Shown: positions 1-64,000 of the stretch, in pieces
How the letters are laid out: each line of letters begins with the position of its first letter
Numbering within the stretch: the first letter of the stretch is position 1
Assembly: GCA_965261355.1 (NCBI GenBank)
Contig: CBDHDK010000002.1
Span: 731,304 to 795,303 of the forward strand
From: Dehalococcoidia bacterium
Lineage (GTDB): Bacteria > Chloroflexota > Dehalococcoidia > Lucifugimonadales > UBA3495
Reading direction: 5' to 3'
Length of the DNA: 64,000 nucleotides
Translations under genes and position numbers: made by a program
The notes under the pieces: generated by a model
Seen by the model: only the letters and a program-made list of their open reading frames with translations
The model's database searches: none
What the model was told of the DNA's origin: nothing

Positions 1-374
1 TCGCGCGCGAAGTGGGTGTCAGCGAAGGCACGGTGCGCCGCCGCCTGCGTCGCTTGGTCAAGGACGACATGGTCAAGGTCGTCGCCGTCCCAAACCTCGA
101 GAAGCTGGGTTACGCCACCACCGCCCTCATCGGCATCTCCACCGGGCCGGGCAAGTCCGACACGGTCGCCGACGCCATCGCCGCCATGGAGGAAGCCCAC
201 TACGTGGCCATCACCACCGGCTCCTTCGACGTGTTCGTCTGGGCCGGACTGGAATCCGCAGAGAACCTGGGCAACTTCCTCCGCACCAAGGTGGGCGTGG
301 TGGACGGCGTGCAGGGCACCCAGACCTTCGTGAACCTCTCCATCAAGAAGCGGGCCTACGGCCTGGTGCTCTAG
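1..374 (+). CDS. Lrp/AsnC-family transcriptional regulator (5' end cut by window edge)
   Basis: Frame open from base 3. HTH tail '..AREVGVSEGTVRRRLRRL' is followed by an AsnC-type effector domain (VVAVPNLEKLGY...FVNLSIKKRAYG). TAG stop at 372-374. Confidence 0.8.
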   Translation, partial: AREVGVSEGTVRRRLRRLVKDDMVKVVAVPNLEKLGYATTALIGISTGPGKSDTVADAIAAMEEAHYVAITTGSFDVFVWAGLESAENLGNFLRTKVGVVDGVQGTQTFVNLSIKKRAYGLVL

Positions 375-412
375 ACACAGCCTCACAGGGGCCATTGGTG
401 AGCCGGGAATCC

Positions 413-440
413 TTGCAAACCCCCTGCGCTGTGCTATAAT
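413..440 (+). promoter_or_regulatory. sigma70-like promoter upstream of ferredoxin gene
   Basis: TTGCAA (413-418), 16-nt spacer, extended -10 TGCTATAAT (432-440). About 90 nt upstream of the ATG at 531. Confidence 0.45.
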
Positions 441-530
441 TTGCCGTGGCTGGTTCGAAGCCATGGCGTACTGGCCAGTCGTACCCTCAATTCAAACGAA
501 CCCTTAATTCAAGATAGAGAGCCGACCGCA

Positions 531-800
531 ATGACCTACATCATCGCCGAGCCCTGCGTTGGCCTGAAAGACTCCGCCTGCGTTGACGTCTGCCCGGTGG
601 ACTGCATCTACACGCGGGACGAAGACGATCAGTTCTACATCAGCCCCGACGAGTGCATCGACTGCGCCGCTTGTGAGCCGGTCTGCCCCGTAACCGCCAT
701 CTTCGCCGAGGATTCCGTCCCCGCCGAGTGGCAGGATTACATCGCCAAGAACTACGACTACTTCAAGAACACCAACCCCGCCGATCTGAAGCGGAAGTAG
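531..800 (+). CDS. ferredoxin with two Cys clusters (FdxA-like 3Fe-4S/4Fe-4S type)
   Basis: Internal ATG of ORF 441..800. MTYIIAEPCVGLKDSACVDVCPVDCIY...CIDCAACEPVCPVTAI carries the two classic cluster motifs. Confidence 0.9.
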   Translation: MTYIIAEPCVGLKDSACVDVCPVDCIYTRDEDDQFYISPDECIDCAACEPVCPVTAIFAEDSVPAEWQDYIAKNYDYFKNTNPADLKRK

Positions 801-835
801 TCCCGACCGCATCACGTCGACCCTTGCGAAACGTG

Positions 836-858
836 GGGGCGGGTATAATGCCCGCCCC
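836..858. terminator. GC-rich hairpin between convergent genes (possible bidirectional terminator)
   Basis: ggggcggg-tataatg-cccgcccc forms a perfect 8-bp stem. It lies between the ferredoxin stop (800) and the stop of the minus-strand gene at 891. Confidence 0.5.
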
Positions 859-890
859 TATAACTGTTGCCGTGGCGGTACCTTCCGTTT

Positions 891-1610
891 CTACCCGAGG
901 TCGTCGAGACAGGCCTCGATGGGCTTGCTGAGGCAGGAGAATATCGGGGTGTCCAGCAGCGTGTAGGGGCGGACCTTGGACTCCCGAAGCTCCATCACCA
1001 GGTCAAGAAACGACGATGGGTCGTCGGTCTCGAATCCCAGCACGAACTCCTGGTCGTCCAGACCAAAGGAGTAGGCGGTGCTTATCTTGATGTCCGGGTA
1101 CTTGTGGCCAATGACGAAGTGCTCGTTCATCAGTTCCTGCCGCTCTTCCTTGGGCAGCTGGTACCAGTCGTGGGTCTTCACGAAGGGGTAGACAAACAGG
1201 TACTTCCGTCCCACGATGCGCATGGTGGACGACGTGCCCTCCTGCCCCTCGTGGCGGTGGTTCACGACGTAGGGAGAGCGACGGGTCATCGCCAGGTATG
1301 AGTAGGGCGTCGCGAGGTAGGGCGCCAGCGCGGTGCGGTTGAGCTGGGCCGACAGTTCGTTGATCGCCTCCAGCGTGGGGCTGACCATCCACAGCATCAT
1401 GTCGGCGTCCCCGCGAGTGCCCACGAGGCTGTAGCTTGAGATGCTGACGCGGTCGGAGAACTCGTCGAGCACCGACGCGAACTCGGCCTTCATACCGTCT
1501 GGTTCCGTGCCCCCGTTTTGCGAGGCCAGACCACGCCACTTCGAGTCGATCTTGAAGAAGGTGTACTTGACGAAGTCGCGCCGTGTCTGCTGCTCTTCGT
1601 GATGCGGCAT
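891..1610 (-). CDS. hemQ: chlorite dismutase-family protein, HemQ/ChdC-like coproheme decarboxylase
   Basis: 239-aa ORF. 'FVKYTFFKID', 'YLFVYPFVKTHDWYQLPKEERQELMNEHFVIGHKY' and 'FGLDDQEFVLGFETDD' are typical of the Cld/HemQ family. Confidence 0.8.
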   Translation of the reverse strand: MPHHEEQQTRRDFVKYTFFKIDSKWRGLASQNGGTEPDGMKAEFASVLDEFSDRVSISSYSLVGTRGDADMMLWMVSPTLEAINELSAQLNRTALAPYLATPYSYLAMTRRSPYVVNHRHEGQEGTSSTMRIVGRKYLFVYPFVKTHDWYQLPKEERQELMNEHFVIGHKYPDIKISTAYSFGLDDQEFVLGFETDDPSSFLDLVMELRESKVRPYTLLDTPIFSCLSKPIEACLDDLG

Positions 1611-1689
1611 CTAGCCCCCGCGTATCTATGCTGTCTTGATCCGGGCCATCTTAGCAACCGGGTGTCGGCACTGGCAAACTGCGGCTGGG

Positions 1690-2136
1690 CTACACCGTCG
1701 GTTCGCCCAGGCCGCCGCAGTCTGCTGGCACGGCCTCGTCCTCGCCGGGCCAGGGCGGCGTGGTGTGACAGAGGAAGCGCAGGGGCCCGTCGGGACCGGC
1801 CGCGAACTGGAAGCGCCAGCCTGTGGGAATGACCAGCGAGTCACCCGGCGACACGGGCAGCGGCGAGATGAACGCGGGGGCGACGTTGGGCGGACAGCGC
1901 CAAACCTGGCCTTCGCCCTCGAGGATGTACCAGATTTCCTCCACGGTGCGGTGGTGTACCGGGCGCGAGACCTGCCCGGCCGGGAGCGTCACCTCCACCA
2001 TGCTGCTCCTGCTCGCTGCGTGTCGCCCGTCGGCCAGTAGGCGTATCTCCGAACCGTCGGGGGCGGTGGCGTCCGGGCGGTCGGCGCGCCGGTTGGGCTG
2101 CGGGACCCTAGCCCATGTGGAATCGATTTCGTTCAT
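1690..2136 (-). CDS. cupin-domain protein
   Basis: 148-aa ORF. 'HHRTVEEIWYILEGEGQVW...PGDSLVIPTGWRFQF' matches the two-motif cupin pattern. Confidence 0.6.
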   Translation of the reverse strand: MNEIDSTWARVPQPNRRADRPDATAPDGSEIRLLADGRHAASRSSMVEVTLPAGQVSRPVHHRTVEEIWYILEGEGQVWRCPPNVAPAFISPLPVSPGDSLVIPTGWRFQFAAGPDGPLRFLCHTTPPWPGEDEAVPADCGGLGEPTV

Positions 2137-2179
2137 TGTGTATTCCTGGATATATTCTCGGTTCTCTTGCCGCGCACGG

Positions 2180-3631
2180 TTACCCGGCCACGGTCAGGCT
2201 CTCTCCGACCACGTTCCACCAAGGCAGGGCGAAGGCAAACAGCACCGACACGGCCACCAGTGTCATGATGAAGCCGGTACGCAGCACCTCGGGAGATGAT
2301 ATCTCCGCCCTCTGGTAGATGAATACGCTACCGGCGGCCGCCGCCGGGTAGAACACCACGGAATCGCCGACGATGACCACCGCCAGGCCGCACACCAGCG
2401 GGTTCAGCCCCAGCGAGGCTCCGGTGGACATCGCCACCGGTATGATGAACGCCAGGTATCCGGCGATGTTGGGCATCACGAACCGGACCACCGACGCCGC
2501 GCCCGCCAACGCCAGCATCAGCAGCCACGGCGAGTCCGCGAAGCTGCCCACTGCGGAGACCAGCGTGCCGGCGAACCATGCCGCGGCGCCGCTTTCGACC
2601 AGCGCGCCGGACAGGGAAAGGGAGGTGGCGATGATGAAGAAGTTGCTCCAGCCCAGGTTCTGCTCCAGCTCCCGCCACGAGAGCAGCCCGATGCCGGGCA
2701 GCAGCATCACGACCATGGCAATGAGCGCCGGCACTGCGGGCGACAGGCCATGGGCGAAGTCGGTGAACCAGAGCAGGGCGACGCCTCCGGCAATCAGGCC
2801 GGCCTTCGCCTCCGCCGGGGTAAAGGGCCCGGGGCCCAATTCCGTGTCAGCCCCCCCCGCGGCAACCGGGGACCCAGCGAAGCCCGATCGGTAGAGCAGG
2901 AAGACGGCCAGCCCTCCCACCACTAGGATGCTCCAGAAGGGCAGGGCCATCAGCACGAACCAGCGGGTCCAGGAGAAGTCGCCGATGAGGGCCGCGGCAA
3001 CGACCGGGGTGATTCCTCCGGCCAGCAGGGCGGTGGACCCCAGGCGGTTGAGCGACCCCATGGCCATCATCACCGCCTTGTTCAGCGGGTGCTGCCTCTC
3101 GATATTCCATCGCCCCATGACCTGCTCGTAGACGTGCACCAGGATAGCGCCCCGCGTAGTGGCAGAGGGCAGCGCAAAGGTCAGGGCGGCGAAGGACACC
3201 AGCATCTGGACGTAGAGGGCGCGGGGGTTGCCTCGCGCCAGGCGAACCAGGTAGCCGGCCATGCGGTTTGCCAGCCCGGAGTGCTGCACGCCCAGGCCGA
3301 GGGTCAGCACGCCCAGCAGGAAGTAGGGCACCGGCTGGGAGAACCCGTACAAAGCCGCTTCAAGGTCGGGCACAGCCCGCAGCAGGGTGAGCAGGATGAC
3401 CGCCGCGATGCCGGTAACCGCGAGGGGAAGCGCGCCGGTGGTCCACAGTCCCACGGCCAAGGCCATGACCGCCAAGGCACGCTGGCCCTCTTCCGACAGG
3501 CCGTCGGGGGTGGCGGCCAGCAGCACTGCGGCGAAGGCCAGCAGCGGCAGGGCGAACTTCACCGCGGCAACGCCGGGCCGGTCGCCGAAGATTTTCAATC
3601 CGTCTGTGGGACCCTGTGCCGTCATCTTCAA
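2180..3631 (-). CDS. DASS/SLC13-type (ArsB/NhaD permease superfamily) anion transporter
   Basis: 483-aa polytopic membrane protein with repeated hairpin-like hydrophobic segments. General resemblance to CitT/SLC13 permeases; substrate unknown. Confidence 0.65.
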   Translation of the reverse strand: MKMTAQGPTDGLKIFGDRPGVAAVKFALPLLAFAAVLLAATPDGLSEEGQRALAVMALAVGLWTTGALPLAVTGIAAVILLTLLRAVPDLEAALYGFSQPVPYFLLGVLTLGLGVQHSGLANRMAGYLVRLARGNPRALYVQMLVSFAALTFALPSATTRGAILVHVYEQVMGRWNIERQHPLNKAVMMAMGSLNRLGSTALLAGGITPVVAAALIGDFSWTRWFVLMALPFWSILVVGGLAVFLLYRSGFAGSPVAAGGADTELGPGPFTPAEAKAGLIAGGVALLWFTDFAHGLSPAVPALIAMVVMLLPGIGLLSWRELEQNLGWSNFFIIATSLSLSGALVESGAAAWFAGTLVSAVGSFADSPWLLMLALAGAASVVRFVMPNIAGYLAFIIPVAMSTGASLGLNPLVCGLAVVIVGDSVVFYPAAAAGSVFIYQRAEISSPEVLRTGFIMTLVAVSVLFAFALPWWNVVGESLTVAG

Positions 3632-3774
3632 GTCTGTGGCTGGACGCCCCCACCCTTACCGTCCTCCGGAGGAAGAGGAAATCAGAGATTCGGTTTGCCG
3701 AAAGCAGGAGCGCCGCAAGGCAAGACCCCCGGCGCGCCGGGGGTCCTGGCTGCGTCGGCGTGTGCCGCTGCCGG

Positions 3775-4548
3775 TCAGGTCGCGGCGGGCTTGCGGCCCT
3801 TGCGACTCAGGAAGTCGCTGAATCCTTCCTCGACGGTCAGCCCGCGGAAGCGGCCCTGACGGCCCTCGATCTCGGTCCAGAACTGCTGCTCCAGCGAGTT
3901 TCCGGTATGCTCGATGAGGAGCTGCTTGATGTTGTTGACGCCCTCGGGCCGGTTCTTGGCAATGCCGGCAGCGACCTCGACGGTCTTGTCCATGAGCTGC
4001 TCGGACGGCACCAGGTGGTTGATCAGTCCGATGTGATAGGCCTCCTCTGCGAAGACCTCGCGCCCGCTGTACAGCAGCTCCTTCGCCTTGGGCCAGCCGA
4101 TCAGGTTGGGCAGGCTCCAGGTGGCGTTGAGCTGGCCGTAGTTGACGGCCAGGAAGCGGAAGCTGCTCTTCTCGCAGCCGATGAGGAAGTCGAGGCTGGT
4201 GGCCATGACGGTGCCGCCGCCGTAGCAGAGGCCGTTGATTGCGCCGATGATGGGCTTGGAGCAGGTGGCCATGTGCCAGGTGTAGTTGGAGCGCTCGGCG
4301 GCGCCCTCATCGCGCTGTTCCTGGGTGAACTCGCGGTTCTCGTGGATGTCGGCTCCGGCGGAGAAGGCCCGCTCGCCCGCGCCGGTGATGATGACCGCCC
4401 CGATGCCGTCGTCGGCCTCGGCTTCGGTGAGGAACTCGTCCAACTCGCGGACAAGCTTCAGGTTGAGGGCGTTCAGCACCTCGGGGCGGTTCAGGGTGAC
4501 GATGGCGACCCGGTCCACCTGGTCGGTGGAGATTACCTCGAAGGCCAT
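3775..4548 (-). CDS. enoyl-CoA hydratase/isomerase (crotonase family)
   Basis: Start moved to the internal ATG (MAFEVISTDQVDRVAIVTLNRPEVLNALN). 'ITGAGERAFSAGADI' and 'INGLCYGGG' are oxyanion-hole motifs. Confidence 0.85.
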   Translation of the reverse strand: MAFEVISTDQVDRVAIVTLNRPEVLNALNLKLVRELDEFLTEAEADDGIGAVIITGAGERAFSAGADIHENREFTQEQRDEGAAERSNYTWHMATCSKPIIGAINGLCYGGGTVMATSLDFLIGCEKSSFRFLAVNYGQLNATWSLPNLIGWPKAKELLYSGREVFAEEAYHIGLINHLVPSEQLMDKTVEVAAGIAKNRPEGVNNIKQLLIEHTGNSLEQQFWTEIEGRQGRFRGLTVEEGFSDFLSRKGRKPAAT

Positions 4549-4705
4549 GACTGCGATGACTCCTTTGCCTCCCACCGGAAACGGCGGGGCATGCGTATGC
4601 GTGTGCGCCAGTATTGCCCAGAGTTTAGCGGGCAGCAGCCCAGCGCACAACCAAGGGGCGATGGGAGATACAGGCCTGACATTACCTAAAGGGATAGACT
4701 CCGCG

Positions 4706-5192
4706 TTACTCCGCGCGACGCCTGAACAGAACGTGGATGGCGAAGGCGCGGCGGTCGGTGCTGGAAGAGCTCTCGAGGGAGGTTAGGGCTTCTTCGGTTT
4801 CATCGACAATCTGCATTACCCATCGTCGAGAATAGGTTGCGGTAGGTGCAGTAATCAGCCTGCTGACGTTGACTCTGCATATACACGAATCTTCGGGCAA
4901 AGACTCGGATTTCCGCGGGGAAAGCCCTCATTGCAGATTGGTTATCGCACTGGTTTCTGGCGTGCCCGTGTTCCAACGCCCTGTAGGTTTGTCGCCACGC
5001 CGATTCATTTCGGTTGGCTCGGGGGGATCCGGCCAAGCGGTCCGCGCAACACAGGGCAAGATGATGGGAAAGGGCGTAATAGGCGGCACTAACAGCACGG
5101 CGTAACTCAGCTTGACGCGGACGTCCCCGTCGTCCACCCGTCACCCCGGACGCCAGTTGCCTGGCAATTCTTATTAGGTCTCGGGGATTCAC
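4706..5192 (-). pseudogene. HEPN-like protein (putative toxin of a two-gene module), apparent frameshift near 4850
   Basis: GTG start overlaps the upstream gene stop (GTGA). Frame A (4800..5192) reads '...RRAVSAAYYALSHHLA...YRALEHGHAR...QQADY' with candidate Rx4-6H. A protein-like C-terminus continues in another frame (ORF 4706..4900: '..ATYSRRWVMQIVDETEEALTSL...DRRAFAIHVLFRRRAE'). The family assignment is from memory only. Confidence 0.4.
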
Positions 5193-5533
5193 GGAATCCG
5201 CTCATCAAAGATTTCTTTCCATTCCGATTTCTCGATGAACGCGTGGCCGGGGGTGTGGGTCAATTCGCCCTCAGGAAGGTGCATCAACAGTCGATCTTCA
5301 ATACCAATGGTCCACTTGGGATCGAGCTTCTTCTGGTCGCCGTCGAAGATGATGTAGATGTGCAGGAATTCCTCGCCGCAGTGGTCCAGTTCGGGGTTCA
5401 CTATTATCGGATCGAAGACGAACTCGTCCTTGAAGCGTCCTTCCAAGTCCTTTCTGACAATGATCTCGACCCTTTCTATGACTTCCTGCAACGTCGCCGG
5501 CCTCTTGCCGAAGTCTACAAACGACTGGTGCAC
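5189..5533 (-). CDS. hypothetical protein, upstream partner of the HEPN-like gene (putative antitoxin)
   Basis: ORF 5189..5554. The GTG at 5533 is preceded by GGGAGG, so it is the preferred start. Its stop overlaps the next gene's start by 4 nt. Lies in a lower-GC islet. No recognisable MNT GSx..DxD motif. Confidence 0.45.
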   Translation of the reverse strand: MHQSFVDFGKRPATLQEVIERVEIIVRKDLEGRFKDEFVFDPIIVNPELDHCGEEFLHIYIIFDGDQKKLDPKWTIGIEDRLLMHLPEGELTHTPGHAFIEKSEWKEIFDERIP

Positions 5534-5741
5534 TTTCGTCCTCCCCGGTTTCAACCGCTTACTTTACCGAGGGTTTTCGCTATTGCCTTTCAGGTATCCG
5601 ATGTTCCTCAAGAAAGCAAGATTATCAAGATTATAGGTAGAATGTACAGGCTCATACTCGAATGAGCAGATGCGCCACACTGACTACCTCCACAATCGGA
5701 CAACGGCAGGCAACCGGCCTCAGAGCGGCGCGAGACGCAGA

Positions 5742-6052
5742 ATGCCCCAACCACACCCATTCCGCATCCTCGTCGTCTGCACCGGCAACCGCGCGCGCTC
5801 ACAGACGGCGCAAGGGTGGCTACTGCACCTGGGCGGCGGTCGCGTGTCGGCCGACAGCGCGGGGACGGCGCCGAAGGGCCTGCACCCGCTGTCGGTTCGC
5901 GTGATGGCCGAGTGGGCATCGACCTCTCGGCGCACACGTCGGACCACACGGACCGGGAGGACGAGCTGCTGGCGGTGTTCCGGCGGGTGCGGGACGAGAT
6001 CGGCGAGTACAGCCGCGAGCTGCTGGACGCGGTGTATAGTGACGCCCCGTAG
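5742..6052 (+). pseudogene. arsC: remnant of LMW-PTP-type arsenate reductase (ArsC-like): 1-nt frameshift plus ~50-codon internal deletion
   Basis: P-loop 'ILVVCTGNRARSQTAQGW' (CX5R) in frame 0. After 'VMAE' the homologous sequence 'GIDLSAHTSD...AVFRRVRDEIGEYSRELL' continues in another frame (ORF 5816..6052). The central segment that carries the two resolving Cys in Bacillus/Staphylococcus ArsC is missing. Confidence 0.7.
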
Positions 6053-6079
6053 CGAGATTCTGCGGAAAGGAGACTGGCA

Positions 6080-7048
6080 ATGAAGACCGTCCGCATCTAC
6101 CAGACAGGCGAGCCGGATGTGCTGAACTACGAGGACGCGCCGGAGCCGTCGCCCGGGCCGGGGCAGGCCCTGGTGGAGATCAAGTCCATCGGCGTCAACT
6201 ACACCGACGTTTCCAGCCGCAAGGGCACCAACCCGCCCGACGCCTTCCCGTGGACCCCTGGGCGCGAGGCCGCCGGCGTGGTCACCGCCGTCGGCGAGGG
6301 CGTGACCGAGGTTGCCGTCGGCGACCGTGTGGCCTACGCCATGCACACGGGCACCTACTCGCAGTACCACGCCGTGCCCTCTTGGCTGCTGGTGCGCATC
6401 CCCGACGGGATGTCCTTCGCCGACGCCGCGGCCACCATGCTGCAGGGCATGACCGCCCACTTCCTGGTCTACGGCATCGCGTCGCTGAACTCCGGCGACC
6501 GGGTGCTGGTCCACGCCGGCACCGGCGGCATGGGCCTGTGGCTGATACAGATGCTGAAGAACATCGGCGTCGAGGTGTTCACCACCGTGTCCACCGAGGA
6601 GAAGGCGGAGCTTGCCAGGGGAGCTGGGGCGGACCACGCCATCGTCTACACGCAGCAGGACTTCGAGTCTGAAATACGGGAGTCCACCGGCGGCAAGGGC
6701 CTGAAGATGGTAATGGACGCCGTGGGCGCGACCACCTTCGACAAGGGGATGCGTCTGCTGGGACGGCGCGGCCACATGGCGCTGTACGGGCAGGCCGGCG
6801 GCCCGGTGGGCGAGGTAGACAGCGGCCTGCTGCGCAACGGCTCGCTGTCCCTCACGCGCCCCAGCCTCGGCGACTACACCGCCACCCGCGAGGAACTGGT
6901 GCAGCGCGCCGACGACGTGCTGCGCTGGGTGCAGTCCGGCGAGGTGAAGCTGTACGTGGGGCTCGAGTTGCCGCTTTCCGACGCCCGCGAAGCCCACCGC
7001 CGCCTGGAAGGCCGCGAAACCACAGGCAAGATCCTGCTCACGCCGTAG
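6080..7048 (+). CDS. qor: NADPH:quinone oxidoreductase / zeta-crystallin-like MDR
   Basis: 322 aa. 'ALVEIKSIGVNYTDV', 'VLVHAGTGGMGL' (Rossmann) and C-terminal 'EAHRRLEGRETTGKILL'. Confidence 0.85.
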   Translation: MKTVRIYQTGEPDVLNYEDAPEPSPGPGQALVEIKSIGVNYTDVSSRKGTNPPDAFPWTPGREAAGVVTAVGEGVTEVAVGDRVAYAMHTGTYSQYHAVPSWLLVRIPDGMSFADAAATMLQGMTAHFLVYGIASLNSGDRVLVHAGTGGMGLWLIQMLKNIGVEVFTTVSTEEKAELARGAGADHAIVYTQQDFESEIRESTGGKGLKMVMDAVGATTFDKGMRLLGRRGHMALYGQAGGPVGEVDSGLLRNGSLSLTRPSLGDYTATREELVQRADDVLRWVQSGEVKLYVGLELPLSDAREAHRRLEGRETTGKILLTP

Positions 7049-7131
7049 CGGGTTATGGAAGCGACTGTCGCCGCAGATTCACTGCTTTGCCATGTTTGAC
7101 AGCCCGCAAAGCCCTACGTAAGGTTGAAAGT

Positions 7132-7428
7132 ATGAAAGCGACTTTCGACATAGACGAAGGGGTCGTGCAGCAACTGCAAGAGGTTGCCGACCTCAGGGGG
7201 ACAACCGTAGACGCCTTGGTGGAAGCCGCCATCAGGGTTTTTGCCGGTCTCTCTCCGACCGTTGAGGCCGAGTTGAGGCCATTGCCTTCTTGGCCTATGG
7301 GCAGGCCCTTGGTGGACGTTTCCGACCGGCAGGTGCTCTATGACACCATGGACGATTGGGACAGGCTCCAGAACCCGACGGCGGAAAATCAGAGGAATAG
7401 TTGCCGGTATTTGATTCAAATGTATTGA
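7132..7428 (+). CDS. vapB: VapB-family antitoxin
   Basis: ATG at 7132 within ORF 7087..7428. 'MKATFDIDEGVVQQLQEVADLRGTTVDALVEAAI' and '...VDVSDRQVLYDTMD'. Overlaps the start of the PIN gene. Confidence 0.65.
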   Translation: MKATFDIDEGVVQQLQEVADLRGTTVDALVEAAIRVFAGLSPTVEAELRPLPSWPMGRPLVDVSDRQVLYDTMDDWDRLQNPTAENQRNSCRYLIQMY

Positions 7429-7836
7429 TTCACGCAGTGAACGAAAGCTCGGATGTCCAGAGCATCTGCCTGCAACGATTAGAGGAGGCTCGGTTACGAG
7501 CCTCCTCCTCTCATTTGACCTGGAGCATCTGCTACGAGTTCCTGCGGGTCAGCACACATCCGAGGGTATTCCAGTCGCCGTTGACGCCGGACAGGGGCAC
7601 TGGGCTTCCTGAATCAACTGCTGGATTCGCCTGGTATTGGACTGCTGTGGCCCACTGACCGCCATCAGTCATTGCTGGCGGCAACGTTAGCGGATACACC
7701 GGGCATCCAAGGGAACTTGATGCATGACCTCCACACGGCAGTCCTGATGCGTGAGCACGAGGTGGCGGCAATCTGCACATTTGACCGGGACTTCCTTCGT
7801 TTCCCGTTCTTGACTGTGATAGACCCTATCAGTTAG
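7401..7836 (+). pseudogene. vapC: PIN-domain toxin VapC, frameshifted (1-nt insertion in a G run near 7588)
   Basis: TTG start after GAGGA. 'VFDSNVLIHAVNE...EFLRVSTHPRVFQSPLTPD' in frame 0; '(R)ALGFLNQLLDSPGIGLLWPTDRHQSLLAATL...GNLMHDLHTAVLMREHEVAAICTFDRDFLRF' in the +1 frame, ending at the TAG at 7834-7836. Removing one G from 'acaggggca' restores a full PIN domain. Confidence 0.75.
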
Positions 7837-7844
7837 CCGCAGCC

Positions 7845-8591
7845 CTACCGCGCCACCCAGCCGCCGTCGATGACCAGTTCGCTGCCCGTCACGAAAGACG
7901 CCTCGTCCGATGCGAGGTACAGCACGCCGTATGCGACGTCGATGGCCTCGCCGTAGCGACCCAGGGGGATGCGTGAGGTCATCAGTTCCCGCACCGCCGG
8001 GTCAGCGCGGCGGAAATCGGTCATCGGCGTGACGATGGGGCCGGGGTGCACCGAGTTGCAGCGGATGCCGTCTGCCGCGTACTGGATGGCGGTGGACTTC
8101 GCGAGCAGACGGACCGCGCCCTTGGAGGCGATGTACTGGGCGCTGGACTCGTTCATCGCCACGATGCCGAGCTGCGACGAGATGTTGATGATGGAGCCGC
8201 CGCCGCCGCGCTGCATGGCCGGGATGGCATGCTTCGTGCCGAGGAACACTCCCTTGGCGTTCACCGACATCACGCGGTCCCACTCCTCGACGGTGGTGTC
8301 CTCGATGCTGACCTCGGCGCTGACTCCGGCGTTGTTGACCAGGATGTCCAGCCGGCCGTAGCGCTCCTCGGCCAGGGCCACGGCCTGCCGCCAGTCGTCC
8401 TCGCTGGTGACGTCGAGGCGAATGAAGGTCGCAGCGCCGTCGGGAATGGACTCGGCGGTGGCCCGGCCCTCGGCATCCAGCACGTCGCCGATGACGACCT
8501 TCGCGCCCTCCTGGGCGAACAGAACGGCTTCCTCGGCGCCCATGCCGCGGGCCCCGCCGCTGATCAGGGCTACCTTTCCTTCGAGACGCAT
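7845..8591 (-). CDS. short-chain dehydrogenase/reductase (SDR)
   Basis: Start at the internal ATG (MRLEGKVALISGGARGMGAEEA). 'NNAG', 'SSQLG...YIASKGAV' (YxxxK). Confidence 0.85.
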   Translation of the reverse strand: MRLEGKVALISGGARGMGAEEAVLFAQEGAKVVIGDVLDAEGRATAESIPDGAATFIRLDVTSEDDWRQAVALAEERYGRLDILVNNAGVSAEVSIEDTTVEEWDRVMSVNAKGVFLGTKHAIPAMQRGGGGSIINISSQLGIVAMNESSAQYIASKGAVRLLAKSTAIQYAADGIRCNSVHPGPIVTPMTDFRRADPAVRELMTSRIPLGRYGEAIDVAYGVLYLASDEASFVTGSELVIDGGWVAR

Positions 8592-8729
8592 GGGGAACCT
8601 CCCATCAATAAATGCTTCAATACAGAATACGCCGTGCAGAATACGCCGAGAGCACAGAGACAAAACGGAGAGGTGCAATCGTTGTGTCCTTACCGCTGTC
8701 CCTGCGGCCTCAGCGATCAACCCCCATGC

Positions 8730-9545
8730 CTAGTACCGGGTCTGCTGGCCCATGGGCGAATACGTCCCAGGATGGACGGCGCACAGCCCCGCGTCGACGG
8801 GCAGCACGATGCCGGTGATCCAGCGCGCCTCGTCGCTGGCCAGGAACAGCGCGGCGTAGCCGATGTCCCAGCCGGTGCCCTCCACCTGCATCGGCGCGGA
8901 GTTGCGACGGTACTGGCGCAGGTCGTCGTCCATCCGCGGCGCGACCATCGGCGTGTAGACCAGCCCCGGGGCGATGGCGTTGACCCGGATGTTGTCCTGC
9001 GCGTGGTCGGCGGCCATGGAAATGGTGAGCCCGATGACGCCGGCCTTTGAGGCGGTGTAGGGCGTGCTCATGTGGGCCCGCAGTCCGGCGATGGACGAGA
9101 TGTTGATGATGGAGCCGCCGCCGGTCTGCATCATGCGGGGGATGACCGCCTTGGCCGCCAGCACCATGGTCTTCAGGTTGACGTTCATCACGCGGTCCCA
9201 GTCGGCCTCGCTGACCTCGACGACGGTGCCGCGCTGGGAAATGCCGACGTTGTTGTCGAGGATGTCGACGCGGCCGTAGCGGTCGATGGCGGCCTGGGCC
9301 ATGCCCTCGCAGTCGTCGAGCTTGGTCATGTCGCCCTGGAAGGTGGACGCCTCGCCGCCCTCCGACTTGATGATGTCGAGGGTTTCCCGGGCGCGGTCCT
9401 CCACCTGGTCCACCAGCAGGACCTTGGCGCCCTCGCGGGCCATCAGGATGGCCGCGGCCTTGCCGTTGCCGATGCCCTCGCCGCTGGAACCGGCGCCGGT
9501 GATGATCGCCACCTTGCCTTCAAGCCTGGGAGCGCGTTCTGCCAT
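8730..9545 (-). CDS. short-chain dehydrogenase/reductase (SDR)
   Basis: Start at the internal ATG (MAERAPRLEGKVAIITGAGSSGEGIGNG). 'NNVG', 'YTASKAGV'. Confidence 0.85.
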   Translation of the reverse strand: MAERAPRLEGKVAIITGAGSSGEGIGNGKAAAILMAREGAKVLLVDQVEDRARETLDIIKSEGGEASTFQGDMTKLDDCEGMAQAAIDRYGRVDILDNNVGISQRGTVVEVSEADWDRVMNVNLKTMVLAAKAVIPRMMQTGGGSIINISSIAGLRAHMSTPYTASKAGVIGLTISMAADHAQDNIRVNAIAPGLVYTPMVAPRMDDDLRQYRRNSAPMQVEGTGWDIGYAALFLASDEARWITGIVLPVDAGLCAVHPGTYSPMGQQTRY

Positions 9546-9734
9546 GGGTTCTACTCTCCTGTCGTACGCGATTAAAGGGGCGGCGGGCACCGACGGATGC
9601 GTTCCGCCGCAGGCCGTACCATCGGGTATACGCCCGCGCGTTGTCAAGCGGAGGGGAGGAGTTCTTGATACCGGAATAGTACCGACGCCATAGAGAATTG
9701 GGCGCGGTCCGCTCCCCTACCGAAGCGCCAACGA

Positions 9735-10334
9735 GTGTACAATTCCCTTAAAAGTCGACCTCCCGGTAACTCTATGTCAGACGTTTGCAATATGAACTTT
9801 CCCCAATTGATTGAAAAGGGTTGGACAATTATCCCAGATAGTGGGACGGGCCACCCCACCGCAATTAGGTCGGAAATCTCCGAATGGAACGAACTAACGT
9901 GGGCCCAGCAAACCTACTACCGCGGCAAATACCGCTTTGATGACACTGGCGTGCTGGAAATTGCCCTGTCGGAACTGAGCCAAGCCAACGAGGACTCTCG
10001 CAAGGAATTTCGCCGGGATTCCCGTCCAGACAAGCATGTCGCCCCCGGCGGAGCATTGGCTGGATCTAACGAACGCCTACGCAGGATATTGGAAGGAACT
10101 CGAGCTGATCTAAGCTATAGCAAATATGATGATTCTGCCTTGGTGCACATAGGACCGGACGACAGTGCCATTTACACTAGCGATTCGGGATGGGGGCCTC
10201 TAGCTTACTGGCCGGAGGATAGATTCTGTCTCGAGTTGGATGACTTTTACATGTGCGTCTGGGAATTACCCCCATATTCATATGGAATTTCGGAAGCGCC
10301 CTACTGGGCATGCCCTGGCTGCAACGGGCTTTAG
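9735..10334 (+). CDS. hypothetical protein (no recognisable domain), probably co-transcribed with the HNH nuclease gene
   Basis: 199-aa ORF in a lower-GC islet, ending 23 nt before the next gene. Start uncertain (GTG 9735, ATG 9774 or ATG 9792). C-terminal 'CPGC'. Confidence 0.4.
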   Translation: MYNSLKSRPPGNSMSDVCNMNFPQLIEKGWTIIPDSGTGHPTAIRSEISEWNELTWAQQTYYRGKYRFDDTGVLEIALSELSQANEDSRKEFRRDSRPDKHVAPGGALAGSNERLRRILEGTRADLSYSKYDDSALVHIGPDDSAIYTSDSGWGPLAYWPEDRFCLELDDFYMCVWELPPYSYGISEAPYWACPGCNGL

Positions 10335-10357
10335 ATTGCTCAAAAGTAAGCAGTAAA

Positions 10358-11119
10358 ATGCCTCCTTCAACCAGATGGACTAGAGAACAGCTATTGGTCG
10401 CATTTGCTCTCTACTGCCGCCTCCCGTTCGGCAGGTTGGATCATCGAAACCCTGAAATAATCCACTATGCAGGCCTAATCGACCGCTCTCCATCAGCACT
10501 CGCAATGAAGCTCTCAAACATCGCCAGTCTGGATCCTGAAATCACTTCAACGGGCAGGAGCGGCTTGAAAGCGACGTCAGCCCTTGACCGCGTCATGTGG
10601 GAGGAAATGCATAGCAATTGGGAAGGATTCGCTATCGAGGCTCAAAATACCATTGATCAAATAACGCCGGAACAGTCGCTTGAAATCGACGACGAAGACG
10701 CGTGGGACTATGCCGGACTAGACAAAGTGGTTGTAACCACGGCACGCGTGGGGCAGGCTTTCTTTCGTTCGGCGGTCATCAGCGCGTACAACAATCGGTG
10801 TTGCATTTCTGGACTTGCTTTGCCCAGATTGCTGATTGCGAGCCATATCGTTCCCTGGCGTCACGATAAGTCCAATAGGGTCAATCCCAGAAATGGTCTC
10901 TCGCTGTCTGCCCTGCATGACAAGGCCTTTGACTCTGGCCTCATAACGATCAACGGGGATATGACAGTTCGCGTGTCTCAATCTTATTCAGGCAATAGAG
11001 ACCCGTTCTTTACGGATTCCATCGAAGGCTTCGACGGTAAGCCAATTTCTCTCCCGGAGAAATTCAGCCCGGACCCAAAGTTTCTTGCATACCACAGAGA
11101 GCATATCTTCCAAGGTTGA
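10358..11119 (+). CDS. HNH-family nuclease (HNH_2 / COG3440-like putative restriction endonuclease)
   Basis: ATG at 10358 within ORF 10253..11119. N-terminal 'W..EQLLVAFALYCRLPFGRL...RSPSALAMKLSNIASLDP'. C-terminal 'GQAFFRSAVISAYNNRCCISGL...LIASHIVPW......NPRNGLSLSALHDKAFDSGLITI' is the HNH_2 signature. Confidence 0.75.
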   Translation: MPPSTRWTREQLLVAFALYCRLPFGRLDHRNPEIIHYAGLIDRSPSALAMKLSNIASLDPEITSTGRSGLKATSALDRVMWEEMHSNWEGFAIEAQNTIDQITPEQSLEIDDEDAWDYAGLDKVVVTTARVGQAFFRSAVISAYNNRCCISGLALPRLLIASHIVPWRHDKSNRVNPRNGLSLSALHDKAFDSGLITINGDMTVRVSQSYSGNRDPFFTDSIEGFDGKPISLPEKFSPDPKFLAYHREHIFQG

Positions 11120-11231
11120 TTCGGCGAAGAGTAACCTTCATCGAAAGCCTCGCTCACAATGACTTCCCCGCTGCCACCTACTTCCGAACCCTGCCTACTG
11201 GAATCTCTCCCTTGCGCTGAATCGCCACTGG

Positions 11232-11650
11232 TCGTACAATTGTTCTGTAATGGAACGCTCTGAGCCGCCAAAATACCCCGTCGCAAATAGCCCCAAATAC
11301 AGGCCAATTTGATACTACCGTTACAAAATGTTACAGAATGTTACACATCCACGAGAGCACACTCGGATAATGAGACCGGACAGGGCAATCGCGTTTTGAA
11401 CGCCGGAGGCCTTGTGACCTCTCATTCCCGCGTAGGCGGGAATCCAAACCCCCGTCTACCGTCGCACCCAGAACCCAGGGAAGCACTGTCAATTTCACCG
11501 CCACCTCTATTCCGGCCCAATTTGTCTGCCCAGAAATAAAACGCGATTGCCCTGTGAGACCGGAGTCCCCGCTTGCATCTGCTCGTAAGCATGAGATTTT
11601 GGCTTCTCCCCCCGATAATCCCAAGCCGACGAAGAGCAATTGACCAATCC
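11232..11650 (+). repeat. copy A of a conserved intergenic module (interrupted by MITE copy 1)
   Basis: 'tcgtacaattgttct' (11232), three 10-bp-phased GTTACA hexamers (11320-11346), 'gataatga', hairpin tgct-cgta-agca, 'gagattttggc' and 'caattgacca'. Homologous to 28872-29115 (+) and 41262-41493 (-). Confidence 0.65.
11381..11554. mobile_element. MITE-like element, copy 1 (174 bp, 17-bp TIRs, 10-bp TSD)
   Basis: TIRs cagggcaatcgcgtttt (11381-11397) and aaaacgcgattgccctg (11538-11554). Flanked by the direct repeat tgagaccgga (11371-11380 and 11555-11564). Internal attcccgc-gtag-gcgggaat hairpin. No coding capacity. Confidence 0.8.
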
Positions 11651-11686
11651 AACTGATTCGGCCGCTGCGCAACCTCACCTACTTCC

Positions 11687-11715
11687 TTGACGCCCCCCCG
11701 CCCATCCCATAGACT
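11687..11715 (+). promoter_or_regulatory. sigma70-like promoter for the NYN/LOTUS gene
   Basis: TTGACG (11687-11692), 17-nt C-rich spacer, TAGACT (11710-11715). A near-identical arrangement occurs at 29156-29185. Confidence 0.45.
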
Positions 11716-11819
11716 GAACCCGGTGCATTCTGGAAACAATTGCACCGTCGGCCCTGCCCACGGGGCATGAGGCCAAGAGTAACTGGGCCAGAACCAGCTA
11801 GGCCGGAAGTATCGAGCAC

Positions 11820-13736
11820 ATGGTTGAACGGACAAACCGCGGGGGCGACGTCGCCCTCTTCATCGACTGGGAAAACTTCAAAATCAGTCTCGCCGCAGGA
11901 AATCGCAGCCCCAACCTTTCGTCGCTCAGAGAAGAGGTGTCCAACCAGGGCCGCGTGGTGGTGGCCAAAGCCTACGCCGACTGGGTGACCCGGGCGCCGG
12001 AGTTGCGAGGGGCCAGCCAGTTCAGCATCGACCCCCCGTCCCTCTACGCCGCAGGCATCGAGCCGGTGTTCGTTCCCACCCGGATCCCCTCCACCCAGGC
12101 CTCGTCGGCCAACGGGATGCGGACCTACCGGGTGAAGAACAGCGTCGACGTCAAGATGACCGCCGACTGCATCGAGTGCGCCCACTCCTACCCCAACATC
12201 GACACCTTCGTGCTGGTGTCCGGCGACTCGGACTTCCTGCACGTGGTGAACGCGCTGCGGACCATGGGCAAGCGGGTGGTTGTCATCGGCGTGTCGTGGA
12301 GCACGTCGCGCCGCCTGGCCGACCAGGTCGACTCGCTCCTGCTGTACGACAAGGACGTGGACCCGCTGGCTCCGCAGCCGGCGGTGCTGCCGCAGCACGC
12401 CAACCGGCGCGAGGAACAGAACGAGGCACCGGAACTGCCGGAGGTCATCCGTGCCATCGAGGACATTATCCGAGATGAGCGCGCCGCCGGCGGCAATCCG
12501 CTGTTGACCTCCATCAAGCAGCGGCTGATGCGCCGGTATCCCAGCTTCGATGAGAAGAAGCTGGGCTTCTCGGGCTTCAAGAAGCTCATGGCCCGGGCCG
12601 CCGAAGATGGCAACATCAAGCTGATTCACGCAGGCCTCGTCGACTGGGCCATCATGGGCGACGAGGAAACCCCCGAGGGCACGACCGAGGAAACCCCGTC
12701 GGGCGTGGCCGCCAGGCCCACCCGCCGACGGGGCGGACGCCGCCGCCACGGCGGGCAGCGCGACGGCGACGGCACCGACTCCGGTGATGAAACGCCTGAC
12801 GACGCCGCCGAAGATTTCGCCGAGGAGGATGAGGACGCGCAGGACTTCGCTGCCCCACCCTTCGATGTCTCCCTGGAAGAGACGGCTGCGACTGACTTCG
12901 AGGCGCCAACCGCCGCGCAACTTGGGACCGTCGCCGGCGAGCCCGCCGAGAAAGAGGCGGACGCCGTGTCCGACCCGGTCGCCACAGCCAAGGCCGAAGA
13001 AGAGACCCCGGCCGAGGCCGCTGTGCCGGAGGACCTGTTCGCCAGCGATGCCGGGCTCGAGGAGGCGATGCTGGAGGCACTGGCATCCGCCAGCCTGCCC
13101 GCCGAGCCGGAGGACGGAAAACACACCGAACGGGTTTCCGACCTCATCGTGATGGCCGACCACCTGGAGCACCGGCAAGGCTTCAGCCACGTGTCCTTCA
13201 ATCTTATGGTGGCCGAAATCTGCACCGCGCTGGAGCAGGGGCTGGAGGCAGGTAACGCCCAGATCGCCCTGCGGTGGACCGACGCAAGCTCCCGGGATTA
13301 CCTCAGCAAGATGTTGCGCGGACTGACGGACATCGACTTCTTCCGCCGCGCGGTCTATTCCTGGCGGGAAGAGGACACGGGCCGCCGCCGCCAGCGCCGG
13401 ACGTTCAACCTGAACCGCACCAGCGAGCTCGTCGGACGGGTGCTGGTCGCGCGCCTCGGCCCCGGCGCCAACGGAACTCCACCAGCGGAACCCGTCGCGG
13501 CCGGGGAGCAGGAAGACGCCGGGGAGCCGGAGCCGCAACCCGTGGAGCAGCAGCCGGAGCCACAATCCGCGGAGCAGCAGCCAGCGCTGGTCAACGGCGA
13601 CGGCGCGGCGGCAGAGCCTCCAGCAGCCATCGAACCGACTCCAGCACCGCCGCGGGACGACGACGAGGACGACGACGAGCCGCAGCCACGCAATGTTCGC
13701 CGCCGTCCCTTCACCAGCCGCCTGCTGCGGAGCTGA
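11820..13736 (+). CDS. NYN-domain (LabA/DUF88-like) RNase fused to an OST-HTH/LOTUS domain, with a long acidic low-complexity region
   Basis: 'VALFIDWENF...AKAYADW...NSVDVKMTADCIE...DTFVLVSGDSDFLHVVNALRTMGKRVVVIG' is the NYN part. '...LLTSIKQRLMRRYPSFDEKKLGFSGFKKLMARAAEDGNIKL' is the LOTUS part. It is followed by D/E/P/A-rich sequence and a basic tail. Confidence 0.8.
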   Translation: MVERTNRGGDVALFIDWENFKISLAAGNRSPNLSSLREEVSNQGRVVVAKAYADWVTRAPELRGASQFSIDPPSLYAAGIEPVFVPTRIPSTQASSANGMRTYRVKNSVDVKMTADCIECAHSYPNIDTFVLVSGDSDFLHVVNALRTMGKRVVVIGVSWSTSRRLADQVDSLLLYDKDVDPLAPQPAVLPQHANRREEQNEAPELPEVIRAIEDIIRDERAAGGNPLLTSIKQRLMRRYPSFDEKKLGFSGFKKLMARAAEDGNIKLIHAGLVDWAIMGDEETPEGTTEETPSGVAARPTRRRGGRRRHGGQRDGDGTDSGDETPDDAAEDFAEEDEDAQDFAAPPFDVSLEETAATDFEAPTAAQLGTVAGEPAEKEADAVSDPVATAKAEEETPAEAAVPEDLFASDAGLEEAMLEALASASLPAEPEDGKHTERVSDLIVMADHLEHRQGFSHVSFNLMVAEICTALEQGLEAGNAQIALRWTDASSRDYLSKMLRGLTDIDFFRRAVYSWREEDTGRRRQRRTFNLNRTSELVGRVLVARLGPGANGTPPAEPVAAGEQEDAGEPEPQPVEQQPEPQSAEQQPALVNGDGAAAEPPAAIEPTPAPPRDDDEDDDEPQPRNVRRRPFTSRLLRS

Positions 13737-13762
13737 CCGGCGGCACATAACTAGCACGACCA

Positions 13763-13788
13763 ATGGGGCGCGCTACAACGCGCCCCAT
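13763..13788 (+). terminator. hairpin terminator after the NYN/LOTUS gene
   Basis: atggggcgcg-ctacaa-cgcgccccat, a perfect 10-bp stem 27 nt after the stop. No clear U-tract ('gacattt'). Confidence 0.5.
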
Positions 13789-14012
13789 GACATTTGCGAG
13801 GGGCAACGCGCAGACCGGGCTCACAAAAGGGTCCGTCGTCGCCGCTATCGTCGATAACGGCGCCGACGCAAGAATTGATGATGCCATCTGCGTTGCCGTC
13901 AATCACTTATCGCTCCTGGGAATCGAGGCGCTGACCGACTAAAGTGGCTCCGGGCCCCGCCGGATTATGGACAGGGACTCACTGCCAGATCAGGAATAGA
14001 CGGAGTGGAACC

Positions 14013-14432
14013 TTGAGCAGAGTCTGGGCCGTGGGGCTGCTGGCGTTATTCGCCACCCTTGTCTGCACCGCCTGCCAGGAGAGGTACCCCGCCATGGATG
14101 ACCTGGAGGTCCTGACGGTGGAGGGAACGTCCATCCAGTTCTACCGGGAAAAACCCGGCACCACCCTCAACAGGGTCTACATGGATGCACTGGGAAAAGC
14201 AGTCCTGACGTTGCAGGACAATTGCTTGCGACTCGGAGAAGATGGGCCCGTCATCATATGGCCCCCGGGATTTACGCCCCATGTCAATGATGGGGTCATC
14301 GAAATTCACGATGCAGTGAGGCAGGTGGTGGCCAGGACGGGAGCCCCGATAATGGTCGCGGGTGGTCAGATCAAAAAGGATACGGGCGATTGTCCAGGGC
14401 CCACATGGGCCACCACCAGGATGACTGAATGA
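14013..14432 (+). CDS. hypothetical lipoprotein
   Basis: Within ORF 13944..14432. The TTG at 14013 follows GGAGTGGA. 'SRVWAVGLLALFATLVCTAC' is signal-peptide/lipobox-like. No known domain. Confidence 0.4.
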   Translation: MSRVWAVGLLALFATLVCTACQERYPAMDDLEVLTVEGTSIQFYREKPGTTLNRVYMDALGKAVLTLQDNCLRLGEDGPVIIWPPGFTPHVNDGVIEIHDAVRQVVARTGAPIMVAGGQIKKDTGDCPGPTWATTRMTE

Positions 14433-14872
14433 GAAACCAATCCCTGAAAGCCTCTGATTGCACACCCCAACATGGGTAGCGCTGACTATCTCAGAGCCAG
14501 CAGTTCCCCTGGGAAGTGCACTGGACCCTTCAGCCGCCACACCATCGCGCTCATCGCAGGATCAACTATCTGCATCACCCTGCTAATGCCTCTCAATCGG
14601 CCACACCCCAAGACTGGAGCACGGCCCCAGACCGCCTTCGGGCCAATGCTGGCCCGCGCTGCAGGCAACCTAGCGGACCAGTCGTATTCGCCCGGCAGGG
14701 TAGGTGGGGGAGTCGCCGGAGCCTGTGCAGGGCCACGAACAGGGCCGGCAGAAACCTCATGCTTGTTGGCATCGCTATTTGTGGCGTGCATGCTTCAGAG
14801 CGGCGCGGGGATTCCCGGGGGCGTTGGGTGGGAAGGTCGGTTCCCGCCCCCTTTCGCACTAGAAGTCCCGGG

Positions 14873-16129
14873 CTAGAAATCCAGGATCAGCGTCGACCAG
14901 CCGAAGTCGCGGGCGCCAAGGCCTTCCGCAGTGTAAGGATGGTAGTACTCGCGGAAGCCGGACTTGGCGATGCACTCCTTGCTCTTCTCCACCAGCGGCT
15001 CGCTCAGCTCTGGATAACCGTGGCCGCGCAGGGAGTGGGACAGGAAGTAGTTGGTGTTCATCCACGACGGGCCGCGCCAGATGAAGCCCCCGGGGTTGCC
15101 CGGCATAAACTTGGGGTCCGACGCCGGCACCGACGGCAGCGGGTAGGGCGTCCAGAAGTGCTCGGGCCGGCGCACCCACCTTTCGACTAGCGTCTCGACT
15201 TGGTGGCGGGGCAGGTCTGCCATGATCAGCGGCATCAGCGAGCTGATGGTCACCGTCTTGAGCGGCTTCTCATCCACCCCCGACAGGTCGAAGAAGGCGC
15301 CGGCTTCCTCATCCCAGCACTTCTCGACGAGGGCGTTCAGCACCTTGTCGGCCTCTCGGTTGAACTCCGCGGCCTCCGGCGAGTCCTCCCCGCCGACCTC
15401 CGCATGCAGCCGGGCCAGGGCCCGCATGGAAAAGCAGTAGATGGAGTTGACCAGCACGTCCTCCACGTGAAATATGTCGGCGGCCAGCACGGCGTGGTCG
15501 TCGTGGCGCAGGGGCTCGTACGCCTCGTACACCTTCCGCAGTGCCGTGATGAAGCCTCGGTTGCTGAGCTCTTCCAGGCCGAGGATTTCGTCGTACTTGG
15601 GGGAACAGTCGGTGCCGGCCTCCTCTGGCTGTATCACGGCGATGAGACCGTCGTTGTCAGGGTCGCGTGCCTCTCGCAGGTAGCGGTAGAACGCGGTCAG
15701 GACAGGCAGCGCTTCCCGCAGGAACTCCTCGTCGCCGGTCACGCGGTAGATGCGGGCCACGGCGTACGCGATGATGGGCGGCTGGATGGTCGCGCTGAAG
15801 TAGGGCTCGGTCATCCCGACGATGTTGCGGCTGAGGAAGTCGGGCTGCTTCTCCATCTCCCAGAAAATGATGTGGGGGATGAAGCCGCTGGGCTGCGCTC
15901 CGCTCATCAGCGAGCGCATTTCCTTCTTGGCCTGCTCCGGGTCCAGGTGCAGCAGGGCAAGGGCATGGAAGCAGGAGTCCCAGAACCACTGGAAGGGATA
16001 GCCGGTCAGGGAGGGGCAGACAAAGCTGAACTCCTTGCCGTTCCAGTCGGCCACGCCCTCCCGCAGGTTCGACAGCAGGATACGGCGGGCGCCCTCTTCC
16101 AGTTGCTCGCGAGAAATGGCGCTTGTCAT
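14873..16129 (-). CDS. (alpha/alpha)6 six-hairpin glycoside hydrolase, GH63/MGH1-like (glucosyl-/mannosylglycerate hydrolase- or trehalase-like)
   Basis: 418 aa. 'YPFQWFWDSCFHALAL', 'GFIPHIIFWE', 'GFIWRGPSWMNTNYF', 'FREYYHPYTAEGLGARDFGWS'. Specificity not inferable. Confidence 0.55.
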   Translation of the reverse strand: MTSAISREQLEEGARRILLSNLREGVADWNGKEFSFVCPSLTGYPFQWFWDSCFHALALLHLDPEQAKKEMRSLMSGAQPSGFIPHIIFWEMEKQPDFLSRNIVGMTEPYFSATIQPPIIAYAVARIYRVTGDEEFLREALPVLTAFYRYLREARDPDNDGLIAVIQPEEAGTDCSPKYDEILGLEELSNRGFITALRKVYEAYEPLRHDDHAVLAADIFHVEDVLVNSIYCFSMRALARLHAEVGGEDSPEAAEFNREADKVLNALVEKCWDEEAGAFFDLSGVDEKPLKTVTISSLMPLIMADLPRHQVETLVERWVRRPEHFWTPYPLPSVPASDPKFMPGNPGGFIWRGPSWMNTNYFLSHSLRGHGYPELSEPLVEKSKECIAKSGFREYYHPYTAEGLGARDFGWSTLILDF

Positions 16130-16185
16130 GTTTGAGCCTCCCGGGCTATGTCGTGGTACTGGTCGTGGCGCCGGAGTTCCTTTCC

Positions 16186-16623
16186 CTATACTGGGGCTGG
16201 TTCGCCTTCCGCCGCGAAGGGATTGATAACGCGGATACCGTCGTAGTCTTGGCCGGCGCTCATATCCTCGGAGTAGACGGCATCGCAGCCGCTGAGCTTG
16301 GCTGCTGCCAATATCAGGCAGTCCCAGTAGTTGAGCCCGAACCGCTCCCTGTATTGAAGTGCTCGGTCCACAGTTTCCTTTGTGAGGGGCTGCACATGGT
16401 AGCGAAACAAGCTTCCCATTGCCGCCACCACCTGGCGGTGCCCCAGGGAGTGTGGGCGAGACGGACGGGTAAGCTGTGTGTAGAACTCTCCCAACACCTG
16501 TACGGACACGGCTAAGTTACCTGCTTCCCGGTCTAGGAGGGCTTCCGATATACTCTGCTTTCCCGCTTCTTCAGGGTCGGTGCTCACGGCGTACATCGCT
16601 ATATTGGTGTCAACGAAGCGCAT
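16186..16623 (-). CDS. vapC: PIN-domain toxin VapC (intact)
   Basis: Start at the internal ATG (MRFVDTNIAMYAV...). 'YWDCLILAAAKLSGCDAVYSEDM' carries the conserved PIN acidic residues. Confidence 0.8.
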   Translation of the reverse strand: MRFVDTNIAMYAVSTDPEEAGKQSISEALLDREAGNLAVSVQVLGEFYTQLTRPSRPHSLGHRQVVAAMGSLFRYHVQPLTKETVDRALQYRERFGLNYWDCLILAAAKLSGCDAVYSEDMSAGQDYDGIRVINPFAAEGEPAPV

Positions 16624-16867
16624 CGCGGTCGTACAATTCCTCGCGACTGACGTTGTCGGACACGCTGATTCCAATGCCCTTGGCGCGGAAGTCCGCAATG
16701 ACTTCGCTCAAGGTCCTCTCAGGAGGCTGGGGAGGCTCCTTGCAGCCGGCTGTCAAATTTTTCAGATATTCCCCGAGCATACCCGATACCGACTTACCAT
16801 ATCTCGAAGCCATGGCTTCGGCGAGGCGGTATGTTTCGTCGTCAACTGAGACGGTTATATTCTTCAT
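16610..16867 (-). CDS. vapB: ribbon-helix-helix-type antitoxin (VapB-like)
   Basis: 85 aa. 'MKNITVSVDDETYRLAEAMASRYGKSVSGMLGEYL'. Overlaps the vapC start by 14 nt. Confidence 0.7.
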   Translation of the reverse strand: MKNITVSVDDETYRLAEAMASRYGKSVSGMLGEYLKNLTAGCKEPPQPPERTLSEVIADFRAKGIGISVSDNVSREELYDRDALR

Positions 16868-16964
16868 AGCTTCACGGCTTCATGTTCAGTATGCTTCAGA
16901 GTATATGCCGGTAAGTTTGGCTCCACAACGGGAATTGCCCGCTCCAACAAGCTCTGGTTGCATC

Positions 16965-18158
16965 CTACCGCCCGCCGCGGTACACCTGCAGGTACTTCTC
17001 CGCCACTGCCGGCCAGGTGAACTCGGCGTGGGCGTAGCTGCGGGCGTCGGTGCCGAGCCGCAGGCGGGTCTCATCGTCGTTGACGAGGTCGGTCAGCCGG
17101 GCGGCCGCCGCCGCGCGATCGAAGCGGGGCGTCACCACCGCGCCTCGATTCAGCAGCTCGCGGTTGGAGCCGACGTCGTGGGAGAGGACGGGCGCGCCGT
17201 AAGCCATCGCCTCAAAGAAGACCAGCCCGAAGGCTTCGTAGTGGGAGAAAAGCGCGAACAGGTCGGCACGGGCGTACCAGCGGGCCAGCTCGTCGTCCGA
17301 CACCTCGCCGGTCACCTGCACCTCGTCCTGCAGGCGGTGTTCGGCGACGTAGGCGGCGATGGCCGCGGCGTCTCCCTCGTCGCGACCCACCAGCACCAGC
17401 CGCACTGGTTTGTTGAAGCTACGTCGGGCCTCTCGGTAGACGTCAAGCAGCCATAGCTGTGCCTTGTGTCGTCCGAGGCGCCCGACGCAAAGGATGGTGA
17501 GTGGTGATGCTGCTTCGTTGTCTTCGGTTGAGCTGTCGTCGGTTGACGCGAGGCCCGGCACTGGTCCCGCACCGGCAGCTGCCATCGCCGCTTCGTCGGG
17601 CAGCGGAGCGCCCCAGCCAATGATGGTCTGCTTGTCGCGCTGGGCGAGGTAGGCACGGCCCAGGCCATTCGCTTCCTGCTGTGTCAGGGGAACGATGTCG
17701 TCGACAGCACGGCAGAGGGCTGCGTTGATGGGGGAGAGCCACCAGCGGGACAGCGGCAGGGTGTGAAAGGACGGCGTGAAGACGAACCGGGCGCGGCCCC
17801 TCCACCGGAGCCTGACGCAGTAATGTCCCCAGAACCAGCCGTCGCCGACGAAGTGGACCACGTTGGGCCTGAACTCTTCCAGGTACTGCTGCACGCGGCG
17901 CGGCGAGAACCAGACCAGCGGCACGGAATAGAGCGGCGGGGACCAGTGAGGAAAGCCAGGCAGGCGGTAGACCTGTACGCCGTCGGGCAGGGTCTCGCGG
18001 TCGGGCCAGTCCGGCTGGGCCACACGGGGGAAGGAGTACTTGGTGGTCAGCACGCCCACCGCCTCAACCTGCGGCGACTGCTGCATCTGGTGGGAAAGCT
18101 CTTCGATGGCGCGCTCAATGCCGCCCAGGTACGGGCGGTAGTAGGGGGTCAGGTACAT
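16965..18158 (-). CDS. glycosyltransferase family 4 (GT-B fold)
   Basis: Start at the internal ATG (MYLTPYYRPYLGGIERAI), avoiding overlap with purL. C-terminal 'YEAFGLVFFEAMAYGAPVLSHDVGSNRELL' (EX7E region). Confidence 0.8.
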   Translation of the reverse strand: MYLTPYYRPYLGGIERAIEELSHQMQQSPQVEAVGVLTTKYSFPRVAQPDWPDRETLPDGVQVYRLPGFPHWSPPLYSVPLVWFSPRRVQQYLEEFRPNVVHFVGDGWFWGHYCVRLRWRGRARFVFTPSFHTLPLSRWWLSPINAALCRAVDDIVPLTQQEANGLGRAYLAQRDKQTIIGWGAPLPDEAAMAAAGAGPVPGLASTDDSSTEDNEAASPLTILCVGRLGRHKAQLWLLDVYREARRSFNKPVRLVLVGRDEGDAAAIAAYVAEHRLQDEVQVTGEVSDDELARWYARADLFALFSHYEAFGLVFFEAMAYGAPVLSHDVGSNRELLNRGAVVTPRFDRAAAAARLTDLVNDDETRLRLGTDARSYAHAEFTWPAVAEKYLQVYRGGR

Positions 18159-18174
18159 CACGCGCAGCGACGCG

Positions 18175-20433
18175 CTAGTCACTTGCGGCCTCCAGGGCAC
18201 GCATCCAGGTGTCGGCAAGGCTGGCCACCGGCAAGTCTATGCCGTTGTCAGCACCCGCGCCGTCCTCATTGCGGCTGTCGAGGCCGAGGGCATCCCCGCC
18301 CGTGAATCCCAGCAGCGACACCGGAGCGTTGTTGGCGTGGGCCAGGTCCTGCAATAGATTCATCCTGTCCCTCGCTACCGACACGACGATGCGCGACTGC
18401 TTCTCGCCGAAAAGCGCTGCGTCCCATCGAGACAGGGAGTCCAGCGACGCCTCGAAGCGGAACCCGACGTCTCCCAGGATGCAGGACTCTGCCACCGCCA
18501 CGGCCAGACCGCCGTCCGAGCAGTCGTGAGCGGATAGGACAAGGCCCTGCTTGATGGCTTCGCGGCAGGTCTCCTGCACCCGTCGCTCCAGGCCCAGGTC
18601 AATGCGGGGCTGGCCGGCGGTTAGGCCGTGCATCACCTGGAGGTACTCGCTGCCGGAGAGGTCCTGCGACCCGGCTGCGCCGAACCCGGGGCCCAGCAGC
18701 ATCACAGCCAGACCCTCGCCCGGGAAGCCCGCGCCGACGGTCTTGGTGGCGTCGTCGAGCAGGCCCAGCGCACCGACCACCGGTGTGGGGTGCACGGCTT
18801 GGCCCTGCGTCTCGTTGAAGAGGCTGACGTTGCCGCTGACCACCGGGGCGTCGAAGGCCTCGCTTGCTAGGGCCATGCCGCGGATGCACTCCTCAAGCTG
18901 GTAGTAGATGTCGGGGCGCAGCGGGTTGCCGAAGTTCAGGCAGTCGGTGAGCGCCAGGGGCCGGGCGCCAGTGCAGGACAGGTTGCGGCAGACCTCGGCC
19001 ACCGCTATCTGCCCGCCCACGTAGGGATCGAGAAAGCAGTGCCGCCCGTTGCCGTCCACGGCCACGGCGACGGCCTTGCCAGTGCCCTTGACGCGCAGCA
19101 CAGCGGCGTCACTCCCTCCGGGCCCGGCGACGGTGTTGGTCTGCACATGGTGATCGTACTGCCGGTAGACGACGTGCTTGCTGGCGATGTTGGGCGAGGC
19201 CAGCAGCCGAAGCAGCGTTTCAGCCGGACCGCAGTCTGGCAATGTCAGGTCTGCCAAGGGCATTTCTCGTCGCGCCAGGTCTTCCTCCGACGGCTGGCCT
19301 TCCAGCCGGTATGACGGAGCTTCGGAGAGGGGCCGGATGGGCAGGTGAGCCACTGGGTCGGGGCCGTCGTAAATCTGCGCCTCCGGGTCCGATATGACCT
19401 CGCCTATCTCGCGGCATTCCACATCCCAGCGTTCGAAGACAGACCGCACCTCGTCGACACGCTCGGGGAGGGTCACCAGCAGCATCCGCTCCTGCGACTC
19501 GGACAGCATCACCTCGTAGGGGGACATGCCGGTCTCGCGGCGATGCACCTGCGACAGGTCGATACGGATGCCGAGCCCGGCCCGGGCTGCCGACTCAATG
19601 GCCGCGCTGGTCAGCCCTGCGGCGCCCAGGTCCTGGATGGCCAGCACCGCCCCGGTATCGAGTGCCTCGAGGCAGGCCTCTATGAGCACCTTCTCAAGAA
19701 ATGGGTTGCCCACCTGTACCGTAGGGCGCAGCTCCGCCTCTTCCTCAAAGGTGCGGGAGGCCAGGCCCGACGCGCCATGGATGCCGTCGCGCCCGGTGTC
19801 GGCCCCCGCCAGCAGCAGAACGCTGCCGGGAACCCGCGCCGCCGCCGAGGCCAGGCGCTCGGTCTCGATCAGGCCCACGCACATGGCGTTGACCAGCGGG
19901 TTGTGAGAGTAGGAGGAGTCGAAGTAGATTTCGCCCCCCACGTCAGGTACGCCGATACAGTTGCCGTACCAGGAGATGCCCCGCACCACGCCGCCGAACA
20001 GGTGCCGGTTGACCGCACCATTCACGAGGTCGTCGGGCGGGCCGAAGCGCAGGGAGTTCAGCAGGGCGATGGGGCGGGCGCCCATTGCCAGTATGTCCCG
20101 CACGATGCCGCCGACGCCGGTGGCCGCTCCCTGGAAGGGTTCTACGGCCGAGGGGTGGTTGTGGGATTCGACCTTGAACACCACGGCCAGCCCGTCGCCA
20201 ATGTCCACTGCGCCGGCGTTCTCGGCCCCGGTCTCCGAGAGCACGACCGGCGAGGTATGGCTGAACATGCTCAGCAGGGGTCGCGAGTGCTTGTAGCCAC
20301 AGTGCTCGCTCCAGAGCGCGCCGAACATGCCCAACTCCACGGCGTTGGGCTCGCGGCTGAGCCGTTCCACGATCAGGTCGTACTCGACACGGGTCAGGGC
20401 GATTTCGTCCAGAACTTCCTGGGCAACGGGCAT
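18175..20433 (-). CDS. purL: phosphoribosylformylglycinamidine synthase subunit PurL
   Basis: 752 aa. 'ELGMFGALWSEHCGYKHS', 'VESHNHPSAVEPFQGAATGVGGIVRD'. Confidence 0.95.
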   Translation of the reverse strand: MPVAQEVLDEIALTRVEYDLIVERLSREPNAVELGMFGALWSEHCGYKHSRPLLSMFSHTSPVVLSETGAENAGAVDIGDGLAVVFKVESHNHPSAVEPFQGAATGVGGIVRDILAMGARPIALLNSLRFGPPDDLVNGAVNRHLFGGVVRGISWYGNCIGVPDVGGEIYFDSSYSHNPLVNAMCVGLIETERLASAAARVPGSVLLLAGADTGRDGIHGASGLASRTFEEEAELRPTVQVGNPFLEKVLIEACLEALDTGAVLAIQDLGAAGLTSAAIESAARAGLGIRIDLSQVHRRETGMSPYEVMLSESQERMLLVTLPERVDEVRSVFERWDVECREIGEVISDPEAQIYDGPDPVAHLPIRPLSEAPSYRLEGQPSEEDLARREMPLADLTLPDCGPAETLLRLLASPNIASKHVVYRQYDHHVQTNTVAGPGGSDAAVLRVKGTGKAVAVAVDGNGRHCFLDPYVGGQIAVAEVCRNLSCTGARPLALTDCLNFGNPLRPDIYYQLEECIRGMALASEAFDAPVVSGNVSLFNETQGQAVHPTPVVGALGLLDDATKTVGAGFPGEGLAVMLLGPGFGAAGSQDLSGSEYLQVMHGLTAGQPRIDLGLERRVQETCREAIKQGLVLSAHDCSDGGLAVAVAESCILGDVGFRFEASLDSLSRWDAALFGEKQSRIVVSVARDRMNLLQDLAHANNAPVSLLGFTGGDALGLDSRNEDGAGADNGIDLPVASLADTWMRALEAASD

Positions 20434-20542
20434 GGTTCACCGCCGGGCAGCTTGGAAATTACTCCGCAATACTACCACCTGACAAGCGGAAATGGGCAGG
20501 GTTTCCGCTTCCAACAGGGCCTTGCCTATGTAGCCTGCCTAT

Positions 20543-21783
20543 CTAAACCAAAGCCAAGGTGAAATACGCAGACGCGTAGGGTAAATTTGTGAGGGAACTG
20601 GGTTAGCCGGTCTCAGGAGTAGCGGGGGGTTGGTGATGGGTGTGAGGGAGATAGACCGGTCTCTGGAACAATGGCAGATGGGGGTCAGGGATTTGCGGCG
20701 GCGGATGATTCTGGCGCCCACACCCAGGGAGCGGGAGCGGTGGTACGCCCTCTGGCTCTTGGCGCAGGGCTGGACAGCAACGGCCACGGCGGAGGCGCTG
20801 GAGCGGGACCCCCACACCATAGGACGGTGGGCTTCGGTTTTCGGCGAGGGAGGGCCAGCGGCCTTGATATTTGAGCAGACCGGTGGTTCCCCCCCGTCCT
20901 TGACGAGACGCAGCAGGCGGAGTTGAAAGGGGCGGTAGGGCAACCGCCCGCTGAGGCGGGCATCGAACTGGCCAACTGGTATTGGAAAGGAGTCCGGCAG
21001 TTTGTCTTGGAACGGTTCGGGGTCAGTTTGAGCCGCAGCAGTTGTCTGAACTGGCTGCACCGGTTGGGATTTGCCTTCAAGCGGCCCAAGAAGCGTCTGC
21101 TCAAGGCGGATGAGGGCAAGCGGGAGGCCTTCGTGGTGGAGTATACCGCCCTGAGGGAGGAGGCCCAACGGACCGGAGCCAGGATATTCTTCGCCGATGA
21201 GGCCCACTTCCGGGCCGATGCAGAGTTGCGGGGCAAGTGGGTACTGAGAGGAGAGGCTGCTCTGGTGGACTCGACCAGTCCGCGGTATGGGGAGAAGGCC
21301 AGCTATTATTCGGCGGTGTGCCTGGAGACGGGTGAGGTGGAGTGGATGGAGTTGCAGGGGAACAGCAACGCCGGGACCTCGGTTGACTTCCTGAAGCAAC
21401 TGAGGGGAAAACACCCTGAGCCGATGCGGGTCATCTGGGACAATGCCCCGGCCCACCGTGGGGAGGCGATGCGGGAGTACCTCAGGACGCCTGGGCTGGA
21501 GTTGAGGTTGGTGAACCTGCCGGGGTACAGCCCGGACTTCAACGGGGATGAGGCGATCTGGGGTTGGGCGAGAGAGGAGGCCACCGGCAATCTGTGCTTG
21601 GGAAGCAGGGAGGCGGTGCAGGAGAAGGTTGGCAAATTCCTTGCCGGACTGGCCAGCCGCAAAGACGAGGTGAGACGGCGGTGCCGGACAGTCTTGCAGT
21701 CACGGGGCGAGACGCTCCTGCGAGCCTCCCGGACCGATTCTCAGCCTCCGGCAAATGCACATCCCACCTTGGCTTTGGTTTAG
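20543..21783 (+). mobile_element. IS630-family insertion sequence (1241 bp)
   Basis: 19-bp perfect TIRs ctaaaccaaagccaaggtg (20543-20561) and caccttggctttggtttag (21765-21783). TA dinucleotides at 20540-20541 and 21784-21785. Encodes an HTH + DDE transposase. Confidence 0.85.
20630..21783 (+). CDS. IS630-family transposase, two frames joined by a -1 shift in a C7 run (about 20889-20896)
   Basis: ORF 20630..20926 ('RERWYALWLLAQGWTATATAEALERDPHTIGRW', HTH) continues as '..GGSPPVLDETQQAELKGAV..' in ORF 20923..21783. DDE region: 'IFFADEAHF...YYSAV...VIWDNAPAHRG...LPGYSPDFNGDEAIW'. The stop lies inside the right TIR. Confidence 0.8.
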
Positions 21784-21873
21784 TAAGATGAGTGCGCCCG
21801 CTGCATGGCAACTCAAGGGATTAACGGGCGTGGTCCCGATTGAGAAGACTTCCTGAACCGTGAGGGACATCCG

Positions 21874-22464
21874 TTGGCCTCAACAGAGAACACCTCGAAC
21901 ACTCCGGCAGACAGTGGAACAGGCGTAAATGTGGCATTGCTGCGCGGGATCAACGTGGGCGGCAAAAACAAGCTGCCGATGAAGGATCTCGCCACGATGT
22001 TTATGGACGCAGGCTGCAGCGACGTTCGGACTTACATCCAGAGCGGCAACGTCCTGTATCGAGCGGAACCGGCGCTGGAAGAAGATATCCCGTCCCTGAT
22101 CGGCGCGTCCATCCTGGACCGCTTCGGCCTTCAGATACTCGTGGTGACTCGCAACGGTCAGGAACTCGAGGATATCGTGCGGCGCAACCCGTTCGCGGAA
22201 CACAGTGGCGAGCCGGACAAACTCCACGTAGCATTCCTGTCGGACTAGCCCGATCCGGTGAACGTCGAATCACTTGACCCGTATCACTCGCCGCCCGACC
22301 AGTTCGCACTGCTGGGTCGCGAGGTCTACCTCCACTGTCCAAACGGAATGGCGCGCACCAAGCTTACCAACAGCTACTTTGACTCGCGTCTTGCCGCCAC
22401 CAGCACCATGCGCAACTGGAAAACGGTACTGAAGCTGTTGGACTTAGCCACGGGCGCCGGGTGA
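21874..22464 (+). pseudogene. DUF1697-family protein interrupted by a single in-frame TAG (22246-22248)
   Basis: ORFs 21874..22248 and 22258..22464 share one frame. 'VALLRGINVGGKNKLPMKDL...KLHVAFLSD*PDPV...GREVYLHCPNGMARTKL...TMRNWKTVLKLL' reads as one continuous DUF1697 protein. Confidence 0.75.
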
Positions 22465-22541
22465 CCAACCAGAACTCATGCTAGGGCTCCCCCAGGGAGA
22501 CGGTAACTACCAGATGCCGGCAAGAACCAATCTCGGCTGCG

Positions 22542-23786
22542 CTATTTTCCCTCGGGGTTATCCACAGTCAAGTCTCCCCTGACAGAAGGCGCGCCACTTG
22601 ATAATCGTCCTTCCAGCGTAATTTTGCCGCCTTCTACGTAATGGTAGGGCACCCCATTCCCGAAAAATCCGTCGACCTGCTCACGATCGGTCGTCGTTAT
22701 CATCACCTGCGGATAGTTGGCCGTTTTCTCCAGCACGCGGCGTCGTCGGTCCGCGTCCATCTCCGAGAGTGCGTCGTCGAGCAACAGCAGTGGCCGGGTG
22801 CCACGCACCGCCGACAACGTCTCTGCCTCCGCCAGCCGCAGGGAGAGGGCAAGGGTACGGGCCTGCCCGCGGGAGGCGAAGGCGCCCATGTCCACGCCGT
22901 TGACGACGATGTCGAAGTCGTCGCGGTGCGGGCCGGCGGCGGTGGCGGCCGTTGCTCGCTCGCGGCCAGCGACGGCCCGCAGCGCTTCCCGGTAGCTATC
23001 CGACATGTCATCGGCAGAGGCGGACAGCGGAACGCTGGGGCGGTAACGCAGCTCCAGTGCCTCATCAGACCCTACGAGGTCAGCGTGGTGACGGACGCAG
23101 GCGGGCGTGAGTATGTTCATCACCTCGCGGCGTCGCCAGGTCAGCCAGCTTCCTTCCCGCACCAACTCGTCGTCCCAGAACTCCATCTCGTCGGGGGCCG
23201 CCCGACCTTCGCGCCGCATCCGAAGGAGGCGGTTGCGCTGCTGCAGCACCCGCTGGTAACGCTGCAGGCACTGGAGGTACAGCGGATCGGCCTGGGAGAT
23301 GAGGATGTCGAGGAAGCGGCGACGGGCCGAGGGCGGACCCTGCACCAGATCGATGTCCTGCACGCTGAACAGGACCGCGTGGACCAGCCCCACTAACGAC
23401 CCGGCGGTGCGGCGCATCCGGTCGACGCGAATCTCCTTGTGGACGCGATACCCGGGCCCGGTTGCTGACTCGGAGGGCGACGCTCGGTAGCCAATGATAA
23501 CGCGCTGGCGGGAGGGCGCGCCGCTGTCCGAGTCCTCCGGTGTGTCGTCCTCGACAAGGCCGTCTACGAGGGCCTGCCCTCCCTCGCGCGCGGCGTCGAA
23601 GTTGACCAACTCACGCTCGTTCTCGGCCCGGAAGGAGCGGGCTATGGCGAGGAGGTACACCGCTTCGACCAGCGCCGTCTTGCCCTGCGCGTTCTGGCCG
23701 TAGTACACCGAGACGCCCGGCGGCACCTCCAGGTCCACCTCGGCCAGATTGCGGAAGTTGCTCAGGCGAAGACGGGAGAGGCGCAC
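22542..23786 (-). CDS. recF: DNA replication and repair protein RecF
   Basis: 'MRLSRLRLSNFRNL...VYYGQNAQGKTALVEAVYLL' (Walker A), '...LLLLDDALSEMD' (Walker B). Confidence 0.9.
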   Translation of the reverse strand: MRLSRLRLSNFRNLAEVDLEVPPGVSVYYGQNAQGKTALVEAVYLLAIARSFRAENERELVNFDAAREGGQALVDGLVEDDTPEDSDSGAPSRQRVIIGYRASPSESATGPGYRVHKEIRVDRMRRTAGSLVGLVHAVLFSVQDIDLVQGPPSARRRFLDILISQADPLYLQCLQRYQRVLQQRNRLLRMRREGRAAPDEMEFWDDELVREGSWLTWRRREVMNILTPACVRHHADLVGSDEALELRYRPSVPLSASADDMSDSYREALRAVAGRERATAATAAGPHRDDFDIVVNGVDMGAFASRGQARTLALSLRLAEAETLSAVRGTRPLLLLDDALSEMDADRRRRVLEKTANYPQVMITTTDREQVDGFFGNGVPYHYVEGGKITLEGRLSSGAPSVRGDLTVDNPEGK

Positions 23787-24056
23787 CTACTTCTGTTCCC
23801 GAAGTTCCTTTTCCTTGAGCTGCCACTTGGTCAGCATGTTTCCGGGTCCGATAATAGCCGGCGCTGCCAGATCCTTTTCCTCTCTGGCTTGTCCCTCGCG
23901 CTTGAGGAGAGCAGCAAGAAACTCCTCAGCTTCTTCGTCTGAAAGCTCTTCCCTGTGCTGCTTCTCTGAAAACTCGTTCCAGCGTTCTTGTTCCACGGAT
24001 TCCTCGGCGAGTCGATAGTCCCTGAATTTAACGCCCCGACTCTGAACATATCCCAA
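23787..24056 (-). CDS. small charged hypothetical protein abutting the recF start
   Basis: 89-aa ORF with a TTG start after GAGGA. Its stop is immediately adjacent to the recF ATG. May be the C-terminal part of a frameshifted TM protein (see findings). Confidence 0.3.
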   Translation of the reverse strand: MGYVQSRGVKFRDYRLAEESVEQERWNEFSEKQHREELSDEEAEEFLAALLKREGQAREEKDLAAPAIIGPGNMLTKWQLKEKELREQK

Positions 24057-24271
24057 GGGATACCCATCCTCGCATATATTGTTGCTAGACGGCCCGCGTC
24101 AAGAGGTGCTGGGTTGGTCTCCACGGCCTTCAGCCGGCCTTGAACCGAGTACAGGAGCCGAAACCCAAAGATTGCGAGAGTAACCGGGGCACCGGCAAAG
24201 GCCACCAGGACTGCCGATGCAACCGTAATGGCGCCCTGCGGTATGTCCGGAAGTATCGTCTAGGCTGTCTT

Positions 24272-25063
24272 CTACTCTCCCTGCAGGCGGCGTATCTGGG
24301 CTTCCAACTCGGCGGCCTGGCCGGCATCGCCGGCGGAGAGGCGGAAGCAACGGTCCAGGTAGAGCTTGGCGAGTTGCGAGCTGCGCTCCGAGGTGTCCTG
24401 GGCGACGACGAGCAGGTTGGACACCTGGAACTCCTCAGGCAGGTGGCGGGCCAAAGCCCGGATATCCTCGCCAACCTGGTCGGCGGCGGTGCGGTCGGAG
24501 CCCTCGACGGCGAAGCGGAGCTGCCCCAGCAGCCGGGCCAGCTCGCTCAGCTTGTCGCCCTCGCTCATGAAGCTGAGCAGCACCTCGTTGACGCTGAACG
24601 ACGAGTCCAGTGCGTCTTCCGGCTCCTCCAGGGGCGGCTGGCCCTCCTCGTGAACGGAGGATTCGCCAGCGGAAGCGGCGGACTTGCCAGAGGCAGTGTA
24701 GAGCTCAGCGTACTTGCTCACGGCGTCGGATACCGCCTCCATCAGCCGGGGCAGGTCGAACGAGAACATGTTGCCGCCATATACCAAGTCGTCGCCCCTC
24801 TGCTGGCTGAGGCTCTCGAGGACGCTGTAGCCACCGACAGCCTCCGGCACCGGCGGCATGGCGAACGCCGACAGATCGTTCAGGGGAAGGGCGCCGAGAT
24901 GAGAGGCAAGGAACGGCGGAACGTACTTGGTCAGGTCGGCCTTGATGGGCAGGGTCACGATGTAGCTGGCATAGACCTTGTCAGGCTCGGTATCCACCTT
25001 GAAGTACAGGAGGGCATGCCCTGCCGGACTGTCTTCCCGTCCGCGTTCGAAGTAAAGGTCCAT
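24272..25063 (-). CDS. hypothetical protein
   Basis: Internal ATG (MDLYFERGREDSPAGHALLYFKV...) of ORF 24272..25186. Globular N-terminal half, acidic linker, helical C-terminal half. No recognised domain. Confidence 0.5.
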   Translation of the reverse strand: MDLYFERGREDSPAGHALLYFKVDTEPDKVYASYIVTLPIKADLTKYVPPFLASHLGALPLNDLSAFAMPPVPEAVGGYSVLESLSQQRGDDLVYGGNMFSFDLPRLMEAVSDAVSKYAELYTASGKSAASAGESSVHEEGQPPLEEPEDALDSSFSVNEVLLSFMSEGDKLSELARLLGQLRFAVEGSDRTAADQVGEDIRALARHLPEEFQVSNLLVVAQDTSERSSQLAKLYLDRCFRLSAGDAGQAAELEAQIRRLQGE

Positions 25064-25245
25064 CGCTGCACCGCCGCCTGTTCGATTATGCCAGTCGCCG
25101 ACCACCGTGAGACAGCGGCCCCGTACCGCAATTATAGCACCGGCCGTTCTCCCGGCCCGGACCTCGACATTGACGGCATTGGGCAAAATCAGTAATGTAT
25201 ATTCAATTGCGAGATACGCACAAAGCAGCAGTGAAGGAGCGGGAA

Positions 25246-25680
25246 ATGCCCGATCCGGAAGTGAAGATTTTCAACTACGACAAGATCGAAATCGGCGAGG
25301 AACTTGGCTCCTACGAGTACACCCTGACCCAGGAAATGCTGGATAGCTTTCGCGCTTCCATCGACGACCCGGAGGCCGTATTTCCGACGCTGGCGGTCAA
25401 GCACGACGCCACCGCGTTCGCCATGGTCTACGACGACCAGACAGGCGGTGTCAACGCCGGCAACGAGGTCGAGTTCTTCAACCCTCCAATCCTTGGGAAG
25501 AAGATTCGGGTAACGGGCCGCATCGCCGACAAATACCTGCGCCGCGACAAGCCCTACATGGTCATCGAGGCCACCGCCATCGACGAGGACGGGCGGCTGC
25601 TGGAGAAGCTCCGCACCTACCAGATGAAAAAACCCGACGAGGTGGGCAAGAAATGGCACCCGCCGGAAGGAGCGCAATGA
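25246..25680 (+). CDS. hotdog-fold protein (FAS1-like dehydratase N-terminal type)
   Basis: ATG at 25246 after GAAGGAG. Its stop overlaps the next start (ATGA). Pairs with the MaoC-like gene downstream. Confidence 0.6.
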   Translation: MPDPEVKIFNYDKIEIGEELGSYEYTLTQEMLDSFRASIDDPEAVFPTLAVKHDATAFAMVYDDQTGGVNAGNEVEFFNPPILGKKIRVTGRIADKYLRRDKPYMVIEATAIDEDGRLLEKLRTYQMKKPDEVGKKWHPPEGAQ

Positions 25681-26096
25681 TAGAGGACATCAAGCCCGGC
25701 CAGCAGATTCCCTCGGTCACCAAGAGCGTGACGCAGGACACCATCAACCAGTTCGAAAACTGCGGCATTCTTGACCGGCAGAACATCCACAACGACCCCG
25801 AGCTGGCCCAGCAGCGCCTCGGCACCACCTATCCCATCGCCTCGGGGCGGATGTCGGTGGCCTTCGCCTCCGAGAGCATGCGCCGGTTCTTCGGACCCGA
25901 GGTGTTTAACCACACCGGCACCGTCAACCTGAAGTTCCTGCGCCCGGTCAAGGGCGGCGACACCATCACCGTGACCGGCGAGGTGGCAGGCCAGGAACAG
26001 ACCGACGACGGCGCGCAGGTGACCGTCAACCTGTTCTGCGAGAACCAGGACGGCGACCGGACCGCGGTGGGCATCGGCACGGCGGTGATTAAGTAG
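25677..26096 (+). CDS. MaoC-like (R)-hydratase hotdog protein
   Basis: '..ILDRQNIHNDPELA...PIASGRM...FLRPVKGGDTITVTGEV'. Confidence 0.7.
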   Translation: MIEDIKPGQQIPSVTKSVTQDTINQFENCGILDRQNIHNDPELAQQRLGTTYPIASGRMSVAFASESMRRFFGPEVFNHTGTVNLKFLRPVKGGDTITVTGEVAGQEQTDDGAQVTVNLFCENQDGDRTAVGIGTAVIK

Positions 26097-26139
26097 GCGC
26101 GGTATACAGAGAACGAAGGAAAGGCGCCTCGAGAAGCGA

Positions 26140-26529
26140 ATGTCCACTACAATCGACCGAGTAAGCGAACTCTTCGAGGACGCCCGCGAGCTGTACGGCG
26201 ATGCCCTGGAAATGTTGGAACAGGGCAGAATCCGAAACGCAGCGGAGAAGGCCTGGGGCGCGACCAAGCGCTCCACCGACGCCATGGTGCTCGCCCGAAC
26301 CGGAACCGAACCCCAGTCCGAAGCTGAAGCACACCGGGAGTTGCTGCGTGGCCGCAACTCGGAACCCAATCTCGTGGCATTCCACGGCCAGTACAGCGCC
26401 CGTTCTGGTCTCTTGAAGATCAACTGCTTCTATGACGGCAACTGCGAGCCGGAAGATGAAATGACGGCTCTTATTCGAGACACCGAATCCTACATCAATG
26501 AGGCAATCACTCTGGCAGGGACGCGGTAG
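26140..26529 (+). CDS. PaREP1-like / HEPN-superfamily four-helix protein
   Basis: 129 aa. 'ARELYGDALEMLEQGRIRNAAEKAWGATKRSTDAMVLA' resembles the PaREP1 motif. Assignment from memory, not searched. Confidence 0.45.
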   Translation: MSTTIDRVSELFEDARELYGDALEMLEQGRIRNAAEKAWGATKRSTDAMVLARTGTEPQSEAEAHRELLRGRNSEPNLVAFHGQYSARSGLLKINCFYDGNCEPEDEMTALIRDTESYINEAITLAGTR

Positions 26530-26571
26530 CGGGTCCTCGCCGAGCAGCTAATTCAACGCGAGAGAAGAGAT

Positions 26572-26856
26572 ATGCCAGGCTCCGAACACGGCAAGGTAGA
26601 AGCGGAAATCGTCTATTGTGTGGCTTGAGGCTACTTCCCGGTCGCCACGTGGCTGGCGACGGAATTCTTCAAGTCCGACGCTCCCGGAGATGTCGCCATC
26701 AAGATGACCCCCTCCGACCGGGGGCGCCTCGAAGTGTACCTCGACGGCGAAGTGATCTTCGACCGCAAGACCGACGGCGGTTTCCCGGACCTCGGCAAGG
26801 TCAACGAGCTGAAGATGACCATTGCCGAGAAGCTGTTCGATCTCGACGATGTCTAG
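26572..26856 (+). CDS. SelW/Rdx-family selenoprotein (in-frame UGA = Sec at codon 19)
   Basis: ATG 26572, TGA 26626-26628, TAG 26854-26856. MPGSEHGKVEAEIVYCVA-U-GYFPVATWLATEFF...GRLEVYLDGEVIFDRKTDGGFPDLGKVNELK. The CxxU sits at the Rdx redox motif, and there is a hairpin 12 nt downstream. Absent from the ORF track. Confidence 0.75.
26641..26660 (+). promoter_or_regulatory. candidate bacterial SECIS hairpin
   Basis: gtcgcca-cgtggc-tggcgac, a 7-bp perfect stem with a G-containing 6-nt loop, starting 12 nt after the UGA. Confidence 0.5.
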
Positions 26857-26962
26857 CCGGACCGCTCCTTCTGTTCCCTTCCCCTCTGGAAGAGGGTTAG
26901 GGTGAGAGCGTTAACCGGCCCCTGCCCTGCGTCACCCATTACCACCTTCCCGGAGGATCATC

Positions 26963-27634
26963 TTGTCTGACCCTCAACACGTGGAAACCGTGCGGGCCGG
27001 GTCTGCCGCCATAGCCCAGTGGCGCGCCGACAACCCGGACGTTGAGCTTGATCTGCGCGGCGCTGACCTGCGGGGGGTGAACCTCGCCAGGGCAGACCTG
27101 CGCGGCGCGGCCCTATCCCGCGCCAGCCTTCCGGACGCCGACCTCTCGGGCGCAAACCTCGAGATGGCCGACCTTGGCCGGGCATCCCTCTCCGGCGCAA
27201 ACCTGGCTTCGGCCAACCTCACCAACGTCAACCTGTTCTGGGCCGACCTCAAGGGCGCCAACCTGAAGGACGCCGTGGTGCGGCACTGCCGGATGAACCG
27301 GGTTAACCTGATCGGCGCAACACTGCACCGGACCGACTTCAGCCAGTCGAACATGATCGAGGCCGACCTGCGCAACGCCGACCTCACGGACGCCCTGTTC
27401 GTCTCCGCCAACATGAACGGCGCCGACCTGTCGCGCTGCAGCATGAAGGGCGCGGACTTCACCCGCGCGATGATCCGGGACTCGATGTGGATCGCCACCA
27501 ACATGACCGGAGCCGATTTCAACCAGGCCAGCTTGCACCGCTCCGACTTCACCCTAGCCAAGTGGGACGAAACCACCCGCTTCCCCGACGGCTTCGACCC
27601 CGAGGACATCGAGTTCCTCGACGTGGGCGTCTAG
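26963..27634 (+). CDS. pentapeptide-repeat protein
   Basis: TTG start after CGGAGGA. About 30 consecutive A(D/N)LxX pentapeptides (ADLRGVNLARADLRGAALSRASLPDADLSGANL...). Confidence 0.9.
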   Translation: MSDPQHVETVRAGSAAIAQWRADNPDVELDLRGADLRGVNLARADLRGAALSRASLPDADLSGANLEMADLGRASLSGANLASANLTNVNLFWADLKGANLKDAVVRHCRMNRVNLIGATLHRTDFSQSNMIEADLRNADLTDALFVSANMNGADLSRCSMKGADFTRAMIRDSMWIATNMTGADFNQASLHRSDFTLAKWDETTRFPDGFDPEDIEFLDVGV

Positions 27635-27655
27635 GGCGGAGAGAGTGGCTCTGAT

Positions 27656-28627
27656 ATGCCCGCCATCCTCGTAACCGGCCCTGCCGCCTCCGGCAAGAGC
27701 AGCCTCGCTTACGGCTTGTTGGCACTGTTGCGGGACGCCGGCCAGTCTGCCGCCTACTGCAAGCCCTTCTCGGCGACACCGGACGGCGACGCCGACCACG
27801 CTTTTGCGTCCGAGGTGCTGGCGGAGGCGATTGGGATTACAGTCGGGCCACAACCACTTGAGCTTTCCGACGACCTGCCCAAGGCCCCTTCCGCCATCGC
27901 CGAGCTTTCGCGGCAGAACGACGTCGTCGTGGTCGAAACTGCGGAGGGTTCACCGGTGGCGGAGCTAGCCCAGTCCATCGACGCCCGCGTGGTGCAGGTC
28001 CTGCCCTACGCGCCGGGCCGAAACTGGGCCAACGCCGTCGACGAAGCTGCGGTACGCTGGGGCCGGCGCCTCGCCGGCGTGGTCGTCAACCCCGTGCCCC
28101 AGTACCGGAAGGAAGCGGTTGCAGCCGGAGCGGCCGGGTCTCAGGCGGATGTGGCAACTGCCGTCATACCGGAGAGCCGCGTCATGATCGCGCCAACTGT
28201 GGCGCAGATAGGCGAGCGGCTGCAGGCGGAGTGGACGCTGGAGCCGGTGAACGAGCACGCCATCATCGAGCGCTACCTGATCGGCGGCAACATCATGGAC
28301 AACGGGCCCACGTACTACGGCCGCTACCGGAATCAGGCCGTCATCGCCCGCGCCCAGCGGCCCGATATCCAGCTGGCGAGCATGCTCCCCCAGACCCGCT
28401 GCCTCGTGCTGACCGGACCCGGGGAGCCCACCGAGTACGTGAAAGCCGAGGCCCGGGAGCGCGACATACCGCTCCTGCAGGTGCCATCGTCCACCATCGA
28501 CACCGCCGACGCGCTGGACCGACTGCTCGGCGCGGCCACCACGCACCACCTGGCCAAGGTGCGCCATTTCTTCTCCCTCCTGGAACAGCACGCCACCGTG
28601 CAGTGGCTCGCCGGGATCGTGGACTAA
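27656..28627 (+). CDS. BioD-like P-loop + DRTGG-domain protein (resembles the N-terminal two domains of class II phosphotransacetylase, without the catalytic domain)
   Basis: 'ILVTGPAASGKSSLAYGL' P-loop. C-terminal '..CLVLTGPGEPTEYVKAEARERDIPLLQVPSSTIDTA' is DRTGG-like. Confidence 0.55.
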   Translation: MPAILVTGPAASGKSSLAYGLLALLRDAGQSAAYCKPFSATPDGDADHAFASEVLAEAIGITVGPQPLELSDDLPKAPSAIAELSRQNDVVVVETAEGSPVAELAQSIDARVVQVLPYAPGRNWANAVDEAAVRWGRRLAGVVVNPVPQYRKEAVAAGAAGSQADVATAVIPESRVMIAPTVAQIGERLQAEWTLEPVNEHAIIERYLIGGNIMDNGPTYYGRYRNQAVIARAQRPDIQLASMLPQTRCLVLTGPGEPTEYVKAEARERDIPLLQVPSSTIDTADALDRLLGAATTHHLAKVRHFFSLLEQHATVQWLAGIVD

Positions 28628-28871
28628 CCGGAGCCATTCGACCGGAGCATTCGCCACTGAACGCTCCAGTGACATTTATCCCTTGTCAGACTCGTTGACG
28701 TCCCGGTACCATTACATAAATGAATTGTTGACACCCCAGTCCGTCCGCACCGGCGATGTCACCCCATGGCAACTCGAACTTTCCGAAATGTTGCGCCCTT
28801 GGGAATCTTTTGCGTGGGCGTCTTCTCACTGGAGCCGGATGACGCGACTCGGAACGCCATCCACACACTTG

Positions 28872-29115
28872 GTCTAGCAATGGTCTCTCGGGGTCGGCAA
28901 ATTTATGTGTCTCAATTGAGGGCTAAAATGGTCGCCTTTGTTACAAGATGTTGCAGAATGCTACACCTTCACAAGAGGACCCTCTGATAATTAATGAGAC
29001 TAAGGCCACCACATGCGTCCTCTCAAAGGCATGGGATTTTGGCCCACCCCATCCACCGGAAGGAGGGGTTTCCGGGGGTTGGCAATCCCGGGACGAGGAC
29101 GCCCGATTGACCAGA
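28872..29115 (+). repeat. copy B of the conserved intergenic module
   Basis: 'gtctcaattgagg', phased hexamers GTTACA/GTTGCA/GCTACA (28940-28966), 'gataattaatga', 'gcatgggattttggc', 'caatcccgg', 'cgattgacca'. Aligns with copy A. Confidence 0.6.
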
Positions 29116-29155
29116 TCGTGCGACTCGAAACGCCATCCACGCGCTTCCGTTTACC

Positions 29156-29185
29156 TTGACGTCCGCCCCGCGCCGGGCATAGAAT
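29156..29185 (+). promoter_or_regulatory. sigma70-like promoter for the iscA-like gene
   Basis: TTGACG (29156-29161), 18-nt GC-rich spacer, TAGAAT (29180-29185). Same architecture and flanks as 11687-11715. Confidence 0.45.
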
Positions 29186-29241
29186 TAGCTTATCTGCCCG
29201 GCTTGGGGCAGGCATGCTGTCGCGACAGCAGCGGAGGGATT

Positions 29242-29598
29242 ATGCCTATTACCAGAGACGGCGTTGAATTGACGGTGGAAATCACCGAAAAGGCCGCCGA
29301 GAAGATCAGGTACTTCGCCGAGAAGGAAGGTGACTCGGAGGGAGTCGGTGTGCGTGTCGCCGTAAAGGGCGGCGGCTGCTCCGGCCTGACCTACGACCTG
29401 AAGATTTCCGGCGAGTACACCGACACCGACAAGGTGGTCGAGCAGTACGGCGTCAGGGTCATCGTCGACAAGAAGAGTTACATCTACCTTGTCGGCACTC
29501 AGTTGGACTTCTCCGACGGGCTGAACGGCAAGGGCTTCATCTTCGACAACCCCAACGCCAAGAAGGCCTGCGGCTGCGGCACCTCCTTCAGCGTCTAG
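29242..29598 (+). CDS. iscA: HesB/IscA-family iron-sulfur cluster insertion protein
   Basis: ATG 29242 after GGAGGG. '...VRVAVKGGGCSGLTYDL...FDNPNAKKACGCGTSF' carries the three conserved Cys. Confidence 0.9.
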   Translation: MPITRDGVELTVEITEKAAEKIRYFAEKEGDSEGVGVRVAVKGGGCSGLTYDLKISGEYTDTDKVVEQYGVRVIVDKKSYIYLVGTQLDFSDGLNGKGFIFDNPNAKKACGCGTSFSV

Positions 29599-29721
29599 CC
29601 TTAAAGTTGCCGCAACGAACGGCACGGCCCGATACGAAAGGCGCAAGCGCCGTCCTCCCTGAGCGAAGGCGGCGCTTTCACATTAGCCAACCAGAAAACC
29701 ACCCAAGGCCCGGAGGGTGCC

Positions 29722-30729
29722 ATGACTCTGCAGAAACCGGCCAACCAGGCCGCAGCGGCTCCATTCGGCGGACTCAGCGTCCATCGCACGGACTACGGAT
29801 GCCTGAAGGCCACCGGCGATGACTCCCTGGACCTGCTCAACCGCCTGTCCACCAACCGGGTGGACCACCTGGAGCCGGGCCACTGGGCGCCCACCGTGCT
29901 CACCAGCGACCGCGGCCGCATCGTCGACCTGCTGTGCGTCGTACACGCCGCCGAATGCGTCTACCTGCTGACCAGCCCGGGCCAGCAACAGCCGGTCATC
30001 GAGTGGCTGGACAAGTACACCATCATGGAGGACTTGGAGGTGGAGGACGTTTCCGGCTCGATGGCCGTCATAGCCCTCGCCGGGAACGAAGCCGCCGAGG
30101 CGTTGAATCTTGCAACCGATGAGCCGGACTATCTTCCGGGCCAGACCTATCCGGCGCCGACGGTTGACATCGGCGGCGCGGAGGCCATCTCGGTCGGCCG
30201 CCCGCTGGGCGAGCTGCCTTGTCGCCTGCTGATCACTCGCGCAGATGCAGCGGACGGCATCATCGCCGCGCTGGGCGCCGCGGGAGCGGAAGCTGTTTGC
30301 GACGAGGACTGGGAGACGCTCCGGGTCGGCAGCGGGGCCCCGGCCTTCGGCAGCGAGATGGGTGACCCGTACAACCCCCTGGAAGCGGGGCTGATCGGCG
30401 TAATCGACTTCACCAAGGGCTGCTACATCGGGCAGGAGGTCATCGCAAGGCTGGACAGCTATGACAAGGTGCAGAAATATATGGCCGTCCTGCACTTCTC
30501 GGAAGGCGCCGATGCGTCGGTCGGGGCTGCGTTGGCCCACGAGGGCCGCACGGCGGGCGAGGTGACGTCGCTGTATCGCACACTGGCCGGCGAGCTTCGT
30601 GGCCTCGGTTACGTGCGCACCGCCGCCGCCGAGCCGGGGCAGACGCTGGACCTCCAGGCTCCGGCTTCAGGCACCACCACGGTCGAGGCCACCCCCAAGC
30701 TGTTCGGACCAGGCCAGGACTTCAGCTAG
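29722..30729 (+). CDS. ygfZ: YgfZ/CAF17-type folate-binding protein (GcvT-like fold, Fe-S cluster repair/assembly factor)
   Basis: 335 aa. 'ATGDDSLDLLNRLSTN', 'FTKGCYIGQEVIARL'. Adjacent to the iscA-like gene. Confidence 0.75.
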   Translation: MTLQKPANQAAAAPFGGLSVHRTDYGCLKATGDDSLDLLNRLSTNRVDHLEPGHWAPTVLTSDRGRIVDLLCVVHAAECVYLLTSPGQQQPVIEWLDKYTIMEDLEVEDVSGSMAVIALAGNEAAEALNLATDEPDYLPGQTYPAPTVDIGGAEAISVGRPLGELPCRLLITRADAADGIIAALGAAGAEAVCDEDWETLRVGSGAPAFGSEMGDPYNPLEAGLIGVIDFTKGCYIGQEVIARLDSYDKVQKYMAVLHFSEGADASVGAALAHEGRTAGEVTSLYRTLAGELRGLGYVRTAAAEPGQTLDLQAPASGTTTVEATPKLFGPGQDFS

Positions 30730-30788
30730 GAGCCACGGGCCGCGGTCACCTTCCATTTAAAGATCGGCCGCGACTACGGTGGAGAGAA

Positions 30789-31403
30789 TTACCCGCCGTT
30801 GTATACGAAGTTGACCTTGCCGTCCGTACGCTCCACGCGGAACAGGGACCAGAACTCGTAACCGGCGGCCTCTATCGCCTCACGGCCACCCTCGTCCCGG
30901 TCTACGATGGTCAGGGCGTGGGTTACGTTCCAGCCGCTTTCAGTAGCGAGGGCAATCGTCTCCATCAGGGAACCTCCAGTGGTTACCACATCCTCGAGGA
31001 TGGCCACCGGACTCCCCGGCTCGGGGAACTGCCCCTCGGCCGCCGCTGCGGTGCCATGCTCCTTCGAGTCTTTGCGGTGGTAGAAAGCCCGGATGGGCTC
31101 ACCCTTTCGCAGGCCGCTGAGCAGGGCGACATGGGACACAATGGGAATCCCTCCGTAGGCAACGCCGCCCACGTGCCTGATTCCCTCTGTGTCCAGCTTG
31201 CGGACTAGCTGCGTGGCCACGAACAGCGCCCCTTGCGGATCCAGGGTCAGCTTCTTCGAGTCAAAGTAATATTCGGAGACCTTGCCAGACTTCAGGGTGA
31301 AGGTACCGAATAGCAATGCACCGGATTCCTCCAGCAACCGGGTGGGGTCTATCTCTGGTTGCTCACGGTTCACAGCGAGAGATTCAATCGTCATTCTAAA
31401 CAC
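30789..31403 (-). CDS. pyrE: orotate phosphoribosyltransferase
   Basis: 'FTLKSGKVSEYYFDSK', 'VAILEDVVTTGGS' (PRPP motif). Confidence 0.9.
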   Translation of the reverse strand: MFRMTIESLAVNREQPEIDPTRLLEESGALLFGTFTLKSGKVSEYYFDSKKLTLDPQGALFVATQLVRKLDTEGIRHVGGVAYGGIPIVSHVALLSGLRKGEPIRAFYHRKDSKEHGTAAAAEGQFPEPGSPVAILEDVVTTGGSLMETIALATESGWNVTHALTIVDRDEGGREAIEAAGYEFWSLFRVERTDGKVNFVYNGG

Positions 31404-31406
31404 CTG

Positions 31407-32018
31407 TCAGGAGTGGTAGAGCCTATTCTCCCGGATGTACTGCTCCACCGCGGCCGGTATGAGGCCACCCACAGACGCTCCGGCGGCGATGCGGCCTCGC
31501 AGCTCGCTGGCGCTGACGTCGATGGCGGTGGAGTCAATGCAGTCGACCCGGCCCCGTGCGTAGGGATTGCGCGCGTAGAAGCCGGGCCAGTCGAAGCCAG
31601 TGTAGCCCGGCCGGCTTACCGCTAGCAGTCTGGCCAGCTCCACCACGCCCTCCGGCTCCACCCACTGATCGAAACGCTCCAGCACATCGAGGCCCAAGAT
31701 GAAGCAGAGCTCAATATCCTCACCCAGCCGTTCGCGAAGCTCTCGCAGCGTCTCGACGGTAAGCGTTGGACCGGTGCGGTGCAACTCGACGTCCGATACC
31801 TCGAAGCCGGGTGTTTCGCCTATCGCCAACCGCAACATTTCCAGCCGCTGGTGCGCAGAGGCAGACGGTTCCCCCACCTTCAGGCGGGGCTGCGCGGCGG
31901 GAATGAAGATGATTCGGTCCAGGGCGGCCTCGTCCATGGTGCGCTGGGCGATCTCGAGGTGGCCGCGGTGCACCGGGTCGAATGTGCCACCGAGGATACC
32001 AAACCGGCTCAGAACCAT
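31407..32018 (-). CDS. nadD: nicotinate-nucleotide adenylyltransferase
   Basis: 'GILGGTFDPVHRGHL' (HxGH), '...ISASELR'. Confidence 0.9.
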   Translation of the reverse strand: MVLSRFGILGGTFDPVHRGHLEIAQRTMDEAALDRIIFIPAAQPRLKVGEPSASAHQRLEMLRLAIGETPGFEVSDVELHRTGPTLTVETLRELRERLGEDIELCFILGLDVLERFDQWVEPEGVVELARLLAVSRPGYTGFDWPGFYARNPYARGRVDCIDSTAIDVSASELRGRIAAGASVGGLIPAAVEQYIRENRLYHS

Positions 32019-33298
32019 TCGACTTCGACTTTGCCGATGCGGATGGTATCACCTACCTCAATGCCCTCGTCCATCAGACGGTCGGCCATGCCGGAACGTC
32101 GCATCTCACGCCATAGCTGCAGCAAGACGCGCTGGTCTCGGGTGTCGGCCAGGGCGCTCAGCCGCTCCAGACGCTCCGAATCGATGATGTACACCCCACC
32201 CTCAACGTGCACCGACTCGAGAAGCCGGGACTGGCGCGACGATCTGGTCGCTGCCACCGCGACGCCATCGTCATCAGGTTCGTCCTTGGGCATCTCGTTC
32301 AGGATGGCGGTAATGCGGGTCAGCATCGCATCTATGCCCTCGCCGGTGACCGCCGAGATGAACATTATGTCGCAGGACTCTCCGGTGGCTTCTCTTACCG
32401 CAGAATGCAGCCTCAAGGATAATTCGGAGCGCTGCTCTCGAACTTCGGTGACGTCCAGCTTGTTCACCACCACCATCTGCTTCTTGTCAGCCAGATCGGG
32501 GTTGAAATGGACCAGCTCGTCATGAACCATGAGATAGTCGGCCACCGGGTCTTCAGAAATGCCGTCGACCAGATGGACGTAGAGGCGCGCCCGCTCAGCG
32601 TGTCGCAGAAACTGGTGGCCCAGGCCAACACCCTTGTGCGCCCCCTCCAGCAGTCCGGGAATCTCCATCATCACGAAGTCGCTGTTGCCCGATCGCACCA
32701 CGCCCAACACCGGCTCCACGGTGGTGAAGGGGTAGTCGGCGACCTTGGCCTTGGCCGCCGAACAGCGGGATATCAGAGTGGACTTGCCAGCATTCGGACG
32801 GGCAAGGAGGCCGACGTCCGCCAACAGCTTCAGTTCGAGGAACAGCACCGCAGCGTCACCCTTCTCACCACGCTCGGCCAGCACCGGTTGCTGGTTGGTC
32901 GAAGTGGCGAATCGGCTGTTGCCCCAGCCTCCACGACCTCCGCGGCCAACGAGGACGGGAGTGTTGCTACGGATGTCGGTGAGGAAGTCGCGAGTGCCAT
33001 CGCGATTCATGCTCCAGACTTCGGTACCGAGGGGCACCGGGATATAGGTATCCGTACCGTTGGAGCCGCGTTTGTTTTTGCCCTTCCCGTGGCCACCGGA
33101 CTCGCAGTACACGGTGCTGTTGAACTTGATGTGCAGCAGGGTGTTGTAGGAATTATCACCGATGAGATACGCGGTGCCGCCGTCTCCGCCATCACCACCG
33201 TTAGGACCACCCTTCGGACGGTACTTCTCGCGAAGGAAGCTGGCGCAACCGTTCCCGCCGTTGCCAGCTCTTATATTCAGTCGAACTGTGTCAATCAT
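32009..33298 (-). CDS. obg: GTPase Obg/CgtA
   Basis: 'DTVRLNIRAGNGGNGCASFLREKY..GGPNGGDGGDGG' Obg fold, 'GLLARPNAGKSTL' G1, and an OCT-like C-terminus. Confidence 0.95.
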   Translation of the reverse strand: MIDTVRLNIRAGNGGNGCASFLREKYRPKGGPNGGDGGDGGTAYLIGDNSYNTLLHIKFNSTVYCESGGHGKGKNKRGSNGTDTYIPVPLGTEVWSMNRDGTRDFLTDIRSNTPVLVGRGGRGGWGNSRFATSTNQQPVLAERGEKGDAAVLFLELKLLADVGLLARPNAGKSTLISRCSAAKAKVADYPFTTVEPVLGVVRSGNSDFVMMEIPGLLEGAHKGVGLGHQFLRHAERARLYVHLVDGISEDPVADYLMVHDELVHFNPDLADKKQMVVVNKLDVTEVREQRSELSLRLHSAVREATGESCDIMFISAVTGEGIDAMLTRITAILNEMPKDEPDDDGVAVAATRSSRQSRLLESVHVEGGVYIIDSERLERLSALADTRDQRVLLQLWREMRRSGMADRLMDEGIEVGDTIRIGKVEVEWF

Positions 33299-33720
33299 GG
33301 CTTGTCCACTGGTTATATGTTATCGGATATATTTCTTAACAGAAAAAATGTGATGTCGAAGTCACAACAGTAATAAGGCCGTTGATATCGTTGACAACTT
33401 GATTCCGTTCATCAGTTTGGTTTGGGTCTCAAATACGCCTATGGGTCATCAACCGGCCTATTTTATCACGGACATCCTTGTCTTCCCGGTGCAGGCTTGA
33501 TTCCAAGCCTTGGATAATGTCATCAGGTGTCGGGAAATGTCTCCTGGAGCACTTCGTCTGCTCGATAAGATAACAACGTATAAGGCAGAGGAACGTTTAT
33601 CCAAGGTGGCGTTTGCCAACTGTGGAAGACGTATTATCCACATTTTTTGTAGGGCCGTGTTTGTTATGATTGGCAGGCGGATCCAAATCCTGCCGGCGAC
33701 TCTTCCGGCGAGGAAAATGG

Positions 33721-35064
33721 ATGAATTCCCGAATGACGTCGCTGGCCGTGCTGGTATCCATGGTGGTGCTTGCCTTAATGGCAGGTTGCGGACAGGGGGC
33801 AGGGGCAACGCAGGGACGCGAGTCAACCCGGGGACAGTCCGAAGGTGACGGGAAAGAGAGCTTGATGGTGAACCGGATAGCGTATGTGAACAACAGCGGC
33901 GACTTGCTGCTGATCAATCCCGACGGCACCGGCGAGGAGAGACTGACCGGCGATGTGCGGGCCGGGCTGCTGGCGCAGACACTGCAACGGGGCGACTCAT
34001 ACAGCTGGCCGACTTGGTCGCCCGACGGTTCGAGGCTGGTTGCCTCGCGAGTGTCTATCACGGGAGAGGGTGCCGGGCTTTCGCTGCAGGTGTTCGACGT
34101 GTCGACCGGGCGCAGGACGCCTGCCTACGAGAACGACGTGCCAGCGCCGGTGGCGGACGGAGCGGCGCACTACATCTACTGGTCTCCCCAAGGCCGCTAT
34201 CTCTCCTTCCTCGCGCCGACCCGTGAGGGCCTGGCCCTGTTCGTGCGAGACTTCGAGGGGACCGACGAGGCTGCGCCGCTGGTGGTCGGCGCGCCTCTGT
34301 ATTACCACTGGAGCCAGGATGACAACACGCTGGCGGTGCACAGCGGCGACCGCCTGTTGCTCACGGAGCCGAGGCGGGACGGAGCTCAGGCCCATATCGA
34401 TGCTGAAGCCGTTGGCTTCAGGGCGCCGGCGCTGTCGCCCGATGGAACGCAGCTGGCCTACGCGGCGATTGAGGGCGAGGTGCACGGGGTGTTCGTCCGC
34501 ACAGTGGGTCCGCCGCCGTTCACCGACATGGGGACGCCGCGACTGCTCTCCGAGACACGGGGGTTGGTGGTCTTTGCCTGGTCGTCGGACGGATCAGCGC
34601 TGGCAGTGTCAGAACAGGCCAGCCTGGGATCTCCGTTGCTGAATCGGCTGTCGGTCCATCCTGTGAACGGTTCGGAGGCCACCATGCTGGTCGACGAATC
34701 GCACCTGGCTTTCTTCTGGTCGCCCTCAGGGGACCGCATAGCATGGATCGGGGTGGACGCCGCAACCCGCGAGATGGAGCTGACCGTGTCGGCTGTCGCT
34801 GGCGGCGATCCGCGGCGCCTGTACCGCTTCAGTCCCACCGGTGAGTTCTTCACCTACCTCAGCTTCTTCGACCAGTACGGCTACTCCCACTCGCTCTGGG
34901 CGCCCGACGGGTCGGCACTGGTGGTGGCTGGCACGGAAGGACAGCAGGATGGCCGGCGCAACGGCAGTGGCCCGTCTGGGGGGCATATATACGTCGTTGA
35001 CGCTGACACTGGCACCACCTTGAGGATCGCGTCCGGGAAGGCGGCGGTGTGGTCTTGGAACTGA
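33721..35064 (+). CDS. PD40/TolB-like beta-propeller lipoprotein
   Basis: ATG 33721 after GAGGA. 'MNSRMTSLAVLVSMVVLALMAGC' lipobox. Repeated 'WSPDG..LA' PD40-like motifs. Confidence 0.7.
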   Translation: MNSRMTSLAVLVSMVVLALMAGCGQGAGATQGRESTRGQSEGDGKESLMVNRIAYVNNSGDLLLINPDGTGEERLTGDVRAGLLAQTLQRGDSYSWPTWSPDGSRLVASRVSITGEGAGLSLQVFDVSTGRRTPAYENDVPAPVADGAAHYIYWSPQGRYLSFLAPTREGLALFVRDFEGTDEAAPLVVGAPLYYHWSQDDNTLAVHSGDRLLLTEPRRDGAQAHIDAEAVGFRAPALSPDGTQLAYAAIEGEVHGVFVRTVGPPPFTDMGTPRLLSETRGLVVFAWSSDGSALAVSEQASLGSPLLNRLSVHPVNGSEATMLVDESHLAFFWSPSGDRIAWIGVDAATREMELTVSAVAGGDPRRLYRFSPTGEFFTYLSFFDQYGYSHSLWAPDGSALVVAGTEGQQDGRRNGSGPSGGHIYVVDADTGTTLRIASGKAAVWSWN

Positions 35065-35774
35065 GTCGTCTCTCACTGGCCTTGGGACTGCTCCTGGCAA
35101 TGGCGCTGGTGGCGTGTTCGCAGCAGCCCACCGCTACGTCGGCGCCCTCTCCCACTCCAGTAGATCCCCAGGCGGAGCTGCGGCGCACGGTCAACCGGTT
35201 ATTGGGACTGGAGTCGGTGTCCTTCGTTCTTGACCAGACCGTAGGAGCCACGGTGCTCACTTCGGGGGTCGAGATGAACCGCGCCTACGGCAGCGTGGGC
35301 ATTCCCGGCAAGTTCGACGTCACCGTGGAGGCCCTGATGGGCAACCTGTACGTGGAGCTGGGAATGGCGAGTGTGGACGGCACCTCGTATATGACCAACC
35401 CCATTACCGGCCAGTGGGCCGAGGTGCCGACGGAGTCCATTCCCATCAATCTGCTGACCCTGGGCCGGACCCTGGCCGGGATCGTAGAGGCGGTGCAGGA
35501 ACCCATGCTGGTGAGCCAAACCACGTTGGAGGACCTGGACGTATATCACATACGCGGTGGCATCCAGTCCCAGGACCTCCGCGAGCTGGTGCCGGGAGCC
35601 GATGACGGTTATCCGGTAATGCTGGAGATGTGGATGGAGCGCCAGGACGGCACCCTGCGCAAGGCGACCATAACCGGCCAGGTAACCGACGACGACGTCA
35701 CGGACGCCCTCCGGGTTCTGACGCTGGACGACATCAACCAGCCGGTCACCATCGAGCCGCCGCCGGGATTCTGA
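35049..35774 (+). CDS. LppX/LprAFG-family (LprG-like) lipoprotein
   Basis: GTG start overlapping the previous gene. 'LALGLLLAMALVACS' lipobox. Size and pattern fit DUF1396. Followed by an MFS pump, as in the mycobacterial lprG-p55 pair. Confidence 0.65.
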   Translation: MVLELSRLSLALGLLLAMALVACSQQPTATSAPSPTPVDPQAELRRTVNRLLGLESVSFVLDQTVGATVLTSGVEMNRAYGSVGIPGKFDVTVEALMGNLYVELGMASVDGTSYMTNPITGQWAEVPTESIPINLLTLGRTLAGIVEAVQEPMLVSQTTLEDLDVYHIRGGIQSQDLRELVPGADDGYPVMLEMWMERQDGTLRKATITGQVTDDDVTDALRVLTLDDINQPVTIEPPPGF

Positions 35775-35825
35775 CCACGATATGAGAATCCCCGCAAATT
35801 CCCTCGCCTTCGGGGGAATTTAGCT

Positions 35826-37313
35826 ATGGTAGCGGAGGCCGACATCCACTCGCGCGGCGTTCGCTCCACATGGGCCATCCTGACCATCACCGCGCTGGGG
35901 GCATTCATAGCCGCACTGGACCAGACGGTGGTGGTAACCGCGCTGCCCAGCGTGATGGTGGACCTGAAGCTGCCCATCACTGAGCTGGACAAGGTCTCCT
36001 GGATCATCACCTCGTACCTGCTGGGCTACACGGTCGCCATGCCCCTGATAGGGCGGCTGGGCGACGTGTACGGTTATCCCCGGGTTTACCAGGCCTCGCT
36101 GGTTGTCTTCTGCATCGGGACCAGCCTGGTGGCCGTCGCGCCCCACTTCGAGTGGATGATCGGCGCTCGGGTGATCCAGGCCATCGGCGGCGGTGGGACA
36201 GTACCCATCGGTATGGCGCTGGCGACGACGCTGGTGCCCCCGGAGAGGCGGGCGCTGGCCCTGGGCGTGGTCGGCGGAGCGGCGGAGGCGGGTTCCATGC
36301 TGGGACCGGCCTACGGCGGGGCCATCGTCGAACTGTCGAGCTGGCGATGGATATTCTGGCTCAACGTGCCCCAGGCCGCGGTGGTGTTCGTTGCCGTGAT
36401 GTTGCTGCCCAACCGTCGCAACCGCGAGGCACGAGTGGACTACCTGGGCGGCGCGCTGCTGGTGGTGGCGTTGCTGCTGCTTTCGCTGGCCCTGTCGCGT
36501 AAGGATCTGTTCACTCTGGAGTCGCCGGTGCCCTTCGTGCTGGCGGCCTCGGGATTGGGGATGGCTGGCATGCTGGTGCTGGTGGAACGGCGCATCTGGC
36601 AGCCCTTGCTGGCCGACGTGTTTCTGCGTTCCCGGAACTTCATCGTCTCCAACTTGGCGCAGGCGCTGGTGGGGGTGTCGCTGATCCTGGCCATAGTCAC
36701 TGTCCCGCTGACGGCCGACACGGTGATGCAGAAGGAGCCCTTCACCGGCGCGATGTGGCTGCTCCGCATGACCGGTGTGATACCAATAGCATCGGTGCTC
36801 GGCGGATTGCTGGTGCCCCGGCTGGGTGCGCGGACGCTGACGGTGACCGGACTGTTGATGGTGTCGGTAGGGCTGTTCTTCTGCTCTCGGTGGGAGATTG
36901 GCGTGGACGACCCCGAGCTTACTCTGCAACTGCTCTTGGCCGGAGTGGGATTCGGGCTGGTCATCGCCCCGATACTGCACCGAGCCCTGTCGGCGATCGG
37001 TGAGGACTATCGGGCCACCGGGGCTTCGCTGGTTACGGTGTCGCGGATGATGGGCATGACGCTGGGCCTGGCGGCGATGTCGGCCTGGGGCGTCGAGCAC
37101 TTCCAGGTGCTGACGTCCAGTCTCGAGTTTCCCATCCTGCAGCCGGGCGAGTCGTCGGAGTCTCACGCCACACGGCTGGAGCAGTACTCGGCCGACGTGA
37201 ACACGGCCGGTCTGGCGGTGTTTCGCAACTTCTTCCGCGCCGCCGCCATAATCTCGCTGGCGGCCATACCCTTCGCGCTGGTGCAGTTCAGGGGAGAACG
37301 GGTGGACGATTAG
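35826..37313 (+). CDS. MFS transporter, DHA2-like 14-TMS drug/H+ antiporter type
   Basis: 495 aa. 'LDQTVVVTALPSV', 'GRLGDVYGYPRV' (motif A-like). About 14 hydrophobic segments. Confidence 0.85.
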   Translation: MVAEADIHSRGVRSTWAILTITALGAFIAALDQTVVVTALPSVMVDLKLPITELDKVSWIITSYLLGYTVAMPLIGRLGDVYGYPRVYQASLVVFCIGTSLVAVAPHFEWMIGARVIQAIGGGGTVPIGMALATTLVPPERRALALGVVGGAAEAGSMLGPAYGGAIVELSSWRWIFWLNVPQAAVVFVAVMLLPNRRNREARVDYLGGALLVVALLLLSLALSRKDLFTLESPVPFVLAASGLGMAGMLVLVERRIWQPLLADVFLRSRNFIVSNLAQALVGVSLILAIVTVPLTADTVMQKEPFTGAMWLLRMTGVIPIASVLGGLLVPRLGARTLTVTGLLMVSVGLFFCSRWEIGVDDPELTLQLLLAGVGFGLVIAPILHRALSAIGEDYRATGASLVTVSRMMGMTLGLAAMSAWGVEHFQVLTSSLEFPILQPGESSESHATRLEQYSADVNTAGLAVFRNFFRAAAIISLAAIPFALVQFRGERVDD

Positions 37314-37322
37314 AAAGCGTCG

Positions 37323-38129
37323 CTACAGCGGGAACGCAGCCTCCAGCCGCTGCACCTGCTCCGGCGTGAGGCGCCAGCCGGAGGCACCGCAGTTCTCCTC
37401 GGTGCGGGCCACGCTGTTGGTCTTGGGAATTACCACGACCGGAGATCGCGTGAGGCACCAGTTCAGGGCCACCTGCGCTGGCGTTCTGCCTGCCTCGTGG
37501 GCGAGGGCTTCCAGCGTTTCCCACTGCTGGCCTACCCTCAGACGGGGCCGCACGGCCAAGGAGCCGTCGGCCAGCGGCGTGTAGGCCATTACCGTGACGC
37601 GGTTCTCCTCGCAGTAGGGAATCAGGTCGCGTTCGATGCTTCTTCGCTTCAGGTTGTACAGCACCTGGTTGCAGACTATGGGGTGCCTGGACATCACGGC
37701 CTTCGCCTCTCGCATGTCCGCCACCGAGAAATTGCTGACTCCGATGTAGCGCACCATGCCCCGGTCCACCAGCGTCTCCATCGCCCGCATTGTATCGGCG
37801 ATGGGAACGTTTCGGCTGGGCCAGTGAATCTGGTACAGGTCTATGACGTCTTCCTGCAGCAGGCGCATGCTCTTCTCGGCGGCCCGCAGCACGTCGTCGT
37901 AGCGCAGGTTGCTGCCCAGCACCTTGGTGGCGACGAACACCCGGTCGCGGATGCCGCGGATGGCCTGTCCCACGGCGTCCTCGGTGCGGTACATCTCGGC
38001 GGTGTCGATGAGGTTAGCGCCAAGCTCGATGCCCCGCAGCAGGGGTTCCGGCCCGCCCCGGTACTTCCATGTGCCCAGTCCCACCTCGGGTATCATCACG
38101 CCGGTCGCGCCCAGCTCCCGGTATTCCAT
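37323..38129 (-). CDS. aldo/keto reductase
   Basis: 'MEYRELGATGVMIPEVGLGTW', 'IDTAEMY', 'DLYQIHWP', 'IGVSNF'. Confidence 0.9.
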   Translation of the reverse strand: MEYRELGATGVMIPEVGLGTWKYRGGPEPLLRGIELGANLIDTAEMYRTEDAVGQAIRGIRDRVFVATKVLGSNLRYDDVLRAAEKSMRLLQEDVIDLYQIHWPSRNVPIADTMRAMETLVDRGMVRYIGVSNFSVADMREAKAVMSRHPIVCNQVLYNLKRRSIERDLIPYCEENRVTVMAYTPLADGSLAVRPRLRVGQQWETLEALAHEAGRTPAQVALNWCLTRSPVVVIPKTNSVARTEENCGASGWRLTPEQVQRLEAAFPL

Positions 38130-38240
38130 CGCCAGCCTCCGATGCAGGATGCAGGCCTCCCCCGCAGGATGCAGAATTGTCCCCAGCTATGTTATACCAG
38201 TGTGGCCAATAATTGCGGGCCATGGCCCGGAGGTGTCGAA

Positions 38241-38669
38241 ATGGAGTTCCAGGACTACGAGAATTTCGTAAGCAACAACAAGCGCGGGGTTATCACCACC
38301 TACCGGCGCAACGGCGCAGGCCACACCAGCATCGTGGTCTGCGGCGCCTACAAGGGCAAGGCGGCCTACGTCATCGTGTACGGCAGCTCGGTCAAGGTGC
38401 GTAACCTGCAGCGAGACAAGCGCTGCACCATCATGGCGGTCAGCGAGGACTGGCGCAGCTGCGTCTGCGTCGAGGGCACGGCGGAGACGATGAGCTACCA
38501 CGATACCGACGCGGAGACCATGCGCGTCGAGCTGCGCGAGGTGTTCCGTGCCTGCAGCGCCCACGGCGACCACCCCGACTGGGAAGAATACGACGAGGCG
38601 ATGGTCAAGCAGGACGGCGTAATCGTCCTCGTGGAGCCGGAGCGAGTCTACGGCAGGGTCCGCGGGTAA
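38241..38669 (+). CDS. PPOX-class (pyridoxamine 5'-phosphate oxidase-like) probable F420/FMN-binding protein
   Basis: ATG 38241 after GGAGGTG, inside shadow ORF 37497..38669. 'GVITTYRRNGAGHTSIV...VKVRNLQRDKRCTI'. Confidence 0.65.
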   Translation: MEFQDYENFVSNNKRGVITTYRRNGAGHTSIVVCGAYKGKAAYVIVYGSSVKVRNLQRDKRCTIMAVSEDWRSCVCVEGTAETMSYHDTDAETMRVELREVFRACSAHGDHPDWEEYDEAMVKQDGVIVLVEPERVYGRVRG

Positions 38670-38777
38670 GCTTCTGCCGCTGGCTAACGTGTTAGCAAAG
38701 GAAGAGAATGCACTGTTCGTCCTCCCATTACTGCAAAGGTCGAGCGGGGTCAAGTGAGTCTTACCAAGGGTGCCCGC

Positions 38778-39764
38778 CTAGCCAATCCCCAGCGCCGCGT
38801 CGGCCAGGCACACCAGCTCCCCGCGTTGGTTGGTGCCGCGCACCCGGCACTCCACGATTCCCCGGTCGCCCTCGCGCCTGCGTCCCGTCACCTCTCCCGC
38901 GAAGGTGACCGTGTCCCCGCTTCGGAAGGGAGTGATTGCCCGCATCAGCAGGCTCCCGCCGTTGTAGAAGGCCTCGGGCGGGAAGGAAAGCAGCAGCATC
39001 CGGTCGACGTAGGACATGGTGGCCGGACCGGAGTTGACCGTGCCGCCGAAGATGTTCTGCCGAGCGAACTCCTCGTCGGTGTGAATGTTGCTCTCGCTGG
39101 GACGCCCGGCCAGCCGGAAGGCGCTGCGGCGGTTGATGATTTCCTGGCTCTCGGTGATGCTCAGCTCGGCCAGCGCCGTTCCCTCTGCGGCAGAATCGTA
39201 GTCTAGTAATCCCCTGCCGGCGGGTGGGGGCGTCTGTCGTGGGGGTTCCTCGGCCGGGGCTGATGTGGACGAGGGAGCGGAACCGGAGGGGACATCACGC
39301 TGGCCCTTGGCGTAGTCGAAGATGCAGGTGTAGTCGTACTCCACCGCCGTCTGGCCCCGCTGGGTTACGCCCTCGACACGAAAGGTCACGAAGCGGCTGC
39401 CGCGGCGCTCATATTTTTCCAGCACGCCGCGAGTGCCGGTGATGGTGTCTCTGGCGCAGACGGGCCCGTGCCAGCGAATCTGGCACTTGGCGAAGGGCGT
39501 CTGCCGCCGCGCCGTCTTCGACTGCTCCAGCGCCGTGAAGCCGTTGGCCTCGGCGATCTCCTCGCGCAACAGCGGCGCGTAGGCCAGCACCATCGTCGGC
39601 ATGGCCAGCGACGCGCCCGGTCCACGGTAGTGGGAGTCGTCGTTCAGCGCCGCCTCGGCGTACCCCGCGATGTTCTCGGCGGTGATGGCCACCACCGTCT
39701 CCGCGCCCTGCTGGCCGGGTTCCGCGGCCTCGTATGTCCAGAGCCTTTCCGCCTGTTCTACCAC
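38778..39764 (-). CDS. double hotdog-fold dehydratase (FAS1-like N-terminal half + MaoC-like C-terminal half)
   Basis: 328 aa, two hotdog halves joined by a P/S-rich linker. C-terminal '..NIHTDEEFARQNIFGGTVNSG...ITPFRSGDTVTFAGEV'. Confidence 0.65.
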   Translation of the reverse strand: MVEQAERLWTYEAAEPGQQGAETVVAITAENIAGYAEAALNDDSHYRGPGASLAMPTMVLAYAPLLREEIAEANGFTALEQSKTARRQTPFAKCQIRWHGPVCARDTITGTRGVLEKYERRGSRFVTFRVEGVTQRGQTAVEYDYTCIFDYAKGQRDVPSGSAPSSTSAPAEEPPRQTPPPAGRGLLDYDSAAEGTALAELSITESQEIINRRSAFRLAGRPSESNIHTDEEFARQNIFGGTVNSGPATMSYVDRMLLLSFPPEAFYNGGSLLMRAITPFRSGDTVTFAGEVTGRRREGDRGIVECRVRGTNQRGELVCLADAALGIG

Positions 39765-39823
39765 TGTCCCGTCCTCCTGTGCTGCTACCTCGTGTCTCCC
39801 GTAATTCCCGTCCTCCTGCGCCG

Positions 39824-40780
39824 CTACCTGGGTTCTGTCCAGTTGTTGGCGTCCGGTCCCGATGCCGGAATGTTGTCCAGCACCTTCTGAATCAGCCGGC
39901 GCGTGTGGGTTCCCCTGCCTCGGTTGAGATGGCCGGTGGCGGCGTCGACGTAGGGCTGGCTTATCCGCCCGAGATACGAGGATACTCCCTCGGCGCGGAT
40001 CGCGCTGAGGGCTTCCGTGTAGAAGGAAAGCACGTGGACGGTGCCCAGTTGCATTCCAGCCTGGAGCGCGCCTGCGGCAACCAGGGTGGAAACCACCAGC
40101 GGCGACCGCCTCTGCTCCCTCGCGGCCAGGTTCAGTTGAGAAAAGAGCTCGGCAAGACGCTGCGGACCCGGGATCAGATCGGCATTCTCCCGCAGCTGTG
40201 CCACTGAATCCCGCATGTCCGATATCGCCGTGGGAGGAATGTCTATGGCGTCCGCTGCCTGCCCCACGGTCCTGTCCAGCACCGCGAGCAGGTCGTCGAC
40301 CGACGATATGTCCGTGCTGTGTGGCAGGACGTCGGCTTTCTTGAGCTCCTTGACAAAGGTGTCAAGGTAGACCCGAGTGCCGTTGGTTACGTCCGATGCC
40401 ACGGCGAGGAACCACAGGGGCGAAAAGCCCACGGTGAAGACGCTGAAGGCCTCCACGAAGTTGCCAGCGACCTTGCGCTGGATCAGTTCCTGGCCCGACA
40501 TGTCCTGCATGGGGAAGCGCCCGCTGACTCCGCCAACGGCCTCGACGGTGATGCGCAGGGGCCGAGCGATGAGGCACTGGTAAATCCTGGCGTTCCGCAC
40601 CGGCGGTGGGAGGACGTGGTCGGTGGTCTCCAGCAAAAGCCCGCCGCCGCTGGCCGCCGTGGTGCGGACCAGCCGCTCCGGCAGCGAGACCACGTATCCC
40701 GCCAGGGATTCCCGACCTTCCTGCGGCTGTTCCTGCTGGCCTTTCTGACCGTCAGTGTGTTCTTCGGACTGACTCGACAT
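39824..40780 (-). CDS. hypothetical protein
   Basis: 318-aa ORF with codon usage like its neighbours and no recognised domain. Lies downstream of module copy C. Confidence 0.5.
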   Translation of the reverse strand: MSSQSEEHTDGQKGQQEQPQEGRESLAGYVVSLPERLVRTTAASGGGLLLETTDHVLPPPVRNARIYQCLIARPLRITVEAVGGVSGRFPMQDMSGQELIQRKVAGNFVEAFSVFTVGFSPLWFLAVASDVTNGTRVYLDTFVKELKKADVLPHSTDISSVDDLLAVLDRTVGQAADAIDIPPTAISDMRDSVAQLRENADLIPGPQRLAELFSQLNLAAREQRRSPLVVSTLVAAGALQAGMQLGTVHVLSFYTEALSAIRAEGVSSYLGRISQPYVDAATGHLNRGRGTHTRRLIQKVLDNIPASGPDANNWTEPR

Positions 40781-41261
40781 AGTCCCGTATCCTCATATCT
40801 TCACCGGGATGGTCTTCACCGGGTTGGTTGTCCTCAGCATACTCATTTTCTCCGCTTTCCGCTCAAACCCGCTCATTTCCGCTCACTTTGCAGTCCCGCA
40901 CCCATGGCGAAGCTTCGAAGAGATGGGGTGAGATGAAACGGTCCCATGAAGGAAACCCCAGGAAAGGTGTCTATCGTTGTCCGATACGGCGTTGTCCGAT
41001 ACGGTCCTATAAGCTCCATCCAATGATTGGGTGATTGGGACGGCCAACCAGGGTCGGCCGCTCCTGCCATCCTATACCAAGGCTACAGCGGGATGTAGAT
41101 TGCCATGTGATGCAATCGGGGAAGGTGGATGCTGGAGGTTCATCTGCCAAAGCAGCAAAGACACGCCGGAGACGCCCTCACCCCCCGCCTTCGCGGGGGC
41201 AGGCTCTAACCCTCTCCCGGAGGGAAAGGGAGCTGTTTGGCTCCCTAATTTCATAACAATG

Positions 41262-41493
41262 ACGGGTTGGATGGCGAAAAGCCAGCTAAATTGGACCGCT
41301 ATCATTATGCCTTCGGGCAGATGACAGTCGGGAGTCCAGTATCATTATCTGAGTGTCCTCTCGTAGAGGTGTAACATTCTGTAAAAATTTGTAACAAACC
41401 CGATCATTGTGGTCCTAAATTGAGACAGGCCAATCCGGTGGTTCGGGCACCAAACAGGCGGTTCAGGGTTTCTTCTTGAGAACAATTGTACGA
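41262..41493 (-). repeat. copy C of the conserved intergenic module (minus-strand orientation)
   Basis: The reverse complement reads 'tcgtacaattgttctc...gtctcaatttagg...gttacaaatttttacagaatgttacac..gagaggacactc..gataatga...tgcc-cgaa-ggca...ccaatttagctggcttttcgccatccaaccc'. Phased hexamers at 41369-41395. Confidence 0.6.
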
Positions 41494-41528
41494 TTTATGA
41501 CGCCCGAGGCAAGCGCCACTTCAGCGGA

Positions 41529-41702
41529 CAGGGCAATCGCGTTTTGTTTCTGGGCACACAAATTGGGCTGGAATAGAGGTGGCGGTGAAATTGACAGTGC
41601 TTCCCAGGGTTCTGGGTGCGACGGTATACGGGGGTTTGGATTCCCGCCTGCGCGGGAATGACAGGTCACAAGGCCTCCGGCGTTCAAAACGCGATTGCCC
41701 TG
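41529..41702. mobile_element. MITE-like element, copy 2 (inverted relative to copy 1)
   Basis: Same 17-bp TIRs (41529-41545 and 41686-41702). 10-bp TSD cttcagcgga (41519-41528 and 41703-41712). The interior is about 93% identical to the reverse complement of copy 1. Confidence 0.8.
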
Positions 41703-41826
41703 CTTCAGCGGACGGTGTCCCGAAACAGGTGGTCAGGCCAGAAGCGAGACGGGGACCTTCGGCAGGCTCAGGGCAGGGTTTGGATTCCCGCTCCCCGGCT
41801 TCGCGAGGACAGGCTGCCCGGGAATT

Positions 41827-41868
41827 ACGGGTTGGATGGCGAAAAACCACCTAAATTGGAACGCCATC
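41827..41868. repeat. 42-nt direct repeat of 41262-41303
   Basis: acgggttggatggcgaaaa[a/g]cca[c/g]ctaaattgga[a/c]cgc[c/t]atc, 38/42 identical. Each copy is followed (on the minus strand) by a different GC-rich REP-like palindrome. Confidence 0.7.
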
Positions 41869-41871
41869 GTG

Positions 41872-43908
41872 TCAGCACGGGGTGGCGGCCCCGGGCGGGG
41901 CCGGCCGCAGGCGGAGCTCTTGCAGGGTTGCGCGGTCGAAGGGGTTGCCGCCGGACTGCAACGTGGCGATCCACGCCTCGCGGCTGGGACGGTAGTGGGG
42001 TCGGCAGGCCTCCTTGACCGACGAGTCCACCCAGGCCAGGAATGCCCGAAAGTCCGCAATGGCCTCGTCCTCGCGCCCCATCACCGCGTTGACCAGCCCG
42101 CGACTGTCGCGGTACGGTCCGTCGGGGTCGTATTCCAGCGCCAGCTCGCAGTGGGGCAGGGCCTGTTCCGGCTGACGCTGGATGCCCATCTGCCAGCACA
42201 GCGTGTTGTTGTAGACCGGGTTGCGCGGCTCCCGCTGCTGTGCCCTCCGAAAGTCGAAGACGGAGGTATCAACGCCACCCATGCCGGAGTACATCTGACC
42301 CCGGTTGTAGTAGCCCGTTGCGGAATCGGGGTCCAGCTCGATGGCCTTGGTGAAGTCGGCCTCGGCAAGGTCCCAGTCGCCCTCCTCCCCACGTTGCAGG
42401 TAGGCGTTGCCGCGGTTGATCCACGCCGTTGGCAGCTCCGGTTGCAGTTCGATGGCCTTCTCCAAGTCGTCGAAGGCCAGTTCGAGGTCGCCTGATTCCC
42501 CCCGCTCCAAGTACACCGCCGCCCGGTTCACGTATGCCGAGGCGGAGTCTGAATCGGCTTCGATGGCGCGTTCGAGGTCGTTGAGAGCACGGGCCAGGTC
42601 GCCCTCCTGTCCGCGCTCTAGGTACGCCACGGCCAGGTTGTAGTGGTGAGAGGCCGAGGGAGCACCGAGGTCGGCGGCCCGGCTCAGGTCAGCGATGGCT
42701 CGGTCGGCGTCGCCGGGCCGTCCCCGCTCCAGGTACGCCAACCCGCGCCCGCTGAAGCTGTCGGCCGAGCGGGGCTGGACCGCCAGCACCTGGGTGAACA
42801 GCCAGATGGCCTCGTCGAAGTCGGCGTATTCCCCTCCGAGATAGGCCCGTCCCAGGCGGTACCGCAGTCCTGCCAGCGCCGCCGGGTCCCCCGCCGGGTC
42901 GGCCAGCGCCTAGATCAATACCGTCTTGGCCAGGTCGAACTCGCGCCGTTCCAGGTACAGCTGCCCCAGGGTGAGCAGGGCCACCGACCGCACTTCGGCC
43001 GTGAGGTCGATGTTGATGGCCGTGGGTAGTTCGGTGGGGGAGGAAGATATATCCACCACCTGCGGGCCGCGGGGTTCACTCTGGCCGCGGGAAGTGGTAA
43101 GCGACGCAAGCACCCTTCCGCTGTCGTACTCTCCCCAGATGATGATGGACGCTCCGGAGCGCTCAACGGCCTTCATCGCCTCCCCTTCACTGGCGATCTC
43201 CTCGGGCCAGTCCGCCGTCCGTATGCCCGACAATCTGGCCGCCGCGATCTCCCGGTCGATGCTGCTGCGCAGCCTGCCTTGCACGTTGAAGCCCTGCCGG
43301 CCGGCCGTGTAGTTCGCGAACGGCGCGATGGCGACCAGCGACTCCCCGCCTGTCGCCACCGGGTACTCCGGTCCGCCCGTGAAGCGCAGTCCGACGACGA
43401 TCGCTACCACGGCCACCACCAGCGCCGCGACGACAGCGAACACGCCCGAGATACGTAGCCGTCGCCGCCTGTCCGTCCCCGCGACGACGACCGCCGGTAC
43501 GCCCATTGCCGCCACCGTGACCGGTACACCCGGCGCATTGCCAGCTACGGCCAGGGCGGCGGTCTGTGGTTCCGGCGGCGCTGGCTCCGTGACTGGTGGG
43601 CCGCCCTCGGGCTGGAAGTCGGCCGCCGTCAGCAGCTCGTCGCGCTCCTCGGGTGTCAGGCGCAGCAGCTCGGCGCAGCGCAGCACGTCTTCTCGGTAGC
43701 GCGGGCGGCTGGTCACGCCCTCCTTCCAGCGGATCAGCGTCAGGCGGCTGACGCCGATGCGCCGGGCCAGGTCCGCGTCGGAGATCCCCACCCGGTCGAT
43801 GTGTGCTGTCAATAGATCGGCAAAAGTTGGCAACTGATACAACTCCGGCACACAATACTTTCGGATTGTTACATATCTGTCGTCGAGTGTGCATCTGGTG
43901 AAAGGCAA
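41872..43908 (-). pseudogene. XRE-HTH / transmembrane / TPR-repeat protein interrupted by one in-frame TAG (complement of 42910-42912)
   Basis: ORFs 42910..43908 and 41872..42789 are in the same frame, and the 40 codons between them are open and TPR-like ('..LAKTVLI*ALADPAGDPAALAGLRYRLGRAYLGGEYADFDEAIWLFTQVLAVQPRS..'). N-terminus 'LLTAHIDRVGISDADLARRIGVSRLTLIRWKEG', one TM segment, then at least 8 TPRs. Confidence 0.65.
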
Positions 43909-43948
43909 AAATCCTCATTGCCACATTACAATTCATGGAGGCGATGAG

Positions 43949-45565
43949 ATGTTTCACACCTTGATAAAGGCCGCGGCTTCCTTGGCCATTGTGCTGCTGC
44001 TGGCCGCCTGCGGACAGGCGGAATACGAGGCGGCGCCCACTGCGGCGCCTGCTGCCACGGCCGCACCGGCGGCCGCTGTCGTACAGGAATCGGGAGCGCC
44101 ACCGCAAGAGCAGCCGGTGGTCGTTGCTACCGAGGGCGCACGTACCGACGGGTTCAGCGCGAACGGCTCGGGCCAGGTCAACGAGCCAGCCTACGACATG
44201 ACCTTCTTCCGGCACTACGGCGTCAACCCTTTCATCGACACCGAGGACGACCGCTTCTCCACCTTCGCTATCGATGTGGACACCGCTTCCTACACCGTGG
44301 CGCGCCGGTTCCTGGAGGACGGCAACCTGCCCGACCCTGACTCGGTGCGGGTGGAGGAATTCGTCAACTTCTTCGACCAGGGATACGAGGCCCCCGTGGG
44401 CGATGCTTTCGCGATCCACGTCGAGGGCTCGCCTTCGCCCTTCGGTAGCGCCAACCACTGGCTGCTGCGAGTCGGCCTCCAGGGACGCGACATACTGGAA
44501 CAGCAGCGCTTGGACGCCACCCTCGTGTTCGCCATCGACGTCTCCGGCTCCATGGCTCGCGAGGACCGGCTCGGCCTGGTGAAGCAGTCGCTCCGGCTGC
44601 TGGTCGACGAGCTGCGCTCCGACGACGAGGTCGCCGTCGTTGTCTATGGCGACCGTGGGTCGGTGTTGCTTGAGACCACCCCGGGCCGGTACAAGGGCGA
44701 GATCCTCGCGGCCATCGATTCCCTGAACCCGGGTGGCTCCACCTTCGTCGAGGACGGCCTGCGCATCGCCTACGGTCTGGCGGCCGCGGAGGTCGAGCCG
44801 GGCCGTACGACCCGCGTTATCCTGCTCTCCGACGGCGTCGGCAACGTCGGCAACACCGGTCCGGACGCCATCCTTCAGCAGGTTCGGCAGCATGTGGACC
44901 AAGGCGTTACCCTGACCACCGTCGGCTTCGGCATGGGCAACTACAACGACATATTGATGGAACGGCTGGCCAACGACGGCGATGGGGCCTACTACTACGT
45001 TGACTCGCTCTCCGAGGCGCGGCGCATCTTCGTCGACGACCTGACCGGCACGCTCCAGACCATCGCCAAGGACACGAAGGTGCAGGTCGACTTCAACCCC
45101 GAGACCGTCAGCCTCTACCGGCTGCTGGGCTACGAGAACCGGGACGTGGCCGACGAGGACTTCCGCGACGACACGGTGGATGCGGGCGAGGTCGGGGCCG
45201 GCCACAGCGTCACTGCGCTGTACGAGCTGAAGCTGCGGGAAGGCGCGCAGGGCACTCTGGGCACTATCCGCCTGCGGTACGAGGACACCCTCCTCGACGA
45301 GGTGGGCGAGATCAGCCGGGCCTTTTACACCGGAAACCTCGCGCCCGCCTTCGCGGAGGCCTCCTACCGGTTCCAGCTGGCGGCGCTGGTCGCCGAGTTC
45401 GCTGAGGTCCTGCGCGGCAGCTACTGGGCCCGCGACGGCAGCCTGCAGGCCGTCGCCGCCGAGGCGCAGCGCCTGGTGCAGCTCCGGCCGGAAGCCGACG
45501 TGGCCGAGTTCACGGCCTATGCAACCCAGGCCGCGCGCCTGCAGGGCTTGTCGGACGAGCGGTAG
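43949..45565 (+). CDS. von Willebrand factor type A (vWA) lipoprotein, YfbK/DUF3520-like
   Basis: ATG 43949 after GGAGG. 'AIVLLLAACGQ' lipobox. 'STFAIDVDTASY', 'LVFAIDVSGSM' (MIDAS DxSxS), 'LLSDGVGNVG', 'YRLLGYENR'. Confidence 0.85.
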   Translation: MFHTLIKAAASLAIVLLLAACGQAEYEAAPTAAPAATAAPAAAVVQESGAPPQEQPVVVATEGARTDGFSANGSGQVNEPAYDMTFFRHYGVNPFIDTEDDRFSTFAIDVDTASYTVARRFLEDGNLPDPDSVRVEEFVNFFDQGYEAPVGDAFAIHVEGSPSPFGSANHWLLRVGLQGRDILEQQRLDATLVFAIDVSGSMAREDRLGLVKQSLRLLVDELRSDDEVAVVVYGDRGSVLLETTPGRYKGEILAAIDSLNPGGSTFVEDGLRIAYGLAAAEVEPGRTTRVILLSDGVGNVGNTGPDAILQQVRQHVDQGVTLTTVGFGMGNYNDILMERLANDGDGAYYYVDSLSEARRIFVDDLTGTLQTIAKDTKVQVDFNPETVSLYRLLGYENRDVADEDFRDDTVDAGEVGAGHSVTALYELKLREGAQGTLGTIRLRYEDTLLDEVGEISRAFYTGNLAPAFAEASYRFQLAALVAEFAEVLRGSYWARDGSLQAVAAEAQRLVQLRPEADVAEFTAYATQAARLQGLSDER

Positions 45566-45593
45566 CCGGGCACGCTTTCCGCCACAAATAAGG

Positions 45594-45622
45594 CACCCCC
45601 TCCCTTTCAACGGGAAGGGGTG
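45594..45622 (+). terminator. hairpin after the vWA gene
   Basis: caccccctccc-tttcaac-gggaaggggtg (one mismatch), 29 nt after the stop. Confidence 0.45.
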
Positions 45623-46072
45623 TTCCCTTGTCTTGAGGAGTGTCGCCTTGGCTGCATGGAGCCTTCGACGCTCCACACCCTGTGGGCCGATGCCATGATT
45701 CGAGAGGTCAGGCTATTCGGGAATTCGCGCTCCGCTATCCGTGCCCTGCCAGGAGTTTGGGTGGCGGTCGTTTAGCGTGAAGTGCTACCAGCAGGGTATT
45801 CCAAAGAGGCAACGGGTCGATATCTCGCGGCCGCCTGCGGCCGGGTTTCCGTCTACCACAGTTGCCGTATCCAGGAGCACGAACCCTCTATTTCCCGTAT
45901 CGCGCATGACTCTGCTTTCGCTTACTCAGCATGGCATTCCGGGAAAGCAAGTCGTGAGGGGTTGAGCAGTATTGGCTTGCTCGGTGTTTCCAGATGCCGG
46001 TGTGCCGAAATCCTGGTTGCTGAAAGTTACTCCGTCGCATCCCCCAAGGCAAGCCTGCTGGAATTCGGTGAA

Positions 46073-46260
46073 TGGGGCAGTGTCGTGTGCCGAAACCGTC
46101 TCAAGACTGCCGGTGGGCCTATAACCTGTCCTTCCCGCGCAGGCAGGAACCCAAACCCCCGTCTTACCCGCACCCAGTACCGAAGGAGCCACCGTAACTC
46201 CAACCTTATTCGCCATTCCGGCCCGATTTGTGTGCTTGCAAATAAAACGCGATTGCCCTG
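46073..46260. mobile_element. MITE-like element, copy 3 (degenerate; left TIR eroded, no TSD)
   Basis: The right end is identical (aaaacgcgattgccctg, 46244-46260). The interior aligns with copy 1 (…ccttcccgcgcaggcaggaacccaaaccccc…ggcccgatttgtgtgc…) with many substitutions. Confidence 0.5.
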
Positions 46261-46306
46261 CCTTCCCCCAAACCCCCGTGTCTCCGCCCACACCCTGCGC
46301 TATCAT

Positions 46307-46357
46307 GTAACCCAAATTCGCACGTAACCCAAATTCGCACGTAACCCAAATTCGCAC
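46307..46357 (+). repeat. perfect 3 x 17-bp tandem repeat ending at the RBS of the next gene
   Basis: gtaacccaaattcgcac x3 (46307-46323, 46324-46340, 46341-46357), followed directly by GGAGG (46358-46362) and the ATG at 46369. Confidence 0.9.
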
Positions 46358-46368
46358 GGAGGCTTGCT

Positions 46369-47307
46369 ATGAAGGTAGGGTTTATCGGTCTGGGAACAAT
46401 GGGGGCCAGCATGGCCTACAACTGCCTGCAGGGCGGCAACGAGATGGTCGTCCACGACATCCGGCGCGAGTCCGCCACCCAGCACCTCGAGGCGGGCGCC
46501 GTCTGGGCCGACTCGCCCCGCGCGGTGGCCGAGGCCTCGGAAATCGTGTTCACCTCGCTGCCCGGTCCCACTGAGGTCGAGGCCGTCGGCCTGGGCGAGG
46601 AAGGCATTATCGAAGGCATGAGCGAGGGCAAGGTCTACTTCGACCTCAGCACCAGCACCCCGACACTCATCCGACGCATCCACGAGCAGGCCGCCGCCCG
46701 CGGCATCCACGTGCTCGACGCGCCGGTCAGCGGCGGACCTCGCGGCGCAGCGTCCCGCAACCTGGCCATCTGGGTCGGCGGCGACAAGGACGTCTTTGAT
46801 CGCTGCAAGCCCGTCCTCGACAGCATCGGCGACAAGGCCTACTACGTCGGCCCCATCGGCTGCGGCGCCATCGCCAAGCTCGTGCACAACTGCACCGGCT
46901 ACATCGTGCAGGCGGCGCTGGCCGAGGTGTTCACCATGGGCGTGAAGGCGGGCGTCGAACCGCTGGCGCTGTGGCAGGCCGTGCGCAAGGGCGCCCAGGG
47001 CCGCCGCGGCACCTTCGAGGGCCTGGCCGAGCACCTGCTCCCCGGCAAATTCGACCCGCCCGACTTCGCCCTCCGCCTGGCCCGCAAGGACGTGGACCTC
47101 GCCGTGGGCGTAGGCCGCGAGTACGACGTACCGATGCGTCTCGCCCAGCTCACGCTGCAGGAGATGACCGAGGCCCTGAACCGCGGCTGGGGCCACCGCG
47201 ACTCCCGCGTCGCCATGCTCCTCCAGGAAGAGCGCGCCGGCGTCGAGGTCCGCGTCGACGAGGCCATACTGCAAGCCGCTTTGGATGAGGAACGCCAAGA
47301 GGGGTAG
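46369..47307 (+). CDS. NAD(P)-dependent beta-hydroxyacid dehydrogenase (3-hydroxyisobutyrate/2-hydroxy-3-oxopropionate reductase family)
   Basis: 'MKVGFIGLGTMGASMA', 'DAPVSGG', 'GAIAKLVHN'. Confidence 0.85.
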   Translation: MKVGFIGLGTMGASMAYNCLQGGNEMVVHDIRRESATQHLEAGAVWADSPRAVAEASEIVFTSLPGPTEVEAVGLGEEGIIEGMSEGKVYFDLSTSTPTLIRRIHEQAAARGIHVLDAPVSGGPRGAASRNLAIWVGGDKDVFDRCKPVLDSIGDKAYYVGPIGCGAIAKLVHNCTGYIVQAALAEVFTMGVKAGVEPLALWQAVRKGAQGRRGTFEGLAEHLLPGKFDPPDFALRLARKDVDLAVGVGREYDVPMRLAQLTLQEMTEALNRGWGHRDSRVAMLLQEERAGVEVRVDEAILQAALDEERQEG

Positions 47308-47366
47308 GGTCAGGTGTAGTAAAATCGTTGCTCTTGAATCCTCAACACACAGGCCAAGGTTGAGAT

Positions 47367-48551
47367 ATGGCGGACCGGGCAACAGGGATCAACCCCGCTA
47401 TGCTTCGCTGGGCACGTGAACAGGCCGGGTACGCGACTGTCGAATCGGTCGCGGCCCGCCTAAAACGCCCTGCGGAAGAGATTGAAGCCTGTGAGACCGG
47501 AACCAAGTACCCGACTTGGCGTCAACTGGAGCGGTTGGCGAGGGACGTTTATCACCGTCCAACCGCTCTCTTCTTCTTACCTGCTCCTCCGGACGAGCAC
47601 GTTCCCAGTGCGGAGTTTCGTCGCCTCCCAGAGGCCGCTCTCTATGACTTGGAACCAGACACGTGGTTGGCAATTCGACAGGCAAGAGCTCGCCAAATCG
47701 ATTTGGAAGAGCTGGCCCCCTTTGACGACTCATTGGAACGGCAGCTCGTTCGGGATTTAGCGGGAAGTGCTAATTCAGACGGCGCGGATAGTCTGGCGAT
47801 GGAAGCGCGGAGGTACTTGAATATTTCACTGGATGAGCAATTCGCTTGGCGATCGCTGGACGACGCTCTTGACGGTTGGCGCGATGCGGTGCAGTCAGCG
47901 GGTGTATGGGTCTTCAAGAGACACTTTAAACAGGGAGACGTGGCAGGCTTCTGTCTTTATGATGCCCAGCACCCTTTGGTGTATTTGAATAATAGTCAAT
48001 CGAAGGCGCGCCAAATTTTTACCCTATTTCACGAGATGGCCCATTTGCTTTTTGAATTCAATTATCTGGAGAGGTCAGATATTGGGCACTACGTGAATTC
48101 ACTCAATGGCCAAGACAGAGAAATCGAAATTGCATGCAATAGATTTGCTGGTGAATTCCTAGTGCCTACCACCCACTTCCAAACGTTTGCGGCCCCCGTC
48201 GTCCGTTCGGGGATAACAGACGACGTCCTGACCCTTCTTGCACGGACGTACGGGGTGAGTCGTGAAGTCGCTCTAAGGAAATGCCTGAATCAAGACTGGA
48301 TTGATCAGAATTTCTACGACGAGAAAGTGCAAGAATGGAAAGGACAGGTGTCAGAACGGATTGAGTCAGGGGGAGGCAACTATTACTCAAATCAAGGTAC
48401 TTATCTCGGAGCCAAATACACGACCTTAGCCTTCCGGGGCTTTTATCAGGGTGCCTACGATGTTGATCAGCTTTCCGAATACCTCGATGTTAAGGCATCC
48501 AATATCGGAGGCATTGAAAGCTGGCTCAACCAAAGGCTAGCTCATACATGA
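47367..48551 (+). CDS. XRE-type HTH fused to an ImmA/IrrE (COG2856) zinc metallopeptidase domain
   Basis: N-terminal 'LRWAREQAGYATVESVAARL...TWRQLERLARDVY'. 'FTLFHEMAHLLFE' is the HEXXH motif. 394 aa. Confidence 0.8.
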   Translation: MADRATGINPAMLRWAREQAGYATVESVAARLKRPAEEIEACETGTKYPTWRQLERLARDVYHRPTALFFLPAPPDEHVPSAEFRRLPEAALYDLEPDTWLAIRQARARQIDLEELAPFDDSLERQLVRDLAGSANSDGADSLAMEARRYLNISLDEQFAWRSLDDALDGWRDAVQSAGVWVFKRHFKQGDVAGFCLYDAQHPLVYLNNSQSKARQIFTLFHEMAHLLFEFNYLERSDIGHYVNSLNGQDREIEIACNRFAGEFLVPTTHFQTFAAPVVRSGITDDVLTLLARTYGVSREVALRKCLNQDWIDQNFYDEKVQEWKGQVSERIESGGGNYYSNQGTYLGAKYTTLAFRGFYQGAYDVDQLSEYLDVKASNIGGIESWLNQRLAHT

Positions 48552-49026
48552 CCGATTACTCATTTGACACGAGTACTCTCAGTTTAATCTACCGCTTCTA
48601 TTTCAAGGACCGATTTCCCAGTTTTGGATCAGATTTAACGAATTAGTTATTTCTGGGCGAGCCAGTTCCGTAAGCGAAGTGGAGGAAGAGCTAAGCAGAG
48701 GTTTAGGCCTGATCTCTGCAGTCCAAGACTTAAAGCAACTGAATAATCATTTCTTTGCACATCCGTCGTCAGACGAGCAGTCCTTCGTGGCCCAAATTTT
48801 CGGAATCCCGCACTTTCGGAACTTGCTTAGTGCCAAGGCGATAGCCAAAGGTACCCCAGTGGCAGATCCTTTTGTGATTGCCAAGGCGGCGTCAATGGGG
48901 ATATCTGTTGTCACAGAGGAAGTTCGCCGGCCCAATGCAGCAAGGATCCCAAACGTATGTGACCACTTTGGAATCGATTGCATCAATCTACAGAAATTGA
49001 TGCAACGCGAGGGCTGGCTGTTCTAG
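48548..49026 (+). pseudogene. DUF4411 (PIN-like nuclease) gene, frameshifted in a T run near 48618
   Basis: The ATG overlaps the ImmA stop (ATGA). 'MTDYSFDTSTLSLIYRFYFKDRFPSF' is then out of frame. With one extra T it reads '..FPSFWIRFNELVISGRASSVSEVEEEL...' and joins ORF 48679..49026 ('..VADPFVIAKAASMGISVVTEE.....RIPNVCDHFGIDCINL'). Confidence 0.65.
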
Positions 49027-49030
49027 CCCC

Positions 49031-50494
49031 CTAACCCTCCGCCGTCCACCGCAAGTTGGGTCGCCGCGCCGCCTGTGCCTCGTCGAGGCGGGCCACTGGC
49101 GTCGTGTGCGGGGCGTTGCGGACGAGGTCGGGGTCCTCGTCAATCTCCGCGTTGATCTGCTTCAGAGCGGCCACGAAGTCGTCGATGGTCTCCTGCGTTT
49201 CCGACTCGGTGGGCTCGATCATCAGGCACTCCGGCACGATCAGCGGGAAATACATCGTCGGCGCGTGGAAACCGTAGTCCAGCAGCCGCTTGGCGATCTC
49301 CAGCCCGCCTGCGCCTCTCGCCTTCTGCCAGTCGGCCGAGAAGACAGCCTCGTGCATACAGGTGCGGTCATAGGGCAGGTGATACACGTCCCGCAGCGCG
49401 TTCATCATGTAGTTGGCGTTCAGCACCGCGTTCCCGCTGATGGAGCGGACGCCCGCCGCGCCCAGGGTGCGGATGTATGTGTATGCCCGCACCAGAACCC
49501 CGAAGTTGCCGTGGAACCCGGCCAGCTTCCCGATGCTGTGCTCCGGAGTCGTCAGCCCGTAGCCGTCCGCCTCCGACCCCGTCACCACCGGCGCAGCCAA
49601 GTACGGCGCAAGCCGCTCCGTGGCGCAGACCGGCCCGGCACCCGGCCCGCCGCCGCCGTGGGGCGTGCTGAAGGTCTTGTGCAGGTTCAGGTGGCACACG
49701 TCGAAGCCCAGGTCCCCCAGCTTCACCCGACCCAGCAGCGCGTTCATGTTCGCGCCGTCGCCGTAGACCAGCCCGCCCGCCTCGTGGACGATGCGGCAGA
49801 CCTCGACGATGTTGGTGTCGAACAGCCCCAGCGTGCTGGGCAGCGTTATCATCACGCCCGCCAGGCTCTCGTCGGCTACGTCGTGCAGCGCCTCCAGGTC
49901 GACGTTGCCCTGGCTGTCCGATGCCAGCTCCACCACTTGGAACCCGGCCATCGCCGCCGACGCCGGATTGGTGCCGTGGGCGCTGTCGGGGATGGCGACC
50001 TTCGTCCGCCCGGTCTGGCCCTGGGCTTGCAGGTAAGCCTTGATCATCAGCATTCCGGCCAGTTCGCCGTGGGCGCCGGCCAGCGTGGCGAGGCTGACCG
50101 CGGGCAGGCCGGTGATCTCGGCGAGGAAGCCCTGCAGCCGGTGCAGCAGTTCCAGCGCTCCCTGCGACTGCTCGGCGGGCTGCATCGGGTGAATGCCGGC
50201 GAAACCGGGCAGGAAGGCGGTCTCGTCGTTGATCTTGGGGTTGTACTTCATGGTACAGCTGCCCAGCGGGTAGAAGTGCGTGTCGATGGAGAAGTTGCGC
50301 TGGCTAAGGCCGGTGAAGTACTGCACCACCTCCGGCTCGGAAATCTCCGGCAGCGGCAGGTCGTCGCGCAGCAGCGCAGCGTCGGGCATGGGCTGCGGCG
50401 GCACGTCGGACGCGGGCAGGACGGATCCCGCTCGGCCCGGCACGCTTCGCTCCATCAGCAGTTTCGATGTATCGCGGTTTCCGCCTTGACGCAT
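49031..50494 (-). CDS. gcvPB: glycine dehydrogenase (aminomethyl-transferring) subunit 2
   Basis: 487 aa. 'FYPLGSCTMKYNP', 'HLNLHKTFSTPHGGGGPG' (PLP lysine region). Confidence 0.95.
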   Translation of the reverse strand: MRQGGNRDTSKLLMERSVPGRAGSVLPASDVPPQPMPDAALLRDDLPLPEISEPEVVQYFTGLSQRNFSIDTHFYPLGSCTMKYNPKINDETAFLPGFAGIHPMQPAEQSQGALELLHRLQGFLAEITGLPAVSLATLAGAHGELAGMLMIKAYLQAQGQTGRTKVAIPDSAHGTNPASAAMAGFQVVELASDSQGNVDLEALHDVADESLAGVMITLPSTLGLFDTNIVEVCRIVHEAGGLVYGDGANMNALLGRVKLGDLGFDVCHLNLHKTFSTPHGGGGPGAGPVCATERLAPYLAAPVVTGSEADGYGLTTPEHSIGKLAGFHGNFGVLVRAYTYIRTLGAAGVRSISGNAVLNANYMMNALRDVYHLPYDRTCMHEAVFSADWQKARGAGGLEIAKRLLDYGFHAPTMYFPLIVPECLMIEPTESETQETIDDFVAALKQINAEIDEDPDLVRNAPHTTPVARLDEAQAARRPNLRWTAEG

Positions 50495-50507
50495 CGGTCG
50501 GTTTCTC

Positions 50508-51851
50508 CTAGTTGGACGACAGCGCAGCGGCCAGCTGATCGATGTCGTCCTTCGTGTTCATCTCGGTCACGCATAGCAGCATCCCGTTGGGGTAGCGGTC
50601 GCTGACGTCCAGCCCGCCCAGGATGTTGCGCTCCATTAGCCGCCGGTTGATTTCGGCGGGAGGCTCCGGGCACTGCGCCACGAACTCGCGGAAGAAAGGG
50701 CCGTTGTTGGCCACCGAGTACCCCGGCAGGGCGGCAATCTGCGATGCGGCGTACTGCGACTTCTGGTAGCACAACTCGGCCACCTGCCGCAGGCCCGTCT
50801 TGCCCAGCGCGGCTAGATAGATGGTCGAGGCCAGGGCGTACAGGGCCTCGTTGGTGCAGATGTTGGACGTCGCCCGCTCTCGCCGGATGTGCTGTTCCCG
50901 CGTCTGCAGCGTCAGTACGTATCCCGTCTCGCCGTTGCGGTCCACGGTGCGGCCCGACAGGCGGCTGGGCATCTGTCGGATGTATTCCTGCTTCGTGGCG
51001 AACAGCCCCACGTAGGGCCCGCCGTAGCTGGGCGGAATCCCCAGCGGTTGCCCCTCGCCGGTGACGATGTCGGCTCCGTAATGGCCCGGCGGCTGGAACA
51101 TTCCCACGGCGATGGGGTCGCAGGACACCACCGACAGCGCGCCGACGTTGTGTGCCGTGTCCACCTGCGCGCCCAGGTCCTCTATGCCGCCGTAGAAGTT
51201 GGGGTATTGCGTGACCAGGCAGGCGGTGGCGTCGTTCACGCCCGATGGGGCGTCGCTGACGATCGCGACCTCGAGACTCTGCGGACGGCAGTAGGCCTCG
51301 ATGACCGCCCGGTAGGCGGGCGACACGGTGTCCAGCACCGCCACGCGTTCGCGGCGGGTGACGCGGCAGGCCATCAGCGCGGCCTCGGCCAGGCTGGTGG
51401 CCCCCTCGTACATGCCGGCGTTGGCCACCTCCATGCCGTACAGGTTGCAGATCAGGGTCTGGAACTCGTAGATGACCTGCAGCGTGCCCTGGCTGGCCTC
51501 GGCCTGGTAGGGAGTGTAGGCGGTGATGAACTCGCCGCGGGTCACCAGCGACTTGACGATGGCTGGTATGAAGTGGTGATAGGAGCCGGCCCCCAGGAAG
51601 GACGGTCCGCTGCCCAGCGGGCGATTGCGTCCTGCCAGCGCGCCCAGCTCCCGCTGTATCTCCAGTTCCGGCAGCGGGTCGGGCAATCGCAGCGGGGGAT
51701 TGCGGTGCTCAGCGGGGATGTCGGCGAAGAGATCGTCGATGGAGGATACACCCAGGGAGGCCAGCATTCCGGCCTGTTCGTCCGGAGTGTTCGGGATGTA
51801 GTGGGACTGGAAATGGCCGTTGCCATTGCTGATGGCGCCGCCGCTGCTCAT
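50508..51851 (-). CDS. gcvPA: glycine dehydrogenase (aminomethyl-transferring) subunit 1
   Basis: 447 aa. 'FLGAGSYHHFIP', 'TAYTPYQAEASQGTLQ'. Confidence 0.95.
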   Translation of the reverse strand: MSSGGAISNGNGHFQSHYIPNTPDEQAGMLASLGVSSIDDLFADIPAEHRNPPLRLPDPLPELEIQRELGALAGRNRPLGSGPSFLGAGSYHHFIPAIVKSLVTRGEFITAYTPYQAEASQGTLQVIYEFQTLICNLYGMEVANAGMYEGATSLAEAALMACRVTRRERVAVLDTVSPAYRAVIEAYCRPQSLEVAIVSDAPSGVNDATACLVTQYPNFYGGIEDLGAQVDTAHNVGALSVVSCDPIAVGMFQPPGHYGADIVTGEGQPLGIPPSYGGPYVGLFATKQEYIRQMPSRLSGRTVDRNGETGYVLTLQTREQHIRRERATSNICTNEALYALASTIYLAALGKTGLRQVAELCYQKSQYAASQIAALPGYSVANNGPFFREFVAQCPEPPAEINRRLMERNILGGLDVSDRYPNGMLLCVTEMNTKDDIDQLAAALSSN

Positions 51852-52243
51852 CAGTGCAGCCCGGCAATGTAGGCGTCGTATTCCTCCGCCGACATCAGCG
51901 TATCCAGTTCCGCCGGGTCGGACATGGTGACGCGGAGCAGCCAGCCCTCGCCGAAGGGGTCGGTGTTGGTCAACTCCGGCCGGTCGACCAGGGCGGCATT
52001 GACCTCGACCACCTCGCCGCTGACCGGCGAGAACAGGTCGGATACGGCTTTGACCGATTCAACTTCGCCCATTTTGCCAAAGTGCGTGATGGCGTCGCCA
52101 ACCTTGGGCAGTTCGAAGTAAACAATGTCGCCCAACTGGTCCTGGGCGTAGTCGGTAATGCCGACCAGCGCGCGCTGAGCGTCGGCATCCTCGACGATAA
52201 TCCACTCGTGTTCCTGCGTGTAGCTGCGGTTGCTGGGATTCAT
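51851..52243 (-). CDS. gcvH: glycine cleavage system H protein
   Basis: Internal ATG (MNPSNRSYTQEHEWI). 'VESVKAVSDLFSPVSGEV' is the lipoyl-lysine motif. 1-nt overlap with the gcvPA start. Confidence 0.9.
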   Translation of the reverse strand: MNPSNRSYTQEHEWIIVEDADAQRALVGITDYAQDQLGDIVYFELPKVGDAITHFGKMGEVESVKAVSDLFSPVSGEVVEVNAALVDRPELTNTDPFGEGWLLRVTMSDPAELDTLMSAEEYDAYIAGLH

Positions 52244-52291
52244 CTGGAATCTACTGCTCCTTGCGCCAGCCCCCGCAGAGCGCAAGACGCG

Positions 52292-53413
52292 TTACGTGGA
52301 CGCTCTGGCTCTGGTTGAACGGGGACGGCGATAGTGAGGAAGAGTGGTGACGGTGATCTCTTCGACGAGACCCCGTTTGTCCATTTCGAGGATGGTTCCC
52401 GGACGTGAATATTCGGAAAAAACGTAGCCCATACCCAGGCTGGTGTCAAGAGTGGGCGAATAGCAGCCGCTGGTCACCTGGCCCGCCGGGAAGCCTAGGA
52501 CGGACAGGGCATAATTGGCTCGGGGCGCGGACCGGCCCGGCAGTTGAAGACCAACGAGGGTGAACTGGGTGCCGTGATATTGCTGGTCAAGGAGTCTTTC
52601 GCGCCCGACGAATTCCTTCTCGAAATCGATGAATCGCTCCAGGCCAGCTTCCACCGGCGTGGTTGCCTCGTCCAGCTCGTGCCCGTGCAGGGGCAGCCCC
52701 GCCTCGGTCCGCAGCACGTCCCGCGCTCCCAGCCCGCAGGGGACGGCCCCGGCGTCGGTCAGCGCCTCCCAGATGGCGGGGGCGGCTGCGGCTGGCGCCA
52801 TCACCTCGACGCCGTCCTCGCCGGTGTAGCCCGTGCGCCCCACCAGCACTGTCGCGCCGCACATTTTCGTTTCCGTCCACGCGAAGGAGCGCAGGCCGGG
52901 CAACCCGTCTTCGGCCAGCTCCCGGGTCATGCCAAGGGCGGCGGGCCCCTGGCAGGCCAGCAGCGAGGTCTGCATCGTCTGGTCGTCTATGGTCACGCCG
53001 CCATTGAATCGCTGCCCGACTACGAGGCTGAACCAGTCGAGTACCCGGTGCCGGTTGCCTGCGTTGGGAATGATCAGGTAGTGATCTTCATCCAGCCGGT
53101 AGAAGATGGTGTCGTCGATGACGCCGCCGCGATCGTTGCAGATCATGCAGTAGCGGGCGCGCCCCACCGCCAGGTTCGCCGCCGACCCGGTCAGCACCCA
53201 GTCGAGGAATTCTGTGGCCGACTTCCCGCTGATGTATGCCCGCCCCATGTGCGAGACGTCGAAAATCCCGGCGCCAGTTCGCACCGCCCGCACTTCGGCG
53301 ATGATTCCCGACGGGTACTGCACCGGCATATCCCAGCCGCCGAAGGGCACCATCCGCCCGCCGGCGGCAACGTGAACGTCATAAAGCGAAGTACGAAGGT
53401 TAGCTGAGTCCAT
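52292..53413 (-). CDS. gcvT: aminomethyltransferase (glycine cleavage T protein)
   Basis: Start chosen at ATG 53413 (GAGG 9 nt upstream). 'LRTSLYDVHVAAGGRMVPFGGWDMPVQY'. Overlaps the 3' end of the upstream nuclease-like gene by 14 nt. Confidence 0.9.
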   Translation of the reverse strand: MDSANLRTSLYDVHVAAGGRMVPFGGWDMPVQYPSGIIAEVRAVRTGAGIFDVSHMGRAYISGKSATEFLDWVLTGSAANLAVGRARYCMICNDRGGVIDDTIFYRLDEDHYLIIPNAGNRHRVLDWFSLVVGQRFNGGVTIDDQTMQTSLLACQGPAALGMTRELAEDGLPGLRSFAWTETKMCGATVLVGRTGYTGEDGVEVMAPAAAAPAIWEALTDAGAVPCGLGARDVLRTEAGLPLHGHELDEATTPVEAGLERFIDFEKEFVGRERLLDQQYHGTQFTLVGLQLPGRSAPRANYALSVLGFPAGQVTSGCYSPTLDTSLGMGYVFSEYSRPGTILEMDKRGLVEEITVTTLPHYRRPRSTRARAST

Positions 53414-54542
53414 GTTGCTCATCCTCACCGTCCAGGAGGGCTTCATTTGCTTCAAAGACGGACTTGGCGACAGCGGTAAGTTTTTCTTTGTAGGTTTCCC
53501 AGTCACTCATGGACTTCATCATAAACTTGACTTCTAAGACGCCTGCTTCCTTTGCAGGGTCGTTCGGAGGGTATGTGATGTATGGGATTTCCTTACGAAG
53601 CTGCGTGAATTTTTCAAGGCACAATTGAAGTGCAGAAGGGAAGAAAATTACTTCAACGCATTGACCCCACGGATGAAGTCCCCGGGGACTGAGTTGAACC
53701 GCTGCTACTTGCATTCTTCCTCTTGGCCGTCGAAGGGAGAAATTTATGCGATATAGGGCCCAGTCACTAGCCGATCTGGAAGCCCTTTCGCGAAAGTTGG
53801 CGAATGTTTCCCGAAACATTTGGCGGATTGCATTCCAAACGAGATAGCCTTCTTCCCATTGGTCTTCGGATTGTTTAATCCTGTTTTCGACTCTTTCGAT
53901 AAGTTCTCTCTGAGGAGGTCGAGACCTCAGAGTTCGAGAACCAGAAGCGGCCGCCATTTCAGGCTTCACTTGCATCTGACGGGCCAACAGCATTCGCCCA
54001 GATTCGTTAAATCCGTGGAAAGTTAGCAGCGATATGTCTATACCGCCAGCAGCCAGGAAATGGGCCATTCGCGCAGTGCGTTCGTCCACGCCCAGCCCGA
54101 CCAGCACCATGCGCACCGGTCTCAGTGCGCTCAATCCCTGACCTCCTGACTTGGCGTCGTGCCACTCCTCAAAGTTCTCGATCTTTTCCGATCCGCGAGA
54201 GCCTGAACGTTGGGATATGTAACTGGCTAGCTCCTGGTCTTGCATGGTTTCCAGGTAGGAAGCGTAGTCAATTACTTGTGCTATCGCCTCACGGGACAAA
54301 GCGCCTCGCTTCAACTCGAACACCACAAGCCGCCCATCTTCATCAACGCCCAGCAAGTCCAGCGGCCCCCCCTCGGTAGGGGACTGTCGTCCTACCAGCG
54401 TGAGACCTTCCATCAACAGGTTAGGGTTGTTTACCAGCGTGTCTTCCAACAGCCGCTCAGACTCCATCTGATGCGCCGTTTCCAGGGGAGTCGCACCGCC
54501 GGAGCCATCGGTCGCCCAAATCTTTATTTCGTCAGAAGCCAA
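53400..54542 (-). CDS. NucS/DUF91-like PD-(D/E)XK nuclease-domain protein with an uncharacterised C-terminal half
   Basis: 380 aa in a lower-GC islet. 'ESERLLEDTLVNNPNLLMEGLTLVGRQSPTEGGPLDLLGVDEDGRLVVFELKRGALSREAIAQVIDYASYL' matches the NucS C-terminal (D..ExK) pattern. Confidence 0.55.
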   Translation of the reverse strand: MASDEIKIWATDGSGGATPLETAHQMESERLLEDTLVNNPNLLMEGLTLVGRQSPTEGGPLDLLGVDEDGRLVVFELKRGALSREAIAQVIDYASYLETMQDQELASYISQRSGSRGSEKIENFEEWHDAKSGGQGLSALRPVRMVLVGLGVDERTARMAHFLAAGGIDISLLTFHGFNESGRMLLARQMQVKPEMAAASGSRTLRSRPPQRELIERVENRIKQSEDQWEEGYLVWNAIRQMFRETFANFRERASRSASDWALYRINFSLRRPRGRMQVAAVQLSPRGLHPWGQCVEVIFFPSALQLCLEKFTQLRKEIPYITYPPNDPAKEAGVLEVKFMMKSMSDWETYKEKLTAVAKSVFEANEALLDGEDEQHGLS

Positions 54543-54646
54543 TGCTCTCGCCCTTGTTTGCCGAATCCGTCACTTTGATGATAAACAACCCGCCCCATCG
54601 CCGCAACCGACCCCGGATTAACACACCGTGCGGAGAGCTAAACGCC

Positions 54647-55831
54647 CTACCCCTCCGGTGCCAACCGGAAGCGCCACAGCGCCACCGCCAGGAACACGGC
54701 GGCGAACACGACCAGCGCCACCATCTCCGGGCCCACGTCCGTGAATTCGGCACCGAACAGCATCAGCTTGTTCAGCCCTCCGTTGGCCCAGCCGTGCGGC
54801 GTAAGGCGTGCCAGCGACTGCATGAACGGCGGCGTGATGAACAGCGGCCACCAGCTCCCGCCGATGGGCGCCAGCACCAGCGACGTCAGCACTCCTGCCG
54901 CCGATGCCGTCCGAACGTTGCGCACGAAGCTGGCCAGCATCACCCCGAAGGCCGCCGAGGCCACCACCATCAGCAGCGACAGAAGCACCACCGCGACCGG
55001 TGACGCTCCCAGGTCGATGTTGAACGCCAACGCTCCGATCACCCACATCACCGCCACCTGTGCCACGCCGATCACGGCCCCGGCCAGGAACTTGCCCACG
55101 ATCAGCGACTCCCTTCGCACGCCGTTTGCCATCAGGCGCTCCAGCGTGTGTGTCTGCCGCTCCCGGGCCAGGGCCTCGGCGCCCATGGCGGCTGTGAAGA
55201 AGACGAACATCGTCAGGTAGCCCGGCAGGACGAAGTTCGACGTGTTGAACGGCGCGATCTCTCCAACCTGTTCCACCCGGACGCTGATGGCCGGGCCGCT
55301 GGTGTCCGCCAGCAGCTCCTGCATAGCGGCGGCGGCCTCCTGCGGATTCCCCAGCGCGACGACCGACGCCACCGTTGCCTGCGCCTCCGAGAAGCGGGAC
55401 GCGATTTCCTGGGCGAACCCGCGCAGGGCCGCTTCATCGGCCGCTGGAATGTCTCCTGTGACCACCTCCAGTGTGGCTGTCTCCCCCGAAAGAAGCTTCT
55501 GTGTGAAGTCTTCAGGGAAGGATACAAAGCCGTCGAGCTCCCCCGTCTCCACGGCCGCCAGTGCCTCGTCGTGGTCCAGGGACGCAGCCAGACCGTCTGC
55601 GGACGAGACTATGGCCTCCACCGCCTGCGCGGTGATGCCGGCCGTCTCTTGCGTGGTGACTGTGAACCGCAGGTCCGCATTCTCCGGCCCCGCTCCCCGC
55701 AATGCCAGCGAGAACCCGATGACGAACACGAAGGGCAGCAGGAAGGCGAAGGTCAGCGCGGCCCGGTCCCGGAAAAAGATGCGGGTGTCCTTCGCGGCCA
55801 GCAACATGGCTTGTCGGGCGATGACGCTCAT
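54647..55831 (-). CDS. ABC-2 type transporter permease
   Basis: 394 aa. One N-terminal TM segment, a large extracytoplasmic loop and five C-terminal TM segments. Confidence 0.8.
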   Translation of the reverse strand: MSVIARQAMLLAAKDTRIFFRDRAALTFAFLLPFVFVIGFSLALRGAGPENADLRFTVTTQETAGITAQAVEAIVSSADGLAASLDHDEALAAVETGELDGFVSFPEDFTQKLLSGETATLEVVTGDIPAADEAALRGFAQEIASRFSEAQATVASVVALGNPQEAAAAMQELLADTSGPAISVRVEQVGEIAPFNTSNFVLPGYLTMFVFFTAAMGAEALARERQTHTLERLMANGVRRESLIVGKFLAGAVIGVAQVAVMWVIGALAFNIDLGASPVAVVLLSLLMVVASAAFGVMLASFVRNVRTASAAGVLTSLVLAPIGGSWWPLFITPPFMQSLARLTPHGWANGGLNKLMLFGAEFTDVGPEMVALVVFAAVFLAVALWRFRLAPEG

Positions 55832-55837
55832 CGTCGG

Positions 55838-57034
55838 CTACCGTCCTTCCGGGGTGGTACGGAACAGCACGCGGGCGATGGACAGGCCCACCACGGCCAC
55901 GCCCGCCATAACGAGCATTTCGAGCCACTGCTGGCCCAGGTGCTCTCCCTTGCCGATGATGTCCTGCATAGCGTTGATGGCATAGGCGTTGATCGTGGCC
56001 CTCGAGATTGTCTCCATCAGGCTCCCTTCCTCAATCAGGAAGAACGTCCCGCTGAACACCACCATCACCAGCGTGAAGAACACCGCGGCCCACGCAGCCT
56101 GGTTTCGGGTGCGGGCCACCGCGCCGATGACCAGCGACACGCCGGTGAAGGCCGCCGCGGCCAGCAGGGCGAAGGTCAGCAGTTCCACGTACGCCAGCGC
56201 CCCACCCGGTCGGAACACGATGAACGCCAGCGACAGCATCACCACCGTCTGGAACATCGCCCGGGACACCCCGGCCAGGAACTTGCCCACGAAGAGCTGG
56301 TTGACCCCCAACCGCGTGGTCATCAGGCGCTCCAGCGTGCCGGTGCGGCGGTCCTCGACGAAGGACTGTGCCGCCAGCGTTACCGAGAACATGACGAACA
56401 TCACTATCAACCCGGGCAGCAGCCGCGAGAACAGGTCATCTTCCGACTCGGAGTCCGGTTCTTCTCCCGGACGGCGTACCACCACCACCACCGGCGGGCT
56501 GCTGCGGAGACTGGCCAGCTGCGCCTCCACTTCGGCCTCGATGGTATCCAATGGCACGTCCGATCCCGACAGCGCCTGCTGCGTGAAGCGCCGGACGCGG
56601 GCCTCGGTGGCCATGTCGCGGGCGACGCCGCGGACGATGGCGGAGACTATCTGGCCGGTGTCGCCGCCGTTGCCCCTCTGCCGGAAAACCAGGGGCGCGG
56701 ACTCGCCGGTCTCCAGCGCCTCGCTGAACCCGTCGGGTATCACCACGGCGAACAGGATGGCCGAGCGGTCCAGGGCGTCACGGGCCTCGGCCTCGCTGCG
56801 CTCCTCCACCTCTATGGCGGCCAGCGAGTCCAGCCGCTCCACCAGCTGGCGGGCGTGAGGCCCGCCGTCGAGGTCGACGACGCTGGCTGGAGTGAACACC
56901 TCGCTGTCGTTGCTGAGCGCGCCATACATCAGCCCGAACAGCAGTATGGGCAGGGCGATGCTGAAGGCCAGTTCCGCCCGGTTACCGAGGAACAACTTCA
57001 GCTCCAGCAGAGCGATGTGGACCGGACGTATCAT
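55838..57034 (-). CDS. ABC-2 type transporter permease (paralogue)
   Basis: 398 aa. Same architecture as its neighbour. Confidence 0.8.
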   Translation of the reverse strand: MIRPVHIALLELKLFLGNRAELAFSIALPILLFGLMYGALSNDSEVFTPASVVDLDGGPHARQLVERLDSLAAIEVEERSEAEARDALDRSAILFAVVIPDGFSEALETGESAPLVFRQRGNGGDTGQIVSAIVRGVARDMATEARVRRFTQQALSGSDVPLDTIEAEVEAQLASLRSSPPVVVVVRRPGEEPDSESEDDLFSRLLPGLIVMFVMFSVTLAAQSFVEDRRTGTLERLMTTRLGVNQLFVGKFLAGVSRAMFQTVVMLSLAFIVFRPGGALAYVELLTFALLAAAAFTGVSLVIGAVARTRNQAAWAAVFFTLVMVVFSGTFFLIEEGSLMETISRATINAYAINAMQDIIGKGEHLGQQWLEMLVMAGVAVVGLSIARVLFRTTPEGR

Positions 57035-57061
57035 GACTAGCTCAGAGCGGGGGAGTGGGCG

Positions 57062-57817
57062 TCAGTCCCGAAGACGGCGGCCTGTGAGTTCCAGGAAGAC
57101 GGTCTCCAGCGTGACATCGGCGGGGTCGCCTATTTCCGCCTTCAGTTCGTCGGGGCGTCCCAGGGTGATCAGTCGGCCGTTGTCCATTATCCCCAGCCGG
57201 TCGCAGAGGCGGTCGGCCTCCTCCATGTAGTGGGTGGTGTACAGCACCGTCATGCCGTCGTCACGCAGGCCCTCCACCGTGTCGAAGATGTGGCTGCGCG
57301 ACTGCGGGTCGATGCCCACCGTCGGTTCGTCCAGGAACAGCAGTTGCGGACGGCTCATCAGGGCGACCGCCAGGTTCACCCGCCGCTTCATCCCGCCCGA
57401 GAACTTGTCCACCTTGTCGCGAGCCCGCTCCGTGAGCCCCACCGATGCCAGGTTCTCCCCGGCCGCCTCCTTCGCCTCCCGCCCCGACAGGCCCGCCATC
57501 CGCCCGAAGAACACCAGGTTGTCGGTGGCCGACAGCTCTGGGTACAGCGCCAGCTCCTGCGGGCAGACGCCCACCAGCCTCCGCACCGCGTCGCTCTCCC
57601 GCGTGACCGAATGACCGCCGACGGTGACGTCGCCTTCGTCCGGCGCAAGCACGGTCGACAGCATGCGGATCGTGGTGGTCTTGCCCGCTCCGTTGGGCCC
57701 CAGAAGTCCGAAGATCTCCTGCTTGCCAATGCTGAACGAGACGCCGTCCACCGCCTGCAGCCCGTTGAAGGCCTTGCGAAGATTGCTGGCAACGAGGAAG
57801 TCTGAAATCGCAGTCAT
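57062..57817 (-). CDS. ABC transporter ATP-binding protein (DrrA/CcmA-like)
   Basis: 'GLLGPNGAGKTT' Walker A, 'FSGGMKRR' signature, 'LLFLDEPTVGID' Walker B. Confidence 0.9.
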   Translation of the reverse strand: MTAISDFLVASNLRKAFNGLQAVDGVSFSIGKQEIFGLLGPNGAGKTTTIRMLSTVLAPDEGDVTVGGHSVTRESDAVRRLVGVCPQELALYPELSATDNLVFFGRMAGLSGREAKEAAGENLASVGLTERARDKVDKFSGGMKRRVNLAVALMSRPQLLFLDEPTVGIDPQSRSHIFDTVEGLRDDGMTVLYTTHYMEEADRLCDRLGIMDNGRLITLGRPDELKAEIGDPADVTLETVFLELTGRRLRD

Positions 57818-58176
57818 GGTTGCTCGCTGAGAGAGTTCTCCGGAATTTTACACGCCCTCGTCCATCATAAGTGGCGGAAATCCGGCTATTTTGGGCCATC
57901 AATGACCGTCGAAATCGTCCTGAAGAATTGTTTAGAAACAGGAGTCGATGCAGGAAGGCGGCAGCGTGCTTCTTGTCACCATCGACAGTCGCCGCCTGGC
58001 GGCGTGGTCTGTATGCGCCAGTCTGGATGCGAGACAGTGCTCAACTACCGCGGCTTTTCGCCCGCCGGCACCGTTGCAGACAGGCTGTCGAAACTGAGAC
58101 GGCACGCGGTCGTACCGGAGGTGGGCGAACATGGAGTGCCCCGCAGCGCTATTCTCTGGGAAAGGAGCCGCCTTCC

Positions 58177-59295
58177 CTACGGCGTGGGCGTCGCTACCTC
58201 CAGTCGTCGCGGGTCGTAGCCCGCCAGCTCCACGAAGCCCCAGCCGGATACCTCGCGGTCGTGGTGTCGTCCGGCCACCGATGCTGCGCCCTCCCAATAG
58301 GAAACGCCGAGAATGTCGCTGTCGAACTCCGACTGTTCCAGGAAGGGCGTTAGCTCCATTTCCAGCGGGCCTGCTTCCACCCTCCAGCCAACGGGGTACT
58401 CAACGCCCGTGTCGGGACTGGTCCAGGAGCTTTGCGCCGTGATGGAAACGGCATCCCCCTCAAAGTAGCTCAATCCCTCACCATCCGCGAACACGTAGGT
58501 CCCGTGTGCGGACACCCTGCGGCGCCCCTCCGGGTGCCACACCACCGCCACCATCAGGTCCGACCCGTCGTCCAGCTGGATGCTGGCCCAGTCCCAACCC
58601 ACGCGCCCGCTGGCAATCTCTCCCCACTGGTGGTCCATCCAGGCGGGGCCGCTCACCGGGCGCCGTCCCTGGGCGTCCTCAATCCACCCGGTGACGTCAA
58701 GACGGGTGCGGGAATAGTAGTAGGTGGAACCCGCTTCCGGGCCCATGTGCACCAGACCTGTTCTGCCGTGCAGAATCGGCTGACGCTGGGGTAACGCTCG
58801 CAGCTCCAGGCTGGTATTTCCCTCGGCGCCCGTGAACCCGAACCGCAAATCGTACCCCTCGCCGCCGCCGGTCATCAGCCATCCACTCGTATCCACGTCG
58901 ACCCCGCGTGCTTCCGGCCGCTCCGGTTCCAGGATACCGGTCTCCGCCGTGTGGTGGATGCCCCTCACGTGGTCCCCCAGGGAGGCCTGCAACAGGTGTG
59001 GAGTCACCCCCGGGGGGCCCTGGCTTTGGAACGTGACGAAATGATAGCTGTATTCTCCGCCCGCATCGTCGCGCAGCAACCCGTTGAAGTACCACCATTC
59101 GATGGGCGCGTCGTGGGGCGCCTCGTCGGCCGGCAGGAATACAAGCGGCTCGGGAGTGGGGGTGGGCGTCGGTATTGGCGTTGGCGTTGTGGTCGGAGTT
59201 GGCGTCGGCGTCGGCTCAGGCTGGCACCCGAACGCAAGCAGGACCGCTGCTATCGTCAGGAGGAGGAGTGCCAGACGCACAGGAAACAGGGGCAT
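58177..59295 (-). CDS. AttH/CrtC (hydroxyneurosporene synthase)-family lipocalin-like lipoprotein
   Basis: 'LLAFGCQ' lipobox, a PT-rich linker, 'HDAPIEWWYFNGLL', 'AWMDHQWG'. Function unknown. Confidence 0.6.
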   Translation of the reverse strand: MPLFPVRLALLLLTIAAVLLAFGCQPEPTPTPTPTTTPTPIPTPTPTPEPLVFLPADEAPHDAPIEWWYFNGLLRDDAGGEYSYHFVTFQSQGPPGVTPHLLQASLGDHVRGIHHTAETGILEPERPEARGVDVDTSGWLMTGGGEGYDLRFGFTGAEGNTSLELRALPQRQPILHGRTGLVHMGPEAGSTYYYSRTRLDVTGWIEDAQGRRPVSGPAWMDHQWGEIASGRVGWDWASIQLDDGSDLMVAVVWHPEGRRRVSAHGTYVFADGEGLSYFEGDAVSITAQSSWTSPDTGVEYPVGWRVEAGPLEMELTPFLEQSEFDSDILGVSYWEGAASVAGRHHDREVSGWGFVELAGYDPRRLEVATPTP

Positions 59296-59473
59296 TGCAG
59301 GTGTTCCGAAGGTCGAATGTATTGGCCAGGGGCCGTGTTACATCAGTTCAAATAACCTGATACCATCTTAACTGAAATCGAAAAGATGAATATCCGAATC
59401 ACGTACAGTGAAGTCGCAATCCGAAATATTTCGAGCTGATATAGAGACGGAAAGCGCACAGGGGGCACACGCC

Positions 59474-59893
59474 ATGGCTAATCTCACGTCTGCAGAGATC
59501 GAAGCTTTCCTGGCGGAGCCGCGAACCGCCCATCTTGTGACCCTGCGGGCATCGGGAACTCCCCACGTAGCTCCCGTCTGGTTTCTGTGGAAGGAAGGCC
59601 GCGCGTTGGTCATGGCCGATGCCGGAGCGGTGAAGGTCCGCAACATCCGTCGCAATCCCGCCGTGGCCCTCAGCATTGCAACTCCCGACCATCCGTACAA
59701 CTACGTGTCCATCGAGGGGACTGCCAACATTGCCAGCGAGGGTCTTGAGGAAATGGTCCGCGAGACCTGTGTCCTGTATGAGGGCCCGGAGCGTGGCGCC
59801 GAGTTCGCCGGCGAGCTGCTGGCGGACGAGAGGCTGACGCTAATCGCCATTTCCGTCGACCGCTTCGTGTGCTGGAAGCAAGACGACGACTAG
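59474..59893 (+). CDS. PPOX-class F420/FMN-binding protein
   Basis: Internal ATG (MANLTSAEIEAFLAEPRTAHLVTLRASGTPHVAPVWFLW). 'VRNIRRNPAVAL'. Confidence 0.75.
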   Translation: MANLTSAEIEAFLAEPRTAHLVTLRASGTPHVAPVWFLWKEGRALVMADAGAVKVRNIRRNPAVALSIATPDHPYNYVSIEGTANIASEGLEEMVRETCVLYEGPERGAEFAGELLADERLTLIAISVDRFVCWKQDDD

Positions 59894-59914
59894 GCTGGCG
59901 GGGCTCGCCTTCGG

Positions 59915-60604
59915 CTAGGACGCGTTGTCGCGCGGAGGAAGCACTCCGTTCAGCCACGCCACGAGGTCGCGGATCACTTCTCCGCTGATCTCGTGCCCCA
60001 TGTCGTAGACGTGAAACTCCGGCGAGTACCCGGCCTTCTCCAGGTAGTCCTTGGCGGCGTGGGCAGTGTTCTCGGCGATCATCTGGTCGTACCGGCCGTG
60101 CGCCACGAAGACCGGCTGGGTGCGCTCCGCAGGCAGGCGTGGGTCCAGCTCTTCAGCCCCCGGCAGCGTGGCGCTCAGAGCCACCAACCCGGCGAAGGTG
60201 CCGGCTCGTCCCAGCCCGCAGCGGTAGGTCATACCTCCGCCTTGCGAGAACCCCAGTAGCACGCTGTTCCCCTGGGCCACGTGGAACCGCTCCAGCACTT
60301 CCTCGAAGAAGTTGCCCAGCAGGGTCTCCGAGTTGGCGATTTCCTCCGGCGTCGACCCTCCCCGCGGCGTCATCCACCCGAAACCTGCGTGCCCAAGGCC
60401 CAGGTTGAAGGGAATGGGAGCGTTGGGGCAGGCATAGACGTAGCCCTTGGCGTTGATCGCCGGGGCCAATCCCGCGAGGTCGTGCATGTTGGCCCCGAAG
60501 CCGTGCAGCATGATCAGCAGCGGATATGACGCCTCGGGATCGTAGTCGTCAGGCAGCACCGTCAGGTATTGCAACCCTGGCCCTTCGTGAACTTCGCCTT
60601 TCAT
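59915..60604 (-). CDS. alpha/beta hydrolase (phospholipase/carboxylesterase family)
   Basis: 'LLIMLHGFGAN', 'LLGFSQGG' (GxSxG), C-terminal 'GHEIS'. Confidence 0.8.
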   Translation of the reverse strand: MKGEVHEGPGLQYLTVLPDDYDPEASYPLLIMLHGFGANMHDLAGLAPAINAKGYVYACPNAPIPFNLGLGHAGFGWMTPRGGSTPEEIANSETLLGNFFEEVLERFHVAQGNSVLLGFSQGGGMTYRCGLGRAGTFAGLVALSATLPGAEELDPRLPAERTQPVFVAHGRYDQMIAENTAHAAKDYLEKAGYSPEFHVYDMGHEISGEVIRDLVAWLNGVLPPRDNAS

Positions 60605-60696
60605 GCTGCACCTTCGCCGTTCAGTCTGAGCAATAATGGTAACACGTCACTCTTTCTGCGTTGGTGTAGAATCCATGCAAACTTTGTGAGGAGTAA

Positions 60697-61035
60697 GTGT
60701 TGGCTACCATATACCACCTCACCACCCCGCAATCCTGGGCCGATGTGCAGGATGGCGGCGAGTATGAAGCGCCCAGTCTTCGCGAGGAAGGGTTCATCCA
60801 CTGCTCATCCGACGAGGAGCAGACTCTCCGCGTTGCCGGGCGGCTCTACGCCGGTCAGGAGGGAATTATCGTTCTTGACGTCGACACCGACCGTCTCACC
60901 TCCGAGGTCAAGCGCGAGCCCAGCCGTTCCGGCGAGATCTACCCTCATATCTACGGTCGCATCAATCGCGACGCAGTCGTGCGTGTCCGCGACCTGTCCC
61001 TGGACTCCGACGGCCGCCACCGCCTGGACCCGTAG
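60697..61035 (+). CDS. DUF952-domain protein
   Basis: GTG start after GAGGAG. 'IYHLTTPQSW......EGFIHCS...Q......LY......IVLDVD...L...VK.E......YPHIYG.I'. Confidence 0.8.
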   Translation: MLATIYHLTTPQSWADVQDGGEYEAPSLREEGFIHCSSDEEQTLRVAGRLYAGQEGIIVLDVDTDRLTSEVKREPSRSGEIYPHIYGRINRDAVVRVRDLSLDSDGRHRLDP

Positions 61036-61041
61036 CACAGA

Positions 61042-62100
61042 ATGGCCGAAGATTCCGCCCCCTACTCCGGTGCCGAAGTTGCCGCGGTTCATCGGGCCAT
61101 CGCTCCCCCGCCTCCACCCGCGCCATCCGAAGTTTTCGGCACTGTCGAAGGGCTGGTCCCTGAGTGGATGCGCCCCTTCTGGAAGCTGGTGGATCTGGAG
61201 CCCGACCTGTTTCGCCGCCTGGCCTCCGACCCATGGGTGAAGGCCCTCTCTCACTATGCCTTCTTCCCGCCGGTGTTGCGGTGGCGCGAGGAAGGGCGCG
61301 CCATACCCGAACTGCGGATCACCGGCCGAACCCGTGGCCCGGCGGCCATCCTGCAGTCCGGCGGCGAAGCCATTGTCGTCAAGCCCTTCCAGAACACTCG
61401 CGAGGACGAGATTGCCCGCATCGCCGCTGGTGTCGGCGTCGGCCCCGAGCAGTTCTCATCGCTGCCCGGCTACCTGACCGAGCGGTTCGCCGACGGGATT
61501 TTCTTCACCGACCTGCCTCCCGAGCGCCGCGACACTGACACCCTGCGTACCGTCGGCCTCTCCCTTGGCGGAATGCTGCGAAGGCTCCATGACGCGGGCG
61601 TCTACTACAACGACGCCACCCTGGCCGACCCGGAGGGCCGCTCCCACGTCATCGTCGACGAAGACGCCGGCTGCACACTCATCGACTTCGGCGTCTCGCT
61701 GTTGGTGGACCGCCACCCGGACTACAGCCGAGAGGAGGTGCACAACTTCGTGCGCACGTTGCCGATGTACCGGATCATGGCGGGAATGGCGGACAGCCGC
61801 ACCGAGATGGACGAGTTCCTCGCCCAGTACGCCCGTCAGATGGCTGGGGTCTCTCCCGGCGACATCATGGCGAGAGACCTGAAGTTCGCTCAGCAGGGGC
61901 TTTCCATCGCCGCTCGGCGCATGGGTGAGGACATCATCGCCCCCATTCGCGACGGCTTCCTCGAGGCCTACCGCCCCCCCTGCGCCGCGCTGACCGGTTG
62001 CCCAATACAAAACGGGGCAGGCCTTCTCGCCTGCCCCATTCCTTGGCTCTCCACGACTTCGCGTCCGGTTGCTACTCCAACGATTCGATGTACAGGATGA
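61042..62100 (+). CDS. protein kinase-like fold protein (RIO/Bud32/Kdo-kinase-like), function unknown
   Basis: '..EAIVVKPF...EDEIARI..', 'LHDAGVYYNDATLADP...HVIVDEDAGCTLIDFGVS' (HxD/N...DFG-like). The 3' end overlaps the convergent coxIV-like gene by 29 nt, so the true stop is uncertain. Confidence 0.4.
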   Translation: MAEDSAPYSGAEVAAVHRAIAPPPPPAPSEVFGTVEGLVPEWMRPFWKLVDLEPDLFRRLASDPWVKALSHYAFFPPVLRWREEGRAIPELRITGRTRGPAAILQSGGEAIVVKPFQNTREDEIARIAAGVGVGPEQFSSLPGYLTERFADGIFFTDLPPERRDTDTLRTVGLSLGGMLRRLHDAGVYYNDATLADPEGRSHVIVDEDAGCTLIDFGVSLLVDRHPDYSREEVHNFVRTLPMYRIMAGMADSRTEMDEFLAQYARQMAGVSPGDIMARDLKFAQQGLSIAARRMGEDIIAPIRDGFLEAYRPPCAALTGCPIQNGAGLLACPIPWLSTTSRPVATPTIRCTG

Positions 62101-62902
62101 TCGAGTCTATCTCCTCTTCCGTAACGCCCAACCCCGTGGGCATCAGTTCGCCGAACCCTTCCACCAGCTTGGCATACGGGTCGTTTATCGACTCGCGGAT
62201 GTACTCAGCGTCCACGGTGGCCGTTTCGCCACTCTCCAGGCCCTCTTGGGTCCCCCAGATTCCCTGCCACGACGGCCCGACCAGCACAGTGCCGTCGGTC
62301 GAGTGACAGGCGTTACAGCCGTAAACCTCGTTGGACAGCCGCTGTCCCTCGGCCACGGATGGCTCGCCGGCGGGGCCGCCTTGGGGGCCTCCGTTGCCGG
62401 GTACCGGAGCAGTAATCGTGAGGGCAGGAATCGTGGGCGCCAGGGTGGGCGCGGGCTGCGGCGTGGGGTCCGGGCACACGTTCTCCCCGTGTTCCCCTAT
62501 CGTGTGGTCGAAGGCGCAAGGTGCGGCCACGTCTGGCAGTCGCGGCTCTCCGCCCAGTGTCGGCTTGACTGCTGTGAACAGTCCGATGAGCGATAGCCCC
62601 ACCATCACCGCCAGCACCATCCCCGCGACGAACATCCAGAAGAACAACTTGTTGTCGAACTTCAGGTGCATGTAGAAAAGGATGACGATGGCGAACTTGA
62701 TGCCCGACAGCAGGAACAGCAGGATGGTGGTCGAGGGCTGGCCCAGGGCGTCACTGATCACCTTTTCCCGGGGACCCGGGAAGTCCATGATGATGATGAA
62801 CTCAACGATGGTGATGGCGAACAGCAGTATCGCTATTACGATGTACTGCTGTAGGGAGGGGTGCCCTCCGCCGCTGTGTTCGGTTTCGTGAGTTATGGCC
62901 AT
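62072..62902 (-). CDS. cytochrome c oxidase subunit IV (prokaryotic CoxIV/CtaF type) fused to a C-terminal mono-haem cytochrome c domain
   Basis: N-terminal 'HPSLQQYIVIAILLFAITIVEF...FAIVILFYMHLKFD' (3 TM segments). C-terminal 'CNACHSTDGT..VGPSWQGIWG...LMP' (CxxCH plus Met ligand). Confidence 0.7.
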   Translation of the reverse strand: MAITHETEHSGGGHPSLQQYIVIAILLFAITIVEFIIIMDFPGPREKVISDALGQPSTTILLFLLSGIKFAIVILFYMHLKFDNKLFFWMFVAGMVLAVMVGLSLIGLFTAVKPTLGGEPRLPDVAAPCAFDHTIGEHGENVCPDPTPQPAPTLAPTIPALTITAPVPGNGGPQGGPAGEPSVAEGQRLSNEVYGCNACHSTDGTVLVGPSWQGIWGTQEGLESGETATVDAEYIRESINDPYAKLVEGFGELMPTGLGVTEEEIDSIILYIESLE

Positions 62903-62968
62903 CTGGCGAGTTCTCCAGGTATTGGGAAGCAGGTTTCAGCAAGCCCGGCTTCAGAAGATGCGGCCCTT

Positions 62969-63679
62969 CTAGTGACCGATAACCCCCGGACCGGCGTCGA
63001 AACCGCCAACCAAGTACAGCAGGGTGAAGATCACTATCCAGACGATGTCAACGAAGTGCCAGTACAGTCCGCAGATTTCCACGTCCAGCGCGGTCCCGGG
63101 ATGCACACGTCCCTTGAAGGAAATCACGAATAAGGCCAGCAGCCAGATGATTCCCAGCGTTACGTGGGCGCCATGGAACCCGGTAAGCGTGAAGAAGGTT
63201 GCCCCGAACAGGTTCTGTCCCAGGGTCAGGCCTTCGTTCTTGAACAGGTTGAATTCGTAGACCTGAAACCCGATGAAGATGGCGCCCAGTATCGCGGTGG
63301 CCAGCAGCCAGAGCTTGATTCCCGTCTGGTTGTTCTCGTTGGTCGCCGCCAGCGCTCGCACCATCGCGAAGCTGGAGCACAGCAGCACGAAGGTGCTGAT
63401 GGTGGTGATCGGAATGTCGATAATGTCTATCGGGTAAGGCCCAGTCAGGCTCTGTCCACGATAGACCATGTAGGTGGCGATCAGGGAGCCGAAGAACAGG
63501 CAGTCCGACCCCAGGAACACCCACATCAGGAGCTTCCGGTGGTTGAGGCCGGTGGTGGTGTAGTCGTGTCCGACCGAGCCGCCGTGCTCCCCGTGCCCGG
63601 TCCCGCCGTGACGAGTCAGTGTCTCGCCGTGGGCCGGGTGGGCCGGTTCGTGGTGGGCCGATTCAGGTGCGTGGGCCAA
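62969..63679 (-). CDS. ctaE: cytochrome c oxidase subunit III
   Basis: 236 aa. 'FFTLTGFHGAHVTLG', 'YWHFVDIVWI'. Confidence 0.9.
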   Translation of the reverse strand: MAHAPESAHHEPAHPAHGETLTRHGGTGHGEHGGSVGHDYTTTGLNHRKLLMWVFLGSDCLFFGSLIATYMVYRGQSLTGPYPIDIIDIPITTISTFVLLCSSFAMVRALAATNENNQTGIKLWLLATAILGAIFIGFQVYEFNLFKNEGLTLGQNLFGATFFTLTGFHGAHVTLGIIWLLALFVISFKGRVHPGTALDVEICGLYWHFVDIVWIVIFTLLYLVGGFDAGPGVIGH

Positions 63680-63704
63680 GGTTGCTGTCTCCTACCCCTC
63701 TCGC

Positions 63705-64000
63705 CTAGTGTCCTTCTTCGGCGGCAGGCGGTTCGTTGGCCCAGCCGATTACGCCGATGAATGCAATCAGTCCGCCCAGGAAACTTACTCCGTAGTGCGA
63801 CAGCAGGCCGCCTCCGATAAGCCCCACGCCCGCGGCGGTGATTATCGGCCAGTAGGACGGGCTTGGCATGTGGATCGAATTCGGGTCCACCGCAGGCTCA
63901 GGCCCGGTGATGGGATCGCCAGCCTCGCGGGCCTCGTCCTTGACGATCCAGTAATGATCGCGTCCCAGGATGGTCGGTACTTCGGCGAAGTTGTACGGCG
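63705..64000 (-). CDS. ctaD: cytochrome c oxidase subunit I, C-terminal end (5' part beyond the window)
   Basis: The frame is open to the window edge. '..PYNFAEVPTILGRDHYWIVKDE...DPNSIHMPSPSYWPIITAAG..'. Confidence 0.7.
   Translation of the reverse strand, partial: PYNFAEVPTILGRDHYWIVKDEAREAGDPITGPEPAVDPNSIHMPSPSYWPIITAAGVGLIGGGLLSHYGVSFLGGLIAFIGVIGWANEPPAAEEGH

Follow-up and report, generated by a model that had tools for sequence, protein, structure and literature searches.

Within the window, that is the entire 64-kb stretch of Dehalococcoidia DNA analyzed here, one 94-codon frame lies on the plus strand between a gene of the PaREP1 family (26140-26529) and one with pentapeptide repeats (26963-27634). 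It runs from an ATG at 26572 to a TAG stop codon at 26854-26856, and its sole interruption is an in-frame TGA at 26626-26628. Judged from its translation and its matches to Pfam Rdx and TIGR02174, the complete CDS (26572-26856, plus strand) encodes a 94-residue Rdx/SelW-like protein and is a proposed selenoprotein gene with selenocysteine (Sec) at codon 19. A purine-rich Shine-Dalgarno-like run, gagagaagag (26560-26569), lies immediately 5' of the start codon, and GAGGAG-like runs occupy the same place in relatives. The TGA sits within a C-V-A-U motif, in which the TGT codon of Cys16 (26617-26619) provides the first residue of a C-x-x-U redox motif and the TGA, the proposed selenocysteine codon, provides residue 19. 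Downstream of it, a SECIS-like hairpin spans 26641-26660, with stem arms at 26641-26647 and 26654-26660 and a 6-nt loop, CGUGGC, at 26648-26653. The GC content at the three codon positions (0.62, 0.37 and 0.80) is typical for genes of the window, which contains one copy of the Rdx gene. The longest conventional in-frame ORF is a piece of only 50 aa (26704-26856), so that the gene is hidden from an ORF track with a 60-aa cutoff. The preliminary description had read the frame in the same way, with the TGA as its only break and with no counterpart in the six-frame track; sequence and translation match this reading exactly.

The gene stands alone between its two neighbors. By Pfam, the local order comprises two MaoC-like genes, PaREP1, Rdx, the pentapeptide-repeat gene, AAA_26/DRTGG, a HesB-type Fe-S gene and a GCV_T-like gene; this order around the Rdx gene is kept in relatives down to 66% identity, and the neighborhood offers no clear clue to a substrate. 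A further perfect 6-bp hairpin (ccctct-gga-agaggg, 26882-26896, plus strand) lies 26 nt past the Rdx stop; it has no T-run and was not called in a terminator scan. Farther away, a DDE_3/HTH_33 transposase gene (20923-21783, plus strand) is located between purL (18175-20433) and an SMC_N/RecF-like gene (22542-23786). As the latter two genes are adjacent in the relatives L003-L007, the transposase represents an IS insertion specific to the window genome. In three stretches, 9648-11678, 11820-13736 and 47367-48551, the GC3 signal is far lower than elsewhere in the window, and these may have been acquired horizontally; the second of them coincides with the gene for a 638-aa NYN-domain protein (11820-13736).

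Homology searches place the product firmly in the Rdx/SelW-like family. With U replaced by C in the translation used as query, the protein matches Pfam Rdx (PF10262) with E = 1.3e-15 and 57.8 bits over residues 12-77, against a curated cutoff of 22.6, and TIGR02174 (CXXU_selWTH), a family named after the CxxU motif, with 49.9 bits against a cutoff of 34.2. The assignment to the SelW/Rdx family in the preliminary description is thereby borne out at the curated cutoffs of both models. The best NCBIfam match by E-value (1.1e-13) is NF041051 (SelTWH_Campy), yet its 51.2 bits remain below the cutoff of 88, and the Rdx gene falls outside this equivalog. Among solved structures, six bacterial Cys-type Rdx proteins are matched, from 2FA8 (E = 1.4e-10) through 3DEX (5.3e-7), and mouse SelW (2NPB) is matched weakly (E = 1.8e-3). 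This homology to solved structures, that to 2FA8 above all, implies a predicted thioredoxin-like fold (beta1-alpha1-beta2-beta3-beta4-alpha2). An AlphaFold2 model of the orthologue P0001, built from a shallow alignment, is untrustworthy at a pLDDT of 53.5, and its element order, E-H-E-E-H, is compatible with such a fold.

The alignments with these proteins also define what the TGA replaces. Solved bacterial Rdx proteins have Y-C-T-Q-C or Y-C-R-Q-C in exactly the columns of Y-C-V-A-[TGA], and in 2FA8, 2OBK, 2P0G and 2OKA the first Cys of CxxC falls on Cys16 and the second on the TGA, which is the redox position that had been proposed for it from the sequence. More distant homologues were sought with the part after the TGA alone as query, searched exhaustively against 1.84 billion representatives. 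Full-length homologues at 35-58% identity carry CVPC, CLQC, CAVC, CVTC, CSVC or CFHC just ahead of the aligned region. A TGA where distant relatives have Cys constitutes the classic Sec/Cys signature. The C-terminal query also matched five giant proteins (P0126, P0133, P0137, P0142 and P0150; 1154-2999 aa) at several places each. P0126 and P0133 are of a PA14-repeat glucosaminidase type according to Pfam and were rejected as Rdx homologues; their '...RLxVDGxxV...' motif merely mimics the Rdx beta-hairpin.

The TGA is conserved without exception among the orthologues examined. A scan of GTDB species genomes retrieved 80 loci, all from Dehalococcoidia, SAR202 or Chloroflexota MAGs and several with sponge-type bin names, whose proteins range from 97% down to 61% identity to the window copy; OY763410.1 is one of the relatives at 97%, and OZ244112.1, OZ253565.1 and CBDDQX01 likewise count among the closest. 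All 80 species genomes, as well as the metagenome copies, have TGA at the Sec column, and none of them has a Cys codon there. All 83 unique orthologue sequences retain the first Cys of the motif, encoded by either TGC or TGT. Over the 14 codons 5' of the TGA, entropy amounts to 0.33, 0.17 and 1.14 bits at codon positions 1, 2 and 3; the upstream protein is thus conserved while its third positions are free, in the same frame as downstream, which reveals protein-level selection ahead of the TGA. In addition, 74 of 88 copies have an ATG 18 codons ahead of the TGA, with a GAGGAG-like Shine-Dalgarno sequence beside it. Upstream selection and the conserved translation start together indicate that translation begins upstream and passes through the TGA, which excludes the readings of the locus as a pseudogene or as a short downstream ORF. 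The immediate context of the codon is constrained as well: the base 5' of the UGA (last base of codon 26623-26625) is nearly always T among the 83 orthologues (GCT, TCT, CCT or AGT; third-position entropy 0.16 bits), and the codon 3' of it always encodes Gly (GGN). The near-constant T and the Gly codon suggest a preferred U-UGA-G recoding context.

Public databases largely conceal these genes. Of the 237 database homologues, the majority measure 65-71 aa and span only the last 70% of the query, as they are gene calls that begin after the TGA; JGI labels some of these truncated orthologues 'selT/selW/selH-like putative selenoprotein'. Three database proteins (P0001, P0122 and P0135) show Trp at the Sec column. 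For P0001, the underlying DNA (L001:6055) reads TGA, and the W of the source translation is an artefact of translation under a code in which TGA means Trp. Such entries mask selenoproteins as apparent C-x-x-W proteins. The expectation that gene callers would miss the gene holds for the database homologues, of which nearly all are post-TGA stubs and one has W in place of the TGA. A different case is P0002, like P0001 a full-length match but a genuine paralogue with Gly (GGC) at the Sec column (C-A-P-G), which is encoded at L002:4126-4446 in tandem with a TGA-containing copy at L002:4568-4851. The codons that correspond to the hairpin stem are not frozen in this paralogue, which looks like a duplicate that lost both Sec and hairpin. 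That a copy without TGA is also a copy without frozen codons fits a constraint that exists only while the TGA needs recoding.

The hairpin itself, gtcgcca/cgtggc/tggcgac, forms a perfect 7-bp stem that starts 12 nt after the TGA, leaves 19 nt between UGA and loop, and is embedded in the codons for V-A-T-W-L-A-T; its earlier placement at 26641-26660 proved exact. It folds as predicted, with a folding z-score of -1.5. Perfect 7-bp hairpins number 64 in the window versus about 51 in shuffles, and 9 of the 802 TGA trinucleotides in the window have one 8-20 nt downstream. By itself, the hairpin is no more than chance would provide, so that the case for it rests on homology and conservation; the combination of Rdx homology, TGA conservation and frozen synonymous sites lies far beyond chance.

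This freezing is seen in the codon usage of the 83 unique orthologue sequences: over codons +6 to +10, counted from the TGA, synonymous variation all but vanishes, with entropy of about zero at GCC, NCG, YTG and GCG. Specifically, GCC is used in 83 of 83 sequences, the following codon (T, S, A or M) has G as its third base in 83 of 83, TGG is invariant, Leu is encoded by CTG or TTG only, and GCG is found in 82 of 83. Elsewhere in the gene, the same amino acids use 3-5 codons, and entropy is mostly 0.9-2.0 bits for the codons of Ala, Val, Gly, Pro, Thr and Leu. Averaged over third positions, it is 0.13 bits within the hairpin, compared with 1.14 upstream and 1.29 downstream, and the four four-fold codons in the hairpin all rank under all 21 outside it (Mann-Whitney p = 0.001). 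The protein sequence accounts for part of the invariance, namely the Trp codon UGG and positions 1 and 2 of the Ala codons. Codon bias offers no explanation for the two Ala codons being fixed differently, as GCC and GCG; base-pairing does, since each of their third bases pairs with another synonymous site. Position 2 of the loop is likewise a free synonymous site, and it is G in 83 of 83 sequences.

Pairing in the alignment points in the same direction. Across 61 unique sequences, 93% of cells are paired, as compared with 17-72% when the partner strand is slid. The pair 18-33, which joins two synonymous sites, occurs as CG in 51 sequences, UG in 9 and GC in 1 and is never broken, and the pair 21-30, also between two synonymous sites, is invariant. 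Two compensated double changes were found, C-G to G-C in L002 and G-C to A-U in L069, and three of the seven stem pairs are invariant; classical covariation is thin because the hairpin hardly varies. Taken together, the aligned sequences demonstrate selection on the hairpin at the RNA level. Only about 55-80% of sequences preserve the extended lower stems predicted from a single sequence, which were dropped from the model, and the search for other conserved structure near the TGA found none. Rfam, run over the whole window at the gathering threshold and permissively over 26500-26960, returned noise and no family match; it has no model for a bacterial SECIS of this kind. The resulting lineage consensus, GUCGCCA-CGUGGY-UGGCGAC at 12 nt after the UGA, is nearly invariant, with an 18-nt core that is frozen at every synonymous site. 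Bacterial SECIS elements have been described as stem-loops that closely follow the UGA and have G in a small apical loop (PMC1088965). The 12-nt spacer and the G in a small loop give the window hairpin a geometry that fits this published description. As such, the SECIS-like character first suggested by its spacing and G-containing loop holds up, now with the frozen synonymous sites in addition.

The genetic code of the organism bears directly on how the TGA is read. TGA ends 12 of 52 ORFs with a coding GC3 pattern and 12 of 44 among the longer ones, about a quarter, and the TGA-terminated genes with Pfam support in the window include obg, gcvH and an ABC ATPase. As TGA terminates many well-supported genes, the code is standard and read-through is specific to the site in the Rdx gene. 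The selenocysteine machinery was sought in several ways. No tRNA-Sec is present in the 64-kb window, which contains no tRNA gene at all, or in 60 related loci; none of the approximately 40 window ORFs scanned with Pfam is SelA, SelB or SelD; and neither the window nor 1.7 Mb of related loci contain selA, selB, selD or tRNA-Sec. Likewise, no Sec machinery emerged when the window and all related loci were searched by tblastn for matches to E. coli SelA, SelB and SelD: the SelD matches are PurL, and the single SelB-like match, in L087, belongs to a tuf-nusG-rplK-rplA cluster and is EF-Tu. Further TGA-split genes were sought in two scans of the window, which yielded nothing credible.

Indirect evidence that the lineage decodes Sec comes from relatives instead. 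On the related Dehalococcoidia chromosome L076, a UGSC-family gene (approximately 895-1422, minus strand) has an in-frame TGA (L076:1137) on the U of the motif AD-U-GTC-C. Its match to Pfam UGSC (104 bits, cutoff 25) covers residues 5-174 and includes the TGA, which is residue 96, and a similar hairpin, CGUGGA-UGG-UCCACG, lies 13 nt downstream of that TGA. The same contig also carries a TGA orthologue of the Rdx gene, which makes UGSC a second known selenoprotein family on it. Furthermore, the 2026 database BSepDB, which admits only species with at least two of SelA, SelB and SelD, lists 49 selenoprotein genes for Dehalococcoidia bacterium UBA1141 and 46 for a second Dehalococcoidia MAG, both among the ten richest bacteria (PMC13326102). 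UBA1141 corresponds to locus L065, which bears a TGA orthologue of the Rdx gene. In sponge-symbiont bins, SelA and SelB co-occur in most cases (PMC5649159). With this support from UBA1141 and L076, the source organism of the window probably decodes Sec as well. A separate in-frame TGA was noticed in an MFS transporter gene of the oxalate/formate or L-lactate type on L084 (approximately 1036-2362, minus strand), at position 1600 and residue 255 (FGYFV-U-GYSMSF). This TGA lies inside a single transporter domain, as individual HMMs cover residues 21-418 on both sides of it. With only one instance and a weak hairpin 3' of the TGA, the gene may be an undescribed selenoprotein, a pseudogene or the product of a sequencing error, and a literature search for MFS-transporter selenoproteins found no match.

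The available data support a model in which the locus is, very probably, a functional gene for a SelW-like selenoprotein and the hairpin at 26641-26660 directs recoding of its UGA. According to this model, the ribosome would start at the ATG at 26572, behind the purine-rich Shine-Dalgarno sequence, and meet the UGA after 18 codons. The hairpin, with its G-containing apical loop, would then act as a bacterial SECIS that tethers a SelB-GTP-Sec-tRNA(Sec) complex, and this complex would decode the UGA in competition with RF2, so that translation could continue to the TAG at 26854. The predicted product is a 94-residue thioredoxin-fold protein with the active site Cys16-Val-Ala-Sec19, presumably a thiol/selenol oxidoreductase that would cycle through a Cys16-Sec19 selenenylsulfide. 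The sequences show the frame, the family, the Sec/Cys column, the conservation of the TGA, translation through it and RNA-level selection on the hairpin, whereas the identity of the inserted residue, the binding of the hairpin by SelB and the redox chemistry of the Cys16-Sec19 pair are inferred.

Several other explanations for the same sequence have to be weighed against this model. A single base change converts TGC or TGT to TGA, and the window holds a single copy, so that a pseudogene, or a sequencing or assembly error in a Cys-type Rdx gene, might produce what is seen here; however, this TGA is shared by 80 independent species genomes and by several metagenome contigs, with unbroken orthologue frames and purifying selection on either side of it, which reduces the probability of such an origin to almost nothing. 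It is also extremely improbable that the real gene is the downstream part only, with the 18 upstream codons serving as an untranslated leader or as a separate tiny ORF ending at the TGA. The stub annotations of nearly all database homologues and the 50-aa limit of the longest conventional in-frame ORF in the window would agree with such an arrangement. Against it, the upstream codons keep their protein sequence while their third positions vary freely, provide strand beta1 and the Cys of the defining CxxC/CxxU motif, and come with a conserved Shine-Dalgarno sequence and ATG, whereas the stub starts, ATG or TTG depending on the relative, have no counterpart in the window, whose first in-frame start past the TGA is at 26704.

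The remaining alternatives accept a translated frame and question either the inserted residue or the element that directs it. The UGA could be read through by a reassigned code (Trp or Gly), by near-cognate read-through or by Cys insertion, as the W in the source translations of P0001, P0122 and P0135 and the failure to find Sec machinery within the window might suggest. However, the W of P0001 stands over a TGA in the DNA, TGA terminates well-supported genes such as obg, gcvH and the ABC ATPase, and W or G would destroy a redox motif that is Cys in homologues; a SECIS-type hairpin under selection and a lineage that has other known selenoprotein families and is reported to utilize Sec (PMC13326102) speak further for selenocysteine, which makes a different residue highly improbable. 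Finally, the gene might encode a selenoprotein while the hairpin is not its SECIS, its conservation reflecting helix constraint on V-A-T-W-L-A plus codon bias and another element directing Sec insertion. W-L-A is conserved in Cys-type homologues as well, covariation is sparse, the folding z-score is only -1.5, and about 13% of bacterial selenoprotein genes have no canonical SECIS according to BSepDB (PMC13326102). Yet protein constraint is unable to freeze synonymous third positions to the extent seen (GCC in 83/83, GCG in 82/83, YTG only, NCG always), the codons are relaxed in the TGA-less paralogue, and no other conserved structure was found nearby, so that this reading, too, is very unlikely. 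Recoding of the UGA as Sec through the 26641-26660 hairpin accordingly remains the preferred account.

In comparison with known systems, the window gene corresponds closely to the bacterial SelW-like (CxxU) selenoproteins known from marine metagenomes (Zhang and Gladyshev), with which it shares the Pfam and TIGRFAM family, the CxxU motif, a length of about 90-100 aa and a stem-loop with G in the loop just 3' of the UGA. Bacterial proteins of this type were described in 2005 and outnumber every other selenoprotein family of prokaryotes both in the Sargasso Sea dataset (48 genes) and in GOS (PMC1088965, PMC2398784). Sec forms far exceed Cys forms in GOS, with 427 against 56 SelW-like sequences (PMC2398784), and likewise no Cys form exists among the 80 orthologues analyzed here. 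Nothing essential differs from the marine set; the window gene is a member of the orthologue group of Dehalococcoidia and SAR202, which has a SECIS sequence of its own that hardly varies. The Cys-type bacterial Rdx proteins (Atu0228, 2FA8; 2OBK; 2P0G; 2OKA; 2OJL; 3DEX) are detectably homologous (E = 1e-10 to 5e-7) and share the blocks Y-C-x-x-C, with the TGA at the second Cys, A-x-W-[LM]-A-x-E, D-G-x-x-I and R-K-x-D-G-G-F-P. In contrast to the window gene, they have Cys in place of the TGA and so need no SECIS, and identity to them is only about 35%.

Mammalian SelW (2NPB) and the other eukaryotic Rdx proteins (SelW, SelT, SelH, SelV and Rdx12) belong to the same Pfam family and have CxxU at the beta1-alpha1 junction. 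Eukaryotic SelW relies on a SECIS in the 3'-UTR with SBP2 and eEFSec, whereas the window gene has a hairpin within the ORF and would rely on a putative SelB; the window gene is not an orthologue of SelW proper. The SECIS of E. coli fdhF is an in-ORF hairpin just 3' of the UGA, at a spacing of about 11 nt, with a loop G/U recognized by SelB. The window hairpin resembles this type in lying within the ORF just 3' of the UGA, with a spacer of about 11-12 nt and a small loop with a conserved G (and GU); it differs in its sequence, has no obvious bulged U, and its UGA-including lower stem is not conserved.

The stop codons of the lineage raise a further question. GC-rich bacteria usually favor TGA and use TAG least. 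In the window, which has 63% GC, the GC3-supported ORFs of at least 150 aa end in 26 TAG, 12 TGA and 6 TAA codons (examples of this TAG-dominant set are the ORFs at 14873-16129, 18175-20433, 26963-27634 and 49031-50494), and TAG makes up about 50% of stops across 79 GC-rich related loci (among L009-L088). This dominance of TAG might be linked to heavy recoding of UGA as Sec or to the balance between RF1 and RF2; a literature search on TAG-dominant stop usage in Chloroflexi returned nothing relevant. The lack of a Cys form in 80 species and the frozen 18-nt SECIS core raise the possibility that the Rdx gene is obligately Sec-dependent in Dehalococcoidia and SAR202. The full proposal, in which this dependence is obligate and TAG-dominant stops represent a genome-wide tuning of termination (for instance a weak RF2, or avoidance of UGA as a stop) for very heavy recoding of UGA in approximately 45-49 selenoprotein genes per genome, appears improbable.

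The window thus harbors a genuine SelW-like selenoprotein gene of an already known kind, and its recognition is a correction of annotation and not a discovery; knowledge of selenoproteins is otherwise unchanged by it. The Dehalococcoidia are already on record among the most selenoprotein-rich bacteria (PMC13326102). The restored annotation yields the 94-aa CxxU protein in its correct form and would identify its source as an organism that uses Sec, and the SECIS consensus derived from its orthologues could aid in finding other reported Dehalococcoidia selenoprotein genes.
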